From: an uncultured Actinomycetes bacterium | GTDB lineage: Bacteria > Actinomycetota > Thermoleophilia > UBA2241 | Assembly (NCBI GenBank): GCA_963725665.1 | Contig: CAVRZA010000002.1 | Coordinates: forward strand, 320,001-384,000 | Reading direction: 5' to 3' | DNA length: 64,000 nt | In this document: one piece after another, positions 1 through 64,000 of the stretch | Numbering within the stretch: the stretch's first letter is position 1 | How the letters are laid out: every line of letters begins with the position of its first letter | Program-made: the position numbers and the translations under genes | Notes under the pieces: model-generated | What the model saw: the letters and a program-made list of their open reading frames with translations, nothing else | Database searches by the model: none | Told to the model about the DNA's origin: nothing

Positions 1-886
1 TCATCATGCTGTTCTCGAGGCAGCCGATGGAGAACGTGGTCCACCGCATGTCGAGGATGCCGGAGCCGAAGCAGAAGATCACCTTCGTGCCCGGAACGGC
101 GACCTGCAGCATGGTCATGATGGCCAGGAACTCGGCCACGCCTTGCGTGACCGTGCCGGCGATGGTCACCGGTGAGGTCGCACCGGCGCTCGTCATGGAG
201 TAGACCTTGACCGGCGCGCCGCACTCCGCCATGGCGACGTGGACGTCGAGAACCTGACCGTCGACCTGGAGCGGCGAGGCCGCCGTGACCAGCGTGCTCA
301 CGCGCGGCCGCTCGCGGAAGCGCTCCAGGTCGCCGCAGAGCACCTCGAAGATGCGCTTCACGGCGTCGACGTGCGAGGGACAGTCGACGAGCGTGATGTG
401 TTTGTCGGTCTCACGCAGGATCGTGTAGTACTCGACGAGCTCGCGGCGCTCGATGGGCACGTCGGTCGCCGAGACCATCGTCCACATGAGCCCAAGCTCG
501 GGCAGCGAGTCGTTGAGCGCCGTCGCCAGGCGGACGTCTTCAAGGGTGCTGGCGCGCCGCTCGCCGGTCACGTAGTCGATGGTCTTGGCCGCACAGCCGC
601 TGGGCGTGAAACGGTAGGGCCTTCCCTCCGCCAGGACGACGTCGTGCTCGGGCGAGGCGGCGGCCATCAGGAACCCACGCGGGCAGCGCCCCAGAGCCGC
701 CCGCACGAGGTCGGGCGGAAAGCGCACCAGACCCGCGTTGAGATCGACCGTGGCGCCGGCGTCGGCGAGCAGGGGCAGGACGCGCGAGCGAGCGGCCCGG
801 AAGCCGACGCTCTCGAGGATATCGAGCGCCTCCTCGACGATCAGCCGTTTCTCGTCCTCGTTCAGCCAGGTCGTGTGGGCTCGCAT
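1..886 (-). CDS. Trimethylamine methyltransferase (MttB/MtgB) family protein, 5' part, runs off the window edge; absent from the ORF track
   Basis: Manual translation from ATG 886 (RBS GAGGAG): MRAHTTWLNEDEKRLIVEEALDILESVG...TAASPLQVD...AGATSPVTIAGTVTQGVAEFLA...ILDMRWTTFSIGCLE; the SPL and AGATSPVT motifs are typical of MttB; the Pyl-equivalent position lies outside the window. Confidence 0.85.
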   Translation of the reverse strand, partial: MRAHTTWLNEDEKRLIVEEALDILESVGFRAARSRVLPLLADAGATVDLNAGLVRFPPDLVRAALGRCPRGFLMAAASPEHDVVLAEGRPYRFTPSGCAAKTIDYVTGERRASTLEDVRLATALNDSLPELGLMWTMVSATDVPIERRELVEYYTILRETDKHITLVDCPSHVDAVKRIFEVLCGDLERFRERPRVSTLVTAASPLQVDGQVLDVHVAMAECGAPVKVYSMTSAGATSPVTIAGTVTQGVAEFLAIMTMLQVAVPGTKVIFCFGSGILDMRWTTFSIGCLENSMM

Positions 887-1014
887 CTCACTCCTCGTCG
901 GGTCCTCGATCGTCCTCGGTCTGGCTCGGCGGCGGCGGTCCTTGGTCCGGCTCGCGGCGCCGGTTCGTGCTCCGCGGGCCCCGCACCGGACCGCCGGGCG
1001 GGGCCGTTACCGCC

Positions 1015-2070
1015 TCACACGCCGAAGCGGAGTCGGAACGCCCTCACGAGTCCCCAGCAGCCCGTCATCATCATGTCGCCCATGGGCGCCGGGAAGCTCA
1101 CGTCGAGGTCGCTGCCTGCGAGCAGCGAGCGATGGGGTCCGGTGACGAAGATGGGGAGGCCGGCGGGCACGGGGCCGCTCAAGGCGGCCCCGTGCCCGCC
1201 GGCCTCCCGCACCTCGTCGCTCGTCAGCTCACCCGCCAAGAAGCGCGCCAGCCAGCGTTCGAGGGAGGCGCGATCGAGCGCCGAAGTGTGGTGCTCGAAG
1301 ACCCCCGCGAGGCGCCCGCTGAGCGCCACCACGCAGACGGTGTGTCCGTTGCCGACGTTCACGAGGATGGCGTCGTCGACGCCCTCCTCCAGAGCCCCGT
1401 AGAGGGCGGCCGGGCCGGTGTCGGCGGCCATCACGCGAGGGACGCCGGCCAACCCGCCGGCCGCCGCCTGCATGCGCGTGAGCTCGCCGGGGATCTCGTC
1501 GACCGTGTAGAAGAGTGCCTGGATGGCGCGGCGCTCGGCGAGAGCGCGCTCCCAGAGGTCGAAGCGAAAGGCGCGGTTGGAGCTGTGCGGGTTGAATCCA
1601 TGGTCCTGGACGGCGACGGCGGCGCCGGAGAAGGCGGGCTCGACGCCGAGCTCAGCCAGGGCGGCCAGGAGGGTGGGGAGGTCGACATCGCCGGAGCGCA
1701 CGGCGTGAGCTCCGGCGAGCACCGCGTGCCGCGCCTCGTCCTCGCTCACCACGTGCACGCCGCGGCCGCGCACGAGCTCGACGTTGTCGGCGAAGGTGAG
1801 CGCGGCCTCTGGAGTGGCGAGGAACGTGAAGCCGGCGGCCAGATGATCGCGCATCGCCTTCGTTGAGGCGCCGCCGCCCATCACCGGCCCGCTGAAGGCC
1901 ACGGTCTTGCCGGCGGCCGTGGCCGCCCTGATCTGACCCGCGACGACCTGAGTGCGCGAGGGGACGACGAGCTTGACCGAGCTCTCGGCCGGCATGTGGG
2001 GCTCGAGGATCAGCACGTCGGCGGTGCCGAGCCCCACGTCGATGGCCAGGATGCGCTCGCGAACGTCCAT
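1015..2070 (-). CDS. DUF1786-family protein (actin-like/ASKHA-type N-terminal motif)
   Basis: ILAIDVGLGTADV, AVAVQDHG, NVGNGHT, FEHHT, GGHGA and APMGDMMMTGCWG motifs; -10 TAGAAT 6 nt before ATG 2070 suggests a leaderless mRNA. Confidence 0.7.
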   Translation of the reverse strand: MDVRERILAIDVGLGTADVLILEPHMPAESSVKLVVPSRTQVVAGQIRAATAAGKTVAFSGPVMGGGASTKAMRDHLAAGFTFLATPEAALTFADNVELVRGRGVHVVSEDEARHAVLAGAHAVRSGDVDLPTLLAALAELGVEPAFSGAAVAVQDHGFNPHSSNRAFRFDLWERALAERRAIQALFYTVDEIPGELTRMQAAAGGLAGVPRVMAADTGPAALYGALEEGVDDAILVNVGNGHTVCVVALSGRLAGVFEHHTSALDRASLERWLARFLAGELTSDEVREAGGHGAALSGPVPAGLPIFVTGPHRSLLAGSDLDVSFPAPMGDMMMTGCWGLVRAFRLRFGV

Positions 2071-2134
2071 GACCACATTCTAAGCCCCGGCGGCTCCGGC
2101 GACCCAGCCGATCGTCGCAGGAGACTCGCCGCCT

Positions 2135-2863
2135 CTAGACTCTCCTGGCCGGCGGCGGACTGAGGCGCAGCCGCCACACGTTCACCATCGCCTCGAGCAT
2201 GATGTTGCCGGACATCTTCGAGCTGCCGACCGCCCGGTCGACGAAGATGATGGGTACTTCCTCGATGCGAAAACCGAGCTGCCAGGCTCGGTAGGTCATC
2301 TCGATCTGGAACCCGTAGCCGCTGCTCTGGATGTCATCCAGGTCGATCGTCTCGAGCACCTCGCGCCGGAAGCACTTGAAGCCGCCTGTGACGTCGTCTA
2401 CGGGCAGGCCGAGGATCGTGCGCGCGTAGAGGCAGCCGCCGCGGCTGATGAAACGGCGCGCAAGGCCCCAGTTCTCCACGCCCCCTCCCGCGACGTAGCG
2501 CGACCCGAGCACGAGGTCGGCTCCCTGATCGATGCGGCGCAGGAAGTCCGGCAGGTAGGCGGCGTCGTGCGACAGGTCGGCGTCCATCTCGAAGAGGATC
2601 TCCGCCCCCCGTGCGAGAGCGTGCTTGAACCCCGCGATGTACGCCCTGCCGAGGCCCTCCTTACGCTGCCTGTGCAGGACCTCGACGTCGGGCATCTCGC
2701 GCGCAAGCCGGTCGGCGAGCTCGCCGGTGCCGTCGGGTGAGCCGTCGTCTACGATGAGGGTGTGCAAAGGCAGCCTGTGGCCGTCCGCGACCTTCCGGAT
2801 GCGCCGCAGAGCGTGCGGCAGGTTCTCGAGTTCGTTGTACGTAGGCAGGACGATGGTGTTCAT
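2135..2863 (-). CDS. Polyprenol monophosphomannose synthase (GT2, Ppm1/DPM1-like)
   Basis: PTYNELENL, VDDGSPDGTG, EMDADLSH, GSRYVAGG, FQIEM motifs. Confidence 0.9.
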   Translation of the reverse strand: MNTIVLPTYNELENLPHALRRIRKVADGHRLPLHTLIVDDGSPDGTGELADRLAREMPDVEVLHRQRKEGLGRAYIAGFKHALARGAEILFEMDADLSHDAAYLPDFLRRIDQGADLVLGSRYVAGGGVENWGLARRFISRGGCLYARTILGLPVDDVTGGFKCFRREVLETIDLDDIQSSGYGFQIEMTYRAWQLGFRIEEVPIIFVDRAVGSSKMSGNIMLEAMVNVWRLRLSPPPARRV

Positions 2864-2997
2864 GACCGTGGGGGAGTATACCTCCGGCCGTCGCGTCCTT
2901 ACCCTCGCCGCTGTTCGGAGCAGAGTCTAACCTTCAAGTCGAGGTTGAGTCTTCGCAGCCTGAGCGCGGCAGGAGGAATCCTTGCGGTCGCGCCCAA

Positions 2998-3045
2998 TAG
3001 GAAGATATTGTTGCTGCCTTGGCTTTGAGGCACAATATGTAGTGG
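2998..3045 (+). promoter_or_regulatory. Tandem NrdR boxes
   Basis: GCACAATATGTAGTGG (3030-3045) matches the NrdR-box consensus; weaker copy TAGGAAGATATTGTTG (2998-3013) lies 32 bp upstream; both directly precede nrdR-nrdJ. Confidence 0.75.
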
Positions 3046-3057
3046 AGAGTCGGAAGT

Positions 3058-3501
3058 ATGCGCTGTCCCTTCTGCGGCACTGAAGAGAGCAAGGTCGTCG
3101 ACTCGCGCGACTCGGAATCGGGCGATTCGATCCGACGGCGACGGGAGTGCCTGCATTGCGGCCGGCGCTACACGACCTATGAGCGGGTCGAGGAGACGCC
3201 GCTCCTGGTGATCAAACGCAACGGTCGCGAAGAGGTCTTCACGCGAGCCAAGCTGTTGAACGGCCTGCTGCGAGCGTGCGAGAAGCGGGGCATCCCCCTA
3301 GCGCGTATCGAGCTCATCGCCGACGAGATCGAGGGTGAGTTGCGGCGCGAGTCGGTGCAGCGCGTCGCCTCCGTCGAGATCGGCGAGCGCGCGCTGCGTC
3401 ATCTAAGAGAGCTCGACAAGGTGGCTTACATTCGCTTCGCGTCGGTGTACCGGCAGTTCGAGGACATCGATGAGTTCCAGGATGAGCTCGCCAGGTTGTG
3501 A
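3058..3501 (+). CDS. nrdR: Transcriptional repressor NrdR
   Basis: MRCPFCG...SKVVDSR...IRRRRECLHCGRRYTTYE zinc ribbon plus ATP cone, AYIRFASVYR. Confidence 0.97.
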   Translation: MRCPFCGTEESKVVDSRDSESGDSIRRRRECLHCGRRYTTYERVEETPLLVIKRNGREEVFTRAKLLNGLLRACEKRGIPLARIELIADEIEGELRRESVQRVASVEIGERALRHLRELDKVAYIRFASVYRQFEDIDEFQDELARL

Positions 3502-3642
3502 GAGGGCGAGCCGGGGTGACGGCCGGCGGGGCCGGCCGTCACCCCGGCTCGCTAGACTGAGCCTCCCTCGGGGGCAGAGGGATGAGACGAGAGACGGGAC
3601 CGTTTCTGGCGGTCGAACGACGGCAGTGAGGGGCTGGCAACG

Positions 3643-5877
3643 ATGCACGAGGTGATAGAACTCTCCGCCAACGCGCTCAAGGTGCTGCAGCGGCGATACC
3701 TCAAGAAGGGCGAGAACGGGGAGCTTCTCGAGACGCCCGAAGAGATGTTCCGACGCGTGGCGAAGACGGTGGCCGGGTCCGAACGACTGCACAACCCCGC
3801 GGCTCCGGTCGGCGAGTGGGAGCAGACCTTCTACGACCTCATGACGTCTCTCGAGTTCCTGCCCAACAGCCCCACCCTCATGAACGCCGGCCGCGAGCTA
3901 GGACAGCTCTCGGCCTGCTTCGTCCTGCCCGTCGAGGACTCGATGGACTCCATCTTCGAGGCCATCAAGCACACCGCCCTCATCCACAAGAGCGGTGGCG
4001 GCACGGGCTTCTCGTTCTCGCGCGTGCGTCCCCACAACGACGTCGTGCTCTCCACGAAGGGCATCTCCTCGGGGCCGCTCTCGTTCATGAGCGTGTTCGA
4101 CGCCGCCACCGAGACGATCAAGCAGGGCGGCACGCGGCGCGGCGCCAACATGGGCATCCTGCGTGTCGACCATCCCGACATCCTCGACTTCATCACGGCC
4201 AAGCAAGACGAGGACAGACTGAACAACTTCAACATCTCGGTCGCCGTCACCGACGACTTCATGCGCGCCGTCGAGGCCGACGAGGAGTACCCGCTCGTCA
4301 ACCCGCGCAGTGGCGAGGTCGTGAAGAAGCTCAAGGCGCGCAAGGTGTTCCGGTCGATGGTGACGCTGGCGTGGAAGCACGGCGACCCCGGCATCGTCTT
4401 CATCGACCGCATCAACGAAGACAACCCCACGCCGCAGCTCGGCGCCATCGAGAGCACCAATCCCTGCGGCGAGCAGCCGCTGCTGCCCTACGAGTCGTGC
4501 AACCTCGGGTCGGTCAACCTGGCGAAGGTCGGCGAAGACGGCCACATCGACTACGCGAAGCTGGGACGCATCGTGCAGACCGCGGTGCGCTTCCTCGACG
4601 ACGTGATCGACGCCAACCAGTACCCGCTGCCGCAGATCGAGGCGATGACCAAGGGCAACCGCAAGGTGGGTCTGGGCGTCATGGGCTTCGCCGACCTGCT
4701 CCTGTACCTCAGCGTCCCCTACGACTCCGACGAGGCGGCGCAGATCGCCGGCGACGTGATGCGCTTCATCCAGACCGAGGCGCAGAAGGCCTCCCAGGAG
4801 CTGGCCGAGGAGCGCGGGGTGTTCCCCAACTTCAAGGGGTCGGTGTTCGATCGCCCCGACGGCCCGCGCATGCGCAACGCGACCGTGACGACCATCGCGC
4901 CCACCGGCACCATCTCGATCATCGCCGGTTGCTCCAGCGGCATAGAGCCACTGTTCGCCGTCTCGTACGTGCGCGCCAACGTGCTCGACGACGAGCGCCT
5001 GGTCGAGGTGCACCCGTACTTCGAGAAGGTGGCGCGCGCCGGCGACTTCTACTCCGACGAGCTCATGAAGCGCATCGCCGACGAGGGCACCGTGCGCGGC
5101 GTCGACGAGGTGCCAGACGAGGTGCGGCGGGTCTTCGCCACGGCGCACGACATCACGCCGGAGTGGCACGTGCGCCTGCAGTCGGTCTTCCAGAAGCACA
5201 CCGACAACGCGGTCTCCAAGACGGTCAACTTCCCCCACCAGGCGACCGCCGACGACGTCGAGAAGGTCTACTTGCTGGCCTACAAGGCGGGCTGCAAGGG
5301 CGTGACCATCTACCGCGACGGCAGCCGTGCTGAGCAGGTGCTCAACGTGGGGCAGGGCAAGAAAGGCAACGGCCGCAGCCCCGTCGTCGGCATCGCCACC
5401 ACGCGCCCCTCACGTCCCAAGCTGCTGAGCGGTCAGACCGAGCGCATGGAGACAGGCTGTGGCAAGCTGTTCGTGATCATGAACGACGACGAGCTCGGGC
5501 CGCGAGAGGTCTTCGCCAACATGGGCAAGGCGGGCGGCTGCGCCTCGTCGAACACCGAGGCCCTCGGCAGGCTCATCTCGCTGGCGCTCAAGAAGGGGGC
5601 GGCTCCCGGCGAGGTCGTCGAGCAGCTCAAGGGCATCCGCTGTCACGTCCCCTACGGTCTCGGACCGAACGCCACACTGTCGTGCGCCGACGCCATCGGC
5701 AAGGCCCTCGAGCGGCGCTACATCAGCGGTGCGGCCGCGGCGGCCGCGTCCGCCCCCGAACCGCAGCTCTCGCTGGTCGAGGTGGCGCAGGGAGCATGTC
5801 CCGATTGCGGAGGAGCGATCGAGCACGAGGGAGGCTGTGTCGTCTGCCGCCTGTGCGGGTTCTCGAAATGCGGATGA
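3643..5877 (+). CDS. nrdJ: Class II (adenosylcobalamin-dependent) ribonucleotide reductase with C-terminal TSCPD-like/zinc-ribbon domain
   Basis: PNSPTLMNAG, QLSACFV, TNPCGEQPL, TIAPTGTIS, YRDGSR, terminal CPDC...CRLCGFSKC; no NrdB/NrdF or activase gene nearby. Confidence 0.93.
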   Translation: MHEVIELSANALKVLQRRYLKKGENGELLETPEEMFRRVAKTVAGSERLHNPAAPVGEWEQTFYDLMTSLEFLPNSPTLMNAGRELGQLSACFVLPVEDSMDSIFEAIKHTALIHKSGGGTGFSFSRVRPHNDVVLSTKGISSGPLSFMSVFDAATETIKQGGTRRGANMGILRVDHPDILDFITAKQDEDRLNNFNISVAVTDDFMRAVEADEEYPLVNPRSGEVVKKLKARKVFRSMVTLAWKHGDPGIVFIDRINEDNPTPQLGAIESTNPCGEQPLLPYESCNLGSVNLAKVGEDGHIDYAKLGRIVQTAVRFLDDVIDANQYPLPQIEAMTKGNRKVGLGVMGFADLLLYLSVPYDSDEAAQIAGDVMRFIQTEAQKASQELAEERGVFPNFKGSVFDRPDGPRMRNATVTTIAPTGTISIIAGCSSGIEPLFAVSYVRANVLDDERLVEVHPYFEKVARAGDFYSDELMKRIADEGTVRGVDEVPDEVRRVFATAHDITPEWHVRLQSVFQKHTDNAVSKTVNFPHQATADDVEKVYLLAYKAGCKGVTIYRDGSRAEQVLNVGQGKKGNGRSPVVGIATTRPSRPKLLSGQTERMETGCGKLFVIMNDDELGPREVFANMGKAGGCASSNTEALGRLISLALKKGAAPGEVVEQLKGIRCHVPYGLGPNATLSCADAIGKALERRYISGAAAAAASAPEPQLSLVEVAQGACPDCGGAIEHEGGCVVCRLCGFSKCG

Positions 5878-5975
5878 TGGGCCGAGACAGGCTGCGCCCG
5901 CTCGGCTCGTCCCGCGCGTTTCTCGCTGCGCTCGAAATGCGGATGATGAGCCGAGACAGGCTGCGCCGGCTCGGC
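5862..5975 (+). repeat. ~45-bp direct repeat (period 69 bp) duplicating the nrdJ 3' end
   Basis: CTCGAAATGCGGATGATGRGCCGAGACAGGCTGCGCCSGCTCGGC at 5862 and 5931. Confidence 0.85.
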
Positions 5976-6083
5976 CGGTTCTTGCATGCAGCCGTCGTCG
6001 CGGGCGTAGAGTAGCGAGCCAGGAGTCTTTGCGTGCGAGGCGGTCGGGCCGGTCCGCCCCCGCGCGTCGAAAGGAGTGACACC

Positions 6084-6491
6084 ATGGTCGACAAGCCGAA
6101 CCCCGAGGCCGAGCCCAAGAAGGGCGGCGTGACTATCGCCGACAACGTGATCTCGAAGATCGCCTACACGGCCTGTCGTGAGATCGACGGAGTTCACGCG
6201 CTCGGGGGTGCGACCTCGCGCGCTCTCTCCAGCCTCGCCTCCAGCGTGCGCGGCGGAGAGAGCCGCACGCAGGGAGTCAGCGTCGACCTGCACGATGAGG
6301 TGGTCGACATCGACGTCACGTTGGTCGTCGAGTATGGCGCCAACATCCCCCAGGTCGGCGAGGCTTGCCGCACCGCCGTCAAGGAGAAGGTGGAGGGTGT
6401 CACCGGCCTCACCGTCCGCGCCGTCAACATCGTCGTGAGCGACATCGACTTCGCGGAGGAACCACCTGGCAAGCCGGCCGGACAGGCCTAG
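6084..6491 (+). CDS. Asp23/Gls24 family envelope stress protein
   Basis: RBS AAGGAG; VTIADNVISKIA, GVSVD, VEYGANIP, TGLTVRAVNIVVSDI. Confidence 0.9.
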   Translation: MVDKPNPEAEPKKGGVTIADNVISKIAYTACREIDGVHALGGATSRALSSLASSVRGGESRTQGVSVDLHDEVVDIDVTLVVEYGANIPQVGEACRTAVKEKVEGVTGLTVRAVNIVVSDIDFAEEPPGKPAGQA

Positions 6492-6561
6492 CTCACCGCC
6501 GGCCTCACCCTCGCTGTTCGGCGTCCTGCAGTCGCTCCTCGCCGCGGGGCTGCTGCTGATT

Positions 6562-7057
6562 GTGGGCGTCCTCTCGGCGCTGGCTGCGGCGCAGCTTCTG
6601 GCCGCAGCCGCCGGTCGCCCGGTGTCCCCCTGGGACCATCTGCCGCTGCCCGCGACGGCAGGCGGCTGGATCGTGCCGCTGGCCGTCGCGGGCGGGGCGC
6701 TCGTGCTGCTCATCGTCGTTGAGCTCCAGCGCAGCGAGCAGATCGTGGCCGTCAGCGTGAGCGGGACGGGCGCGGTGCTGGTGCCCGCGGACACGCTCGA
6801 GCGCCTCGTCGAAGGGGTCGCGCTCGATCACCGCGAGGTCGTGCGTGCGCGAGCCCGAGTCCAGTCGCGCGAGGGGCGCCTCGCGCCTCGGCTCTGGGTC
6901 GCCCTGCGGCCGCTCGCCGACACGGCAGAGCATCACCGGCGAGCTCGCTAGTGAGGTGGTGGCGACGCTGGCGTCGCGCACCGGGCTGCCCCTCGATGAG
7001 CCCCGCGTGCGAGCGAAGACTCTGGCCGTGCGCCAACTGCGGCGGTACCTGCCGTGA
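6562..7057 (+). CDS. Membrane protein of the Asp23 operon (AmaP-like), frameshifted near 6928; start uncertain and may extend to ~6466
   Basis: Hydrophobic N-terminus; ...RPLADTA continues in another frame as SITGELASEVVATLASRTGL...RRYLP*, whose stop overlaps the next GTG. Confidence 0.6.
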
Positions 7058-7593
7058 GAGGCTGGGTGCGCACGGCCACGATCGTCATTGCGCTGGCGGC
7101 GTTCGTTCTCGTCGTCGCCTTCTTCGTGCGCGCGGTGGTGCTGACGGTGTCGAGCCTCACGTGGGACCTGCCCGGCTGGCTTGCGGGTCTGCCCGCGGAT
7201 CAAGGAAGGGCGAGCGCGGCGGCGGGCGTGGCCGCCGCCGCGCTCGCCCTTCTTTGCCTGGTCCTCGTCTGGCGCCTCGCCACCTTCGGCGGCCAGGGGC
7301 GCGGCGACGTGCTCGTGGGCGCGGGCGAGCATGCCATCGTCGTGCGCGCGGCTGCGCTAGAGCACCTGCTGGCCGCGGCCATCGGCCGCGATGTGGCGGA
7401 GCTGCGCGAGGTGCGCGTGCGGCTGCGGCGCGAAGAGGCGGGTTTCGGCGTGGCGGTGGCCGGCGTGGTCGGCCCCGGCGATCTGGTGGGCGTGCACGAC
7501 CGCGTGCGTGAGGTGAGTCGACGCGAGCTCGAGCGGGCGGCCGGTCTGGAGGTCGTCACGGTCGACCTTGACGTGGACGGGTTCAGCCGCTGA
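7054..7593 (+). CDS. Membrane protein with Asp23-like C-terminal region (AmaP-like)
   Basis: Two TM segments, C-terminal AAGLEVVTVDLDV; GTGA overlap with the previous gene. Confidence 0.65.
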   Translation: MRGWVRTATIVIALAAFVLVVAFFVRAVVLTVSSLTWDLPGWLAGLPADQGRASAAAGVAAAALALLCLVLVWRLATFGGQGRGDVLVGAGEHAIVVRAAALEHLLAAAIGRDVAELREVRVRLRREEAGFGVAVAGVVGPGDLVGVHDRVREVSRRELERAAGLEVVTVDLDVDGFSR

Positions 7594-7616
7594 ACTCGAG
7601 GTCGGAGAGGAGACGG

Positions 7617-7796
7617 ATGAGGATCAAGTACGTCGGCCTGATCGTTGGCCTTGTCGTGGGCATCGTCTGGATGTGGCTCGGGCTCCCAAAGCTCGCCGTC
7701 GTCCTCGTGTGCGGGGTGATCGGCTACGTGATCGGCCGCATCCTCGAGGGCGAGCTCGACGTGCAGCGCTTCATCGACGATCTGCGGCGGCGGTAG
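7617..7796 (+). CDS. Small integral membrane protein (DUF2273-like), 59 aa, absent from the ORF track
   Basis: RBS GAGGAG; MRIKYVGLIVGLVVGIVWMWLGLPKLAVVLVCGVIGYVIGRILEGELDVQRFIDDLRRR; typical last gene of Asp23 operons. Confidence 0.75.
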   Translation: MRIKYVGLIVGLVVGIVWMWLGLPKLAVVLVCGVIGYVIGRILEGELDVQRFIDDLRRR

Positions 7797-7861
7797 GCGG
7801 GCCTGGTCGGACGCCAGCGGCGTGGCGACCGCGCGAGAGACGGGGACGAGAATGAGGGCAA

Positions 7862-7891
7862 AAAAAGACCTGATTGTCATCAGGTCTTTTT
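7862..7891. terminator. Bidirectional intrinsic terminator
   Basis: AAAAAGACCTGAT-tgtc-ATCAGGTCTTTTT perfect stem with A/T tracts at both ends. Confidence 0.85.
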
Positions 7892-7968
7892 GAGAAGCGG
7901 ATGTGCCGTACACCCTGCCTTCTCCTGAGGCGGAGTCTACCCGTCCACAGCGCACGAGGCAACCGTTG

Positions 7969-8790
7969 ATGTCTCACCGCGGGGTGACGCTCTTCCATCC
8001 CGACCTCGTGGCCTGCGATCTCGACGGCACCTTGCTGTCCCCCGAGCTCGAGCTCGCGCCCGCGACGGTCGCCGGCGTGGCCCATCTGCGGGCGGCGGGC
8101 GTGACCTTCGTCATCTGCACCGGCCGTATGTTGCAGAGCGCCCGGCCGATGGCTGCTAGGCTGGGGATCGACGGCGGGCTCATCGTCTGCTACCAGGGGG
8201 CGCTGGTCGCCGACCTCGGCAGCGGTGAGTGGCTGCTGCACCGGCCGGTGTCGCGGGAGGTGGCGGCCGATGTCGTGCGCCACGCGCGCGACATCGGCCG
8301 CCACCTCAACGTGTACGTCGACGACCAGCTCTACGTCGAGGAGCTCGACGAGTGGGCGCGGCGCTACGCGGAGTACGCCGAGGTCGACATCAACGCGGTC
8401 GACGATCTGCTGCAGGTCGTGACGCGGCGGTCGCCCACGAAGCTCGTGATGACCACCGAGCCCGACGATGCCGAGGCGCTGACCCCCGAGTTGCAGCGCC
8501 GCTGGCAGGGGCGCCTGGTCGTGACCCGGTCGCAGCTCCCCTACATCGAGATCACCGACGTCGACGCGACCAAGAGCCGCGCCCTCGAGTTCCTCTGCGC
8601 GCGCCTCGGCCTGCGTCGCGAGCGCGCGGTCGCCTGCGGCGACGGCCTCAACGACATCGACATGCTGCGCTGGGCGGGGCTGGGCGTGGCGATGGCGCAG
8701 GCTGCGCCGGCGGTGCTCGAGGCTGCGGACCTCGTCGTCGGCCAAGACGAGCTGGGAGGGCTGTTCGAGCGGCTGGCGGCGGCGCCGTAG
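7969..8790 (+). CDS. Cof-type HAD-IIB hydrolase
   Basis: DLDGTLL, CTGR, K, GDGLNDIDM motifs. Confidence 0.9.
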   Translation: MSHRGVTLFHPDLVACDLDGTLLSPELELAPATVAGVAHLRAAGVTFVICTGRMLQSARPMAARLGIDGGLIVCYQGALVADLGSGEWLLHRPVSREVAADVVRHARDIGRHLNVYVDDQLYVEELDEWARRYAEYAEVDINAVDDLLQVVTRRSPTKLVMTTEPDDAEALTPELQRRWQGRLVVTRSQLPYIEITDVDATKSRALEFLCARLGLRRERAVACGDGLNDIDMLRWAGLGVAMAQAAPAVLEAADLVVGQDELGGLFERLAAAP

Positions 8791-8835
8791 CGCCGCCGCC
8801 AGCCGCTCACTGCGTGCGGGAGCGCTGCCCCGCCG

Positions 8836-11262
8836 TCAGGGCACGCGGACCGCGATCGCCGTCGACTGCGCCGCCTTGTTGACGGCGCTGCCCAAGAACG
8901 AGGCACGGACACGGTAGTTGCCGTCCGCCGGGTTCCAGGTCGCGCGCGCGTAGCCGTCGGCGGCCGTCTTCGCGGTGGCGATCTTCTTCCAGCCGCTGGC
9001 GGTCCAGCGCTGGAAGGTCACGCTGGCCCCAACCTGGGTCGGGGTCACACGCGCCGCCAGCCGGACGCCTCCCGGCCGGACAACGGCGGTGAGGCCCACT
9101 TTCGCCCTGATGCCGGCCGTCCGCTTGCCCGTGGCTCCCAGGTACTGATCGTCACCGCCCCAGACGGCGGTGAGCACGGTGTTCTTGGTAAGGCCCGTCA
9201 CCTCCGCCAAGAAGACCCCGCGACGCGAATCCGGATCCCACGTCACCGGGACGGCGCCGTCGACGAGGGTCTCGGTCGTCGCGTCGACGGCGCGTCTGTA
9301 GAGCGCCACCGTGGTGTCGCCGGCGACGGCGTCGATCGTGCCCATGACCAGGACCGGCTGTCTGTAGCCGGCCGTGCGCGGGACCAGCTCGAGGTTGAGC
9401 GCCGTCGTCTGCTTGACCGCGTTGCCGTAGACGACCTTGTCGAGGCGGGTCGAGGCCGCGATGGAGTCGATGGATCCTGCGCCGTCGCCTGCCGGGCCGG
9501 CGTCGCCACCTTCGCCGCCGGGCAGGTAGGTGATCTGCAGGTCGTTGTTCGTGGGCATGGCGTCGATCTCGGCGACGATGTCGGCGACGGTCATCGGCTC
9601 TGCCATGGCCTGCGCGGGGGAGACCTCCCCTGCGTAGTACTCGTCACTCGAGTAGCCGCTGTCGGAGCCACTCGCGGTCAGCGTGCCGGACAGAGGGGCC
9701 CCCTCGGGGATGGTGAGCGTCGTTTCGACGGTGTCGAGCGTGGCCTGGCCGTAGATGCGCACGGTCGTCACCACGGTGTTGTCGCCCACCTTGAGGCCTC
9801 CCGGCACCGCCACGTCGACGATGGTCGCCGACCTGCGCACCGGGGCGATGGTCGCCTGGAAGTCGACGGAGACGATGTGCGCCGGGGCCAGGCCGTTGTC
9901 GTTGGCGGTGAGCATCGAGGTGATCATGTCGGGCTCATAGGTCGGCCACCACAGGACGTCATAGCCGTCGTCCCACAGGTTGGTGCGCGTCACCGTGCGG
10001 TCGGCGACGCCGTCGTTCACCACCACGGTCGTCGTCGTCTCCATGCTGCCGGCGAGGTAACCGGCGTCGACGGCCTCATAGATGGGGAAGCTCGACGCGT
10101 AGCCGGCGTAGCCTTGCCACTCCGGGCTGTCGGCCACCCACACCGGCACGTAACTGGTGCTGTCGACGGTCTTGCTCGCCGGGAGCCAGGTCGCGTGGGC
10201 GGTGAGGGGCGTCTCCAAGGGGATCAGCGACGTCGTGCCGGCGATACCGAACATCCGGTCCTGGGTGATCGTCCCTCTGATCTTGCCCGGTGAGATCAGC
10301 TTGAAGGGCGCGTCGCGGTTCGGCCAGATACCGTGCACGTACCCGTTGGCGAGCTCCATGCCGCTGCTGCCCGACTCGAACATCGGATGGCCGAAGGCGA
10401 CGACCACGTCGTCGTGCGCATAGGTGACCGTGCCGAGACCGCCCGACCACACGTCGCCGTGCATGAGCATGGCGCCGACGGCGGCGCCGCCGACGAAGGG
10501 TGTCTCGAAGTCCGGCGCCGAACCGAGACCGACCGGCCCGGCGGGCAGCACGCTGACGCCGTGCTTGCTCAACAGCGCCGAGTAGTGCTTGAAGGCGGGG
10601 TTGGTCTCGGGAAGACCGCCGAGCTGTATCACCGCGAGCGGGGCGACCACGGCCGTCCCCTTCTTCGCCTTGACCTCCTTGGCGGCAGCGACGCTCGGAG
10701 CTATCACGACCTTGTCGATGAGGCCGCCGCTGGTCGCGACCGGTCTGTCGAGCGTAAGCGGGGCGAGCGTGGGCACGACGGGATGGTCGGTCTCGATCGC
10801 CGCCATGTATTGGATCGGTGTCGCCAGGCCGAGGCCGCCGATCGTCTGGTAGTAGCCGTAGGAGAGAGCCCCGATCAGCTTGTCGGTGCCGCCATCGGAG
10901 ACGTAGAGCGGGCTCCCGCTCATCCCCATGGCTATGCCTCCCGCTCTCTCGATCACCGAACCCGTGGCTTCGAACAGGATGAAGGGCACGTAGGTGCCGA
11001 CATCGGGGTCGGCGGTGATGCTGAGCACGGTGAGAGGTATGTCGGTGATGGTCGCGCCGGAGACCACTGTCTTGAGGTACCCGGGCACGGTGCCGTCGGG
11101 AGAGGCGTCGAGGAGAGCCTGGAGCCCGGCCAGGTCGAGCGTCGGCTCGGTCGGCGCCGCTGAGGCCGGAGGAGCGAGGCCGCAGACTGCGGTGACGATG
11201 AGCAACGCCATCATCAGACAGAGGAGTGCGCGACCTGACATGCGTGGATGGATGTGCCTCAT
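8836..11262 (-). CDS. Secreted SpoIVB/peptidase S55-domain protein with C-terminal Ig-like repeats
   Basis: Signal peptide ending in ASA-AP; GIAMGMSGSPLY, IGALSYG, TPI, AFGHPM, QDR motifs; RBS GGGGAG before ATG 11262. Confidence 0.75.
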   Translation of the reverse strand: MRHIHPRMSGRALLCLMMALLIVTAVCGLAPPASAAPTEPTLDLAGLQALLDASPDGTVPGYLKTVVSGATITDIPLTVLSITADPDVGTYVPFILFEATGSVIERAGGIAMGMSGSPLYVSDGGTDKLIGALSYGYYQTIGGLGLATPIQYMAAIETDHPVVPTLAPLTLDRPVATSGGLIDKVVIAPSVAAAKEVKAKKGTAVVAPLAVIQLGGLPETNPAFKHYSALLSKHGVSVLPAGPVGLGSAPDFETPFVGGAAVGAMLMHGDVWSGGLGTVTYAHDDVVVAFGHPMFESGSSGMELANGYVHGIWPNRDAPFKLISPGKIRGTITQDRMFGIAGTTSLIPLETPLTAHATWLPASKTVDSTSYVPVWVADSPEWQGYAGYASSFPIYEAVDAGYLAGSMETTTTVVVNDGVADRTVTRTNLWDDGYDVLWWPTYEPDMITSMLTANDNGLAPAHIVSVDFQATIAPVRRSATIVDVAVPGGLKVGDNTVVTTVRIYGQATLDTVETTLTIPEGAPLSGTLTASGSDSGYSSDEYYAGEVSPAQAMAEPMTVADIVAEIDAMPTNNDLQITYLPGGEGGDAGPAGDGAGSIDSIAASTRLDKVVYGNAVKQTTALNLELVPRTAGYRQPVLVMGTIDAVAGDTTVALYRRAVDATTETLVDGAVPVTWDPDSRRGVFLAEVTGLTKNTVLTAVWGGDDQYLGATGKRTAGIRAKVGLTAVVRPGGVRLAARVTPTQVGASVTFQRWTASGWKKIATAKTAADGYARATWNPADGNYRVRASFLGSAVNKAAQSTAIAVRVP

Positions 11263-11473
11263 GACTCCCCCATTCACTTGAGCGAGCCTCCGAGCAGGGC
11301 ACCCTGCCTCGCGGCTCGCCACTATTAGACCACATTCCGTACTGCGCGTTTCGCATGCATGTGCCGCGACGGTCTGAGCGACTCGTCGCAGGATGCCTGA
11401 AGGCCGTCGAGGCAGGAGACGAGGGGGAGGCTTCGCGCGCAACGGGGGTCGCACGAGCGCGCCTCGACAACGT

Positions 11474-11617
11474 GAAGGCGGCGCCTGGAGGGTGGGGCGC
11501 CGCCTTCTGCGGGGTGTGTGTCGGTGTGGTGAGAAAGCCGGTTCCGAGGGAGGGGGCGGGCCGGGACAGTCTGCCCTCGACCGGCGAAGCAAACTCACCT
11601 TCCGACCGTGGAAACCC
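11474..11617 (-). ncRNA. Candidate structured small RNA (unassigned family)
   Basis: Own promoter, long imperfect rod 11520-11606 and 12-bp GC hairpin 11474-11507. Confidence 0.4.
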
Positions 11618-11623
11618 ACAAAA

Positions 11624-11652
11624 AGAATACGCTTGCGTGCGGACGGGGTCAA
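11624..11652 (-). promoter_or_regulatory. Sigma70-type promoter TTGACC-N17-TATTCT
   Basis: Exact 17-bp spacing; same -35 hexamer as the SRP RNA promoter. Confidence 0.65.
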
Positions 11653-11750
11653 GCAACGAGCGACGAGTGCCAGCCGCTTGCCGCGGGTATCGCTCCTCCG
11701 TTGAGGCGATGACTGCGGTGTTCCAAGGCACTCAGGCGCGCGGCTTTGCC

Positions 11751-11820
11751 CTCGGCCGTGGCGTCAGCCGTCGTCTCGGCCGTGGCGTCAGCCGTCGTCG
11801 GCGGGCGTCAGCCGTCGTCT
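11751..11820. repeat. Short tandem repeat (24-bp unit x2 plus one degenerate copy)
   Basis: CTCGGCCGTGGCGTCAGCCGTCGT x2, then CGGCGGGCGTCAGCCGTCGT. Confidence 0.85.
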
Positions 11821-11865
11821 CAGCTTGTGTCGGTCGTCCTCTCGGCTGACGAATCAGCCGCTCTC

Positions 11866-12705
11866 TCAGCCGGCGCGCGCCTTGATGGAGAAGGAGAGTG
11901 GAAAGTCGTCCCCGTGTCCACGCACGCGTAGCCAACCGTCGTCTCCCTGCTCGAGGAAGGGGAACACAAGGCCGGTGCAGTAGGGGAACTCGTGAAGATA
12001 GTCGAGGCGCAGACCGGCCGAGGTCAGGGAGGAGACGATCTCACCGAGGCCGTGTGACCACTCGTACGACACGTGTGACTCCGTCTTCACGGCGGGAGCG
12101 GCGTAGGAGCTGTCGGACTCGAAGGAGAGGGGCTCGCTGCGCGCCAGGTAGGGGTAGCGGACGATGAGGTCGGCGCGTTTGTCGTCGAGGGTGAGGACGA
12201 ACGGGTGGAAGTCGACGATGTAGAAGATGCCGCCCGGCCGCAGGTGGCGCGCTATGAGCCGCCCCCATGCGGTCAGGTCGGACAGCCACATCAGCACCCC
12301 CCACGAGGTGAAGACGACGTCGAAGCGTTCGTCGAGGTGGGCCGGCAGGTCGTAGAGGTCGGACTGGATGAAGCGGCACCCTTCATCCAGTCCGACCTCT
12401 CGCGCCAAACGGTTGGCGAGCGCGATGGCCTTGTCGGAGAAGTCGACGCCTGTGGCACGAGCTCCGAGGCGTGTCCACGAGAGTGTGTCGAGGCCGAAGT
12501 GGCACTGCAGATGGAGCAGCGTGGTCCCCTGACGGACGTCCGGTCCGAGCTCCTGGAGCTCGATGGAAAGCAGGGTCTGGCGGCCGGCGAGGAACCCCTC
12601 CACGTCGTAGAACGCGGAGCCCTCGTGGATCTCAGTCCAGGCGTTCCAGTGCTCGAGGTTCGCGCGCGTGTACTCGCGCCGGCGCCGGTCGTCGCCTGAC
12701 GGCAT
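11866..12705 (-). CDS. Class I SAM-dependent methyltransferase
   Basis: LLHLQCHFGLDT, GVDFS, FDVVFTSWG, LRPGG, DFHP. Confidence 0.88.
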   Translation of the reverse strand: MPSGDDRRRREYTRANLEHWNAWTEIHEGSAFYDVEGFLAGRQTLLSIELQELGPDVRQGTTLLHLQCHFGLDTLSWTRLGARATGVDFSDKAIALANRLAREVGLDEGCRFIQSDLYDLPAHLDERFDVVFTSWGVLMWLSDLTAWGRLIARHLRPGGIFYIVDFHPFVLTLDDKRADLIVRYPYLARSEPLSFESDSSYAAPAVKTESHVSYEWSHGLGEIVSSLTSAGLRLDYLHEFPYCTGLVFPFLEQGDDGWLRVRGHGDDFPLSFSIKARAG

Positions 12706-12718
12706 CGCTCTCTGACGC

Positions 12719-13075
12719 CTACGGTCCGACGCGCTCGAGCGTCCAGTCGCCGTCGACGAGACGCAGCGCGAAGCGCCCGGCGCACATCGGGCATTTGAGC
12801 TCCGTACCCTCGGCCGGCGCCGCGCCGTAATCGATCTGCCAGCCGCACATGGGGCAGAAGAACAGCACGGCGACGTCGTCGGCACGGAAGTCCTCGATGA
12901 GCTTGCGCAAGCCGCGGACGTGGCCGGCCTCGGCGCGCGCGAGGTCCTTGAACAGCTCTTTGAGTGGGGGATCGCCGACCGCGGCGGCGTACTTGCCGTA
13001 GAGCTTGACCGCCGTCTGCTCGAACTCGAGGTCGGACTCGAGGGCGCCGAGCGCCCAGGTGTACCCGCGCATCAT
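12719..13075 (-). CDS. Ferritin-like helix pair plus rubredoxin-like CxxC-x17-CxxC domain
   Basis: LEFEQTAVKLY...AEAGH; CPMC...CPMC. Confidence 0.7.
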   Translation of the reverse strand: MMRGYTWALGALESDLEFEQTAVKLYGKYAAAVGDPPLKELFKDLARAEAGHVRGLRKLIEDFRADDVAVLFFCPMCGWQIDYGAAPAEGTELKCPMCAGRFALRLVDGDWTLERVGP

Positions 13076-13305
13076 CTCGCCGCCCCCCGTTGCCCGAGCG
13101 CCGTGATCCGCGCGCGCAGCTCGTCGCGGTGCTCCGTCTCGTTGCGCCTCAGCGCCTCCCAGTAGGCGAACAGGCGGGGGTCGGTCGCGCGCAGGCTCTG
13201 CTCCGTATAGCGCGCGACCGCCTCCTCCTCGAGCTCAAGTGCCGCGCGCAGGATCGCCGCATCGCCCTGCTCGCGAAGCGCCACCACGTCGTGTGGCTCG
13301 GGCAC
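13072..13305 (-). CDS. Small ferritin-like (rubrerythrin half) protein, 77 aa
   Basis: GTG overlapping the upstream TAG; LELEEEAVARY...NETEH. Confidence 0.65.
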   Translation of the reverse strand: MPEPHDVVALREQGDAAILRAALELEEEAVARYTEQSLRATDPRLFAYWEALRRNETEHRDELRARITALGQRGAAR

Positions 13306-13502
13306 TACGCCTCGTAGGTGACGCAGCGGATGAGGCCGATCGTCTCGCCGCTCTCGCCCGTCGTCGTGGTGTCGCTGACGGCGAACACGGTCGTCGCCTT
13401 CTCTGCCGCGAGAAAGTCGGCCACCGCCGCGTCGAGGTCCGCGAGCTCGCGCGGGGTGGCGAAGATCTTGATCGGCGTCATGAACGTCTTCACCCTGATC
13501 AT
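13305..13502 (-). CDS. Small hypothetical protein, 65 aa
   Basis: RBS AAGGAG; MIRVKTFMTPIKIFATPRELADLD...GLIRCVTYEA; first gene of a coupled operon. Confidence 0.65.
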   Translation of the reverse strand: MIRVKTFMTPIKIFATPRELADLDAAVADFLAAEKATTVFAVSDTTTTGESGETIGLIRCVTYEA

Positions 13503-13631
13503 GCCACTCCTTTCTCTCTGAGATGACGAGTGTATCAGCGGCTGCGGGAGAGATGTGCGCGAGTCTTGTGAAAGCCTGCACCTGCGTATCGGAGTGGTGA
13601 TAAGATGTGCTCCGAGGACTATAGTGTGGCG

Positions 13632-14333
13632 ATGAACGCTTATGACTTGGACATGGCGCGCCTGGGGCGCATCGGCGAGGCGCTCGGTGACGGTACGCGG
13701 CGATCGCTCTACCGCCACGTGGTCGAGGCGGAGGTGCCGCAGTCGGCCGGCGAGCTGGGGGCGGCGTTCGGTCTCCATCGCACCGTCGCGCGTTCGCATC
13801 TGGAGAAGCTGGTCGAGATGGGGCTCCTGCAGGTCGGCACACGACGCCGGGCCCAGGGCGGCCGACCATCCAAGGTCTACTTCCCTTCCGAAGAACGTCT
13901 CGAGGTGCAACTCCCGCCGCGGCGCTATGAGTGGCTGGCGCGTCTGCTCGTGCAGCTTCTCGGCCGGCTCCCCGGCGACCACTACGAGATGGCCATCGAT
14001 GTCGGCCACGAACACGGCCGCAACCTGGCGCGCGCCGGCCTCGTCGACGGCGTCGTGACGTCCCGCGACGCTCGTCTCACACCGCAAGAAGTCGTGCAGT
14101 GGCTCGGCGACAACGGTTATCGCGCCCGCCTAGGCAACGGCAAGCCGCCGACCGTCACCATCGACGTGACCAACTGCGTCTATCAGGAGGTCGCGCTGCT
14201 CGCTCCGGCGATGGTCTGCGCCTTCGACCAGGGGATGATCTGCGGTCTCCTCGGCGTGAGTCCAAGCAACCACCGGCAGGTGCGCTCGATCCTCGACGGC
14301 GACGAGCTCTGCCGCCACGAGATCACGTTGTGA
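13632..14333 (+). CDS. ArsR-type HTH regulator with Cys-containing C-terminal sensor (SufR-like)
   Basis: ALGDGTRRSL, VARSHLEKL, GRPSKVY, NCVY...C...C; -10 TATAGT 7 nt before ATG (leaderless). Confidence 0.8.
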   Translation: MNAYDLDMARLGRIGEALGDGTRRSLYRHVVEAEVPQSAGELGAAFGLHRTVARSHLEKLVEMGLLQVGTRRRAQGGRPSKVYFPSEERLEVQLPPRRYEWLARLLVQLLGRLPGDHYEMAIDVGHEHGRNLARAGLVDGVVTSRDARLTPQEVVQWLGDNGYRARLGNGKPPTVTIDVTNCVYQEVALLAPAMVCAFDQGMICGLLGVSPSNHRQVRSILDGDELCRHEITL

Positions 14334-14393
14334 CTCCCTAGGGCCGACCGCCGTCGCCGGCGCCCTCGTCGTCCCAGTGCGACCCGACCGCCC

Positions 14394-14786
14394 CTACCAG
14401 CCCGGCAGCGCCTGCTCGCCCTCGAGCGCCCGCAGGGCCGTGACATCCTGGTTGACCTCGAGGATGCCCCGGTAGCGTCCTTCTTCGTCGCGCACCGCGA
14501 AGTAGCGCGTGTGTTTTGTCTTTCCCCGCTCCTGCGACCACCCTTCGGCGACGTCCCTCGTCCCGGCATGGAACTCCTGCAGGATGCGCTCCAGCGTCTC
14601 GAGGCTCTGCTCGGGATGGCAGTCGCGCACGTCACGGCCGATGTAGCGCGCGTCGCACGTCTTGTAGGTCGCGCCCGACCAGTAACGCAGCACGTCGGCC
14701 TCGTCGGCGAAGCTGATGTCGACGGGCAACGCGCGCAGAAGGAGCATGACTTGCTCGTCGTCGAGCGTGCCTCGCTGGAAGTACAT
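14394..14786 (-). CDS. PAS-domain protein (DUF438 C-terminal type)
   Basis: LPVDISFADE, IGRDVRDCHP, YFAVRDEEGRYRGILEVNQD; RBS AAGGAGG. Confidence 0.8.
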   Translation of the reverse strand: MYFQRGTLDDEQVMLLLRALPVDISFADEADVLRYWSGATYKTCDARYIGRDVRDCHPEQSLETLERILQEFHAGTRDVAEGWSQERGKTKHTRYFAVRDEEGRYRGILEVNQDVTALRALEGEQALPGW

Positions 14787-14812
14787 GGGGCCTCCTTGTC
14801 GTCGGCGCCAGT

Positions 14813-15481
14813 CTACCGCCCGCGGCTTGGATCTGCTCCATGGCCCTGCGAGCCCGGCGACCGCCGCGAGCCGGATCGCCAAGGCAGCGACACGCGGCTC
14901 TCGGTGCCCCGCAGGAGGCGTACCACGTTCGCACGGTGTGCCCAGATCACGACGGCGGTCACGGCGACCGCTGAAACCCGGTAGGCAGTCGGCTCGGGGA
15001 AGACGAAGGTGAGGACGGCGAAGCTGACCGCGGCCAGGATCGAAGCCAGGCTGACGTATCGCGTCACAGCGATGACGAGCAGCCACTCCGCGTAGACGAT
15101 GACGAATATGGGCCACATGAGGGCGAGGATGATGCCGGAGGCGGTCGCCACGCCTTTGCCGCCCCGGAACCGCAGGAACACTGAGCGCATGTGCCCGACG
15201 ACGGGAGTGACGGCGACAAGCACCGTGAGCCACGGTGGCAGCAGAAGTGAAGCCACATACGCGGGCGCGAAGCCCTTGGCGGTGTCGCAGACCAGGACCA
15301 GGGCTCCGGCGACGGACCCGAGACTGCGGTACGTGTTCGTCGTCCCGATGTTGCCCGACCCGAAGTCGCGCACGTCGATGCCGTAGAACAAGCGGCCGAT
15401 GAGCAGGCCGAAGGGGATCGAGCCGATGAGGTAGCCGGCGAGGCCGAGGACGAGGGCGAGTGTGAGCTCGTGGATATCCAT
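14813..15481 (-). CDS. plsY: Glycerol-3-phosphate acyltransferase PlsY
   Basis: YLIGSIP, GSGNIGTTN, DTAKG, FRGGKGVAT, HRAN. Confidence 0.95.
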   Translation of the reverse strand: MDIHELTLALVLGLAGYLIGSIPFGLLIGRLFYGIDVRDFGSGNIGTTNTYRSLGSVAGALVLVCDTAKGFAPAYVASLLLPPWLTVLVAVTPVVGHMRSVFLRFRGGKGVATASGIILALMWPIFVIVYAEWLLVIAVTRYVSLASILAAVSFAVLTFVFPEPTAYRVSAVAVTAVVIWAHRANVVRLLRGTESRVSLPWRSGSRRSPGSQGHGADPSRGR

Positions 15482-15539
15482 GGCTACATCGTGTTAGACG
15501 CGGCGTCGCCGGGAGAGGTTACGCGGCGGACTCCGAGGC

Positions 15540-16208
15540 TCACCAGTACCTGGTGACCGGCGGCGCCTCGAGCGCCGCGCGCAGCGCCCGCTGTGCATCG
15601 CCGATCACGGCCGGTCCATGTGTGACGAGGACGTGAGCGACATCGAGCGCCGCCAGGGGTTGCAGGGTGGGCAGGAACCGCTCGTTGTACCAGGTGGGCT
15701 CGACGCGCCCCTGCGCCCAGATACGCAGGCTCCCATCGGGCATGCCGACCACGGCGTCCCCGAAAGCGAGGGCGCGCCGCGAAGGGAAGTACAGGGGAGT
15801 CTCGTACCGTCTCGGTCTGCCAATGGCGACGGCGCGCGCGAGCGGCCCCAGCGGCGCGCCAACGTCGATGTGCTCGAGCGGCGTGCCGGGATTCGTGAAC
15901 CGCTTGCCCACCGCGGGGTGCCCCCAGATCCGCGTCTCGACCGTCTCGTGCCAGTCCCACCAGAGCTTCTCGGCGCTGCGTGTGTGGTAGGGGATGGTGA
16001 TGAGCAGGTCGATCCGTGGCGCGGTGCGCGTGAGGCCGTCGAGCTGTCGCAGGAGTGCGTCGCCTGCCGGCCCGTCTGGCAGCAGGGGGTCGACGAGGGC
16101 CAGTCCCTCGGGAGCGGTCAGGGCGTAGCACGCCACCTCCTCGGCGCTGGTGCGGTACTCCGGGTGTGGCGCGGTCCAGCGGTAGACGCCGGGGCTGAGT
16201 TGCTTCAT
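15540..16208 (-). CDS. MBL-fold-like hydrolase
   Basis: LVDP, TIPYHTRS, FGDA, VTHG. Confidence 0.6.
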   Translation of the reverse strand: MKQLSPGVYRWTAPHPEYRTSAEEVACYALTAPEGLALVDPLLPDGPAGDALLRQLDGLTRTAPRIDLLITIPYHTRSAEKLWWDWHETVETRIWGHPAVGKRFTNPGTPLEHIDVGAPLGPLARAVAIGRPRRYETPLYFPSRRALAFGDAVVGMPDGSLRIWAQGRVEPTWYNERFLPTLQPLAALDVAHVLVTHGPAVIGDAQRALRAALEAPPVTRYW

Positions 16209-17080
16209 GACTGCCTCCCACCGTGTCGAGTGTCGTTGTCGGGTGTCGACGCCTCGTGTGGCGATGAGGCTATGATGCCCGCGCGCGCCGCCTTGGCCAA
16301 CGGGACCGGTGGCTCGTCCCCGGGGTAGTACCAGAAGCCCCTCGTCTGACCGCCGTCGACGACGAGCATCTCGCCGTTGACGTAGGACGCGTCGTCTGAG
16401 GCGAGGAAGAGGACGGCGGCGGCCTGCTCCTCGGGCCTCGCCGGGCGGCGCAGGGGTATGCGGCGCATCTGCTCGCGGTAGACGTCCGGGTCATCGAGGT
16501 CGTCGCCCAGCATCGGCGTCAGCGTGAGGCCCGGCGCGACGCTGTTGCAGCGCACGCCGAGGTGACCGAGCTCGTAGGCCATGCACTGCGTGAGCATGGT
16601 GAGGCCGGCCTTGGAGGCACAGTACGAGGCGTCGGGTGACTCCGCGTAGTAGGCGCAGATCGAGCTCACGTTGACGATGGCGCCGCCGCCCGCCGCGACC
16701 ATGTGGCGGGCGGCCTCCTGCGCGGCGACGAAAGCGCCGCTGAGGTTGCTGTCGAGGGTGTCGCACCAGCTCTCGTAGCTCATCTCCAGCACCGGCTCGC
16801 TGCGGGCGATGCCGGCGCAGTTGACGAGCACGTCGAGGCGGCCGGCGAGCTCGATCACACGGCGCACGACCTGCCTCACCGCCGCGGCGTCACGCACGTC
16901 GAGCGTCAGCACTTCGACGGAGCCCTCGCGCGCTGCGGCGCGCACCGCGTGAAGCTCGCGTTCGCGCCGCGCGGCCGCGAAGACGTGGCCGCCCTCGCGC
17001 GCGAACGCGAGCACGGTCGCACGTCCGATGCCGCTCGACCCTCCCGTCACGAGGACGGTCTTGCCCGCGAAGCGTTCCAT
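16205..17080 (-). CDS. SDR-family oxidoreductase
   Basis: TGGSSGIG, NCAG, YCASK, VDGG. Confidence 0.92.
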   Translation of the reverse strand: MERFAGKTVLVTGGSSGIGRATVLAFAREGGHVFAAARRERELHAVRAAAREGSVEVLTLDVRDAAAVRQVVRRVIELAGRLDVLVNCAGIARSEPVLEMSYESWCDTLDSNLSGAFVAAQEAARHMVAAGGGAIVNVSSICAYYAESPDASYCASKAGLTMLTQCMAYELGHLGVRCNSVAPGLTLTPMLGDDLDDPDVYREQMRRIPLRRPARPEEQAAAVLFLASDDASYVNGEMLVVDGGQTRGFWYYPGDEPPVPLAKAARAGIIASSPHEASTPDNDTRHGGRQS

Positions 17081-17225
17081 GATCCACCTTTCGCCGCTGA
17101 CGTCGTGGCCGAGCCTAGGGGGGTGGCCGGAAGGGCGTCAAGATGCACGGCCCTGGAAGCGCCGACCTTGGGGTGCGGATGCGGTCTGGCCCAGAAGCTG
17201 CCGACGCGAGCTGTAGACTCCGCGG

Positions 17226-18174
17226 ATGGCACGTCTTCTGCTCATCGGCGTCGACTTCGACTCCTGCGCTCGCGACGGGGCGGTCGCCGACGCCGCCACC
17301 GAGCTGCGCCGTCTGGGACTGGTCGACCGGCTCGCGTTGCGCCACGACGTCGTCGACTGGGGGGAGCTCATCACCTCGGCGCCGGTAGCCGAACGGAGCG
17401 CCGCGTCGGGCCTGCTGAACGAGGAGGCTCTACTGCTGCTGGTACGGCGCCTGCGCGACGCCGTCGGCTACGGTCTGAGCGAGGATGCGACCCCGATGGT
17501 GTACGGCGCCGACTGCGCTGTCCTGCTGGGCGCGCTCGCCGGCGCGCGCGACGCACTGGGCGAGGTCGGTCTGGTCTTCGTCGACGGCCACGAGGACGCT
17601 TTCGACCTGGAGACGTCGCCCGACGGGCAGGCAGACCGACAGCGTGCTGGCGCTCGCCGCGGGGCTCACCGGTGAGCGTGTACCCGTCCCGTTGCGCGAG
17701 CTCCTGCCGGTCGTGCGGGCCGAGCGGCTGGCGCTGCTCGGCCCGCGCGACCGGCAGGAGCTCGCGGCGCACGGCCAATCCTCGCTGCGCGAACGGCTCG
17801 GCGAGGGCCTCTTCTTCGCGAGCGACGACGAGCTTCGCGAGGCGGGCTTCGCCGCCTGCGGGCGTGAGGCGGCGCTGGTGGCCGCGGGGGGTGGGGAGGA
17901 GCTGCGTGCGGGCAAGCCTGGGGCCCGGGCCGGCCGCTGGTGGCTGCACATCGACTTCGACGTACTGAGCGGCGGGGCTTTTCCGGCGCAGGATTCTCTC
18001 TCGTTGGGCGGTCTCTCGTGGCAGGAGCTTCTCGAGCTCGTCTCGGCGGCCCTCGGCGTGCGCGGCTGCTGCGGCGTCTCGCTCGTGATCTACAACCCCG
18101 AGCTCGATCCCGACCACGTCGTCGGCAGGCTGATCGTCGACTTCGCCGAGCGCCTCGCGGCGCTGCTCACCTAG
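17226..18174 (+). CDS. Arginase/ureohydrolase family protein, frameshifted near 17635
   Basis: GADC, VDGHED in the first frame; [26 protein letters not shown] in the second frame. Confidence 0.7.
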
Positions 18175-18386
18175 CCGCTGCGCGTCGACCCGGCGCCGCG
18201 GTCTTCGTCGGGCGCGGCGGCCGGCGGGCCATCGGCCCGCCGGCCGCCGCGCCGCTTGCGCACCGCTTCGCGCAGGATGTACTCGACCTGGGCGTTCACG
18301 CTGCGCAGCTCTTCGGCGGCCCACCCTTCGAGCTGCCGCCAGAGCTCGGGGTCGATGCGCAAGAGGAACTGTTTGCGCGCGGCCAC
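18171..18386 (-). CDS. Small ribbon-helix-helix-like protein usually paired with SPFH genes
   Basis: [10 protein letters not shown]...[17 protein letters not shown]. Confidence 0.75.
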
Positions 18387-18511
18387 GTCAGATCACCGAG
18401 CAGACATGAGAGGCCGACGGCCGACATGGGCGCCGTCGCGCGCCGTCAGAGGCGCGAGGCCAGGTCGGGAGCTGCCGACCGTCATCGGCACGAAGCCCAC
18501 TGCCCGCGCGG

Positions 18512-19492
18512 TCACTGATACAGCGTGCCGGTGTTGACGACCGGGGTCACCTGCGACTCGCCGCAGAGGACGACCATGAGGTTGCTCACCATCGAGGCCT
18601 TGCGCTCCTCGTCGAGCTCGACGACGTTCTTCTCCGAGAGCTGCACGAGCGCCATGTCGACCATGCCGACGGCGCCCTGCACGATCTTCTGCCGCGCGGC
18701 GATGATGGCCTCGGCCTGCTGCCGGCGGAGCATGGCCTGGGCGATCTCGGGGGCGTAGGCGAGATGCGTGAGGCGCGCCTCGTCGACGGCGACCCCGGCC
18801 TTGGCAAGGCGCTCCTGGAGCTCCTCGCGCAGCGCCTGCGAGACCTCGTCGACGTTGCCGCGCAGGGTGATCTCAGCGGTGGCGTCCTCTCCCTGATCGT
18901 AGGAGTAGGCGCTCGCCAGGTGCCGTACCGCCGTCTCGCTCTGCATCGCCACATACGCCTGGTAGTCGTCGACATCGAACATCGCCTGCGCCATGTCGGC
19001 GACGTGCCAGACGACGACGGCCGCGATCTCGATGGGATTGCCGCGCTGGTCGTTCACCTTGATGCGCTCGCCGGGCAGCGTCCTGGCGCGCAGGGACACC
19101 TTGTAGCGGCCTAGCGTCCGGCCACCGTCAGGACTCTCCTTCCCGCTTTTCTTGAGGGCCTGACTGAGCGACCTCTGGCTGCCGCCGTTGGCGTAGAACG
19201 GGCTGCCCCAGTGGAAGCCGACCTGACGCATGGTGCCGCGGTAGTGGCCGAAGAGGATCAGCACGCGCCCCTCATTGGGCTGCAGCGTGAAGAAGCCCGG
19301 CATGGAGAGCACACTGAGACCCAGCAGCACCAAACCGAGCCACACCTGTACGCTGAGACCCAGCAGCACGACACCGGCCCACACCGATGCCACGGGGAAG
19401 ATGAGCAGGGCAATCCCCCCGACGAGCAGGGCGATGGTGATGGGCAGCATCACCCAGCCGCTCACGACCTTGCGTTCGCGTTCGTGACTCAT
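18512..19492 (-). CDS. SPFH/band-7 domain membrane protein
   Basis: [45 protein letters not shown]. Confidence 0.9.
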
Positions 19493-19728
19493 CGTGATCC
19501 CTCCGTTCGAGGCGGCCCCGCGCCGAACCTGCGGCGCGAGAGGAGACCGTCTCCGCTTCTGGTAGCATGATGATATCATGAAGAAATCGGCAAACAAGGG
19601 TCACAGTTGGGCCGAGGATGCGGAGGTGGATTGTGCCGGCGCGCGCTTGCAGGAAGCGGACGGGCGGGGCGCGGCTCGCCTTGCGAGCCGCGCCCCGCCC
19701 GTGACAGTGGCGCTTCTGAGGCGAGCGG

Positions 19729-20610
19729 CTAGACCGCTGCCCCAGCCCCCCGCAACACCGGCTCGACGGGCACCATGTGCCTGCCGAAGCCGAGCCTCGC
19801 GGTAGGCACGCCGACCGCGAGACCGACGAGCTGCGAGAGGTAGAGGACCGGCAGCTTCACGAACCCTGGGTCCGCGGCCGCGATCTCCTCCTGGCGCGTG
19901 TCGAGGTTGGCCTGGCAGAGCGGACAGGCGCTGACGACCATCTCGGCGCCGGCGGCGGACGCATCGGTGAGGATCTTGCGCGTCAGTTCGACGACCACGG
20001 ACTGCTCGCAGAGCGCCAGCGAGGCTCCGCAGCAGTCGGTCTTGTACGACCAGTCGACGGGCCTCGCGCCCAGCACCTCGAGGATCTCGTCCATGTGCAT
20101 CGGGTATTCCGGGTCCTCGGCCGAGGTGACCTTGGGTGGACGGGTGAGCAGGCAGCCGTAGTAGGCGGCCACCTTGACCCCGCCCAGCGAGTGGCGCGCC
20201 CGGCGCTCGAGCTCCTCAAGCCCCACGAGGTCGTAGAAGACGTCGATGAGGTTGTCGACCTCGACGCCGCCGGTGAACGTGCGTCCCACGACGCGCTGGA
20301 TGTCGGCGTGCCGCGCCTCGTCCTTCATGTCGTGCAGCGTGACCATGAAGCGCGAGAAGCAGGCCGCGCAGGGCACGACGACGGTGTCGAGGCCGAGGTT
20401 GCTCTTGACCTTCCAGAGCTCGTTATAGGGCAGGGCGGCCGCCAGCAGCCGCGAGCGTGCGTGGGCGGCCGTGTTGCCGCAGCACTCCCAGCCGGGGATC
20501 TCGTCGAGCTGGATGTCGAAAGCCTCGAGGCTCGCCCGGAACGACCCATCGAGCTCCTTGGCCGTGCCGTGCAGCGAGCACCCGGGGTAGTAGGCGACCC
20601 GGCGGCTCAT
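19729..20610 (-). CDS. hdrB: Heterodisulfide reductase subunit B-like (two CCG domains)
   Basis: YYPGC, ECCG, CAAC, YYGC, DCCG, CPLC. Confidence 0.9.
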   Translation of the reverse strand: MSRRVAYYPGCSLHGTAKELDGSFRASLEAFDIQLDEIPGWECCGNTAAHARSRLLAAALPYNELWKVKSNLGLDTVVVPCAACFSRFMVTLHDMKDEARHADIQRVVGRTFTGGVEVDNLIDVFYDLVGLEELERRARHSLGGVKVAAYYGCLLTRPPKVTSAEDPEYPMHMDEILEVLGARPVDWSYKTDCCGASLALCEQSVVVELTRKILTDASAAGAEMVVSACPLCQANLDTRQEEIAAADPGFVKLPVLYLSQLVGLAVGVPTARLGFGRHMVPVEPVLRGAGAAV

Positions 20611-21224
20611 CGCGCACCCCCGGTGAGCGCGGGCGCGGGCCGCTTCGCGACGCGCCCGCGCGCCGCCGCCCTCTCGCTCTCGATCTTCTCGGCTTCGGCG
20701 ACCATGCGCTTCATCTGCTTGCGGTCGCCGAACGCCGGGCGCAGCGACAGCTTGCCCTTAGTGAACATCTTCACGCCCAGGAGGGCGTCGTCCATCATCG
20801 TGCGCGGGCGCATGAACTTGTAACGCGCGATGAGCTCGATCTCGTAGAGACGGCCCCAGCGGACGATGGAGTCGAAGTTGTACTGCAATATGTCGGCGAA
20901 GGGCCGGTCCTTGGGAACCAGGCCCTCTTGCCACGAGATGGCGCGCAGCTCGTCCATCACCGCGGCGACGTCGATCTCCTGCGGGCAGCGGGTCGAGCAG
21001 GTCACGCAGCCCGTGCAGAGCCAGATGAACCGCGACTCGACGGCCGCGTCGAGGTCGCCGAGCTGCACGGCGCGGATGATCTGCGCCGGGTGCAGGTCGC
21101 CCATGGGCGCCACGGGGCAGCCGACCGTGCAGCGCTTGCACTGATAGCACTTGTAGACGTTCTCACCCAGGTCAGCCGCGACCGCTCTGGCCGCGGTGGT
21201 GTCGATGGCGACCGTGGGACTCAT
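20607..21224 (-). CDS. hdrC: Heterodisulfide reductase subunit C-like
   Basis: CYQCKRCTVGCP and CTGCVTCSTRCP. Confidence 0.9.
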   Translation of the reverse strand: MSPTVAIDTTAARAVAADLGENVYKCYQCKRCTVGCPVAPMGDLHPAQIIRAVQLGDLDAAVESRFIWLCTGCVTCSTRCPQEIDVAAVMDELRAISWQEGLVPKDRPFADILQYNFDSIVRWGRLYEIELIARYKFMRPRTMMDDALLGVKMFTKGKLSLRPAFGDRKQMKRMVAEAEKIESERAAARGRVAKRPAPALTGGAR

Positions 21225-21225
21225 C

Positions 21226-22170
21226 CTAGTTCACCACCGGCCGCGGCAGCAGCCCGGCCATCTCGACGATCTCGGGCACCGCGGGCTCCCACTCGACCGC
21301 CATGACGTGCACGCCGGCGACGCCCTCGATCTCGGCGATCTCCTTGATCATCTCGGCGCCGAGCTTCTTGCCTTCTTCCTGCTGCGGGGCGCCCTTCTCC
21401 TTGGCGGCGATGCGGTCGACGATCTCCTGGGGTACTTCGAGTCCGGGCACGAAGTTCTGCATGTACTTCGCCATGCCGGCGCCCTTGATAGGCGTGATGC
21501 CGGCGAGGATCTTGATCTCCTTGTGCAGGCCCAGGGCGCGCACCATCTCCATCCACTTCTTGAACTTGGGGATGTTGAAGATGCACTGCGTCTGCACGAA
21601 ATCGGCGCCGGCCTCGATCTTCTTCTTGAGACGCAGGGCGCGGTACTCGAAGGGGTCGCCGAAGGGGTTCTCGGCACAGCCGATGAACAACCGCGGCTCG
21701 ACCGGCATCTCGTCGCCGCACTGGAACTTCTTCTCGTCACGCATGTCCTTGAACATGCGGATGAGCTGGACGCTGTCGATGTCGTGGACGCCCCTCGCCT
21801 GGGGGTGGTTGCCGAAGCTCATGTGGTCGCCGGTCAGGCAGAGGATGTTGTGGATGCCCAGTGCCACCGCGCCGAGGATGTCGGCCTGCATCGCGAGACG
21901 ATTGCGATCGCGGCAGGTCATCTGCATGATGGCCTCCATGCCGTTCTGCTGGGCGATGTAGCCCGAGGCCATGGAGCAGATGCGCACCACGGCGGTCTGG
22001 TTGTCGGTGATGTTGCAGGCGTCGACGTAGCCGTTGAGGAGCTTCGCCTTCTCGGCGATGATGGTGCCGTCGGCGCTCTTCGGCGGACCGCACTCGCCGG
22101 TGACGGAGAACTTGCCGGCGGCGAGGATCTTCTCGAGATTGCTGCCGGATTTCAGTCCGTTGCCGCTCAT
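21226..22170 (-). CDS. metF: Methylenetetrahydrofolate reductase MetF
   Basis: ECGPPK, NITDN, QMTCRDRNR, LTGDH, AGADFVQTQ. Confidence 0.93.
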   Translation of the reverse strand: MSGNGLKSGSNLEKILAAGKFSVTGECGPPKSADGTIIAEKAKLLNGYVDACNITDNQTAVVRICSMASGYIAQQNGMEAIMQMTCRDRNRLAMQADILGAVALGIHNILCLTGDHMSFGNHPQARGVHDIDSVQLIRMFKDMRDEKKFQCGDEMPVEPRLFIGCAENPFGDPFEYRALRLKKKIEAGADFVQTQCIFNIPKFKKWMEMVRALGLHKEIKILAGITPIKGAGMAKYMQNFVPGLEVPQEIVDRIAAKEKGAPQQEEGKKLGAEMIKEIAEIEGVAGVHVMAVEWEPAVPEIVEMAGLLPRPVVN

Positions 22171-22850
22171 ACCGGCTTCGCCTCCTCACGCACCATCTTG
22201 CGCGGCCCGCCGCTGTTGCTCTTGCTCCAGTCCTTCGGGGGAGTGTTGCGCAGGAGCAGGTCTTCGCGTCCCTGCGCGTAGAGCTTGTCGTGGATGAGCT
22301 GCCAGGCGCAGTCGATCTCTTCCTTGTTGGGGCCGGTGACCTCGCACTTGCCGTCGTGGCTGCCGCCGCAGGGCCCGTTCATGAGGCTCTTGGAGCAGCG
22401 CGCCACGGGGCAGATGCCGCCGGTCTCGCCCAGGACGCAGTCGCCGCAGGCGGCGCAGCGCTCGAGCCAGACGGCGTGCTCCTGGGGCATGCCCAGCATG
22501 TTGGTATTGACGGCCGGGAGGACGAGGGTCTCGGTGAACTTCTCGGCCATCGACTGGATGCCGATGCCGCAGGCCATGCTGATCACGACGGGGTACTCGG
22601 CCACCTTCTCGGCGATCATGTCGAGGTACTCCCACTCACACTGGCGGATGGCCGCGGTGTGCTCGCACTTGAGCTCGCGGCCGTCGTCTTTGGCCTTGAT
22701 GCGCAGCTCGCTGGCGAGGATCTCGGCCTCCTTCTCGCCGCCCGTGAGACACACGGCCACACAGGTCTCACATCCGGCGACGAGCACCTTGTCCTTGCCC
22801 TCGACCAGGCCGAGGATCTCGTCGAACGGCTTGCGTTCAGCAGTGATCAT
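22167..22850 (-). CDS. metV: MTHFR small Fe-S/Zn subunit MetV
   Basis: GCETCVAVC, RQCE, CAACGDC, CPVARCSKSLMNGPCGG, CAW. Confidence 0.88.
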   Translation of the reverse strand: MITAERKPFDEILGLVEGKDKVLVAGCETCVAVCLTGGEKEAEILASELRIKAKDDGRELKCEHTAAIRQCEWEYLDMIAEKVAEYPVVISMACGIGIQSMAEKFTETLVLPAVNTNMLGMPQEHAVWLERCAACGDCVLGETGGICPVARCSKSLMNGPCGGSHDGKCEVTGPNKEEIDCAWQLIHDKLYAQGREDLLLRNTPPKDWSKSNSGGPRKMVREEAKPV

Positions 22851-23458
22851 TGCGCCTGTCCTTCCTCAACGTTTGCCGCGGGGCCCGGGGCGGCGCTCTC
22901 CGCGACCGGTTCGCCGCCGACGCCCGCCACGGCGGCGTGAGCCGCCTCGACGGGCGAGACGTCGTCGCGACGTAGCGGACTGGGGCCGAGCGCCCTGATG
23001 CGTTCGGTGAACTCGGTGGCGATCTCCGCGAAGCGGGGGCCCATCGCCGACGAGAGGTTGTACATCTCGACGCGCCCGGCCTCGAGCCCCATCTCCTCGA
23101 GCAGCTTCTTGACGTAGTCAATCCGCCGGCGCGCCCAGAGGTTGCCCTTGAGATAGTGACACTCGCCCTCCATGCAGCCGGCGGCGTAGACGCCGTCAGC
23201 GCCGGCCTCGAGGGCCTTGAGCACGTGGATGACCTCGAGCTTGCCCGTGCAGGGCAGCTTGATGATGCGGATCGTCGGCGGGTACTGCAGGCGCATGCTG
23301 CCGGCCAGGTCGGCCGCCGCGTAGGCGCAGTAGTGGCAGGCGAAGACGATGATCTCGGGCTGCACGCCCTCGGGCCACTCCTTCGGCGGAGCGGTCTCCT
23401 CGACGGCGGTCGGGACTTCGTCGCCCGCCACAGCCGCGCTCGTCTGCGCCTGAGTCAT
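22847..23458 (-). CDS. mvhD: MvhD-like [2Fe-2S] subunit
   Basis: CHYCAYAAAD, PCTGK, GADGV, GCMEGECHY; RBS GGAGG. Confidence 0.92.
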   Translation of the reverse strand: MTQAQTSAAVAGDEVPTAVEETAPPKEWPEGVQPEIIVFACHYCAYAAADLAGSMRLQYPPTIRIIKLPCTGKLEVIHVLKALEAGADGVYAAGCMEGECHYLKGNLWARRRIDYVKKLLEEMGLEAGRVEMYNLSSAMGPRFAEIATEFTERIRALGPSPLRRDDVSPVEAAHAAVAGVGGEPVAESAAPGPAANVEEGQAQ

Positions 23459-23469
23459 GTTGGCCTCCA

Positions 23470-26400
23470 CTAGCGCACCTCCCCCGCATCGATGGCCGCG
23501 GCAAAGTGCGGTGACGCCTCTCTGAACGCCTCTTCTTTGGCGAAGATCTGCTCGTCGGTGTAGTGATGCAGAGTGATGGCCTTGGCCGGACACTCGCCCA
23601 CGCAGACGCCGCAGCCCTGACAGGCGGCCGCCTCGATCTTCGCCTTCTTGGTCTCGAGGTCGATGATCGGCACCTCGTAGGGGCAGACGCGCACGCAGGT
23701 GAGGCAGGCGGCGCACTTCTCGGTGTCGACCTCGGCCACGACGCCACCCGCTTTGAGGGTGGCCTTGGCGAGGATCGCTGCCGCGCGGGCCGCCGCCGCA
23801 TAGGCTTGCGAAATCGACTCGTCGATCGACTTCGGATAGTGAGCCGAGCCGCAGAGGAAGATGCCCTCGCTGGCGAAGTCGACGGGGCGCAGCTTGACGT
23901 GCGCCTCGAGGAAGAAGCCGTCGGCCGTGAGCGGCACCTTGAGCATCTGCGAGAGCACGTCGTTGCCCTCATTGGGTACTGTCGGAGTGGCGAGCACCAA
24001 GAGGTCGAGTGGCATCTCAATGGACTTCTTCAGGGCGGCTTCGCTATAGGCGATCGAGAGCGAGCCGTTGGCGTCGACCTTCGGCTCCGAACCGTTGGCG
24101 TAGCGGGTGAAGATCACGCCCAGCTCGCGCGCCTTGGTGTAGTACTCCTCGCTGAGCCCGAAGGTGCGGACGTCCTTGTACCAGACATACACCGGCCGGT
24201 CCGGATCCATTTCCTTGAGGCGAATGGCGTTCTTGATCGACTGCAGGCAGCAGGTGCGCGAGCAATAGGGCTTGTTCTCGTCGAGCGAGCCGGCGCAAAG
24301 GATCATGCCGACCGACTTGACCTCCTCGAGCCGGGGGTCACCCTCGGCGAACATGCGCTCGAGGTCCATCTGTGTGACGACCTTCTGGCTCGAGCCGAGG
24401 CCGTAGAGCTCGGGGCGCTGTTCTTGCGAGCCCGTGGCCACCATGACGATGCCGTGGTCGATCGGCGTGCGCTTGCCGTCGGACTCCTTGACGACGCTCG
24501 AGAAGTTGCCGATGAAGCCGTGGAAGTCGACCAGCTCGGCCTCGAGGTGGATGCGCACGTTGGGGTTGTCGATCAGGCGCTGCTCGAGCTCCTTGAGGAA
24601 GACCTTGGGGTCGCTTCCGCGGATCGTGTTGTCGATGTCGAGGACACGTCCACCGAGCTTGGCGCTGCGCTCGACGAGGTGGACCTCGTGGCCCATCTCA
24701 CCGAGCGCGAGCGCGGCCGTCATGCCGGCCACACCGCCGCCGACCACGAGTGCCGCGTGCGTGAGCGGTACGTCCAGCTTGTAGAGCGGGTCGAGTAGCC
24801 GCGCGCGGGCGACGGCCATGCGGACGAGGTCCTTGGCTTTGTCGGTGGCTTCGTGTGGCCACTGCGCGTGCACCCACGAGCATTGGTCGCGGATGTTCGA
24901 CATCTCGAAGAGGAAGGGGTTGAGCCCCGCCTCCTGGAGCGTGTCCTGGAAGATCGGCTCGTGCGTGCGCGGCGTGCAGCTCGCCACGACGACGCGGTTG
25001 AGGTTCTCCTTCTCGATTGTCTCTCGGATGAGCGCCAGACTGTCGGACGAGCACGTGTAGAGCGTGTCGGTCGAGAAGACGACTCCGGGCAGCTTCAGGG
25101 CGTAGTCGGCCACACTTTCCACGTCGACGACGCCGGCGATGTTGGATCCGCAGTGGCAGATGAAGACGCCGACCCTCGGGTCTTGGCCCGCGACGTCCTT
25201 CTCCTCCGGGTACTGCTTCTCGACGGTCAGGGAACCGCGCGAGTCGGCGAGCCTGGTCATCGCTAGAGCAGCGGCGGCCGACGCCTGAGCTACCGAGTCG
25301 GGGATGTCTTTGGGTTCCGAGAAGGGACCGCAGACAAGAACGCCCTCGCGCCCCGTCTCGAGCGGCTTGAACTCCTCGAGCTCGCAGAAGCCGTGGCGGT
25401 TGAGGGCGATGCCGAGCTCGCCGGCGATTTCTTGCGCCTTGCGCGCGGGCTCGAGGCCGACGCTGAGGACGACCATGTCGTACTCGGCGGTGATCATGTC
25501 GCCGGCCTCGTTCTCGAGCGTGATGTAGAGGTTCTTGCTCAGAGGGTCCTCTTTGATCGACGACGGGCGCGAGCGGATGTACTTCACGCCGCGGTCGAGG
25601 GCGCGCTGGTAGAAGGCGTCGAAGCCCTTGCCCATGGCGCGCATGTCCATGAGAAGCACGTCGCAGTCGGCGCCGGGCAGGTGGTCCTGAGTCAGCATCG
25701 CCTGTTTGGTCGCGTACATGCAGCAGACGCTCGAACAGTACTCGTGCTCCTGATCGCGGGAGCCGACGCATTGGATGAAGGCGATGCGCTTCGGGTGGGC
25801 TTCGTCGGAGGGGCGCAGCACCTCTCCGACGGTGGGACCCGAGGCGGAGAGCATGCGCTCGTACTCGAGGGAAGAAAGGACGTTGGGATAGCGGCCGTAC
25901 CCGTGCTCGCCGTTGCGGCCGGGGTCGTAGGCGTCGAAGCCGGTCGCCATGATGACGGCGCCGATCTCGCGCTCGAGCTCGGCGTCTACTTCGTCGTGGA
26001 GCAGGGCGCCCGGCCCGCAGGCGCGCACGCACTCCATGCACTCCGAGCAGATGGCGCAGTTGAGACAGCGTTTGGCTTCGGCGACGGCCTGCTCAGGGGA
26101 GAAGCCGGTGTTGACCTCGTCCCAGGTGAGTCTGCGTGCCGCGCCCGGGAGCTGCGGCATGGGCATACGCGCCATGACCTCGGTCTTGCGCAGGATCTCC
26201 TCATCGGGTTTGGCCTCGGGCTTGAACTCGTCCCACACGGGCAAGAGCTCCTCGCCGCGCAGGTGGTTGTGGATGGCGCGCGCCCCGCGCCGGCCGGCGG
26301 CGATCGCCTCGATGGCGGTCCAGGGACCGACGGCGGCGGCGTCGCCGCCGGCGAACACACCCTTGCGTCCGGTCGCGCCGGTCTGCTTGTCGACGACGAT

Positions 26401-27939
26401 CTGGCTCTTCTCGATCTTGATGTTGCGGGCGCCCTTGGTGAAGTCGTCGATCATCGCCTGGCCGGTGGCGAAGATGACCGTGTCGCACTCGAGCTCGGTG
26501 AACGAATTATCGATCGGGACCGGCGGGCGCCAACCGCGCTCGTCGGCGTCGCCGAGCGTGCAGTACTGGAAGTCGACCTTGCTCGCGCGGCCGTCGGCGT
26601 CGGAGCTGATCGAGGTGGGCATGCAGGAGCAGATGAAGGTGATCGACTCTCCGAGGCCTTCCTCGATCTCGTCGCTTGAGGCCGGCATGGTCTCGTCGTC
26701 CTCGATGCAGGTGAGGGTGACCTTCTCGGCGCCCAAGCGCAGCGCGGTGCGTCCGGCGTCGAAGGCCACGTCGCCGCCGCCGACGACGACCACGTTCTTG
26801 CCCATGTCGACGGGGTTGCCGACGGTCGCGTCGTAGAGGAGATCGACGGCTGTGAAGACGCCCTTGGCGTCGTTGCCGGGGATGGGCAGCAGCTTGCCGC
26901 CCTGCAGGCCGGTCGCCAAGTAGACCGCCTTGTAGCCGTCCTTGAGCAGCGCATCGACGGTGACGTCGGCGCCGACCTTCTGGTCACACTTCAATTCGAC
27001 GCCCAGGGCGAGGATGCGGTCGATGTCCTGCTGCAGCGCGTACTTGGGCAGCCGGTACTCGGGGATGCCGAAGCGCAGCATGCCGCCGGGTTCGCTCTTG
27101 GCCTCGAACACGGTGGTCTTGTAGCCCAGCAGGGCCAGGTCGCGGGCGCAGGCAAGGCCGGTGGGGCCGGCACCGATGACCGCCACTTGTTCGTCGAAAC
27201 GCACCTCGGCCGGGTCGGGTAGGGGCACGTTCTCGGCGGCGTAGTCGCTCACGAAGCGCTTGAGGCCGGCGATGGCGATGGGTTCCTCGACCTCGCCGCG
27301 CGTGCAGTCGGTCTCGCACTTGTGCGTGCAGATGCGGCCGCAGACGGCGGGGAAGGGGTTGGGTTCGCTGGCGACCGTGTAGGCCTCGGCGAAACGTTCC
27401 TCGCCGATGAGGGCGACGTAGCCCTGGGCCGAGGTGGCCACGGCGCAGGCGCGCTTGCATGGCGCCTGGCCCTTCTTCGTCACGGCGTAGGTATTGGGTA
27501 TCGCTTGCGGGTAGAGCTTGTAGATGGCCGTGCGTTCGCCCTGCCCCTCGTTGAAGGAGTCGCCCACCTTGACCGGGCAGACCGGCACGCACTCGCCGCA
27601 GCTTGTGCACTTGTCGGGATCGACGTAGCGGGCGTGGTGTAGGATCCGCGCTTTGAAGCCTCCTGGTTCACCGCTGAGGTCGGCGAGCTCCGAGTTGGTG
27701 ATGAGCTCGACGTTCAGATGGCGCCCCACCTCGACCAGCCGGGGCGAGAGCGTGCACATAGAGCAGTCGTTGGTGGGGAAGGTCTTGTCGAGCTGCGCCA
27801 TGTGCCCTCCCAGGGCCGGCGCTTTCTCGACAAGGTGGACCTTGTACCCGCCTTCGGCCAGGTCGAGCGCGCACTGGATGCCAGCCACGCCTCCCCCCAA
27901 GACGAGCACGGCCCCGGTGGTCTTTGAGGCACCCGCCAT
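23470..27939 (-). CDS. hdrA: Large HdrA-like flavoprotein (two HdrA modules with an inserted GltD-like NAD(P)-binding domain; HdrL type), ~1489 aa
   Basis: GGGVAG, LDKTFPTNDC, GAGPTG, GGGDVA, CVGSRD, YCSSVCC, CHCGSNI, NIRDQCSWVH, second GGGVAG/YCSRTCC, terminal 2x[4Fe-4S]. Confidence 0.88.
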   Translation of the reverse strand: MAGASKTTGAVLVLGGGVAGIQCALDLAEGGYKVHLVEKAPALGGHMAQLDKTFPTNDCSMCTLSPRLVEVGRHLNVELITNSELADLSGEPGGFKARILHHARYVDPDKCTSCGECVPVCPVKVGDSFNEGQGERTAIYKLYPQAIPNTYAVTKKGQAPCKRACAVATSAQGYVALIGEERFAEAYTVASEPNPFPAVCGRICTHKCETDCTRGEVEEPIAIAGLKRFVSDYAAENVPLPDPAEVRFDEQVAVIGAGPTGLACARDLALLGYKTTVFEAKSEPGGMLRFGIPEYRLPKYALQQDIDRILALGVELKCDQKVGADVTVDALLKDGYKAVYLATGLQGGKLLPIPGNDAKGVFTAVDLLYDATVGNPVDMGKNVVVVGGGDVAFDAGRTALRLGAEKVTLTCIEDDETMPASSDEIEEGLGESITFICSCMPTSISSDADGRASKVDFQYCTLGDADERGWRPPVPIDNSFTELECDTVIFATGQAMIDDFTKGARNIKIEKSQIVVDKQTGATGRKGVFAGGDAAAVGPWTAIEAIAAGRRGARAIHNHLRGEELLPVWDEFKPEAKPDEEILRKTEVMARMPMPQLPGAARRLTWDEVNTGFSPEQAVAEAKRCLNCAICSECMECVRACGPGALLHDEVDAELEREIGAVIMATGFDAYDPGRNGEHGYGRYPNVLSSLEYERMLSASGPTVGEVLRPSDEAHPKRIAFIQCVGSRDQEHEYCSSVCCMYATKQAMLTQDHLPGADCDVLLMDMRAMGKGFDAFYQRALDRGVKYIRSRPSSIKEDPLSKNLYITLENEAGDMITAEYDMVVLSVGLEPARKAQEIAGELGIALNRHGFCELEEFKPLETGREGVLVCGPFSEPKDIPDSVAQASAAAALAMTRLADSRGSLTVEKQYPEEKDVAGQDPRVGVFICHCGSNIAGVVDVESVADYALKLPGVVFSTDTLYTCSSDSLALIRETIEKENLNRVVVASCTPRTHEPIFQDTLQEAGLNPFLFEMSNIRDQCSWVHAQWPHEATDKAKDLVRMAVARARLLDPLYKLDVPLTHAALVVGGGVAGMTAALALGEMGHEVHLVERSAKLGGRVLDIDNTIRGSDPKVFLKELEQRLIDNPNVRIHLEAELVDFHGFIGNFSSVVKESDGKRTPIDHGIVMVATGSQEQRPELYGLGSSQKVVTQMDLERMFAEGDPRLEEVKSVGMILCAGSLDENKPYCSRTCCLQSIKNAIRLKEMDPDRPVYVWYKDVRTFGLSEEYYTKARELGVIFTRYANGSEPKVDANGSLSIAYSEAALKKSIEMPLDLLVLATPTVPNEGNDVLSQMLKVPLTADGFFLEAHVKLRPVDFASEGIFLCGSAHYPKSIDESISQAYAAAARAAAILAKATLKAGGVVAEVDTEKCAACLTCVRVCPYEVPIIDLETKKAKIEAAACQGCGVCVGECPAKAITLHHYTDEQIFAKEEAFREASPHFAAAIDAGEVR

Positions 27940-28015
27940 CAAACTCTCCTTCTCGGACGCCGGACGGCAATTGGGCATTCTGCGGACCTCACGACTCCCG
28001 CGCGAGGTAGGCGCG

Positions 28016-28061
28016 AGTATAGCGTGGCGGCGGTGCCGCCGTCTACGTGAAGTGAGTCACA
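28016..28061 (-). promoter_or_regulatory. hdr/met promoter (-10 TATACT) with an upstream CRP/FNR- or Rex-like palindrome
   Basis: CGTGA-AGTGAG-TCACA at 28046-28061; AGTATA at 28016-28021. Confidence 0.5.
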
Positions 28062-28113
28062 GAATACATGATTTTGCGGGGGAATGCGCGTTCGGAATGG
28101 GTGTGCCTCGCCC

Positions 28114-29049
28114 TTAGGCGAACACGACCCGCGGAAAGTACAGGGACACGATCCAGTCGGGCTCGTCGACGACCTCGCTGATGCGCAGGTCGGCGCACAC
28201 GCTGCACAGCAGATAGGCGTCGAGCTCGCTCATCGCATGCTCCGCGCTGATGAGCTGGACCATCTCCCGCGCGGCGATGCAGGCCGCCTCGAGCAGGTCC
28301 TGCGCGATGCCCATCGTCACCTCGTAGCCGTGCTCGTCGAGGTGACGCGTCACGGGGCCCGGCGTGGTGAACCGTGGCCAGCGCACGTGAGCGTCGCGCA
28401 GCAGATCGAGCCTCACCGTGATGCGCATCGGCGTCTCGAGGGCGACCCCGCAGATCTCGCCGTCACCTTGGGCCGCGTGGCCGTCACCGCACGAGAAGAG
28501 GGCCCCCGCGACCTCAACGGGCAAGAGGAGCGTGGACCCGACGGCGATGTCCCTCGTGTCGATGTTGCCGCCCACGCGCCGCGGGTTGACGACGCTGTGC
28601 AGTCCGGGCTCGTGGGGAGCCAGGCCCATGATGCCGGGGAAGGGCTTGAGGGGCACGCGTCCCCCGGGAGCGTAGGTCGCCGGCGCCAGCGTTTCGGGGT
28701 CGAGCTGCCAGAGGTGTAGAGCCGGCTCCGTGAAGCCGCCGGCGAGCAGACCGAAGCCGGGTATGTTGGCGGTCCAGCCCCAGTCGGCCGTCTGCAGGTC
28801 GAGGACCGTCACCTGCAGCGCATCGCCCGGCTGGGCGCCCTCCACGAAGACGGGGCCGAAGGCGGGATTCACCTTGGCGAAGTCGAAGCGGGCGATATCT
28901 TCGACTGTCGAGGTGGGCGATATCTGCCCGCCAGAGGAGTCCAGGGTGTCGAACTCGACCACATCGCCGGGGGCCACGACAAGACATGGCTCCGTCGCGT
29001 GGTCCCAGCCGTAGTGCAGCTGGTGTCGCTCGACCCTGCGTTCCGCCAA
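28114..29049 (-). CDS. Acetamidase/formamidase family protein
   Basis: GPVFVEGAQPGD, GGNID, GDGHAAQGDGE. Confidence 0.92.
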   Translation of the reverse strand: MAERRVERHQLHYGWDHATEPCLVVAPGDVVEFDTLDSSGGQISPTSTVEDIARFDFAKVNPAFGPVFVEGAQPGDALQVTVLDLQTADWGWTANIPGFGLLAGGFTEPALHLWQLDPETLAPATYAPGGRVPLKPFPGIMGLAPHEPGLHSVVNPRRVGGNIDTRDIAVGSTLLLPVEVAGALFSCGDGHAAQGDGEICGVALETPMRITVRLDLLRDAHVRWPRFTTPGPVTRHLDEHGYEVTMGIAQDLLEAACIAAREMVQLISAEHAMSELDAYLLCSVCADLRISEVVDEPDWIVSLYFPRVVFA

Positions 29050-29228
29050 GTCGATCCCCGCCCCTCGTAGTCGTCGCGAGCATGATAGCGGACAAGGCGT
29101 GCCTCTGCCGCTACGACCAGCCTAACAGCGCGACTGTGGGATGTTTGCCTCGCGCGACCCCGGCTGAGGCCCAGCGGGCTTCTGGTAGAGTTGGCCGGTC
29201 TCGCTCCGTCGAAACAGCGTTGTGAAGG

Positions 29229-30528
29229 GTGGTCGATAGCATGGGAGCCATGGAGCAGTACCGCGACTACGTGATGACGGGCTTCGTCAAGCGCATCGAG
29301 CCCGTGGTGGTCGATCACGGTGAGGGCGCGACGCTCTGGGACGTCGACGGCAAGGAGTACATCGACTGCTTCGCCGGCATCTCCGTGACCAACGCCGGGC
29401 ACGGCAACAAGAAGATCATCGAGGCGGCCAAGGCCCAGGCCGACAAGCTCGTCCACGCCTGCTCGTACGTCTACCACGTGGCGGCGGTCGGCGCCCTCGC
29501 GGAGAAGCTTGCCGAGATCACCCCCGGCAAGCTGCAGAAGACCTTCTTCTCCAACTCGGGCGCCGAGGCTCTCGAGGGCGCCATGCGCCTCGCCAAGCGC
29601 TACTCGGGCAAGAGCGAGTTCGTGGCGCTCGAGTCGAGCTTTCACGGGCGCACCAATGGCACCTTGTCGATCACCGGCAACTCGGGGCGCAAGAAGGGTG
29701 GCTACACCTACCTCTCGGGCATCGCCTTCGCGCCGGCGCCCTACTGCTACCGCTGCTTCGCCGAGACGACGCCCGACAAGTGCGGCATGTTGTGCGCCCG
29801 CCGCGTGAGCGAGGTCGCGCGCCTGCACCTCTCGGGCAACGTCTGCGCCTTCGTGGCCGAGCCGGTCATGGGCGAGGGCGGCATCATCGTGCCGCCCGAC
29901 GACTACTTCAAGGTCGTCAAGAAGGTCCTCGACGACGAGGGCCTGCTGTTCATCGCCGACGAGGTGCAGAGCGGCTTCGGACGCACGGGCAAGATGTTCG
30001 CCATCGAGCACTACGGCGTCGAGCCCGACATCCTGTGCATGGCCAAGGCCATCGCCGACGGCTGGCCGCTGGGCGCCTTCACCGCCACGGCCGAGATCGC
30101 CGACGCCTTCCAGGTCGGCGACCACCTCTCGACCTTCGGCGGCAACCCCGTCTCGTGCGCCGCGTCGCTGGCCAACATCGAGTTCTTTGAGGAGGCCGAC
30201 CTCTGCGGCCAGTCGGCCGCCAAGGGCGCCGACCTCAAGGCGCGCTTCGAGGAGCTCATGAAGAGCGAGGCGCTGATCGGCGAGGTGCGCGGCAAGGGTC
30301 TCATGGTCGGCGTCGAGCTCGTCGAGGACAGACAGACGCAAGGTGCCCGCTTCGGCGGCCGCCGGGTTCGTGCGTCAGTACTGTCTCGACAACGGCGTGC
30401 TGATCGGTGTGGGCGGCAACTTCGCCAGCGTCCTGCGCATCCAGCCGCCGCTCGTCATCAGCGAGCAGCAGGTCGACAAGACGTTCGCGACGGTGGCCAA
30501 CGGCATCAAGGCCTTCGCGAAGGCGTAG
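29229..30528 (+). CDS. Class III PLP aminotransferase (GabT/ArgD-like), frameshifted near 30339
   Basis: NSGAEA, FHGRT, DEVQSGFGRTG, AKAIADG, STFGGNP; C-terminus LRIQPPL in the shifted frame. Confidence 0.85.
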
Positions 30529-30648
30529 CCCAGGAGTAGACTACGCGTGTTGCCGGCCGCCACGCGCGCGGCCGGGCGCTGGGCGGGGCGGGAGCCCGAG
30601 TTCCACTCGGGCTCCCGCCCCGCCCGTTTGTCGTCTTGCGTCGCCGGT

Positions 30649-31113
30649 TCAGCTCCGGCCGTGCCCGTTGGCGACCGGACCGCCGGAGCCCCGGCGTCGC
30701 GCACGGCGCGCCGCGTGCTCCTGCAAGGCGAACATGGCCATCATCGCGGGGAAGATGAGGAGCACGGCGTACGGGGGCCGCGCGCCGCTCGCCTGCGTGC
30801 CGGCGAGACCCCAGGTCGATGTCCCGTCGAGGAGCGCGAAGGCGACGAACGCCGCGCACCCCACCACGGCGATGAGCACCTGGATGGCCGGGTAGGGTCT
30901 CATCCGGTCGCGGTGCTCCCACAGAATCAGGCCGATGCCGTTCACGGCCACGGCGAGAGCGATGAGCGCGGTGCCGGGCGAGGAGTCGTCGCGCAACGAG
31001 AGCGCCGCTCCGAGGATCACGAGCCAGAGCGTGGAGCCGATCTGGGCTCCGAACCATGCCCCGGCGTGCCACCGGAAAGCCCCGCCTTCGCGCGCTGGCC
31101 GCTGCGTCTCCAC
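30649..31113 (-). CDS. Hypothetical membrane protein
   Basis: Four hydrophobic segments; RBS GAGGAGG. Confidence 0.65.
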   Translation of the reverse strand: METQRPAREGGAFRWHAGAWFGAQIGSTLWLVILGAALSLRDDSSPGTALIALAVAVNGIGLILWEHRDRMRPYPAIQVLIAVVGCAAFVAFALLDGTSTWGLAGTQASGARPPYAVLLIFPAMMAMFALQEHAARRARRRGSGGPVANGHGRS

Positions 31114-31436
31114 GCCCGCACCTCCTCACTGCGATCGCCGTCCGCTCGTCGTCGTGCGAGCCCGGCGGCAGCTCCGGGGCCACCGCGATCTTTCGCCTTG
31201 GCGCCCGGCGCGGACGGTGTCGCTGCCCTCGAGGGTGTATATCGGCATCTGCCAGCCCCGAGAAAAGGTGACGGACCTGTGCCGCGAGCGGCTGCGACTT
31301 CGTCGTGGCCGACTTGAACGTGGAGCGCGATGTGGGTGCCGTCGACGATCGGATCGCGCCGAAGCTTCGCCGGCCGCCGAGGCGGCCGCTGCGGTAGGAT
31401 GGCGCCGATCGGCTTGGACGTCTTGGAGGAGGGACC

Positions 31437-31760
31437 ATGGACCACGACGCACCCGGTGTGAGCGACGCCTTCGCGACGTTCCAGCGCGAAGCGCCCAGGC
31501 ACGCGGAGGCTTGGATGGGCGCCGTAATGGGGCTTGGCGCGGCCGACGCGCTCGATGAGAAGACCTCCCATCTGGTCTACGTCGGCGTGCTCGCGGCGCT
31601 GCGCCTGGTGAGCGGGGTACCCTTCCACGTCAAGCTCGCCAAGCAGGCGGGGGCCTCGCGTGAGGAGGTCGTCTCGGCCGTCCTCATTGGGCTGCCGGCG
31701 GCCGGCAACGGCGTGACGCAGGCCTTGCCGGCCGCTCTCGCGGCCTACGACGAGGCTTGA
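31437..31760 (+). CDS. Carboxymuconolactone decarboxylase (CMD) family protein
   Basis: ALDEKT, GVPFH, AGASREEV. Confidence 0.88.
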   Translation: MDHDAPGVSDAFATFQREAPRHAEAWMGAVMGLGAADALDEKTSHLVYVGVLAALRLVSGVPFHVKLAKQAGASREEVVSAVLIGLPAAGNGVTQALPAALAAYDEA

Positions 31761-32527
31761 AGGCCGGCTGGATGGCGCGCGCCAAGCGAGTCTCCAGGGC
31801 GGTCGACCCGCGGCGGCAGGTGAGAAGGGTCATCGAGCTCCTCGACGGGCACTACGGGCGGCCCGTCTGGGCCGCCCGCCACGACCCCGTCGAGGAGCTC
31901 GTCTACACGGTGCTCTCGCAGAACACGGCCGATGTGAACACCGAGCGCACGTACGCGGCGCTGCGGGAGCGCTTCCCGACGTGGCGCGAGGTGCGCGACG
32001 CCCCGGTCGCCGCCGTCGAGGACGCCATCGCGCTCGGCGGCCTCTCGGCGACCAAGGCGCCGCGCATCAAGGCGATCCTGGCGGCCATCAGCGAGCGCCG
32101 CGGCGAGCCCGATCTGCGCGAGCTCGACGACCTGGACGACGCCGCGGCGCTCGCCTACCTGCAGCGGCTGCCCGGCGTCGGCCCCAAGACGGCGGCCTGC
32201 GTCCTCTTGTTCGCGCTCGGGCGTCCCGCGATGCCGGTCGATACGCACGTGCACCGCGTGGCCGGCCGGCTGGGCCTGATCGTCCCCCGCGTGAGCGCCG
32301 AGGACGCGCACGCGGTCCTCACCGCTCTTTCCGGCCCCGAGAACGTCTACCCGCTGCACGTCAACCTCGTGCGCCACGGCCGGGCCATCTGTCACGCGCG
32401 GCGTCCCGAGTGTCGGCGCTGCCCGCTGCTGCGGGTTTGTCCTGCGGCGGAGGGCTTCCTGCGGGAGCGCGACGAACCGCAGGAGCGCCGACGCACCCCG
32501 AGACGGGCGTCGTCGGCGCAGGGCTAG
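31757..32527 (+). CDS. nth: Endonuclease III-like HhH-GPD glycosylase
   Basis: LSQNT, LPGVGPKTA, VDTHVHR, C-x6-C-x2-C-x5-C cluster. Confidence 0.88.
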   Translation: MKAGWMARAKRVSRAVDPRRQVRRVIELLDGHYGRPVWAARHDPVEELVYTVLSQNTADVNTERTYAALRERFPTWREVRDAPVAAVEDAIALGGLSATKAPRIKAILAAISERRGEPDLRELDDLDDAAALAYLQRLPGVGPKTAACVLLFALGRPAMPVDTHVHRVAGRLGLIVPRVSAEDAHAVLTALSGPENVYPLHVNLVRHGRAICHARRPECRRCPLLRVCPAAEGFLRERDEPQERRRTPRRASSAQG

Positions 32528-33549
32528 AGGACGGGGGAGGCGGCGCTCGAGGCGGCTGAGCTCCGCCGGGCGGTGCGTGCGCCCCAGCTCCAGGAAAGCT
32601 CGCTTGTGCAGGAGTGCTCGTTGAAGCCTTCGCTGCGATAGATGTGCTCGGCGTCGGGCGTATCGGAGTAGACGGTGAGCTTGACGCTGTTGAAGCCGAG
32701 CTGACGCCCAGTGTCGATGGCCGCTCGCAGGAGCTGTCTGCCGAGCCCGCGCCCGCGGTATCTCGCCACCACCCCGAGCCGCGCGACGAAGTTCATTGCC
32801 GTGCGTCCCTCGTAGTGACGTAGGACCTGTACGCAGCCGGCCAGGTCGCGGCCCTCGTAGAGGAACAGGGCGCCGTCGCGTATCAGCCACACGTCGCCGG
32901 GCAGAGGGCGGAAGTTCTCGGGCATAGCCGGGATGAGCGACGGCGGCAGGAAGGCTTCGTTGAAGCGGGCCGCGATCTGACGCTCGTTGCCGGGGATGAT
33001 GTCGCGCACGAGGCGAAACCCTTCGGGGAAGCGCGGGCCCGGGTAATCGCGCGGTGGCGTGAAGACGAGGTAGCGGCAGCGCCGCACGCGGCTGAACCCT
33101 ATGTCCTCGAGGTGGGACTGCTCCGCCCGCATGGTACGGTCGTCGAGGAACGTGAACATGCCCTCGAGCGGGAGGTCGTCGCCGAGCAGCTTCTCCCTCG
33201 CGGTCTCGATGAGGGTGCGGATCGGGCCGGGACCCGGATACCGCGGCTCGACGTACAGCACCTCCATGTACGCCCGGCCGCCCGCCAGGTACTGCCGCTT
33301 GGTCGACATGAGCGAGACGCCGACCGCGCGATGGCGCCTCGTGAGCACTGTGATATCGCGCTCGGGGTGCGAGCCAGGGCCCAGGTATGCCGCGCGAAAC
33401 GAAGCGGCGCTGTACGGCACGACCGCCTCCGACAACGCGGCGCACGATCTGATCAGGCCGAGCACCTGGCCGAGCTTCGACTCCTCGAAGTCCCTCACGT
33501 GCAGGCCCTCGATCGTCTTCGCCGCGTCCCCTCTTCTGTGCCAGAGCAT
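32524..33549 (-). CDS. Tandem GNAT acetyltransferase
   Basis: RGRGLGRQLL, IYRSEGF; -10 TATGCT 7 nt upstream of ATG (leaderless). Confidence 0.75.
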   Translation of the reverse strand: MLWHRRGDAAKTIEGLHVRDFEESKLGQVLGLIRSCAALSEAVVPYSAASFRAAYLGPGSHPERDITVLTRRHRAVGVSLMSTKRQYLAGGRAYMEVLYVEPRYPGPGPIRTLIETAREKLLGDDLPLEGMFTFLDDRTMRAEQSHLEDIGFSRVRRCRYLVFTPPRDYPGPRFPEGFRLVRDIIPGNERQIAARFNEAFLPPSLIPAMPENFRPLPGDVWLIRDGALFLYEGRDLAGCVQVLRHYEGRTAMNFVARLGVVARYRGRGLGRQLLRAAIDTGRQLGFNSVKLTVYSDTPDAEHIYRSEGFNEHSCTSELSWSWGARTARRSSAASSAASPVL

Positions 33550-33640
33550 GGGCACCAGCATACTCCGCCGCCGATGTCTTGCACCCGTCGCGGACGAGGA
33601 GCGTCGCTGAACTGAGCGTTGCGAGTCCCACGACGATCAT

Positions 33641-33688
33641 TACCCCCGGCGGGTATCGTTGACGTGGCGCACCTCGCGGCCCTATTCT
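33641..33688 (+). promoter_or_regulatory. CsoR-like operator followed by promoter TTGACG-N18-TATTCT
   Basis: TACCCCCGGCGGGTA at 33641-33655. Confidence 0.55.
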
Positions 33689-33803
33689 AGACGAAAGTGG
33701 TGTTTCTGACTTTTTTTGTCAGATTTGCCATCCACGGGCCCGCCTGCGGCGTCGACCAGGGCGAACGGCGTGTCGACAGGGCGCGCAGAGACTCACATGA
33801 CAT

Positions 33804-34472
33804 ATGAGCCGCCCGGCGTTCGCCGGGCACGGACGAAGGAGCACGAGGGTGGCCAAGCGCAGACAGCATCGCTCCGGCGGGGGTGCCCGGTCGGGTTCGG
33901 CAGCGTCGCGGCAGACGACGGTCTCCAGGAACTCGACGCGTGCGGGCGGCGGGTCAAGCGCACGAGAGCAGAAGCGTGCGCAGTTCACCGGCGACTCCTC
34001 GGCCGCCCGCTCCCGTCGTCCCCTCATCGTCGCCGCTGCCGCCGCAGTCGCCGTCCTGGCTGTTGCGGGCGCCCTGCTTCTGACCCGCGGAGGTGGCGGC
34101 TCGGAGTTCGCGCAGGCGAGCACCGCGCAGGGCAAGGTGGAGATCCCGCTCTCGCAAGTGACGGACGGCAAGGCGCACTTCTACACCTATGAGAGCGGCG
34201 GCACGAAGGTGAACTACTTCGTCCTGGAGAGCCCCGACGGCACCGTGCGCGCGGCCTTCGACGCTTGCGACGTCTGCTACCCGTACAAGAAGGGCTATCA
34301 CCAGAGCGGCGACTTCATGCAGTGCAACAACTGCGGTCGCCGCTTCCGCTCCGACCAGATCAACGTCCTCGAGGGTGGGTGCAACCCGGCTCCGCTCGAT
34401 CGCAAGGTGGTCGGCAGCCAGCTCGTCATCACGACGACCGACCTCGAGGCCGGAGCGCACTACTTCCTCTGA
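33804..34472 (+). CDS. DUF2318 membrane-anchored Fe-S-type protein
   Basis: TM helix, AFDACDVC, CNNCG, GGCNP. Confidence 0.85.
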   Translation: MSRPAFAGHGRRSTRVAKRRQHRSGGGARSGSAASRQTTVSRNSTRAGGGSSAREQKRAQFTGDSSAARSRRPLIVAAAAAVAVLAVAGALLLTRGGGGSEFAQASTAQGKVEIPLSQVTDGKAHFYTYESGGTKVNYFVLESPDGTVRAAFDACDVCYPYKKGYHQSGDFMQCNNCGRRFRSDQINVLEGGCNPAPLDRKVVGSQLVITTTDLEAGAHYFL

Positions 34473-34506
34473 TCGGTCCTCCGGCGCATAGGCGGTCACT
34501 GGCGGC

Positions 34507-35664
34507 ATGAACCTGTTCTCGCTCGCCCTGAGCAACCTGCGACGGCGCAAGTCGCGCCTGCTCTTTCTGGTCGCCGGCCTCGTGGTCGGCATCGCCACCA
34601 TTGTGACCCTGCTGTCGCTGCAGAGAGCGCTGACCGTCGACGCGCAGAACAACCTCGAGAGCTACGGGGCGAACATAGTCGTCAGCCCCAAGAGCGACGA
34701 CCTGTCCCTGACCTACGGCGGCGTCGCCCTCGGCGGCGTCGCCCTTGCTCCTCGCGACCTGAGCATGAGGGACGTGGCGCGTATTCGCAGCATCCCCAAC
34801 CGCCGCAACGTGGCCATCGTGGCCCCCGAGCTGCTCGGGGTGACACACGTCGGCGGGCAAGAGGCCCTGCTCATGGGCGTCAAGCTCGACCAGGAGTTCA
34901 GGCTCAAGAAATGGTGGTCGATCGACGGGCGTGCCATTCAGAAGCCTGACGAGCTGGTCGCGGGCAGCGCGGTGGCGAAGCGGCTGGGTCTCGTCATGGG
35001 CGAGCCGGTCCAGGTGGGCGGAAGGTCGCTGACTCTCGTCGGCATCATCCGGGAGACTGGATCGCAGGACGACAACCTGCTGATCACCGACCTCGGCGTG
35101 GCCCAGGCGGTGCTGAACAAGCCCGGCAAGGCGACGATGGTCGAGGTGGCTGCCCTCTGCTCCAACTGTCCCATCGAGAAGATGGTCACGCAGATCTCGG
35201 GCATCTTCCCCGGCGCCAAGGTGTCTGCGGTCCAGCAGGTGGTAAAGGGCAGGATGCACGCCCTCGACCAGTTCCGCTCTTTCGGTCTTGCGCTCGCCGG
35301 CGTCGTCATCGCCATCGAAGCCCTGGTGGTCTTCATCACGGTCATGGGCTCGGTCACGGAGCGCACGCGCGAGATCGGCATCTTCAGGGCGCTCGGTTTC
35401 AGGCGCGGTCACGTCGTCGGTCTCATCCTCATCGAGGCCCTGGCCACCGCCGCGCTCGCCGGCGTGCTCGCCTACGTCGCGGGCATCGCCGTCACGGCCG
35501 TCCTCGTGCCCTTCCTGGCGCGCGGGCCAGTTGCCCTCGACTGGGAGCCGATGCTGCTCGGCGTGGCTGTCGCGCTCTCCCTCGTGGTGGGCGGTCTCGC
35601 GTCGCTCTACCCGGCGCTGCGGGCGAGCCACCTCGACCCGACCGAGGCGCTGCGCGCGCTCTAG
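34507..35664 (+). CDS. ABC transporter permease (FtsX/MacB-like)
   Basis: NLRRRKSR, ERTREIGIFRALG, YPALRASHLDP; extracytoplasmic CSNC motif. Confidence 0.9.
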   Translation: MNLFSLALSNLRRRKSRLLFLVAGLVVGIATIVTLLSLQRALTVDAQNNLESYGANIVVSPKSDDLSLTYGGVALGGVALAPRDLSMRDVARIRSIPNRRNVAIVAPELLGVTHVGGQEALLMGVKLDQEFRLKKWWSIDGRAIQKPDELVAGSAVAKRLGLVMGEPVQVGGRSLTLVGIIRETGSQDDNLLITDLGVAQAVLNKPGKATMVEVAALCSNCPIEKMVTQISGIFPGAKVSAVQQVVKGRMHALDQFRSFGLALAGVVIAIEALVVFITVMGSVTERTREIGIFRALGFRRGHVVGLILIEALATAALAGVLAYVAGIAVTAVLVPFLARGPVALDWEPMLLGVAVALSLVVGGLASLYPALRASHLDPTEALRAL

Positions 35665-35668
35665 GACG

Positions 35669-36514
35669 ATGTCTGTGAGGAGCACGGTGCAAGGATCACG
35701 GGCCGAGACCGGCGATCTCGCTGCCGCCGAGGCCGGCGAGTCGATGGCACCGGCTGCCGCCGAGGCCGGCGAGTCGCCGGCGTTCGCCGGCGGCGAAGCA
35801 CGCGAGCCGATGCCGACGGTCAGCGTCGAGAGCGACCCACCGGCCTCGTTCATCGAGATCGCCGGTCTCGAGAAGGTCTACACGGGCGAGGCGGCGGTGC
35901 CCGTGCATGCTCTCAAGGGCATCGATCTGCGCGTCGACGAAGGGGCGTTCATCGGCGTCATGGGGCAGTCGGGGTCGGGCAAGAGCACCCTCCTGTCGAT
36001 CCTCGGCGGCCTCAGCCACCCCACGCGGGGGCGCGTGCTCGTCGACGGCATCGACCTCTACCGCCTGCCCGGAGAGCGTCTGGCCGACTTCAGGCGCGAG
36101 TACATCGGCTTCGTCTTCCAGGCGTTCAACCTGATCCCGTACTTGAACGCCGTCGAGAACGTGATGCTGCCTCTGAGCGTCAAGCGTCTGCCGCGCGGCG
36201 AGAAGCGCGAGCGAGCGCAGGAGGTGCTCACGCGCGTCGGCCTCTCGGCTCGCCTCGACCATCTTCCCAGTCAGCTTTCGGGGGGCGAGCAGGAGCGCGT
36301 GGCCATCGCCCGCGCCCTCGTCAACGAGCCGCCACTCGTCCTCGCCGATGAGCCCACCGGCAGCCTCGACACCGCGACGACGGCGGAGATCATGGAGCTA
36401 CTGCGGGAGCTCAATGAGGAGGGGCAGACGATGGTGATGGTGACCCACAACGCGGAGAACCGACGCTACTTCGATCGCACCGTCGTCCTGCGCGACGGGC
36501 TTCTCACCTCCTAA
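35669..36514 (+). CDS. ABC transporter ATP-binding protein (LolD-like)
   Basis: [23 protein letters not shown]; N-terminal 33-bp repeat (AAAEAGES x2). Confidence 0.92.
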
Positions 36515-36705
36515 CCGCCTGAGATCCCGGAGCCGCCTGGGAGAGGCCGGCGCAGTGGCTCAGCCGGATGACGCCCTTCTTCTACTCGGCGCTGCTCGCC
36601 CCGGCCAACCGCCTGGCAGGCGGCGGGCCAGCCGTCGCGCGTGGGGCCCTGACAGGGGCCGTGCCCGGGGATAGGCTTCGCGCAGGCGAACCGAGGAAGG
36701 CAGAG

Positions 36706-37137
36706 ATGATCGAGAGCGGGAGCGAGGCGACGAAGTACGTTGCGGCGCACATCGACGACATCCCCAACATCCCTTACGAGTGGGCGCCCGAGACGGAGTG
36801 GAAGCCGCTACGGCGTTTCTTCGGCATCGGCTCGTTCGGCACCAACCTCTTCCGGGCGGTCAAGGCGGGCGACGTGCTCACCGAGGACCACACCGAGGAC
36901 CCCGATTCGGGGACCAGGCACGAGGAGCTGTACCTCGTCGTGAGCGGCCACGCCACGTTCAAGGTCGACGATGAGGAGTTCGACGCGCCGGCGGGCACCT
37001 TTGTCTACGTTCCTGACCCGACCTCGGTACGCGGCGCGGTCGCGAGGGACGCGGGCACTGCCCTGCTCGCCGTCGGCGGCGAGCCCGGCGCCGTCTTCAG
37101 CCCGTCGGAATGGGACCGCGAGCCCCTGCCGGAGTGA
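36706..37137 (+). CDS. Cupin-domain protein
   Basis: DHTE...HEELYLVVSG...APAGTFVYV. Confidence 0.8.
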   Translation: MIESGSEATKYVAAHIDDIPNIPYEWAPETEWKPLRRFFGIGSFGTNLFRAVKAGDVLTEDHTEDPDSGTRHEELYLVVSGHATFKVDDEEFDAPAGTFVYVPDPTSVRGAVARDAGTALLAVGGEPGAVFSPSEWDREPLPE

Positions 37138-37463
37138 GGTGAGGGGAAGTGGCGACGGACGCCGGTATCGGCAGGCCCGAAGGGCCCGAGAAGGCGGATG
37201 ACGTCAGCGAGATAGGTCGCCCGGCGCCCGACCCCGCTACCGGCGCGAAACCATCGGCCGGTCTTGCCCCGGGCGGGGGTGCGGTGCGGGGGGACACGGA
37301 GGAGGGTTCGACCGCGCAGGCTTCACCGGCGAAACGTGAGTATCCGGCCCACAGCGACGGTGTCGTCTGCCGCTGTGCGGTGCACTGGAGAAGAGAGACG
37401 ATCGCGAGGGGCCTGAACCGTCTCTTCGCCGAGGGCGAAGAGACGTCGGACCCGTAGACCTCG

Positions 37464-37808
37464 CTAGACCTCGCTCATCACCTCGTCCTGGGTCAGGGCG
37501 ATGCTGACCTCTTTCGGGAGCGCCAGACCGGACGCGATGCGCAGCGCTTTGATGAGTGAGGCCGGAACCACGCAATCGGTGCACACGCGGGCCGTCCTGC
37601 CGGCGCCCAGGATCTCGCTCTCGCGTCGCGTGTCGATCTCGTGGTAGGCGTCGAAGCCCTCCTCGCGGGTGACCAGCTCCGCCAGGCGCTCGATGTTGGC
37701 GCAGGTGGTCTCCATGGCGAACGACACCTTGCGCGTGTCGGGCGTAGAGGCGTACGCGGTGGTCTTGTGCAGGCAGATCCCCGCCTCGATGTCGACACGA
37801 CCCTGCAC
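37464..37808 (-). CDS. Small Cys-rich protein (DUF6951-like)
   Basis: GTG with RBS AAGGAG; AGIC, TCANI, CTDCVVP, GLALPK. Confidence 0.65.
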   Translation of the reverse strand: MQGRVDIEAGICLHKTTAYASTPDTRKVSFAMETTCANIERLAELVTREEGFDAYHEIDTRRESEILGAGRTARVCTDCVVPASLIKALRIASGLALPKEVSIALTQDEVMSEV

Positions 37809-37848
37809 GGCGCACTCCTTCTGCTCGGTTCCTGGACTGATCGGCAGC

Positions 37849-37877
37849 AAAGATACCCCTGTGGGTATCCTCGTCAA
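37849..37877 (-). promoter_or_regulatory. Promoter TTGACG-N16-TATCTT with a CsoR-like operator overlapping the spacer and -10
   Basis: GATACCCCTGTGGGTATC at 37852-37869. Confidence 0.65.
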
Positions 37878-38008
37878 GCGTTGCCTGGGAAGGCGGGCTG
37901 GCCGATAGCGAACGCCGACCGAGGATCGCCGCGCTGCGTGGAGGCGCCGGCGGCGAGGTGTAGGGACCTCGCCGCCGGCGCCTAACCAGCTTCTGACTTC
38001 GGGGAGGG

Positions 38009-38464
38009 CTACTCCTTGGCGGGAACCACCAGGACCGGCACGTGAGCCGTGTGCAGCAGCTCCTGGGTGGTGGAGCCGAGCACCGTGGTCGTCTCGGAGG
38101 CGCCGGCGCCTCGCGCGCCGACCACGATCATGTCGGCGTCGACGTCGCGTGCCACCGTGACCACGATCGAGGCCGGGTTCCCCCGGCTGCAGGCCGTGGC
38201 CGCTTCGATCCCGGCGGCCCGCGCCGTCTTGGCCGCCTCCTCAAGATCGTCGTTGATCTTCGTCTCCATCTCGTCCCAGAGCTTCTCCATTTCCATGGCC
38301 GACTTCCAGAGCGGCTCGTAGCCGAGCCAGCCCGGCCGCCGGTCGTGGCCACAGGTGATGACGATCTTGGTACCTTGCCTGCCTTCGGCAAGATCGATGG
38401 TCGCCTTCAGGGCGTCCTTCGCAGCCGTCGAGCCGTCGTAGCCCACGACGAAGGTGCTCGCCAT
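38009..38464 (-). CDS. Universal stress protein
   Basis: VVGYDGS, IVVGARG, LGST, VPVLVV. Confidence 0.92.
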   Translation of the reverse strand: MASTFVVGYDGSTAAKDALKATIDLAEGRQGTKIVITCGHDRRPGWLGYEPLWKSAMEMEKLWDEMETKINDDLEEAAKTARAAGIEAATACSRGNPASIVVTVARDVDADMIVVGARGAGASETTTVLGSTTQELLHTAHVPVLVVPAKE

Positions 38465-38613
38465 AGCTCGTCCCCCTCTCGCTTCGTTTGGCACCGACCG
38501 ACGGGCAGTCGGCCGAAGGAAGCCGGCCGGGGCCGCCTTCCTGAGTCAATGCGGGTGCGCGGCGCGACCGTGAGTCGCGCCGCGCACCCCTAGGAACAGG
38601 CCGCCAGCGGCCG

Positions 38614-40237
38614 TCAGCCCGTCTCGCGCACGCCGGCGAAGAACTCGGCGTGGTCGTCGACGGGAGCCGCGGCGATGGCGTCGAGCCTCTCTTGCGGTGG
38701 CGGCGCCGTGACTAGGGTCACGACGATGCACGTAACGACACCGGCGATGACACCCCAGACCGCGTAGCCGAGCGCGCTCGCCGCCAGCTGGGACGGCCAG
38801 TAGTCGAACTCGAGCACGTACTTCTCGACGAAGTAGCCGATGAAGGCCGTGAGGCCACCTACCAGCGAACCGGCGAAGGCACCGCGCAGGTTGGCGCGCT
38901 TCCAGAACATCGCGAACACCGGCACCGCCACGCCGGCCGATAGGACGCCGCTCGACAGATAGTAGGCGTCCCACAATCCCTTCGGCAGGAGGTCGATGCC
39001 GAACGCGAAGAGGATCATCAGGAAGCACACGATGAGCGACCAGGCACGGCTCCAGGCCATGATCTTGCTGTCGCTCCAACCGCGCTTGCGGTACACGAGC
39101 GGCTGCAGGACGTCGTAGCTGATGTTCATGGCGCAGACGTTGGTGAAGGTCGCCATCGTCGACATCGACAGCGCGGCCAGCATGGGGAACAGGATGATAG
39201 AGGGCCCAGATCGGGAACTCCTGGCTCAAGAAGATGGTCATGATCTGGTAGGCGTCGCCGCCGAGCACAGCATCGTAGGCCGTCTTCGGCGGGAAGACAA
39301 CGAGAGCCAAGAGACCGAAGATGCTCGGCAGGATGAGCACCCAGATGTAGTTGTAGATGAGGTTGGCCCAGATGCCCTTGCGCGCCGCCTTCGTGTCCTT
39401 GGCCGACTGCGCCTTGAGCCACCAGTCCTCCTCGATCACCCACCCGGGAAGCAGGGCGACGATGGAGATGAAGATATACGGCACCCCCAGCGGGATAAGG
39501 CTCCAGGCGCTATAGCCCTCTCCGCTACCGGGCGGCACGACCCTTTTCAAATAGTCGTACATGCTCACCCCGGAGGGCAGGTCGCGGTAGGCGACGACGA
39601 CCATGGCGACGGTGACCACGGTGACGAAGATGATCGCCATGAAGAACTGCAGCACGTTGGAGTTGATCACCGAGTGGAAGCCGCCCATCCACATGTAGAT
39701 GGCGATCGGGATGCTGAACGCGAGGTACATCACCCACGGTTGCACGCCGAACTCGGGGGCGACGATGTGGGCGATAGTCCACACCTCGGCCGCCGACCAG
39801 ATGATGAAGGTGAAGATGTTGAACGGGCTCACCAGCACGCGCAGCGGGAGTCCGAAGCGGTTCTGCAGCATCTGCGGCTGCGAGATCGCCTTGATCGATC
39901 GCACCTTGGGCACCAACGCGACCATGCAGAACAGGAGGATGGACCAGGGTATCACCATCACCCAGATCCCCCCGAGGCCGTACATGTAGGTGCTATAGAT
40001 CGCCCAGGTGATGAAGCCGATCAGCAGCCACCCGGCGGCGATGCTGCAGCCCACGAGCAGCGCGCTTGTCGACCGGCTGGCCACCCAGTAATCCTTCTGC
40101 TGATCGTCCGCAGACCTCTTTCGGAGCATGCGGTAGATGGACTGGCCTATCCACAGGATGACCACGAAGTAGGCGATCATCGCCACCCAGAACCAGATGG
40201 CATGGCTCCCAACGGTGTCGGTTGCGGCTGCAACCAT
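38614..40237 (-). CDS. Sodium:solute symporter family transporter, frameshifted near 39199
   Basis: Many TM helices, DYWVASR, WMGGFHSV, AALSMST, FWKRAN; frame switch at ...WAL/IILFPM. Confidence 0.8.
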
Positions 40238-40432
40238 AGCTCCCCCTTTCGTAGCGATCACAGAAACGACCGTCCGCGATTCGGCCTGCGCCCTGCCGTG
40301 CGGCCGGGTGCACCAGGCCGCTCTCGCGACTCAAATGCGTCACGTTCTGCCTGCGCCCCCTTTCCTTCCGCTGCGAACGGTTTCCTGGCCACCGACGCGG
40401 GCGCGCCCCCTTGCGCGCCTGCGTCCGGATTA

Positions 40433-40472
40433 GCCTGGCGGCCCGGCTCGCCGGCGAGCCGGGCCGCCAGGC
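40433..40472. repeat. Perfect 40-bp palindrome (possible terminator or mRNA stabiliser)
   Basis: GCCTGGCGGCCCGGCTCGCC|GGCGAGCCGGGCCGCCAGGC. Confidence 0.85.
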
Positions 40473-40515
40473 GCTCACCGTCGAGCTCGCCGGCTGCACA
40501 GTGACCTCGACGGGT

Positions 40516-41154
40516 TCAGACCTTGACCCCGGCGAGCTCCTTGCACCGCTCGACACCGATCGACGCGTTCGGTCCGTAGCCGTCGGCACCGATCTCCTTG
40601 GCGTAGGCCTCGCTCACCGGGGCGCCACCGACGATGACCTTCACCTGGTCACGCAGGCCGGCTTCCTTGAGCGCGTTGATCGTCTCCGGCATCTTGGGGA
40701 TCGTCGTGGTGAGCAGGCCGCTCATGCCGAGGACGTCGGGCTTGTGCTCCTTCACGGCGGCCACGAAGTCGGCCGGTTTGATCCCCTTGCCCAGGTTGAT
40801 GACGTTGAAGCCGCCGCCCGCCAAGAGCATCGCCACGAGGTTCTTGCCGATGTCGTGCATGTCGCCCTCGACGGTGCCGATGACGACCGTGCCGATCGTC
40901 GCGCTCTCGCCGGCCGCCATGTGCGGCTTCACGAGGTCGAGGCAGGCCTGCATCGTCTCCGCGCTCAGAAGCACCTCGGGGATGAAGAACTCGCCGCTCT
41001 TCATGCGCTGGCCCACGACTTCCATGCCGGGCAACAGCGACTGGTCGAGGATGTCGCGCGCCGAGGCGCCGTCTGCCAGCATCTTCTCCGTCTGGGCCGT
41101 CGCGTGATCATCGCCGGCGATGATCATCTCTTTCAGCGTCTCGAAGTCTGCCAT
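40516..41154 (-). CDS. mttC: Methyltransferase cognate corrinoid protein (MttC-like)
   Basis: B12-binding motif GDMHDIGKNLV...MSGL...VGGA; FIPEVLLSA. Confidence 0.88.
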   Translation of the reverse strand: MADFETLKEMIIAGDDHATAQTEKMLADGASARDILDQSLLPGMEVVGQRMKSGEFFIPEVLLSAETMQACLDLVKPHMAAGESATIGTVVIGTVEGDMHDIGKNLVAMLLAGGGFNVINLGKGIKPADFVAAVKEHKPDVLGMSGLLTTTIPKMPETINALKEAGLRDQVKVIVGGAPVSEAYAKEIGADGYGPNASIGVERCKELAGVKV

Positions 41155-41198
41155 ATGCTCCCTTTCCTTCACGTCGCGTTTCCTGTCGAAGCCCGGGC

Positions 41199-42677
41199 TC
41201 AGGAGATGGCGACGCCCGCCTTCTTCTCGACATCCCTCACGATGGCGCGGATCTCGTCCTGCACGTCGCTCGGGAGCGGCTCGACCTCGTAGGACTCGAT
41301 GACCTCCTTGGCCTTCTCGTTGCAGCGCTGGTAGTAGTCCTTGCTGCCGTCCATCTCCCACTCCTCGCGCACGCGCCGGTCGATGAGCCCTGCTCTCGAC
41401 TGGTGGGCGCGCATGTTGTCGCGCGTGCTCTTGCGGGAGAGGAAGTCCTTCTCGGAGCCCACGGCCACGATCTCGTCGACCATGAGCGTGGCATCGTTGG
41501 TGGGGATGCCGCGAAGGATGTACTTGCACATGCGCGCGGTCTCGTTGTCCATGACGAGCACCGCGTAGTCGATGGTGACGCCCGACTCGATCATCCCTGC
41601 ACCGTAGATCTGGTTGGCTCCTCCCAACGCAGGTACTAGTCCGGTGATGGTCTTCTCGTGTGCGGTCTGCGCATCACCTAGTTTGGAATCCGCCTACAAG
41701 CCGGCCACGTAGCTGGGCAGCAGGTAGTAGCGCGCCAGGGCCGGGACGGCGGCGCTGATGAGTGCCAGCTCCGGTGTGCCCACCGAGGCCGTGGCCCGCT
41801 GCAGGTCGAAGGCCGTCGTCGATGAGCCGTAGATCACCGGGCAGCCCTTCTCGGCCAGCTGGCAGAGAACGACGCCGCCCAAGACCTCGGCGTTGTGCGT
41901 GACCAGTGTGCCCGCCAGGGTGACCGGTGCCGAGCCGCCGGACATGGCCATCGAGAGCGGCATCGCTGGCATGTGAGCGCGCGCGGCCGAGATCATGCAG
42001 CCGGTGAACTCGCCCATCAGCTTCAAGGGGCTGACCGGGCAGCTCAGGAACTCGAGCATGGGACGCTCGGCCAGCTTGTCGCGGCCGCCGACGACGGCCG
42101 CCGCGGCGTCGATCGTTAACTCGGCGCCGTGATGGTTGAGCGCCAGGCTACAGATCGGCTTGGTGGTGTTGAGCAACGTGGCCTCGATGAGGTGCGCCTC
42201 GGCGACCTCCGGAGCGACGTCGTTGGCCGTCACGGCGACGGTGTAGACCTCGATGTCGTCGAGGGCGTCGACCAGCTTGGCGAGGTCACCGACGTCTTTC
42301 TTGGTCGTCTGGCGCAGCTCGCCTGTGTAGGGGTCGACCGCCTTGACGCCCTCGGCGAAGTTGGTGTAGCTGACGCGCTTGCCCTCGAGGACGACGTCCT
42401 TGTCGGGGGTGCGCCCGCAGAGGACGACCTTGGAGGGCGCCCAGGAAACGGTCTCCTCCAGGACGTGCTGCGGGATCCTGACCTTGCGCTCGGCCCGGTC
42501 CACCTTGCAGCCGCCGTCGGCGAAGAGGTCGAGAGCCTCGTCGTCCTCGACCCAGAGGCCCGTCTTCTCGAGCACTTCGACGGTCGCCCAGTGGATGTCG
42601 TCGAGCTCATCTTGGGTGAAGATCTCGACGCCGAGGCCTCCGTTGCGGAGACCGCCGGCATGCTGGGGTCGGATCAT
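41199..42677 (-). CDS. mttB: Trimethylamine:corrinoid methyltransferase MttB, 492 aa with in-frame UAG at codon 328 (predicted pyrrolysine)
   Basis: ORF-track pieces 42677-41694 and 41627-41199 share one frame; read-through gives [47 protein letters not shown]. Confidence 0.9.
41622..41688 (-). other. Candidate PYLIS-like stem-loop just 3' of the in-frame UAG
   Basis: mRNA pairings UUCCAA/UUGGGA, ACUAG/CUAGU, GGUGAUG/CAUCACC. Confidence 0.5.
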
Positions 42678-43288
42678 ACTGCCTCCTCCTTCGCTTGACG
42701 TTGCGTCTGTGCCACGAGACGGGGCGTCTCTTTGCTCCTGCTCCCGTTCGAGGCACCATTCGGCGGCGCCGAATGAGTCGACCTGTGCATGAACCTCAGC
42801 GCGGCGCGGGTGAGTGCGCTTCCTAGGCGGAGAGGTCGGGGATCCGAAGGGCGGCGCGCGCCACCGAGACCGTGGCCACGGCGTCGCGCCGTCACAAGTG
42901 GGGGAATGGGCGGGCGCGATGCGAGGCGGCCGCGTCGGCGGCCAGGCCTACGGCGGCGGGTGGCCGGCGCCAGCGGCCAGGCCCACGGCGGTGAGGTGGG
43001 CGCTCTGGGCGGGGCAGCGGCCGAGTGTCGGGCTCTGAGGCTCGGACAGCCGCCGGCGCTCGCTCCGCATGCTACGAGAGTCCGCAGACAGGCTGCCTCG
43101 TCCGACCTGGCACCCCGAACGCATGGCTCCCCCCTAATCGTGAGCCAGATTGCCACACCGCTCGACCCCTGCCGCAGGGCAACGGTGGAATCCAACACGA
43201 ACAGTATAGAACAGCGCTGCGCGTGACAATCGTTTGTGCAGGATGTCGTCGAGGTGTGCCCCTTCACTCACAACGGGAGCATGGAGAA

Positions 43289-43330
43289 GCGCGGCGGGCG
43301 GCGCCCTCGAAGGGGCGCCGCCCGCCGCGC
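43289..43330 (-). terminator. GC-rich hairpin terminator after the por/bfu operon
   Basis: GCGCGGCGGGCGGCGCCC-loop-GGGCGCCGCCCGCCGCGC. Confidence 0.7.
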
Positions 43331-43359
43331 GCGTTCGGCTGGTAGCCGGTCTAGTCTAG

Positions 43360-46300
43360 TCAGTCGCAGGTCATCGCCGCGTGCCCGGCGCGCCACTCGG
43401 CGTCGCTGGGCTCGCCGCACTTCTCGAGCAGCTCGTCCCACTCCCTGTCGACCCACTCCTCGAGCGCGCTCAGCACGCCCTCGTTGCCGGCCTTGAAGAG
43501 GTGCCCGAAGCGTCCCTGCTTCTTGAGCCATGGCGTCACCGGCTCCTTCTCGTGTGGCCGGTAGCTCAGGTGGTAGACGCCGTTCTCGACCTCGAACAGC
43601 GGCCAGTAGCAGGTGTTGACGGCCTCGCGAGCGAGCTCGATCGACGAGGCCCCCTCGCTGCGCCAGCCGCGGGGGCAGGGCGAGATGATGTTGAGGAAGG
43701 CCGGGCCGGGGGTGGCGAGGGCCTTGGCCGCCTTGCGCACCAGGTCGCGCGGGTCGTGCGGCGAGGCCTGGGCGACGTAGGGGATGCCGTGGGCGATCAT
43801 GATTCCGGTCAGGTCCTTGCGCTGCTGCATCTTGCCCGTCTGCTCAGCCCCGACGGGGCTCGTCGTCGTCCAGGCGCCGAGCGGCGTGGCGCCGGAGCGT
43901 TGGAAGCCGGTGTTCATGTAGGCGCCGTTGTCGTAGCAGACGTAGACGAGGTCGTGGCCACGCTCCATCGCCCCGGAGAGGGACTGCAGCCCGATGTCGT
44001 AAGTGCCGCCGTCGCCGCCGAAGGCGATGAACTTGACGTTCTCCGCGATCTTGCCCTGCTTCTTCAGGGAGCGGTAGGCGGTCTCGACGCCCGACAGCGT
44101 GGCGGCCACGTTCTCGAACGCGGTGTGGATGTAGCTGTTCGTCCATGAGGTGTAGGGGTAGATCGTCGTCGACACCTCGAGGCAGCCGGTGGCCGCCGCG
44201 GTCACGACCGGCTCGCTCGTGCCCATCAGCACCTGACGGGCCACGATCGGCGCGCCGCAGCCGGCGCACAGCCGGTGGCCGCCGGCCAGCTTCGAGCCCT
44301 GGGCGACCAGCGTGTGCCACTGCTCGCGGCCTTGCTCGAAGACGTTCGTCTCCTTGAGCGCGTCGACAGGGCAGACGTCGACGCACTGGTGGCAGAAGGT
44401 GCAGCGCGCCTCGTCGACCGCGTACGACTGCAGGACGCGGTGGTTGAAGCTGAGTGCCCCCGTCGGACAGGCCGTGACGCAGCGGCCGCAGGTGATGCAG
44501 TCGGCCAGTTGCAGCGACTCGCCGTAGGGCGTGTCGACCTTGATGCGGAAGCCGCGGCCGCTGAAGTCGTAGCAGGCCGGGCCGGCCACGTCGGCGCACA
44601 CGCGCACGCAGCGCCCGCAGGCGATGCACTTGTTCATGTCGCGCTCGATGAACGGGTGTCGCGCGTCGGACTCCTCGCGGCGCACGAGGCCGGGCGCCAA
44701 GGTCTTGGTCGCGGCGATCACGAGCTCGTTGTCGGTGATGTCGTACTCGATGCCCAGCCGCTGCAGATCGCAGCTGCCGTTGGCGTCGCAGACGCACTGC
44801 AGGCAGCGCGCCGCCTCGGCGCGCGCGGCCGCCGGAGTGAGTCCCCGCTCGACCTCGGTGAACGAATCGAGGCGCTTGGCCGCCGTCAGCTTGCTCTGCC
44901 GGGCGCGCGGCGCGGTGTCGGCGCCGATGCCCATCCTCAGCCAGACCGGGGCGTGCTCGGCCAGTCGCTGGCCGAGCTCACCGAGCTGGGCGGCGTCGCG
45001 TACCTGCTCGAGGTAGGGAAGGGCGGCGTAGAGCGCCAGCTTGCCCTCGAGCTCTTCGAGGTCGCTGCCCGAGAGCCAAGCGTCCATCGCCAGCGCCGCT
45101 CGCTTGCCGGCGGCGACGCCGTGGATGGCCGCCTTGGCGCCCGTCACGGCGTCGCCGCCGGCGAAGACGCCCTCTTGCGAGGTGCGCCCCGTGAAGGGGT
45201 TCGCCTCGAGCGTGCTCCACGATGACAGCGAGAGCTCGCCCTCGATCGTCTCGGCGTCGGGCGTGTAGCCCTGGGCCCAGAGCACGGTGCGCGCCGGCAC
45301 GTCGCGCGCCGCGGCCTTGGTGCGCTTCACGCCGTCGGCGTCGAGCTCGACGACCTGGACCGCGGCCGGCTTGCCGCCGCGGTCGAGCTTGATGCGCCGC
45401 GGCTCGACGGCGAACTCGAAGCGCACACCCTCGTCGCGGGCGGCGGCGACGTCGGCCGCGCCGGCCTCGACGCGGCGTTCCTCGTGCCGGCAGAGGACCG
45501 TCACCTCAGCGACGCCGAGACGGCGCGCGGAGCGGGCGGCGTCGAGCGCGGCGGAGCCGTCGCCGACGACGCAGACCGCGCCGCCGAGGCGCGGCTTCTT
45601 GCCGGCGCGGACCTCGGCGAGGAAGCCGAGGGCGTCGCGGGCCAACTTGCCGCCGGGGATCGTGACGGCCTGGCTCTTCCAGGCGCCGACGCCGACGAAG
45701 GCGGCGTCGTAGCCGCCGGAGAGCAGGCCGGCGAGCGAGATGTCGTCGCCGAGCCGTACGTCGCCGACGAAACGCGCGCCGGCCTTCCACAGGGGAGCCA
45801 GCTCGTTCTCGACGACCCCGGTCGGCAGACGGAACTCGGGGATGCCGTAGCGCAGCATGCCGCCCGGTTCGTCCTTGTCGTCGTAGACGGTCACGGCGTG
45901 GCCGGCCTGAAGCAGGTAGTAGGCGGCCGTCAGGCCGGCCACGCCGGCGCCGATGACGGCGACCCGCTTGCCGGTCGAGGGTGCGCACTCGATGTCGTCG
46001 GGGGCGCGGTCGCCGGCAGCCCGGTGCAAGGCGCAGATGGCGATGGGCTCTTCGACCTCACCGCGTCGGCAGACCGGTTCGCACGGCCGCGTGCAGATGC
46101 GCCCGAGGATGCCGGGGAAGGGCAGGTCGCGGCGCACGATGGCGGCCGCGGCGCCAAAGTCGCCCTCCTCGACCTTCGCGATGAAGGCGGGGATGTCGAT
46201 GTGTGCGGGGCAGCTCACCGAGCAGGGGGCCTCGCAGTAGGAGTTGTGGTCCGAGAGGTACATGCGCAGGTAGTTCGCCCGCCGCTCGCGTACGCGCTCT

Positions 46301-46551
46301 GTGTCGGTGTGCACGACGAGGTCGTCCTGCACCCAGGTCGTGCAGGCGGCCTGCAACTTGCCCCAGCCCTCGACCTCGATCAGGCAGAGGCGGCAGGCCG
46401 CCCAGGGCGCCATGCCTTCCTCGGCGCAGAGGGCCGGGATGTCGATACCGGCGCGCTGTGCCACCGCGAGCACGCTCTCGCCCGGCTGCGCCGATACTCG
46501 CCGCCCGTCGATGGTCAGCTTCACGGTTGCGGCCTTGGTATGGGTGCTCAT
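43360..46551 (-). CDS. Fusion protein (~1063 aa): NuoG/HydA-like [2Fe-2S] N-terminus + GltD-like FAD/NAD(P) domain + [4Fe-4S] ferredoxins + PorB TPP-binding subunit
   Basis: IPALC..ACRLC..AAC; CEAPC, GAGVAG, FAGGD; CIACGRCVRVC, CITCGRC, CTFCHQC; HRLCAGCG, ATGCLEV, GGDGG, YDNGAYMNTG, SPCPRGW; TGATG coupling with the upstream gene. Confidence 0.85.
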   Translation of the reverse strand: MSTHTKAATVKLTIDGRRVSAQPGESVLAVAQRAGIDIPALCAEEGMAPWAACRLCLIEVEGWGKLQAACTTWVQDDLVVHTDTERVRERRANYLRMYLSDHNSYCEAPCSVSCPAHIDIPAFIAKVEEGDFGAAAAIVRRDLPFPGILGRICTRPCEPVCRRGEVEEPIAICALHRAAGDRAPDDIECAPSTGKRVAVIGAGVAGLTAAYYLLQAGHAVTVYDDKDEPGGMLRYGIPEFRLPTGVVENELAPLWKAGARFVGDVRLGDDISLAGLLSGGYDAAFVGVGAWKSQAVTIPGGKLARDALGFLAEVRAGKKPRLGGAVCVVGDGSAALDAARSARRLGVAEVTVLCRHEERRVEAGAADVAAARDEGVRFEFAVEPRRIKLDRGGKPAAVQVVELDADGVKRTKAAARDVPARTVLWAQGYTPDAETIEGELSLSSWSTLEANPFTGRTSQEGVFAGGDAVTGAKAAIHGVAAGKRAALAMDAWLSGSDLEELEGKLALYAALPYLEQVRDAAQLGELGQRLAEHAPVWLRMGIGADTAPRARQSKLTAAKRLDSFTEVERGLTPAAARAEAARCLQCVCDANGSCDLQRLGIEYDITDNELVIAATKTLAPGLVRREESDARHPFIERDMNKCIACGRCVRVCADVAGPACYDFSGRGFRIKVDTPYGESLQLADCITCGRCVTACPTGALSFNHRVLQSYAVDEARCTFCHQCVDVCPVDALKETNVFEQGREQWHTLVAQGSKLAGGHRLCAGCGAPIVARQVLMGTSEPVVTAAATGCLEVSTTIYPYTSWTNSYIHTAFENVAATLSGVETAYRSLKKQGKIAENVKFIAFGGDGGTYDIGLQSLSGAMERGHDLVYVCYDNGAYMNTGFQRSGATPLGAWTTTSPVGAEQTGKMQQRKDLTGIMIAHGIPYVAQASPHDPRDLVRKAAKALATPGPAFLNIISPCPRGWRSEGASSIELAREAVNTCYWPLFEVENGVYHLSYRPHEKEPVTPWLKKQGRFGHLFKAGNEGVLSALEEWVDREWDELLEKCGEPSDAEWRAGHAAMTCD

Positions 46552-48482
46552 CAGTTCCTCCCTCCGGCCACGGCGGTCAAGACGCCCGGTGACTCGACGT
46601 CGATGGCATCGAAGTTGCAGACCTGACGGCAGGTATCGCACTTGATGCAGAGCCTCTGGCTGATCTTCTGGACCTCTTTGCGCTCGCCGCTGACGGCCTT
46701 GGTGGGGCAGGCGACGTTGCACGCGAAGCAGCCGGTGCACTTCTCCTTGTTGACGGTGTAGCGGATGAGCGGCCGGCAGACCTTCGCCGGACAGCGCTTG
46801 TCGAGCACGTGGGCCACGTACTCGTCGCGGAAGTAGCGGATGGTCGTGAGGACGGGGTTGGGGGCGCTGCCGCCGAGCTGGCAGAGCGAGCCTTCGATGA
46901 CGTCGTCGGAGAGACGCTCGAGCAGATCGATGTCGTCGAGCGTGCCTTCTCCGGCAGTGATGCGCTCGAGGATCTCGAGCATGCGCTGCGTGCCCACGCG
47001 GCACGGTACGCACTTGCCGCAGGACTCCTCCGCCGTGAACTTGAGGAAGAACTTGGCGAAGTCGACCATGCAGGTGGAGTCATCGACCACCACCATGCCG
47101 CCGGAGCCCATCATCGAGCCCAGCGCGACGAGACTCTCGAAGTCGATCGGCGAGTCGAGGTACTCGGCCGGCACGCAGCCGCCCGAGGGACCGCCGAGCT
47201 GCACGGCCTTGAACTCGCGTCCGGGCTGCATGCCGCCGCCGATGTCGAAGATCACGTGACGCAGCGTGGCGCCCATGGGCACCTCGACGAGGCCGCTGTT
47301 GCGCACCTTGCCGGTCAGGGAGAAGATCTTCGTCCCCTTGGACGTCGCCGTCCCCATGCTCGCCAGCGCGTCGGCACCGTGGGCGATGATCCAGGGCACG
47401 GTAGCGTAGCTCTCGACGTTGTTGAGGTTCGTCGGCTGGCCGTAGAGGCCGTGGGCCACGGTGCGGATGTGCTTGCCGCGCGGCATGCCGCGACGGCCCT
47501 CGATGGAGGCCGTCAGGGCCGTCGACTCGCCGCAGACGAAGGCGCCGGCGCCCTGGTTGATGCGGATGTCGAAGTCGAACCCCGAACCGAGGATGTCCTC
47601 GCCCAGCAGGCCGCGCTCGCGCGCGGTCGCCAGCGCGAGACGGAGGCGTTGCACGGCGAGCGGGTACTCGTGGCGCACGTAGACGAAACCCTCGACGGGC
47701 ACGGTCCCCGATGCGATGGCGAAGGCGGCGATGATCATGCCCTCGATCACCGAGTGGGGGTTGTCCTCGAGGATGGCGCGGTCCATGAAGGCGCCCGGGT
47801 CGCCCTCGTCGCCGTTGCAGATGACGTACTTGCGCTCGCCGGGGTTAGCACGGCAGAAGCGCCACTTCTTGCCGGTCGGGAAGCCGGCGCCACCGCGACC
47901 CCGCAGGCCGCTCTTCTCGACTTCGTCGATGACGGCTTCGGGGTCGCCGCCGGCGAGCACCTTCGCCAGCGAGCTGTAACCGTTGCGAGCGAGGTAGTCG
48001 TCGATGGAGGTGGGGTCGATGAAACCGTTCGCCTCGCGCGCGACGCGCACCTGCGAGGCGTAGAAGGGGACGTCCTTCTCCTCGACGATCGTCTCGTCAG
48101 TCTCGGGGTGCCGGTACAGCAGGCGCTCGACGACCTCGTCGCCGACGACGCTCGTCTCGATGATGGAGGCGACGTCGCGTGCCTTGAGGCGCGGGTAGAA
48201 CACGCCCCGCGGATGGACGACGACGATGGGGCCTTCCTGGCAGAGACCGTGACAGCCGGTCTCGACCACCGCGACGCGGTCGCTGAGGCCACGCCGGGCA
48301 AGCTCCTCGTCGATGGCGGCGCGCAGGGCGGCGCGGCCTGAGGCATTGCAGGTCGTGCCGGCGCAGACGCGGATCTTGACCTCGTCTTCGCCCGGAGTCG
48401 CGTTCTCGGGATGGAACGCCCGCTTCAGGGCTCTTTCGATGGCCGTGGCCCGCCGGGCCGTTGATCGTGCCGTCGCAGCCAC
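46551..48482 (-). CDS. NuoF/HydB (BfuB)-like FMN/NAD(H)-binding subunit
   Basis: CAGTTC..GCHGLC, GLRGRGGAGFPTG, GDEGDPGAFMDR, GAFVCGE, ESCGKCVPC, H-x5-CPAKVC, C-terminal 2x[4Fe-4S]. Confidence 0.92.
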   Translation of the reverse strand: MAATARSTARRATAIERALKRAFHPENATPGEDEVKIRVCAGTTCNASGRAALRAAIDEELARRGLSDRVAVVETGCHGLCQEGPIVVVHPRGVFYPRLKARDVASIIETSVVGDEVVERLLYRHPETDETIVEEKDVPFYASQVRVAREANGFIDPTSIDDYLARNGYSSLAKVLAGGDPEAVIDEVEKSGLRGRGGAGFPTGKKWRFCRANPGERKYVICNGDEGDPGAFMDRAILEDNPHSVIEGMIIAAFAIASGTVPVEGFVYVRHEYPLAVQRLRLALATARERGLLGEDILGSGFDFDIRINQGAGAFVCGESTALTASIEGRRGMPRGKHIRTVAHGLYGQPTNLNNVESYATVPWIIAHGADALASMGTATSKGTKIFSLTGKVRNSGLVEVPMGATLRHVIFDIGGGMQPGREFKAVQLGGPSGGCVPAEYLDSPIDFESLVALGSMMGSGGMVVVDDSTCMVDFAKFFLKFTAEESCGKCVPCRVGTQRMLEILERITAGEGTLDDIDLLERLSDDVIEGSLCQLGGSAPNPVLTTIRYFRDEYVAHVLDKRCPAKVCRPLIRYTVNKEKCTGCFACNVACPTKAVSGERKEVQKISQRLCIKCDTCRQVCNFDAIDVESPGVLTAVAGGRN

Positions 48483-48483
48483 G

Positions 48484-49233
48484 TCAGGCCTCCTTCTTGC
48501 GACGAAGCTTGCGGACTAGCCGTCGCGCCTCGTTCGGGGTCATGCGACCGAAGGTCTCGTCCTCGCCAAGGCGGACGGCCGGGGCGAGGGCGCAGGCGCC
48601 GACGCAGTTGACCGTCTGCAGCGTGAAGAGCTCGTCGGGGCTCGTAGCGCCGATGGCGATGTCGAGCTCCTGTGCGAATGCCTCGGCCACGAGGGGAGCG
48701 CCGGCCACGTGGCAGGCCGTCCCCATGCATACACTGATCACATGCTTGCCTACGGGCTCCAGCCGGAACTGGTTGTAGAACGTCGCCACGCCGTAGACCT
48801 TCGAGAAGGGCATGCGTATCTCGTCAGCGATCTCCTCGAGCGCCCTGCGCGGGAGCCAGCCGAAGGAGTCCTGCGTCGCATGCAGGGCCTCGATCAACCC
48901 TGACCCGTCGCGCAACCGTTGTGCGACGTCGTCGAACTTGGCCATGTCGATCTCGGGCTGTGCCTCGGCGCGCGCCGCCTTCTCAGCAGCGGTGTCCCAG
49001 GGGAGGTCGGGGTGCTCGGGGCAATAGTCGATCTCGATGCAGTCGACGGGGCAGACGCGCTCGCACAGCGTGCAGGCGTAGCAGCGGTAGCCGCCGCGGC
49101 CGTCGCGAACCAGGTCGAAGAGCCCCCGCCCGCGCGCCTTGCCGAGCAGTTCGCGCTTCTCGAAGTCGATGCCCTGCAGCACCTCGTAGAGGGTCGGTGC
49201 CGTCCGGAGCTTGCCGTTGCCGTTGCCCGCCAT
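48484..49233 (-). CDS. NuoE/HydC (BfuC)-like [2Fe-2S] subunit with an extra N-terminal [4Fe-4S] motif
   Basis: CYACTLCERVCP; VATFYNQF, CMGTACH, CVGAC. Confidence 0.85.
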   Translation of the reverse strand: MAGNGNGKLRTAPTLYEVLQGIDFEKRELLGKARGRGLFDLVRDGRGGYRCYACTLCERVCPVDCIEIDYCPEHPDLPWDTAAEKAARAEAQPEIDMAKFDDVAQRLRDGSGLIEALHATQDSFGWLPRRALEEIADEIRMPFSKVYGVATFYNQFRLEPVGKHVISVCMGTACHVAGAPLVAEAFAQELDIAIGATSPDELFTLQTVNCVGACALAPAVRLGEDETFGRMTPNEARRLVRKLRRKKEA

Positions 49234-50441
49234 CACTGCTCCTCGTCCTTGCGCAGGTTCAGGTAGCGCCGCTTCACCGGGATCTCCTCGCCGGCCGCTG
49301 CGCTCTGGAGCACGGCGTAGGCCTCCTCGATGTTGGCGGGGAAGATGTCACGCCCGCCGAGGCCGTAGATGAAGGGGTAGATCTCGGGTCTCGTGGCGCA
49401 GTCGTACAGCGCCGACCGGACCTCGAGGAAGATGGGGCCGCCCTGGGCGCCGAACGAGTCGGCGCGATCGAGGACCCCGACCACCTTCACGCCCTGCAGG
49501 GCGTCGACGTACTCCTGCACGGGGAAGGGCCGCAGGGTGCGCACTTTCAGCACGCCCGCCTTGACGCCGGCGTCGCGCAGCTGATCGACGACCGTGCGCG
49601 TCGTCCCGGCCGTTGAGCCCACGACCACGATCGCGATCTCGGCGTCGTCGAGCCTGTAGGTCGAGAAGTGGTGATAGCGACGGCCGGTCAGCGCGGCGTA
49701 CTCCTCGGCGACCTCGTCGATGACGCGCAAGGCGCGCTCCATGGCGCGGTTCTGCGAGACCTTGTGCTCGAAGAACCAGCCGTGCAGGCCATCGAACGGG
49801 CCCACCGTGACGGGGTGCTTCGTGTCAAGCATCGGGTTGACGGCCACGTAGGGGCCGATGAACTCCTGCACGGCCTCGTCGGAGAGCATATTGAGCGGAC
49901 CGATGGCGCCGCTCACGATGAAGCCGTCCATCATCGTCATGACCGGCAGCCGCACCTCCATGTGCTCGGCGATGCGCACGGCCATCAGGTGGTTGTCGTA
50001 GGCCTCCTGGTGGTCCTCGCCGTAGAGCTGGATCCAGCCCGTATCGCGGGCGCCCATGGAGTCGGAGTGGTCGCAGTGGATGTTGATCGGGCCCGAGAGG
50101 GCGCGATTGACGTTGGCCATGACGACGGGCAGGCGGTAGGACGACGCGAGGTGCAGGAGCTCCCACATGAGAGCGAGGCCCTGCGAGCTCGTCGCGGTCA
50201 TCGTGCGCGCGCCGCCCGCGGCGGAGCCGATGACCGCGCTCATCGCCGAGTGCTCGCTCTCGACCGTGATGAACTCCGTGTCGACCTTACCGTCGGCGAC
50301 GAACTGGGCGAAGATCTGCACGATCTCAGTCGCCGGGGTGATGGGATAGGCGGCCACGACGTCGGGGTCGATCTGGCGCATGGCGTTGGCCACGGCCTCA
50401 TTGCCGGTGACCGCGATGGTGTTCACGTCGAGGGTCGCCAC
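49233..50441 (-). CDS. porA: Pyruvate/2-oxoacid:ferredoxin oxidoreductase alpha subunit
   Basis: GNEAVA, AYPITP, ESEHSA, TSSQGL, INIHCDHSD, YGLGGRD. Confidence 0.92.
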   Translation of the reverse strand: MATLDVNTIAVTGNEAVANAMRQIDPDVVAAYPITPATEIVQIFAQFVADGKVDTEFITVESEHSAMSAVIGSAAGGARTMTATSSQGLALMWELLHLASSYRLPVVMANVNRALSGPINIHCDHSDSMGARDTGWIQLYGEDHQEAYDNHLMAVRIAEHMEVRLPVMTMMDGFIVSGAIGPLNMLSDEAVQEFIGPYVAVNPMLDTKHPVTVGPFDGLHGWFFEHKVSQNRAMERALRVIDEVAEEYAALTGRRYHHFSTYRLDDAEIAIVVVGSTAGTTRTVVDQLRDAGVKAGVLKVRTLRPFPVQEYVDALQGVKVVGVLDRADSFGAQGGPIFLEVRSALYDCATRPEIYPFIYGLGGRDIFPANIEEAYAVLQSAAAGEEIPVKRRYLNLRKDEEQ

Positions 50442-50443
50442 GG

Positions 50444-50863
50444 TCACTCCTTCTCTTCGAGCAGCATGGTGATGGCCTTCGGGGGGCACTCGTGGGCGCA
50501 GATGCCGCATCCCTTGCAGTGCGCCAGGTCGACGGCGACCGCCTTGCCACCCTCGACGATGATGGCGGCGTCGGGGCAGTAGAAGTAGCAGAGCATGCAG
50601 CCGATGCACTTCTCGACGTCGATCTCGGGCACGAAGGTGCGCCAGCCGCCGGTCTCGTTGTAGATCGAGTTGCCCGCCTCGGGGATCACGGCCCCGAGCT
50701 CGTGACGGTCCGGGCCCCACTCCTGGATGTCGGAGATGTCCCAAGCCGGCTTGGGAGGGGCGCCTTTCGTCCCGTCGCCCTTGGCCCCGCCGCTCGCCGC
50801 GCGTGGGCCCTTGGGCGCCTTCGCCGCAGCGGGACGGGCGGCCGGTTTCTTGCTCGGAGTCAT
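50444..50863 (-). CDS. porD: Pyruvate/2-oxoacid:ferredoxin oxidoreductase delta subunit
   Basis: TGGWRT, CIGCMLCYFYCPD, CKGCGICAHECP. Confidence 0.92.
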   Translation of the reverse strand: MTPSKKPAARPAAAKAPKGPRAASGGAKGDGTKGAPPKPAWDISDIQEWGPDRHELGAVIPEAGNSIYNETGGWRTFVPEIDVEKCIGCMLCYFYCPDAAIIVEGGKAVAVDLAHCKGCGICAHECPPKAITMLLEEKE

Positions 50864-51468
50864 TCGCCCTGGACCTCCTCGTAGGCGCGCTGGAGCGCCC
50901 GGATGTTGCCTTCGACGACCTTGGGCGGGAACTTGTGGCCAAAGTCCTCGCGCATGAACTCGACGACGTCGTCGAGCGGGAAGAGCTCGGTCGCACGCAC
51001 TAGGGCGCCGACCATGGGGGTGTTGGGGATGGCGCGGCCGATGGTCTCGGTGGCGATGCGCGTCGCCGCGACGGCGTAGAGCCGGCCTCCCTTGATGGCG
51101 TACTTCGCACGCAGCTGTTTGGGCGCCAGGTCGGTGTTGACGATGAGGACCGCGTCGGCGGACGTGCCGTCCATCACGTTGACGATGTTGAGCAGGCTGG
51201 GGTCGAGCACGACGACGATGCCGGGATGCTCGATGCCGGAGTAGATCTGGATGGGCGCGTCGCTGATGCGCGTGAAGGCGACGATGGGCGCGCCGGAGCG
51301 CTCGGGCCCGTACTCAGGGAACGCCTGGAAGTACTTCTTCTGGCCGAGCGCGACCTCGGCGACCATCTTGGCCGCGGTGACCGCACCCTGTCCGCCGCGG
51401 CCGTGCCAGCGGATCTCGGTCATGCGTGCGCCGGGCGCCTTCTCGCGATCGGCAGTCTTGGTCTTCAC
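50860..51468 (-). CDS. porC: Pyruvate/2-oxoacid:ferredoxin oxidoreductase gamma subunit
   Basis: EIRWHGRGGQGAVT, FPEYGPERSGAP, IPNTPMVGA. Confidence 0.92.
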   Translation of the reverse strand: MKTKTADREKAPGARMTEIRWHGRGGQGAVTAAKMVAEVALGQKKYFQAFPEYGPERSGAPIVAFTRISDAPIQIYSGIEHPGIVVVLDPSLLNIVNVMDGTSADAVLIVNTDLAPKQLRAKYAIKGGRLYAVAATRIATETIGRAIPNTPMVGALVRATELFPLDDVVEFMREDFGHKFPPKVVEGNIRALQRAYEEVQGE

Positions 51469-51471
51469 GTC

Positions 51472-52077
51472 TCACCCCACCTGTCCGCGGCTGACCTCGC
51501 GCCGGCCGGCGAGAGCGCGGCCTAGCGTGAGTTCGTCTGCGTATTCGAGATCGCCGCCGACCGGCAGCCCGCTGGCGAGGCGCGAGACGCGCACCGCCTC
51601 GGGAAGCAGGTCGGCGATGTACAGTGCCGTAGCTTCGCCGGTCATCGTCGGGTTCGTGGCGAGGATGACCTCCCGGACCCCGTCGTCGACACGCCGCACC
51701 AGCTCGACCACGTGCAGGTCGGCCGGCTCGACGCCGTCGATGGGCGACAGGGCGCCGCCGAGCACGTGGTAGAGGCCGTGGAACTCGCGCGTGCGCTCGA
51801 TCGGCACAATGTCGGCCGGCTGCTCGACCACGCAGATCACGCTCGCATCGCGCCTCGTGTCGGCGCAGATGCCGCAGAGCTCGCCCTCGGCGAGATTGAA
51901 GCAGCGCGTGCAGAAGCCGATCTTCTCCTTGACCTCGACGATGGCCGCGGCGAGGGGAAGCACGTCGTCGGGGCGTTGTCTCAGGATGTGGAATGCGAGC
52001 CGCTGCGCGGTGCGTGGGCCGATGCCGGGAAGCTTGGCGAGCTCCGTGATCAGGCGTTCGACCGCAGGCGAATACAC
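51472..52077 (-). CDS. recR: Recombination protein RecR
   Basis: LPGIGPRTAQRLA, C4 zinc finger, TOPRIM, GGDLEYAD. Confidence 0.97.
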   Translation of the reverse strand: MYSPAVERLITELAKLPGIGPRTAQRLAFHILRQRPDDVLPLAAAIVEVKEKIGFCTRCFNLAEGELCGICADTRRDASVICVVEQPADIVPIERTREFHGLYHVLGGALSPIDGVEPADLHVVELVRRVDDGVREVILATNPTMTGEATALYIADLLPEAVRVSRLASGLPVGGDLEYADELTLGRALAGRREVSRGQVG

Positions 52078-52540
52078 GCTTCGTTACACTCCCTCGAGAG
52101 ATCGGGCGGCTCGTGCCGTTTCCGGCACCTGAACAAGGCGACAAGCCAACCACCGATTTTATGTGGCAGCCGGCCCACCGGCAACGCCGGTGGGCTGTCG
52201 CCGGCGGCCACCGCCTCGCCTCGCGGGGTGGTGACCCGCGCGGGGCCCGGCGCTGCGCCGCGGTAGACGGACCACCCCTTATCCCACCCTTCACAAGCGA
52301 CCCGCCGGAGCGACGCTTGCGTCGCTGCAGACGGCGTTTCGAGGCGGCTTGCGGGACCGGCCCGGTGTGAGCGGAGACTCTCGTGCTCCTGTGCACAAGA
52401 GTACCGTGAAGGAGCCCGTCATTCAAGGTCTTGGGCCCGGTCTTGCAGGGAGTTTTGCCGGAGCGGCGGACCGCTGCGCCGGCAGGGAGAGCCGGCGCAC
52501 ACCTCTGAGGTGCGCGCGAGGGGCGCTTGCGTCGCCTCTG

Positions 52541-52864
52541 CTAGAAGAGTCCGGGGATGTTGGGCAGGTCGAGGCCCTGCGTGGCGCCGCCGAGCTTCTT
52601 TTGTGCCAGGTCCTGCGCGGAGCGCAGCGCCTCGTTGGTGGCCGCCATGACCAGGTCCTGGAGCATCTCGACGTCGTCGGGGTCGACCGCGTCCTTCTCG
52701 ATGTGCACCTCGCGCACCTCGAGGTTGCCGCTTGCGACCACCGTCACCATGCCGCCGCCGGCACTCGCCGAGACGGTCTCGCTGGCGAGCTCCTCCTGCG
52801 CCCTGGCCATCTGCTCCTGCATCTTCTGGACCTGCTTCATCATCTTGGAGTAGTTCTGGTTCAT
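52541..52864 (-). CDS. ybaB: YbaB/EbfC nucleoid-associated protein
   Basis: [28 protein letters not shown]. Confidence 0.95.
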
Positions 52865-52880
52865 CTGGGGGGCGTCTCCT

Positions 52881-54860
52881 CTACTCGTCCTCGGGCAGGA
52901 CCCGTGCGTCGAGGGTCTGTTCAACCATTTTGACCTTCTCGGCCAGGCTGAGGCTCTTCTGGGGAGCGGGCGGCGGCGCAGCCGCCGCCCGCTCCCTCTC
53001 ATTCACCACGTACTCGACCGCGAACGCGCCGCCGCTCACCTCGTGCAGCGCCGTTGTCAGCATCTCGGTGTTGGCCGGCTCGCGCACCTTGCGCAGAGCG
53101 AACTCGGAGGGCACGGCCACGGTGAGCACGCCGTGCGCCAGCTCCGTCGGTCGCGCCTCCTTCAACGCTCCGTACAGCGTCGCGTCACGCCTCTCGAGTT
53201 GCTGGAGCACGAGGTTCCAGCCGCGCTTGAGCTTCTCGAGGCTCGGATGCTCGGGCCCCAAGTGTTGCGGGGCCGGCCCCGCTGGTTCGGGCGCCGTCGC
53301 ATCGGATGCAGACGCCGCTGCAGCGGCCGGTCCTTGGCTCGCCTCAGGCTCGGCTGCCGCTGACGGCGCCTCTGCTTCCGGTGACGGCGCCCGCGCCGAC
53401 GGCGCCGCCGAGTCCGATGACGGCTCGGCGGTCGTCGCCGAGGGCTCGCCTGCTGCGGCCGGCTCAGGTGGCGCGGTCGGTCCAGGCGCCGCGGGCGGCT
53501 CGGGGCCGCTTGCGACGTCGGTGGCAGGCGGCACAGCCGAGACGGCGCCGACACTCGCGGCGCCGGCGTCGCCGCCCTCGTCACGGACGCCGGGCTCGAC
53601 GCGCGTCGCGGCGTCGCCGACGGGTGGCGGCGCGCCCGGAGTCCCACCGGCTACCGGACGCCTGCCGCTCGCGGCCTCGAGGCGGCGCAGGCGCTCCTCG
53701 AGGCCGTCGGGCGAGAGGTCGACCTGCGGCTTGGTCGCCTTGACCAGGGCGAGCTCGAGCTGCAGCCGGCCGTCGAGGCCCGCCTTGATCTCGCTCTGGG
53801 CGTCGCCCAGCAGCTCGATCAGGCGGACCAGCTCGGCCGGCCGCAGGTTGTTGGCCTGCTCCTGCACCTTGTGCAGGCGCGCGTCGCCGAGCCCGAGACC
53901 GGTGTCGAGTGAGCGCACCACATCGGGGTCGCCGGTGTCGGAGTGCTGCACGATGAAGACGTGTCGCAGGTGGGTGAGGAGCTCCTTGATGAACTGCGCG
54001 TAGTTGGGCCCCCGCTCCGAGAGGCGTTGCACGAACAGAAGCGCTCCGGCCGCGTCGCGGTCGATGACGACGTCGGTCAGCTCGAAGAGGAGCTCGTCCT
54101 CGACCACGCCGAGCACGTCGAGCACGTCGCGGGCCTTGATCGTCTGGCCCTCGAAGAAGGTCACCATCTGGTCGAGGACGCCGACCGCGTCGCGGAAGCT
54201 TCCCTGCGCGTGCTCGGCGATCTCGGCCACGGCGGCGTCTTCGATGTCGATGCCCTCGCTCGCGGCGATGCGGCGCAAAACGTCGCGGATCTCGGGCAGC
54301 CCCGGGCGCTTGAAGTCGAAGCGCTGGCAGCGCGAGAGGATCGTCGTGGGGATCTTGTGCGGCTCGGTCGTGGCGAGCACGAACACCACGTGCGCCGGTG
54401 GCTCCTCGAGCGTCTTCAGGAGGGCGTTGAAGGCCGCCTCGGTGAGCATGTGGACCTCGTCGATGATGTAGACCTTCGACCGGCCGCGCACCGGTTGAAA
54501 GGCGACCTTGTCGCGGATCTCACGGATGTCGTCGATGCCGCGGTTCGAGGCGGCGTCCATCTCGATGACGTCGAGCGAGGTGGAGGCGGCGATGGCGACG
54601 CACTCGTCGCACACCCCGCAGGGCGTGACGGTCGGAGCGGTGACCGGCGTGCCGTCGGGGTTCTCGCCCACGCAGTTGAGCGCCTTGGCGAGGATCTTGG
54701 CCATGCTCGTCTTGCCGATGCCGCGCGGTCCGGCGAAGAGGTAGGCGTGCGCGACGGCGCTCGTGGAGACGGCGTTCTTGAGCGTGCGCGCCACGTGGTC
54801 CTGACCGACGACCTCGTCGAACGTCTGGGGACGGTACTTGCGGTAGAGGGAGAGCTTCAT
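52881..54860 (-). CDS. dnaX: DNA polymerase III gamma/tau
   Basis: [30 protein letters not shown]; Pro/Ala-rich linker. Confidence 0.97.
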
Positions 54861-54952
54861 GGTCGGCCTAGTGTACCCGCGGTCGCCGACAGCGTGAAGG
54901 AGGTGCGGGCGCGAGCCCGCCGTCGCCGGGGGTAGACGGGGGGTAGACGTAT

Positions 54953-55222
54953 GGCCGCGCACCCGCCGTCGAGTACCATCCTCCGAGCGTCCCTGCCGGT
55001 GGCAAGCTCCGGCCGGGCGCCCCCGCGGCACATGGAAGTGCCTGCTTACCGCTGCTTCCTTCCGGACCTGACGGGGTTCGCAGGGTCCCATTGCGCGGGA
55101 CCCGGCCATCAACGCCGCACGCCGGCCGACGGCCTCGCGGGACGGCCCCTCGGGCGGGGATTCAGCCCCGCTGTAGCGGATTGCGGGTACAGGGCACCGC
55201 TAGCTCCCCGCCTAGCGCGACC
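54953..55222 (-). ncRNA. ffs: Large (Alu-domain-containing) bacterial SRP RNA
   Basis: 5' GCTAGGCGGGGAGCTAGCGGTGCCCTGTACCCGCAATCCGCT Alu motif and helix 8 TCAGGTCCGGAAGGAAGCAGC; promoter TTGACC-N17-TAGACT at 55258-55230; upstream of dnaX. Confidence 0.93.
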
Positions 55223-55287
55223 ATCAGCGAGTCTACCCATGGTCCGAAGGGGGGTCAAACGCATGCTCGAGCCCTGCGCCCGGCGCG

Positions 55288-57975
55288 CTAGACGCGCAGC
55301 ACGATCTTGCGGATCTCGGGGTCGTCGGTGGGCCGCACGTCGAAGCCGAGCGACTCGGCGAAGCGCAGCATCCTCGTGTTGGCCGCCAGCACGTCGCCGT
55401 TGATCTCGCGCACGTGCTGGTCGCGCGCCGCTTGGATCAGGGCGTCCATGAGCTCCGTGCCCAGGCTCCTGCCTTGGTACTCGTCGCGTACGACGATGGC
55501 GAACTCGCCCTCTTCGGCGTTGCCCGTCTCCTTGGTCAGACGGGCAACGCCGAGCATCCTGGCCTTCTTCTTCTGCCCCTGGATGGCGACGATGGCGATC
55601 TCGCGGTCGTAGTCGATGTGCAGGTAGCGCACCAGCATCGACTTGGTGATCTCCTTGACCGGACCGAAGAAGCGGTACTCGGTCGTGGCCTCCGAGAGGG
55701 AGTTGATCATCTCCGACCACAAGGGTTCGTCCTCGGGCCGGATGGGACGCAGCTTGACCTTGTCCTTCTCGCCCTCGATGGCGAACTCGGACTCGTACTT
55801 GCTGGGGTACATCGAGATGATGAGGTGCGATCCCGGCAGGGCGATCTTGCGCACGTCCTTGGGCTCGATGACGATGCGCGCGTCGAGCGCGGCCAGCCCG
55901 TCGGCGCGCACCTGCACGGGGTTGGCGTCCATCTCGAGGATCTCGGGGAAGTCGACCAGCAGGTAGCTGAACTTCACCAGCGTCTGCTCGAGCGCCACCA
56001 TGTCGACCGCCGGACGGCCCCGGTAGCCTTCGAGCAGCCTCGAGACCTTCGTGTCGCGGATCATGGCGCGCGCGAGCGTCTCGTTGACGGGCGGGAAGTC
56101 GACGGCCACGTCGCGGTAGAGCTCGACGCCGGTGCCGCCCATGCCGAACATGAGCGCCGGGCCGAAGGTCGCGTCGCGCTTGGAGCCGATGATGACCTCG
56201 TAGCCGCCGCGCGGGGCCATCTCCTCGACGACCATGCCGAGGATCTCGGCCTCGGGCGCCGCCGCCTGCACGCGCTCGGAGACCTCTGTGTACTGCTTGG
56301 CGGCCTCGGGCGCCGAGCGGATGTTGAGCGCCACGCCGCCCACATCGGTCTTGTGCGTGATGTCGTGCGAGAGGACCTTCATCGCCACTGGGAAGCCCAA
56401 CTGCTCGGCGGCGGCGGCCGCCTCCTCGGGGCTCGTCGCGACGACCGTCTTGACCGCCGGGATCTCGTAGGCCTCGAGGACCTCCTTCGCCTCGACCTCG
56501 GTGAGGATTGACCGACCCGAGCGCGCCGCCGCGGTGAAGATGCGCTTCACACGTTCCCGGTCGGGGTTGAAGTCGGGCAGAAGGTCGGTCGGCGTCTCGT
56601 AGAGGAGCGCCAGGTTCTTGGTGTAGTCGTACATGTACATGTAGGCCCCCACGGCGTCCTCAGGGGTGTTAAACGTGGGGATGTGGGCCTGGCGCAGCGC
56701 CTCGATGCCGTCGCGCACCTTGATCTCGCCCATGAAGGAGGTGAGCAGCGGCTTGCGCGGGTGCGCCCTTGACACTTCGATGAGCGCCGCCGCGGTCTCG
56801 GTGGGGTGGCTCATCGCCTGCGGCGTGAGGATGGCGAGGACACCGTCGATGTTGGGGTCCTCCATCAGCGCCGCGGCCGCGTTGCCGTAACGCACCTCGT
56901 CGGCGTCTCCGCCCACGTCTACCGGGTTGCCGCGGGCCGCGAACCCGGGGAGGGCCGACTGCAGCTTGGCGTCGGTCTCGGGGCTCACGTCGGCGAGCTC
57001 GCCGCCGAGGGCGAGGAGGCGGTCGGAGGCCATCACGCCGGGGCCGCCGGCGTTGGTGAGGATCGCGAGGCGGGGACCTCTGGGGCTCGTCTGGCGGCTC
57101 AGCGCCTCGGAGGCGTCGAACAGGTCTTCGATCTCGTCGACGCGCACGACGCCGGCGCGACGGAAGGCGGCGCTGTAGAGCGTGTCGTCGCCGGCGATCG
57201 CGCCGGTGTGCGAGGCCGCCGCCATGGCGGAGCGGGCGCTGCGCCCCGCCTTGACGACGATGATCGGCTTGGTCTTGGCGAAGTGGCGCGCCGCGCTCAT
57301 GAACTTGCGCGCGTCGGTGATCGCCTCGATGTAGATGATGATCGAGCTCGTCTGCGGGTCGGCGCCGAAGCAGTCGATGAGGTCGCCGAAGTCGACGTCG
57401 CTCATCGACCCCACCGAGACGAAGGCCGAGAAGCCGACATGGTTGGCCGTCGCCCAGTCGAGGATGGCCGTGCCCAGGGCGCCGGACTGGCTGAAGAAGG
57501 CTACGCGGCCGGGCTCGGGCATGACGTGGGCGAAGGTGGCGTTGAGGTTGTGTCCCGGGCGGATGTAGCCGAGACAGTTGGGACCCAGGATGCGCAGGTC
57601 GTAGGACCGCGCGATGGCGAGCACCTGCTCCTCGAGCCGCTGTCCCTGGGCGCCGGTCTCCTTGAACCCGGCCGACACGATGACGCAGGCGCCTACCCCG
57701 GCCTCGCCGCATTCGCGCACCAGGTCGGGCACGGCTTTGGCCGGCACGGCGATGATGGCGAGGTCTACCTTGCGCGGTACCTGGGAGACGGTGGCGTAGG
57801 CCTGGATGCCCTGCACGGCCATTGCCGTCGGGTTGACGGGGTAGACGACGCCGTTGTACTCGGCGCCGATGAGATTGTGCAAGAGGATGTAGCCGACGGA
57901 GCCTTTCTTGTTGGAGGCGCCGATCACGGCGATGCTCTTGGGATCGAACAGCTTGTCGAGGTTCAGCGTGCTCAT
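55288..57975 (-). CDS. Acyl-CoA synthetase (NDP-forming)-like / GNAT fusion; Pat/PatZ-type protein lysine acetyltransferase
   Basis: GPNCLG, SQSG, SHTG, NPVD, HKTDVGGV, ATP-grasp, C-terminal GNAT (YQGRSLG). Confidence 0.88.
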   Translation of the reverse strand: MSTLNLDKLFDPKSIAVIGASNKKGSVGYILLHNLIGAEYNGVVYPVNPTAMAVQGIQAYATVSQVPRKVDLAIIAVPAKAVPDLVRECGEAGVGACVIVSAGFKETGAQGQRLEEQVLAIARSYDLRILGPNCLGYIRPGHNLNATFAHVMPEPGRVAFFSQSGALGTAILDWATANHVGFSAFVSVGSMSDVDFGDLIDCFGADPQTSSIIIYIEAITDARKFMSAARHFAKTKPIIVVKAGRSARSAMAAASHTGAIAGDDTLYSAAFRRAGVVRVDEIEDLFDASEALSRQTSPRGPRLAILTNAGGPGVMASDRLLALGGELADVSPETDAKLQSALPGFAARGNPVDVGGDADEVRYGNAAAALMEDPNIDGVLAILTPQAMSHPTETAAALIEVSRAHPRKPLLTSFMGEIKVRDGIEALRQAHIPTFNTPEDAVGAYMYMYDYTKNLALLYETPTDLLPDFNPDRERVKRIFTAAARSGRSILTEVEAKEVLEAYEIPAVKTVVATSPEEAAAAAEQLGFPVAMKVLSHDITHKTDVGGVALNIRSAPEAAKQYTEVSERVQAAAPEAEILGMVVEEMAPRGGYEVIIGSKRDATFGPALMFGMGGTGVELYRDVAVDFPPVNETLARAMIRDTKVSRLLEGYRGRPAVDMVALEQTLVKFSYLLVDFPEILEMDANPVQVRADGLAALDARIVIEPKDVRKIALPGSHLIISMYPSKYESEFAIEGEKDKVKLRPIRPEDEPLWSEMINSLSEATTEYRFFGPVKEITKSMLVRYLHIDYDREIAIVAIQGQKKKARMLGVARLTKETGNAEEGEFAIVVRDEYQGRSLGTELMDALIQAARDQHVREINGDVLAANTRMLRFAESLGFDVRPTDDPEIRKIVLRV

Positions 57976-58155
57976 CGGCGTCTCTCCAGATGCAGGCTCG
58001 GCGGTCTCCAGCGTTCACGCACCTTGCGGCGGCGCGTTGGGTCATGGCAAAAAAGAGACGGGACCACGCACGTGCCCCGCCCCCCTTCGCGTCTCCAGTC
58101 TATACCCGGCGGCGCTCCTTCCCGCCACGTGGCGTGACGGAGCGGAGCGTCCGGG

Positions 58156-59631
58156 CTACAGTCTCGCCGCCTCGCGTTCGGCCTGCTGGAGTACGCGGTC
58201 GAGGGCGGCGAGGACGTCGTCGGGCAGGGGCGCGGGCCGGTGCTCGCGCGCCAGGCGCGCGAACTCGGCCCGCGCCCCTGCCACGACCGGCTCCTCGCCG
58301 CCCATCGTGGGCGGGGCCAGTGGCGGGTGCAAGGGCCCGAAGCGCACGTCGCGCAGATGCTCGCGCGTGTGGCGGTGGGCGAGGAAGTGGCCGCGCGGTC
58401 CGATGTCGGCGATCACCTGTAAGGCAGGGTCGCCGAGGCCCGTGGTCGTTTGCTCGAGCCACTCGTAGGCGCGCAGCGCCGCCTCGTGCTGGAGCACCAG
58501 GAGATGGGGCTCGAGGACGGTCGCCCCGCCGAGCAGGCCGCCCATGTCGCCCGTGATCTCGCCTCCGTACAGGGGAAGCAGGGCTGCGCCGAGCCCGGCG
58601 TGGGCGCCGGCCTCCCAGCCGATGCGCCTGGCGTCGCTGGAGAGGCTCGAGCCCTGCAAGCAGGGCACGCCCCAGGCGTGCGCGAGCTGCACCAGAAGCC
58701 AGCCCACGGCGGCGTCGAACTCCGAGACGTAGCCGCCGCTGTGGGGGTCCATGACGGAGAGCAGGTTGCTGTGGAAGACGGCCGCGCCGGGGTGGGCGAG
58801 CTGCACAAGGACCATGGCGCTCACCACCTCGGCTTCGCCGAGAGCGATGGCACCCGCGAGCGACATCGGCGCCGTGCTCCCCATGGTCGGCATCGCCATG
58901 AAGCTCATCGGGATGCCGGCCTCGGCGTACACGAGCGCGGTCTCGACGCCGGTCGCGTCTTGGGAGAGGGGGCTGATGGTGCAGATGTTGGCGCAGATCG
59001 GCGGGCGGCGGCGGCGCGCCTCCTCCGACCCCGCGACGACGGTCGCCATCTCCACGATGCGGCGCGCCAGGACGGGGTGCACCGTCGTCGCACCGCGCAC
59101 GTGCTTCAGGGTGTTGGTGAGCCCGGCGTGGCACTCGTGGAGGGGGGCCGTCCGGGGGTGGTCCTGGGCGCTCACGCAGGGCCAGAAGAACGAGATCAGA
59201 GGCAGGGCGTCGGCCACACGCGCCATGAGCTCGATGTCGGCCGTGCGCGAGGCGCGCTCCTGGCCCGTCTCCGGGTCGCGCACGCGAACGCCCACACCCT
59301 CGGTACAGAGGTAGGTCCGCGCGCCGTCGAGCACCAGGTCGAAGCGCTCCTCACGTCCCGCGAGGACGAACGCACGCGGCGCCGTCGCGAGCGCGCGCTC
59401 GACGAGGTCCTGCGAGAGGCGCACGGCGCCGTCGTCGCCGACGACGGCGCCGTGCGCCCTGAAGATCTCGAGCGCGCGCTCGCACGGGAAGCACACCCCG
59501 ACGCCCTCGAGGATGTCGAACGTCGCCTGCTTGAGGCGCGCTACGCCGGCGGCGTCGAGCGGGTCGCGCCGCAGCCGGTCGGAGAACCAGAGGATGTCAG
59601 GGGTCGCCGTGCTCGTCGCGTCCGTGTTCAT
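58156..59631 (-). CDS. Non-pyrrolysine MttB/MtgB-family methyltransferase
   Basis: ISPL, GSTAPMSLAG, GPRGHFL; no in-frame TAG (region reads LQGSSLSSDAR). Confidence 0.85.
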   Translation of the reverse strand: MNTDATSTATPDILWFSDRLRRDPLDAAGVARLKQATFDILEGVGVCFPCERALEIFRAHGAVVGDDGAVRLSQDLVERALATAPRAFVLAGREERFDLVLDGARTYLCTEGVGVRVRDPETGQERASRTADIELMARVADALPLISFFWPCVSAQDHPRTAPLHECHAGLTNTLKHVRGATTVHPVLARRIVEMATVVAGSEEARRRRPPICANICTISPLSQDATGVETALVYAEAGIPMSFMAMPTMGSTAPMSLAGAIALGEAEVVSAMVLVQLAHPGAAVFHSNLLSVMDPHSGGYVSEFDAAVGWLLVQLAHAWGVPCLQGSSLSSDARRIGWEAGAHAGLGAALLPLYGGEITGDMGGLLGGATVLEPHLLVLQHEAALRAYEWLEQTTTGLGDPALQVIADIGPRGHFLAHRHTREHLRDVRFGPLHPPLAPPTMGGEEPVVAGARAEFARLAREHRPAPLPDDVLAALDRVLQQAEREAARL

Positions 59632-59715
59632 GCGTCCGTCACCTCTTGGGGGTGTGTGTTCGCGATTGCGTCCGCATGCTACAGCCGCCCTCTCTCGGAC
59701 GGCTAGCCGAATGCA

Positions 59716-59755
59716 GCAGGGGCGGGCGGCGCCTTCCGGCGCCGCCCGCCCCTGC
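59716..59755 (-). terminator. Hairpin terminator after acs
   Basis: GCAGGGGCGGGCGGCGCC-4 nt-GGCGCCGCCCGCCCCTGC. Confidence 0.7.
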
Positions 59756-59778
59756 GAGCCGTTCTCTGTCGCCTCGCG

Positions 59779-61764
<1,986 letters not shown>

Positions 61765-62023
61765 CTCCGTGAGGTTCTCATGCGTTTCGTCGCTGGCCGG
61801 CAGCCGAGCGCAGCGACCACCCTCGCCGCGGCCGACGTTGGCCGCTGTGGCCGATGCTCAGGCGCCGACTACTCCAATGTGGCATGGGAAGTGCCGCTCG
61901 GCGGGTCTGCTGGACCCGGCCGTTGGCCAGTATGGCAGACTACACCCCCCGCTGGGGACGGCGCAAGGCGAGGGGCGGGTCGGCGACCGCATGAGTCAGG
62001 GGGGCCAACGACCCGAGGGAGTG

Positions 62024-62098
62024 TGGTGGGCAATGTTGGATTTGAACCAACGACCTCCTGCGTGTGAAGCAGGCGCTCTCCCCCTGAGCTAATTGCCC
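62024..62098 (-). tRNA. tRNA-Val(CAC) with encoded CCA
   Basis: GGGCAAT...AGCTCAGGGGGAGAGC CCTGC-TTCACAC-GCAGG ...GGTTCAAATCC ATTGCCCACCA. Confidence 0.96.
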
Positions 62099-62203
62099 AC
62101 GGACGGCAAGGATACCAGACGCTGGAAGGGGACGGAACGGCGCTCCGTTCGTCCCCTGCAGCGGCGGCGGCGAAGGGCGCGCGGGTGGGTCGTTTTCGGC
62201 GCG

Positions 62204-62668
62204 ATGGGAACAGTCGTCATTGTGCCGGCGGAACGTGTGGAGGCGACGGATCGGGTGGATGAGAAGACGCTCACCATGCTGCGCGACGGCTATCGCGCCT
62301 TCGGCTTCGGGGCGCCCGAGGCCGTGCTGCGCTTGTTCGACCAGCACGTCCCCGAGGGCGAAGCGCACTGGGTCGTGCGCGAGGTGACCTCGACCACGCG
62401 TCACCGCTCCCGGGACGTCGTCGCCGATGACCTCTTCGGGTCGATCCCCCCGCACTGGCAGGTCGTGCGCGTCGTGCCGTTTCGCTTTCAGGAGCGGGGC
62501 GACCGCGTCGTCGTGACGGGGCACATCCGGTGCCGGCCGCGGGGCAGTTGGGACGTCATGTCAGTGCCCTTCGCGCACATCTGGACGGTCGCGCGCGGCA
62601 AGGTCGTCAGCGTGCTCAGCTACCTCGACGGTATCGAGATAGAGCGAGCGGCCCAGGGCGCGGCGTGA
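62204..62668 (+). CDS. SnoaL/NTF2-like protein
   Basis: GDRVVVTG, FAHIWTV, YLD. Confidence 0.75.
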   Translation: MGTVVIVPAERVEATDRVDEKTLTMLRDGYRAFGFGAPEAVLRLFDQHVPEGEAHWVVREVTSTTRHRSRDVVADDLFGSIPPHWQVVRVVPFRFQERGDRVVVTGHIRCRPRGSWDVMSVPFAHIWTVARGKVVSVLSYLDGIEIERAAQGAA

Positions 62669-62678
62669 GGATCGCCCC

Positions 62679-63206
62679 GTGATCGCTGCGTTCGCCGTCC
62701 TCGACGACGGCGGCGTGAGGTTGCGGCTGCTCGAGCTCGCGGACGCGACGTGGATAGCGAGCGCCGTCACGGCCGGGGAGACGTGCTGCCTGGACCCCAG
62801 ACCCGGCCCGCACTCGGCCGATGACGCGCGCGCCATGATCGCCTTGTGGGACGAGCTGCGCGGCGAGGGCCGGGGACTGGCCCTCGCCGCGCAGGACGAG
62901 GATCGCCTCGTCGGGCTGCTCGTCCTGCAGACGGCCGCGCCCGGTGACGTGGAGGTGGCGTACTGGATCGCGGCCGCTGAGCGCGGCAGGGGCTACGCCA
63001 CCCGCGCCGTGGGCCTGGTCTCGCGCTGGCTCGCCGAGTCGCGCGGCGCGCGCAGGGTCTGGCTCGAGACCGATCCCGCCAATCGCGCCTCGCAGCGGGT
63101 CGCCGAGAAGGCCGGCTTCGTGCGTGAGAGGCTCGCGCGCGACCACTGCGTGCGCGGCGGGGTGCCGCAGGACTGCGTGATCTACGCTCTGCCGCCGCCG
63201 GGCTAG
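62679..63206 (+). CDS. RimJ/RimL-type GNAT acetyltransferase
   Basis: EVAYW, RGRGYATRA, NRASQRVAEKAGF. Confidence 0.88.
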   Translation: MIAAFAVLDDGGVRLRLLELADATWIASAVTAGETCCLDPRPGPHSADDARAMIALWDELRGEGRGLALAAQDEDRLVGLLVLQTAAPGDVEVAYWIAAAERGRGYATRAVGLVSRWLAESRGARRVWLETDPANRASQRVAEKAGFVRERLARDHCVRGGVPQDCVIYALPPPG

Positions 63207-64000
63207 GTCAGCGGCGTCCGACGCCCCGCCCGCTTCGGGCTGTCGGGGTCCAAGCCCATGTACGTGCAGAGATGGTAGGCGAGGAGCTGCGCCGGCAAGA
63301 TCGCGACCAGCGGAGAAGCGGCCTCCGGGACCGTCGCGGGCAGCTCGATGGCCACGGTGGCGGACTCCGCGGCGGGGCCCCGCTGCCCGACGACGAGCAG
63401 GTCGAGCCCGCGCCGGCGCAGCTCGCGCACGAGGTCGGTCATGTAGCCCTGGGCCATCCCGGGCAGGGCGAAGATGATGGCCGGCAGGCCGCGCTCGATG
63501 CCGGCGATCGGACCGTGCATCAGGTCGGCGCCGGCGTACGCCGCGGCGAACAGGTGGCACGTCTCGCGCAGCTTGAGGGCCGTCTCGAGCGCCGTAGCGT
63601 AGTTGTAGCCGCGGCCCACGACGACGAGGTGCTCGCGCGAGCGGTAGCGCGGGGCTATGCGTCTGATCTGCGCCTCGAGGCCGAGCGCCGCCTCCATGGC
63701 CGCGGGCACCTCGTTGCGGAGGGCCGCGAGCAGCTTCTCGTCGCCGCTCCACGCGGCCCAGAAGAGCGCCAGCGCGGCGAGATGGCTGGTGTAGGTCTTC
63801 GTCGCCGGTCGGTCCTCTTCAGGCTCTGTGCGGGTCGGGACGACGGCCTGTGCGACCGCCGCGAGGGGGCTCGTCTCGTCGTGCGTGATGGCGACGGTAA
63901 ACGCTCCCCGGCGGCGGGCTTCGCTCACGTAGTCCATGACGTCGGGGGTGCGCCCGCTCTGACTGATGCCCACCACGAGACAGTCGCGGAGGTCCATGTC
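63203..64000 (-). CDS. SIS-domain protein (GlmS isomerase-like), 5' end outside the window
   Basis: SQSGRTPD, ATKTY, ETALKLRE, HGP. Confidence 0.85.
   Translation of the reverse strand, partial: DMDLRDCLVVGISQSGRTPDVMDYVSEARRRGAFTVAITHDETSPLAAVAQAVVPTRTEPEEDRPATKTYTSHLAALALFWAAWSGDEKLLAALRNEVPAAMEAALGLEAQIRRIAPRYRSREHLVVVGRGYNYATALETALKLRETCHLFAAAYAGADLMHGPIAGIERGLPAIIFALPGMAQGYMTDLVRELRRRGLDLLVVGQRGPAAESATVAIELPATVPEAASPLVAILPAQLLAYHLCTYMGLDPDSPKRAGRRTPLT

What the first reader, a model, noticed from the sequence alone, without database searches (positions are those of the whole stretch)
41199..42677. Pyrrolysine-encoding trimethylamine methyltransferase: genetic-code expansion in a probable anaerobic actinobacterium
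Seen: one in-frame TAG (41694-41696) splits an otherwise intact 492-codon mttB. The segments on both sides are in the same frame, and a corrinoid protein gene follows immediately. Established: methanogen MttB carries Pyl in the motif YVAG-x-O-x-D-[AS]-K...HEKT...GAN-x-IYGAGM, and the read-through here gives [40 protein letters not shown]. Bacterial Pyl use is known mainly from Firmicutes and Deltaproteobacteria. Inference: this organism decodes UAG as Pyl. Standard pipelines would call this two fragments or a pseudogene. No pylTSBCD genes are in this window.
Basis: partly seen in the sequence, partly recalled or inferred. Interest (0 to 1): 0.92.

Follow-up and report, generated by a model that had tools for sequence, protein, structure and literature searches.

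The report
Pyrrolysine-coding mttB gene in Thermoleophilia
This is a real trimethylamine methyltransferase gene whose in-frame TAG codes for the rare 22nd amino acid pyrrolysine, in an uncultured soil or peat actinobacterium that has all the pyrrolysine genes; the call is right, but the trait has already been reported for this group.

Summary
A 492-codon mttB lies on the minus strand (41199-42677) with one in-frame TAG (41694-41696, codon 328). That codon aligns with the non-standard residue 334 of Methanosarcina barkeri MttB. A corrinoid protein gene follows 44 nt downstream.

The genome, on another contig, holds pylT (anticodon CUA), pylSc, pylSn and pylBCD. It has 14 methylamine methyltransferase genes with TAG at the Pyl site (5 mttB, 8 mtbB, 1 mtmB). 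All 9 of 9 close orthologues keep the TAG.

The organism belongs to a Thermoleophilia family in which PylSc occurs in 51 of 55 and Pyl-type mttB in 54 of 55 sampled genomes.

This is not new. A Thermoleophilia PylSc is listed in a 2022 supplement, and peatland Actinobacteriota expressing Pyl-type mttB and mtbB were published in 2023. This scan also reported the same thing in at least 12 other genomes.

What I add:
- TAG still ends about 37% of genes, RF1 is kept, and there is no sign of backup stops.
- A conserved 8-bp hairpin lies 65-87 nt after the UAG. It uses rare codons and shows compensatory changes, and it is not part of Rfam's PYLIS_3 structure.

The parts
41199..42677 (-). mttB, Pyl-type trimethylamine:corrinoid methyltransferase, 492 codons plus TGA stop
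   Evidence: Translation. NCBIfam TIGR02369 equivalog 657.1 bits against a cut-off of 525. Pfam MTTB 297.5 bits. PDB 7xcm/7xcl MttB E 5.8e-112.
41694..41696 (-). In-frame TAG (UAG), codon 328, predicted pyrrolysine codon
   Evidence: Aligns with X334 of chain 7xcl_A and with K in 7xcm_A. TAG kept in 9 of 9 orthologues and in all 150 listed class matches. No difference at this site in bridging contigs of runs X1 and X2.
41597..41696 (-). Match to Rfam RF02510 PYLIS_3 ('pyrrolysine insertion sequence mttB'), starting at the UAG
   Evidence: 71.4 bits against a gathering score of 38, full length 1-100. The score comes mainly from sequence: the model has 8 pairs and 3 of them are non-standard here.
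41610..41632 (-). Conserved 8-bp hairpin with one bulge and a 6-nt loop, nt 65-87 counted from the U of UAG, over codons 349-356 (PALGGANQ)
   Evidence: 97.8% of 224 cells paired in 28 distinct sequences. 3 of 8 pairs have compensatory changes. 0 of 500 shuffles reach this. Slid controls give 11-50%. Uses rare codons TTG and CCA/CCT. Free energy -10.5 kcal/mol.
40516..41154 (-). Cognate corrinoid (B12-binding) protein gene, MttC-like, 212 aa
   Evidence: Pfam B12-binding 100 bits and B12-binding_2 62.3 bits. NCBIfam pyl_corrinoid TIGR02370 184.6 bits, below its cut-off of 215.3; best hits are MtgC/MtbC-type corrinoid proteins.
38546..40261 (-). Putative permease, weak sodium:solute symporter family match, same strand downstream of the corrinoid gene; possibly a methylamine transporter (inference)
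   Evidence: Pfam SSF 39.1 bits. NCBIfam sss superfamily 44.3 bits, far below its cut-off of 184. My crude gene caller did not pick this frame cleanly.

Best explanation
The gene encodes a pyrrolysine-dependent trimethylamine:corrinoid methyltransferase (MttB). During translation the UAG at codon 328 is read by a dedicated amber-suppressor tRNA(Pyl) (anticodon CUA). That tRNA is charged by a split pyrrolysyl-tRNA synthetase (PylSc + PylSn) with pyrrolysine made from lysine by PylB, PylC and PylD. Pyl-tRNA competes with release factor 1, which the genome keeps. The full-length enzyme moves a methyl group from trimethylamine to the Co(I) corrinoid protein encoded just downstream. From there a pterin-binding methyltransferase probably passes the methyl group to tetrahydrofolate, for oxidation or for acetyl-CoA synthesis. 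Shown here: the gene anatomy, the Pyl-site alignment, the complete pyl gene set, conservation of the TAG, and the presence of RF1. Inferred: the actual Pyl insertion, the substrate, the downstream methyl route, and how the cell tolerates suppression when about a third of its genes end in TAG. The most likely answer to the last point is conditional expression of the pyl genes, as published for Acetohalobium arabaticum. A contribution from the conserved hairpin downstream of the UAG is possible but untested.
For: One TAG in an otherwise open 492-codon frame. TIGR02369 equivalog 657.1 bits > 525. Codon 328 aligns with the non-standard residue X334 of M. barkeri MttB chain 7xcl_A, E 3.6e-111. Same genome: PylSc 314.6 bits (cut-off 178), PylSn 119.9 (51), PylB 448.3 (348), PylC 338.7 (248), PylD 211.6 (150). 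ARAGORN tRNA-Pyl(cta) lies 54 nt downstream of pylD, drawn with a 6-bp anticodon stem and a 3-nt variable region. The window's contig C2 and the pyl contig C6 have tetranucleotide r = 0.9993, and both pyl loci are compositionally typical. In relatives G008 and G100, PylSc and a TAG-bearing mttB lie on one contig. TAG sits at the Pyl site in 14 genes of this genome: 5 mttB, 8 mtbB, 1 mtmB. 9 of 9 orthologues keep the TAG. All 150 listed TIGR02369 matches in the class have exactly one TAG. PylSc and Pyl-type mttB co-occur by family: f1 51/55 and 54/55, f4 9/55 and 7/55, the other ten families 0/190 and 0/190. RF1 scores 489.9 bits > 423. Downstream route: adjacent corrinoid protein, RamA/RACo-type activators, 4 pterin-binding methyltransferase hits, one beside the mtbB/mtmB cluster on C3 and one beside ACS, and acetyl-CoA synthase. 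Published precedent: peat Actinobacteriota MAGs express Pyl-encoding mttB and mtbB (PMC10805028, passages). pyl genes of A. arabaticum are expressed only with TMA (PMC11467909, passage).
Against: No protein-level evidence: Pyl insertion, enzyme activity and substrate are not shown for this or any Thermoleophilia gene. TAG ends about 37% of predicted genes (1207 of 3288) and shows no enrichment of nearby backup stops (next in-frame stop within 5 codons: 8.0% after TAG, 9.3% after TGA). Constitutive suppression would therefore extend many proteins, and the model needs an unshown regulatory or kinetic solution. Rfam's general tRNA model did not match pylT at E <= 1; the identification rests on ARAGORN and on its position next to pylD. 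The corrinoid protein scores below the NCBIfam pyl_corrinoid cut-off (184.6 < 215.3). The genome is a MAG with 5% estimated contamination. An earlier scan note and one broken mtbB copy suggest long-read assembly errors elsewhere in it. The runs laid were related strains (best word share 0.38), not demonstrably the source sample.
Confidence: 0.92

Rival explanations
1. The TAG is a nonsense mutation or an assembly error, and the gene is a pseudogene or two fragments.
For: The assembly has at least one broken methyltransferase gene: mtbB at C2:503975-505331 has an extra break. An earlier scan note attributes frameshifts in the same genome to long-read errors. An integrase elsewhere in the genome carries two in-frame TAGs that its homologues lack, so TAG pseudogenes do occur here.
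Against: TAG sits at exactly the Pyl position. It is kept in 9 of 9 orthologues at 73-82% identity and in all 150 listed class matches. Both halves keep strong coding signal and family scores across the TAG. Illumina contigs of two other studies show no difference at the site. The full pyl machinery is present.
Confidence: 0.02
2. UAG has been reassigned genome-wide to pyrrolysine, as in the archaeal 'all TAG = Pyl' code, so TAG is not a stop in this organism.
For: A full pyl system and many Pyl genes. The archaeal precedent is cited in PMC13695967 (passages).
Against: RF1 is present and intact at 489.9 bits, above its cut-off. TAG terminates 1207 of 3288 called genes. Of 29 non-methyltransferase TAG read-through candidates, 0 had a Pfam domain spanning the TAG; they are adjacent genes such as nuoB/nuoC and argC/argJ. 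Extension lengths after TAG do not differ from those after TGA.
Confidence: 0.01
3. The enzyme is Pyl-dependent, but its substrate is not trimethylamine. With five Pyl-type mttB paralogues in the genome, some may act on other tertiary or methylated amines.
For: Five Pyl-type paralogues with differing residues around the Pyl site, for example O-ADSK against O-GDSK/GDAK/GDTK. There are about 20 further non-Pyl MttB-family genes, a family whose non-Pyl members are known for other substrates (PMC10805028, passage). PDB hits include a glycine betaine methyltransferase at E 3.2e-61.
Against: It scores above the curated equivalog cut-off for [trimethylamine--corrinoid protein] Co-methyltransferase. 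It is far closer to M. barkeri MttB (378 bits) than to the glycine betaine enzyme (210.7 bits).
Confidence: 0.1

Closest known systems
Methanosarcina barkeri MttB (PDB 7XCL/7XCM/7XCN), Pyl-dependent trimethylamine:corrinoid methyltransferase
   Same: Full-length alignment (query 13-485 against chain 14-490), 378 bits, E 5.8e-112. The TAG codon aligns with the non-standard residue at chain position 334. The flanking motifs YVAG-x-O-x-D-[AS]-K, HEKT and GAN-x-IYGAGM are conserved. A cognate corrinoid protein gene is adjacent.
   Different: The host is a bacterium (Thermoleophilia), not a methanogen. The methyl group presumably goes to tetrahydrofolate rather than coenzyme M (inference). The mRNA carries a hairpin at nt 65-87 after the UAG whose pairs are mostly not formed in the Rfam PYLIS_3 consensus sequence (my reading).
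Pyl-encoding mttB and mtbB of peatland Actinobacteriota MAGs (Ellenbogen et al. 2023, PMC10805028) and the 'Thermoleophilia_bacterium' PylSc in the supplement of Guo et al. 2022 (PMC9630628)
   Same: Same phylum and, for the 2022 entry, the same class. Same trait: amber-interrupted mttB/mtbB, split PylSn + PylSc. The runs holding near-identical DNA are labelled peat, soil, wetland and freshwater sediment metagenomes. By eye, the PylSc here shares long identical stretches with the two listed actinobacterial sequences.
   Different: In the passages I read, those papers give a count or a sentence. They do not give a genome-level account: number of Pyl genes, pyl gene layout, TAG stop usage, RF1, family-wide distribution or RNA structure. 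I read passages and supplement hits only, not the whole texts.
Bacterial Pyl systems of Desulfitobacterium hafniense, Acetohalobium arabaticum and the Olavius delta-1 symbiont
   Same: Split PylSn + PylSc. UAG remains a frequent stop. No SECIS-like mandatory element is known (PMC1976440, passages). pyl expression is conditional on TMA in A. arabaticum (PMC11467909, passage).
   Different: 14 Pyl genes here against 8 in the delta-1 symbiont, which was called the bacterial record in 2007. The pyl genes are split into pylB-pylC-pylD-pylT and, 47 kb away, pylSc / corrinoid protein / radical-SAM / pylSn. The single pylTScBCDSn cassette of D. hafniense that I compare with is recalled, not checked here.
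Rfam RF02510 PYLIS_3 (mttB) and RF02509 PYLIS_2 (mtbB)
   Same: The 100 nt from the UAG score 71.4 bits (gathering 38) for PYLIS_3. An mtbB of the same genome scores 89.3 bits (gathering 36) for PYLIS_2. The 3' hairpin of PYLIS_2 (model positions 73-92) is the one I found covarying in Thermoleophilia mtbB.
   Different: For mttB the Rfam consensus structure is barely met (3 of its 8 pairs are non-standard in this window), and the paper behind it says the mttB region shows no common structure (PMC3639795, passage). The Thermoleophilia mttB hairpin at nt 65-87 lies in a stretch that PYLIS_3 treats as unpaired.
Non-Pyl MttB-superfamily methyltransferases (for example glycine betaine methyltransferase, PDB 9YCE/2QNE)
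   Same: Same fold family (PF06253). The genome holds about 20 such genes without a Pyl codon, two of them in or at the edge of this window.
   Different: They have a sense codon at the Pyl position, much lower similarity (210.7 bits against 378), and they lack the hairpin (2-6 of 8 pairs).

Membership tests
Pyl-type MttB (NCBIfam TIGR02369, [trimethylamine--corrinoid protein] Co-methyltransferase) | Whole-protein score above the curated equivalog cut-off | tested here: met
   657.1 bits against a cut-off of 525, profile 2-469 of 469.
Pyl-type MttB | In-frame UAG at the position of Pyl334 of M. barkeri MttB | tested here: met
   Codon 328 aligns with X at chain position 334 of 7xcl_A.
Pyl-type MttB | Cognate corrinoid protein encoded alongside | tested here: met
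   A B12-binding plus B12-binding_2 protein starts 44 nt downstream. It is below the NCBIfam pyl_corrinoid cut-off (184.6 < 215.3).
Pyl-type MttB | TMA:corrinoid methyl transfer activity, and Pyl present in the protein | not testable with these tools
   Needs an enzyme assay and mass spectrometry.
Pyrrolysine-decoding organism (pyl trait) | tRNA(Pyl) with CUA anticodon and its unusual architecture | tested here: met
   ARAGORN tRNA-Pyl(cta) at C6:343702-343774, drawn with a 6-bp anticodon stem and a 3-nt variable region. Rfam's general tRNA model did not match at E <= 1.
Pyrrolysine-decoding organism (pyl trait) | Pyrrolysyl-tRNA synthetase (PylSc, with PylSn in bacteria) | tested here: met
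   PylSc 314.6 bits > 178.15. PylSn 119.9 bits > 51.15. Separate genes 1.8 kb apart.
Pyrrolysine-decoding organism (pyl trait) | Pyl biosynthesis genes pylB, pylC and pylD | tested here: met
   448.3 > 348.2, 338.7 > 248.3 and 211.6 > 150.05 bits. Contiguous on C6:343829-347028.
Genome-wide UAG-to-Pyl reassignment (archaeal 'all TAG = Pyl' code) | UAG no longer used as a stop; no factor terminating at UAG | tested here: not met
   RF1 present. TAG ends 1207 of 3288 called genes. 0 of 29 read-through candidates have a domain spanning the TAG.
Rfam RF02510 PYLIS_3 | Score at or above the gathering threshold | tested here: met
   71.4 bits against 38, model 1-100 of 100.
Rfam RF02510 PYLIS_3 | Consensus secondary structure formed and supported by covariation | tested here: not met
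   3 of the model's 8 pairs are non-standard in the window. RNAalifold on 10 orthologues gave a covariation term of -0.13 kcal/mol, with 1 of 33 pairs compensatory. A different, local hairpin is supported instead.

The most novel reading that the evidence does not exclude
Thermoleophilia that use pyrrolysine end over a third of their genes in UAG. That is above the 1-27% reported for Pyl-encoding archaea and, in my small sample, above their Pyl-free class relatives. They also keep RF1 and show no backup stops. If suppression is not simply switched on and off, they need a way to tell Pyl-UAG from stop-UAG. Both mttB and the unrelated mtbB carry a hairpin under selection at synonymous sites, at about the same distance from the UAG (mttB nt 65-87; mtbB nt 74-91, extending to 65-100). 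This hairpin could be a bacterial cis-element that favours Pyl insertion or stabilises these mRNAs. That would make the long-open question of context-dependent UAG decoding in bacteria testable.
Probability: 0.12. Interest if true: 0.75.

Novelty: new member of a known kind. Interest (0 to 1): 0.4.

Why it matters
Standard pipelines split this gene in two or call it a pseudogene, so the methylamine metabolism of a widespread soil, peat and sediment lineage is under-annotated. The data here show that Pyl use is a family-wide trait in one Thermoleophilia family, with up to 14 Pyl genes in one genome. That makes these bacteria plausible competitors of methylotrophic methanogens for tri-, di- and monomethylamine in wetlands, which bears on methane budgets. 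They also offer an extreme natural case of UAG ambiguity: about 37% of stops are TAG and RF1 is present. Together with a small conserved RNA hairpin, this could be used to test whether bacteria use any context signal for Pyl insertion. None of this changes the basic picture of pyrrolysine biology.

Tried and rejected
1. Plus-strand translation of the given coordinates gives no gene; the gene is on the minus strand.

2. ARAGORN on the pylS locus found no tRNA; pylT is next to pylD instead. With a relaxed threshold ARAGORN also called 'tRNA-Pyl' at C6:445138 and C11:189132. I did not follow these and do not count them.

3. Rfam found nothing at pylT at E <= 1.

4. A genome-wide screen for further Pyl genes by coding potential after the stop is confounded by in-frame neighbouring genes (162 of 1207 TAG, 164 of 1897 TGA, 27 of 184 TAA). 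After filtering on Shine-Dalgarno motif plus start codon, 32, 11 and 2 remained. The filter also removed 11 of the 14 known Pyl genes, so it is insensitive. The 29 survivors that were not methyltransferases all proved to be adjacent genes or plain extensions (0 of 29 with a domain across the TAG). Further Pyl proteins are therefore not excluded.

5. An integrase with two internal TAGs looked like a Pyl candidate. Its homologues up to 82% identity have no internal stops, so I read it as a decaying copy.

6. A long-range PYLIS-like fold of the 123 nt after the UAG has no covariation support; the single-sequence z-score is -2.06.

7. The promoter and terminator scan of 38000-43500 found 0 of each.

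8. Non-Pyl MttB paralogues as a control for the hairpin (2-6 of 8 pairs) are not a clean control, because their protein motif differs.

9. Prat et al. 2012 (PMC3529041) is not held. I cite its result only through a review passage.

10. Read laying: no contig spans the whole gene, and parts have no cover in some runs. The RNA-library contig of run X15 that bridges the TAG (93% alike) does not show transcription of this gene.

11. dsrA was not found in this genome or in 3 relatives (0 of 4).

12. The +4 base is G after all 14 Pyl-UAGs. That follows from the conserved next residue (Gly, Ala or Val) in three gene families, so I do not read it as a signal. The background is 36.5% G.
Full report
**1. 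The observation**

The coordinates are right, but the gene is on the minus strand. Window 41199-42677 (-) reads as 492 codons plus TGA, with one in-frame TAG at 41694-41696 (codon 328). The plus strand gives nothing.

Under table 11 the ORF list shows the two expected fragments, 41694-42677 (327 aa) and 41199-41627 (142 aa), in the same frame. The ATG at 42675-42677 follows an AGGAGGAGG motif (read). A 212-aa corrinoid protein gene (40516-41154, -) starts 44 nt after the stop. It is followed on the same strand by a weak sodium:solute-symporter-type ORF (38546-40261).

**2. What the gene is**

- The read-through protein scores 657.1 bits on NCBIfam TIGR02369, the equivalog model for the Pyl-type trimethylamine methyltransferase (cut-off 525).
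- It scores 297.5 bits on Pfam MTTB.
- Against solved structures the best matches are M. barkeri MttB (7xcm_A 378 bits, 7xcl_A 375 bits). Codon 328 aligns with position 334 of the chain, which is X (non-standard) in 7xcl and K in 7xcm.
- The glycine betaine enzyme of the same superfamily scores only 210.7 bits.

**3. Is the TAG real?**

The search for related loci confirmed 9 relatives out of 46 pattern hits. All 9 (73-82% identity) have TAG at the same codon and a TGA at the end where the contig reaches it.

No public run holds the whole stretch (best share of sampled words 0.38; labels are soil, peat, freshwater sediment and wetland). I laid contigs of four runs from four studies. Record 4 of X1 (41641-41879, 7 differences) and record 19 of X2 (41515-41741, 3 differences) bridge the TAG. 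All of their differences appear in the table and none lies at 41694-41696. Contigs of X5 and of the RNA library X15 also bridge it, but their differences are not fully listed, so I do not count them.

**4. The machinery**

The window is G000:C2:320001-384000 in a 3.73-Mb, 12-contig genome (97.5% complete, 5.0% contamination). On contig C6 I found:

| Gene | Position on C6 | Score (bits) |
|---|---|---|
| pylSc | match 296347-297081, + | 314.6 |
| pylSn | match 298938-299198, - | 119.9 |
| pylB | gene 345937-347028 | 448.3 |
| pylC | gene 344697-345914 | 338.7 |
| pylD | gene 343829-344629 | 211.6 |

All are above their curated cut-offs, and the same models rang above cut-off only in Methanosarcina among the 14 control genomes.

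ARAGORN finds one tRNA-Pyl(cta) at default stringency, at C6:343702-343774 (-), 54 nt downstream of pylD. Its drawing shows a 6-bp anticodon stem and three bases between the anticodon and T stems.

So the layout is pylB-pylC-pylD-pylT and, 47 kb away, pylSc, a corrinoid protein, a radical-SAM protein and pylSn.

C2 and C6 have the same composition (tetranucleotide r = 0.9993; pyl loci 0.9949 and 0.9925 against a genome median of 0.993 for 20-kb pieces). In relatives, PylSc and a TAG-bearing mttB share a contig (G008 C1; G100 C33).

**5. The set of Pyl proteins**

Searching the genome with Pfam models gave the following.

- MTTB: 31 matches, 6 of them with one TAG.
- Dimeth_Pyl (mtbB): 9 matches representing 8 genes, all with one TAG.
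- MtmB: 6 matches, 1 with a TAG.

Looking at each one:
- The TAG is at the Pyl site in 5 mttB, 8 mtbB and 1 mtmB, which makes 14 genes.
- The sixth MTTB hit (C1:36714) has its TAG upstream of the real start and is not a Pyl gene.
- One mtbB (C2:503975-505331) has an additional break.
- About 20 MttB-family genes have no Pyl codon. Two of these touch the window, at window 1-946 (running off the window's start) and 58183-59568.

**6. TAG as a stop**

No gene caller is on hand, so I wrote a crude one (codon log-odds trained on long high-GC3 ORFs, greedy non-overlap). It calls 3288 genes covering 82% of the genome, with stops TGA 1897 (57.7%), TAG 1207 (36.7%) and TAA 184 (5.6%). At a stricter score the TAG share is 38.0%.

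RF1 is present (489.9 bits, cut-off 423.25, no internal stop).

Genes ending in TAG are no more likely than others to have a second in-frame stop nearby (within 5 codons: 8.0% TAG, 9.3% TGA, 9.8% TAA). Their +4 base does not differ much either.

The same caller on 400-kb samples gives these TAG shares:

| Genome | PylS | TAG-ending genes | GC |
|---|---|---|---|
| G007 | negative | 83 of 360 (23.1%) | 76% |
| G015 | negative | 96 of 376 (25.5%) | 72% |
| G008 | positive | 123 of 331 (37.2%) | 66% |
| G100 | positive | 121 of 356 (34.0%) | 65% |
| Own genome (400-kb sample) | positive | 149 of 370 (40.3%) | 69% |

So TAG is not depleted in the Pyl users. That is the reverse of what is reported for archaea (median 5.0% in Pyl-positive against 22.0% in Pyl-negative, range 1-27%; PMC12626013, passages). 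The comparison is small, kin are not independent, and GC differs, so I claim only 'no depletion'.

That bacterial Pyl users keep UAG as a frequent stop was already noted for D. hafniense (PMC1976440, passage).

**7. Other Pyl genes?**

See Tried and rejected. The screen found no non-methyltransferase gene with a domain across a TAG (0 of 29), but it is insensitive.

**8. Who is it, and how widespread is the trait?**

Of the 9 closest orthologues, 8 are titled Thermoleophilia MAGs and one 'Coriobacteriaceae'. I did not see the name of the genome itself.

In an even sample of 301 genomes of its class:

| Family | PylSc | Pyl-type mttB (E <= 1e-120) |
|---|---|---|
| f1 (own family, without G000) | 51 of 55 | 54 of 55 |
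| f4 | 9 of 55 | 7 of 55 |
| The other ten families | 0 of 190 | 0 of 190 |

Every one of the 150 listed mttB matches has exactly one TAG; 117 more matches are not listed.

In a sample of 151 genomes, mtbB gives f1 23 of 25, f4 2 of 25 and 0 of 100 in the other nine families sampled. All 150 listed matches have one TAG.

Exceptions: four f1 genomes lack a PylSc match. Two of them (G110, G281; 93% and 83% complete) still have TAG-bearing mttB. G044 has PylSc and mtbB but no mttB match.

**9. Physiology**

The genome has:
- acetyl-CoA synthase (213.8 bits)
- two RamA/RACo-type corrinoid activators
- four pterin-binding methyltransferase hits, one near the mtbB/mtmB cluster on C3 and one near ACS
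- PFOR-type and NADH-linked oxidoreductases beside the operon
- two aldehyde:ferredoxin oxidoreductases
- a heme-copper oxidase subunit I (536 bits)

It has no dsrA. 'Anaerobic' is therefore plausible for the methylamine pathway, but a strictly anaerobic lifestyle is not shown.

**10. RNA structure after the UAG**

Rfam PYLIS_3 matches the 100 nt from the UAG (71.4 bits). But the model has only 8 pairs, 3 are non-standard here, and its source paper says the mttB region shows no common structure. A long-range fold is not supported.

That alignment, and two earlier scan notes, pointed to a local hairpin. I tested it on 30 sequences (28 distinct): the window, the 9 orthologues and 20 further Pyl-type mttB genes from families f1 and f4.

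- The 8-pair stem (window 41610-41632, nt 65-87 from the U of UAG) forms standard pairs in 97.8% of 224 cells.
- 3 pairs have changes on both sides (6 cells).
- 0 of 500 shuffles reach the observed pairing, double changes or covariation score.
- Sliding the partner by 1-3 columns gives 11-50% pairing.

The stem overlies the conserved PALGGAN(Q/L) motif, so protein constraint explains much of the invariance. However:
- It uses Leu-TTG (5.3% of Leu codons in this genome) and Pro-CCA/CCT (4.6% and 6.3%).
- The Pro third position follows its partner: U with A, and A or G with U.
- Where Leu is CTG, the Asn-AAC partner can become Ser-AGC, giving C-G (paralogue C1:21736; one CG pair).

The five Pyl-type paralogues of this genome form 8, 8, 8, 7 and 5 of 8 pairs. 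Free energy is -10.5 kcal/mol.

In mtbB, which is unrelated in sequence, 27 distinct sequences support a stem-loop at nt 65-100 (93.1% of 378 cells paired). Pair 75-90 shows CG 14, UA 5, GC 4, UG 3 and AU 1 with no mismatch, and pair 78-87 shows four types with no mismatch. All four positions are synonymous third positions. The structure was derived from this genome's paralogues, two of which are in the alignment, which favours it against the slid controls. Its inner hairpin is already part of Rfam PYLIS_2 (model positions 73-92), so it is known.

The mttB hairpin lies at almost the same offset but is not in the PYLIS_3 structure.

Function is unknown. At 62 nt past the UAG the hairpin is too far to touch a ribosome that is decoding the UAG, which argues against a SECIS-like mechanism (inference).

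**11. Comparison with what is known, and verdict**

Pyl-type MttB, the pyl genes, split bacterial PylS, frequent UAG stops in Pyl bacteria and conditional pyl expression are all established.

For this phylum:
- Guo et al. 2022 counted two Actinobacteria among 81 bacterial PylRS genomes (passage). Their supplement names 'Thermoleophilia_bacterium' and 'Actinobacteria_bacterium_ADurb.BinA094'.
- Ellenbogen et al. 2023 report Actinobacteriota MAGs expressing Pyl-encoding mttB and mtbB in a thawing permafrost mire (passages).

Full-text searches for pyrrolysine with Thermoleophilia (1 paper, irrelevant), for Thermoleophilia with mttB (2 papers) and for Thermoleophilia with 'trimethylamine methyltransferase' (1 paper, one of the same two) found nothing linking the class to Pyl. 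Subscription journals are not covered.

This scan has already reported the same kind of gene in at least 12 other genomes.

The finding is correct and well supported, but it is a new member of a known kind. The parts that go beyond what I could find in print are the family-wide distribution, the 14-gene Pyl set, the undepleted 37% TAG stop usage with RF1 present, the split pyl layout, and the codon-level evidence for the mttB hairpin.

Noticed in passing
G000:C1:513252-514433 (-), locus L131:2252-3433: A full-length tyrosine integrase (394 codons) with two internal in-frame TAGs (codons 65 and 242) and no other internal stop. It belongs to a multi-copy family in this bacterial family (matches in 39 of 57 genomes). 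The closest copies (up to 82% identity) have no internal stops, so it is probably a decaying copy rather than a Pyl protein.
   Followed up: yes
G000:C11:277489-278214 (-): A RamA/RACo-type corrinoid activator match (279.7 bits) with one in-frame TGA, close to MttB-family genes on C11. The genome has a tRNA-Sec (tca) at C11:550041-550138. This could be a selenocysteine codon or an assembly error.
   Followed up: no
G000:C2:503975-505331 (+): One of the 8 mtbB genes has, besides its Pyl TAG, a further break near codon 390: the Pfam match splits at profile position 402/403 into two frames. This fits an earlier scan note about single-base errors in this long-read assembly, but it could be a real pseudogene.
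   Followed up: partly
G100:C33:431877-455251 and G010:C12:40796-53829 (family f4): In the second Pyl-positive family, pylSc lies within a few kb of a TAG-bearing mttB and two TAG-bearing mtbB genes, forming a compact island. In the window's own family the pyl genes and the methyltransferase genes are scattered over several contigs. This may bear on how the trait was acquired.
   Followed up: no
window 43360-50447 (-): Directly upstream of mttB lies a cluster of large iron-sulfur flavoprotein genes: a 1217-aa ORF with 2Fe-2S, pyridine-nucleotide-disulphide oxidoreductase, 4Fe-4S and TPP-binding domains, NuoF-like and NuoE-like proteins, and a PFOR alpha-type subunit. It is probably a ferredoxin/NAD(P)H-linked 2-oxoacid oxidoreductase complex.
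   Followed up: partly
window 54955-55220 (-): Bacterial large SRP RNA (191.2 bits, full length). The window also holds tRNA-Val at 62024-62098 (-) and tRNA-Arg at 8696-8783 (+).
   Followed up: no
window 1-946 and 58183-59568 (-): Two further MttB-superfamily genes without a Pyl codon (241 and 186 bits on Pfam MTTB), part of about 20 such paralogues in the genome. This suggests wide use of quaternary or other methylated amines.
   Followed up: no
G000:C4:585010-586350 (+): A heme-copper oxidase subunit I (536 bits) in a genome that also has acetyl-CoA synthase, PFOR and aldehyde:ferredoxin oxidoreductases. The organism may be microaerotolerant or facultative rather than strictly anaerobic.
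   Followed up: partly
G000:C6 296212-297084, 298890-299234 and 343829-344629: pylSc, pylSn and pylD themselves end in TAG (3 of the 5 pyl protein genes). With a 37% background this is not significant, but read-through of the Pyl machinery's own stops could give feedback.
   Followed up: no
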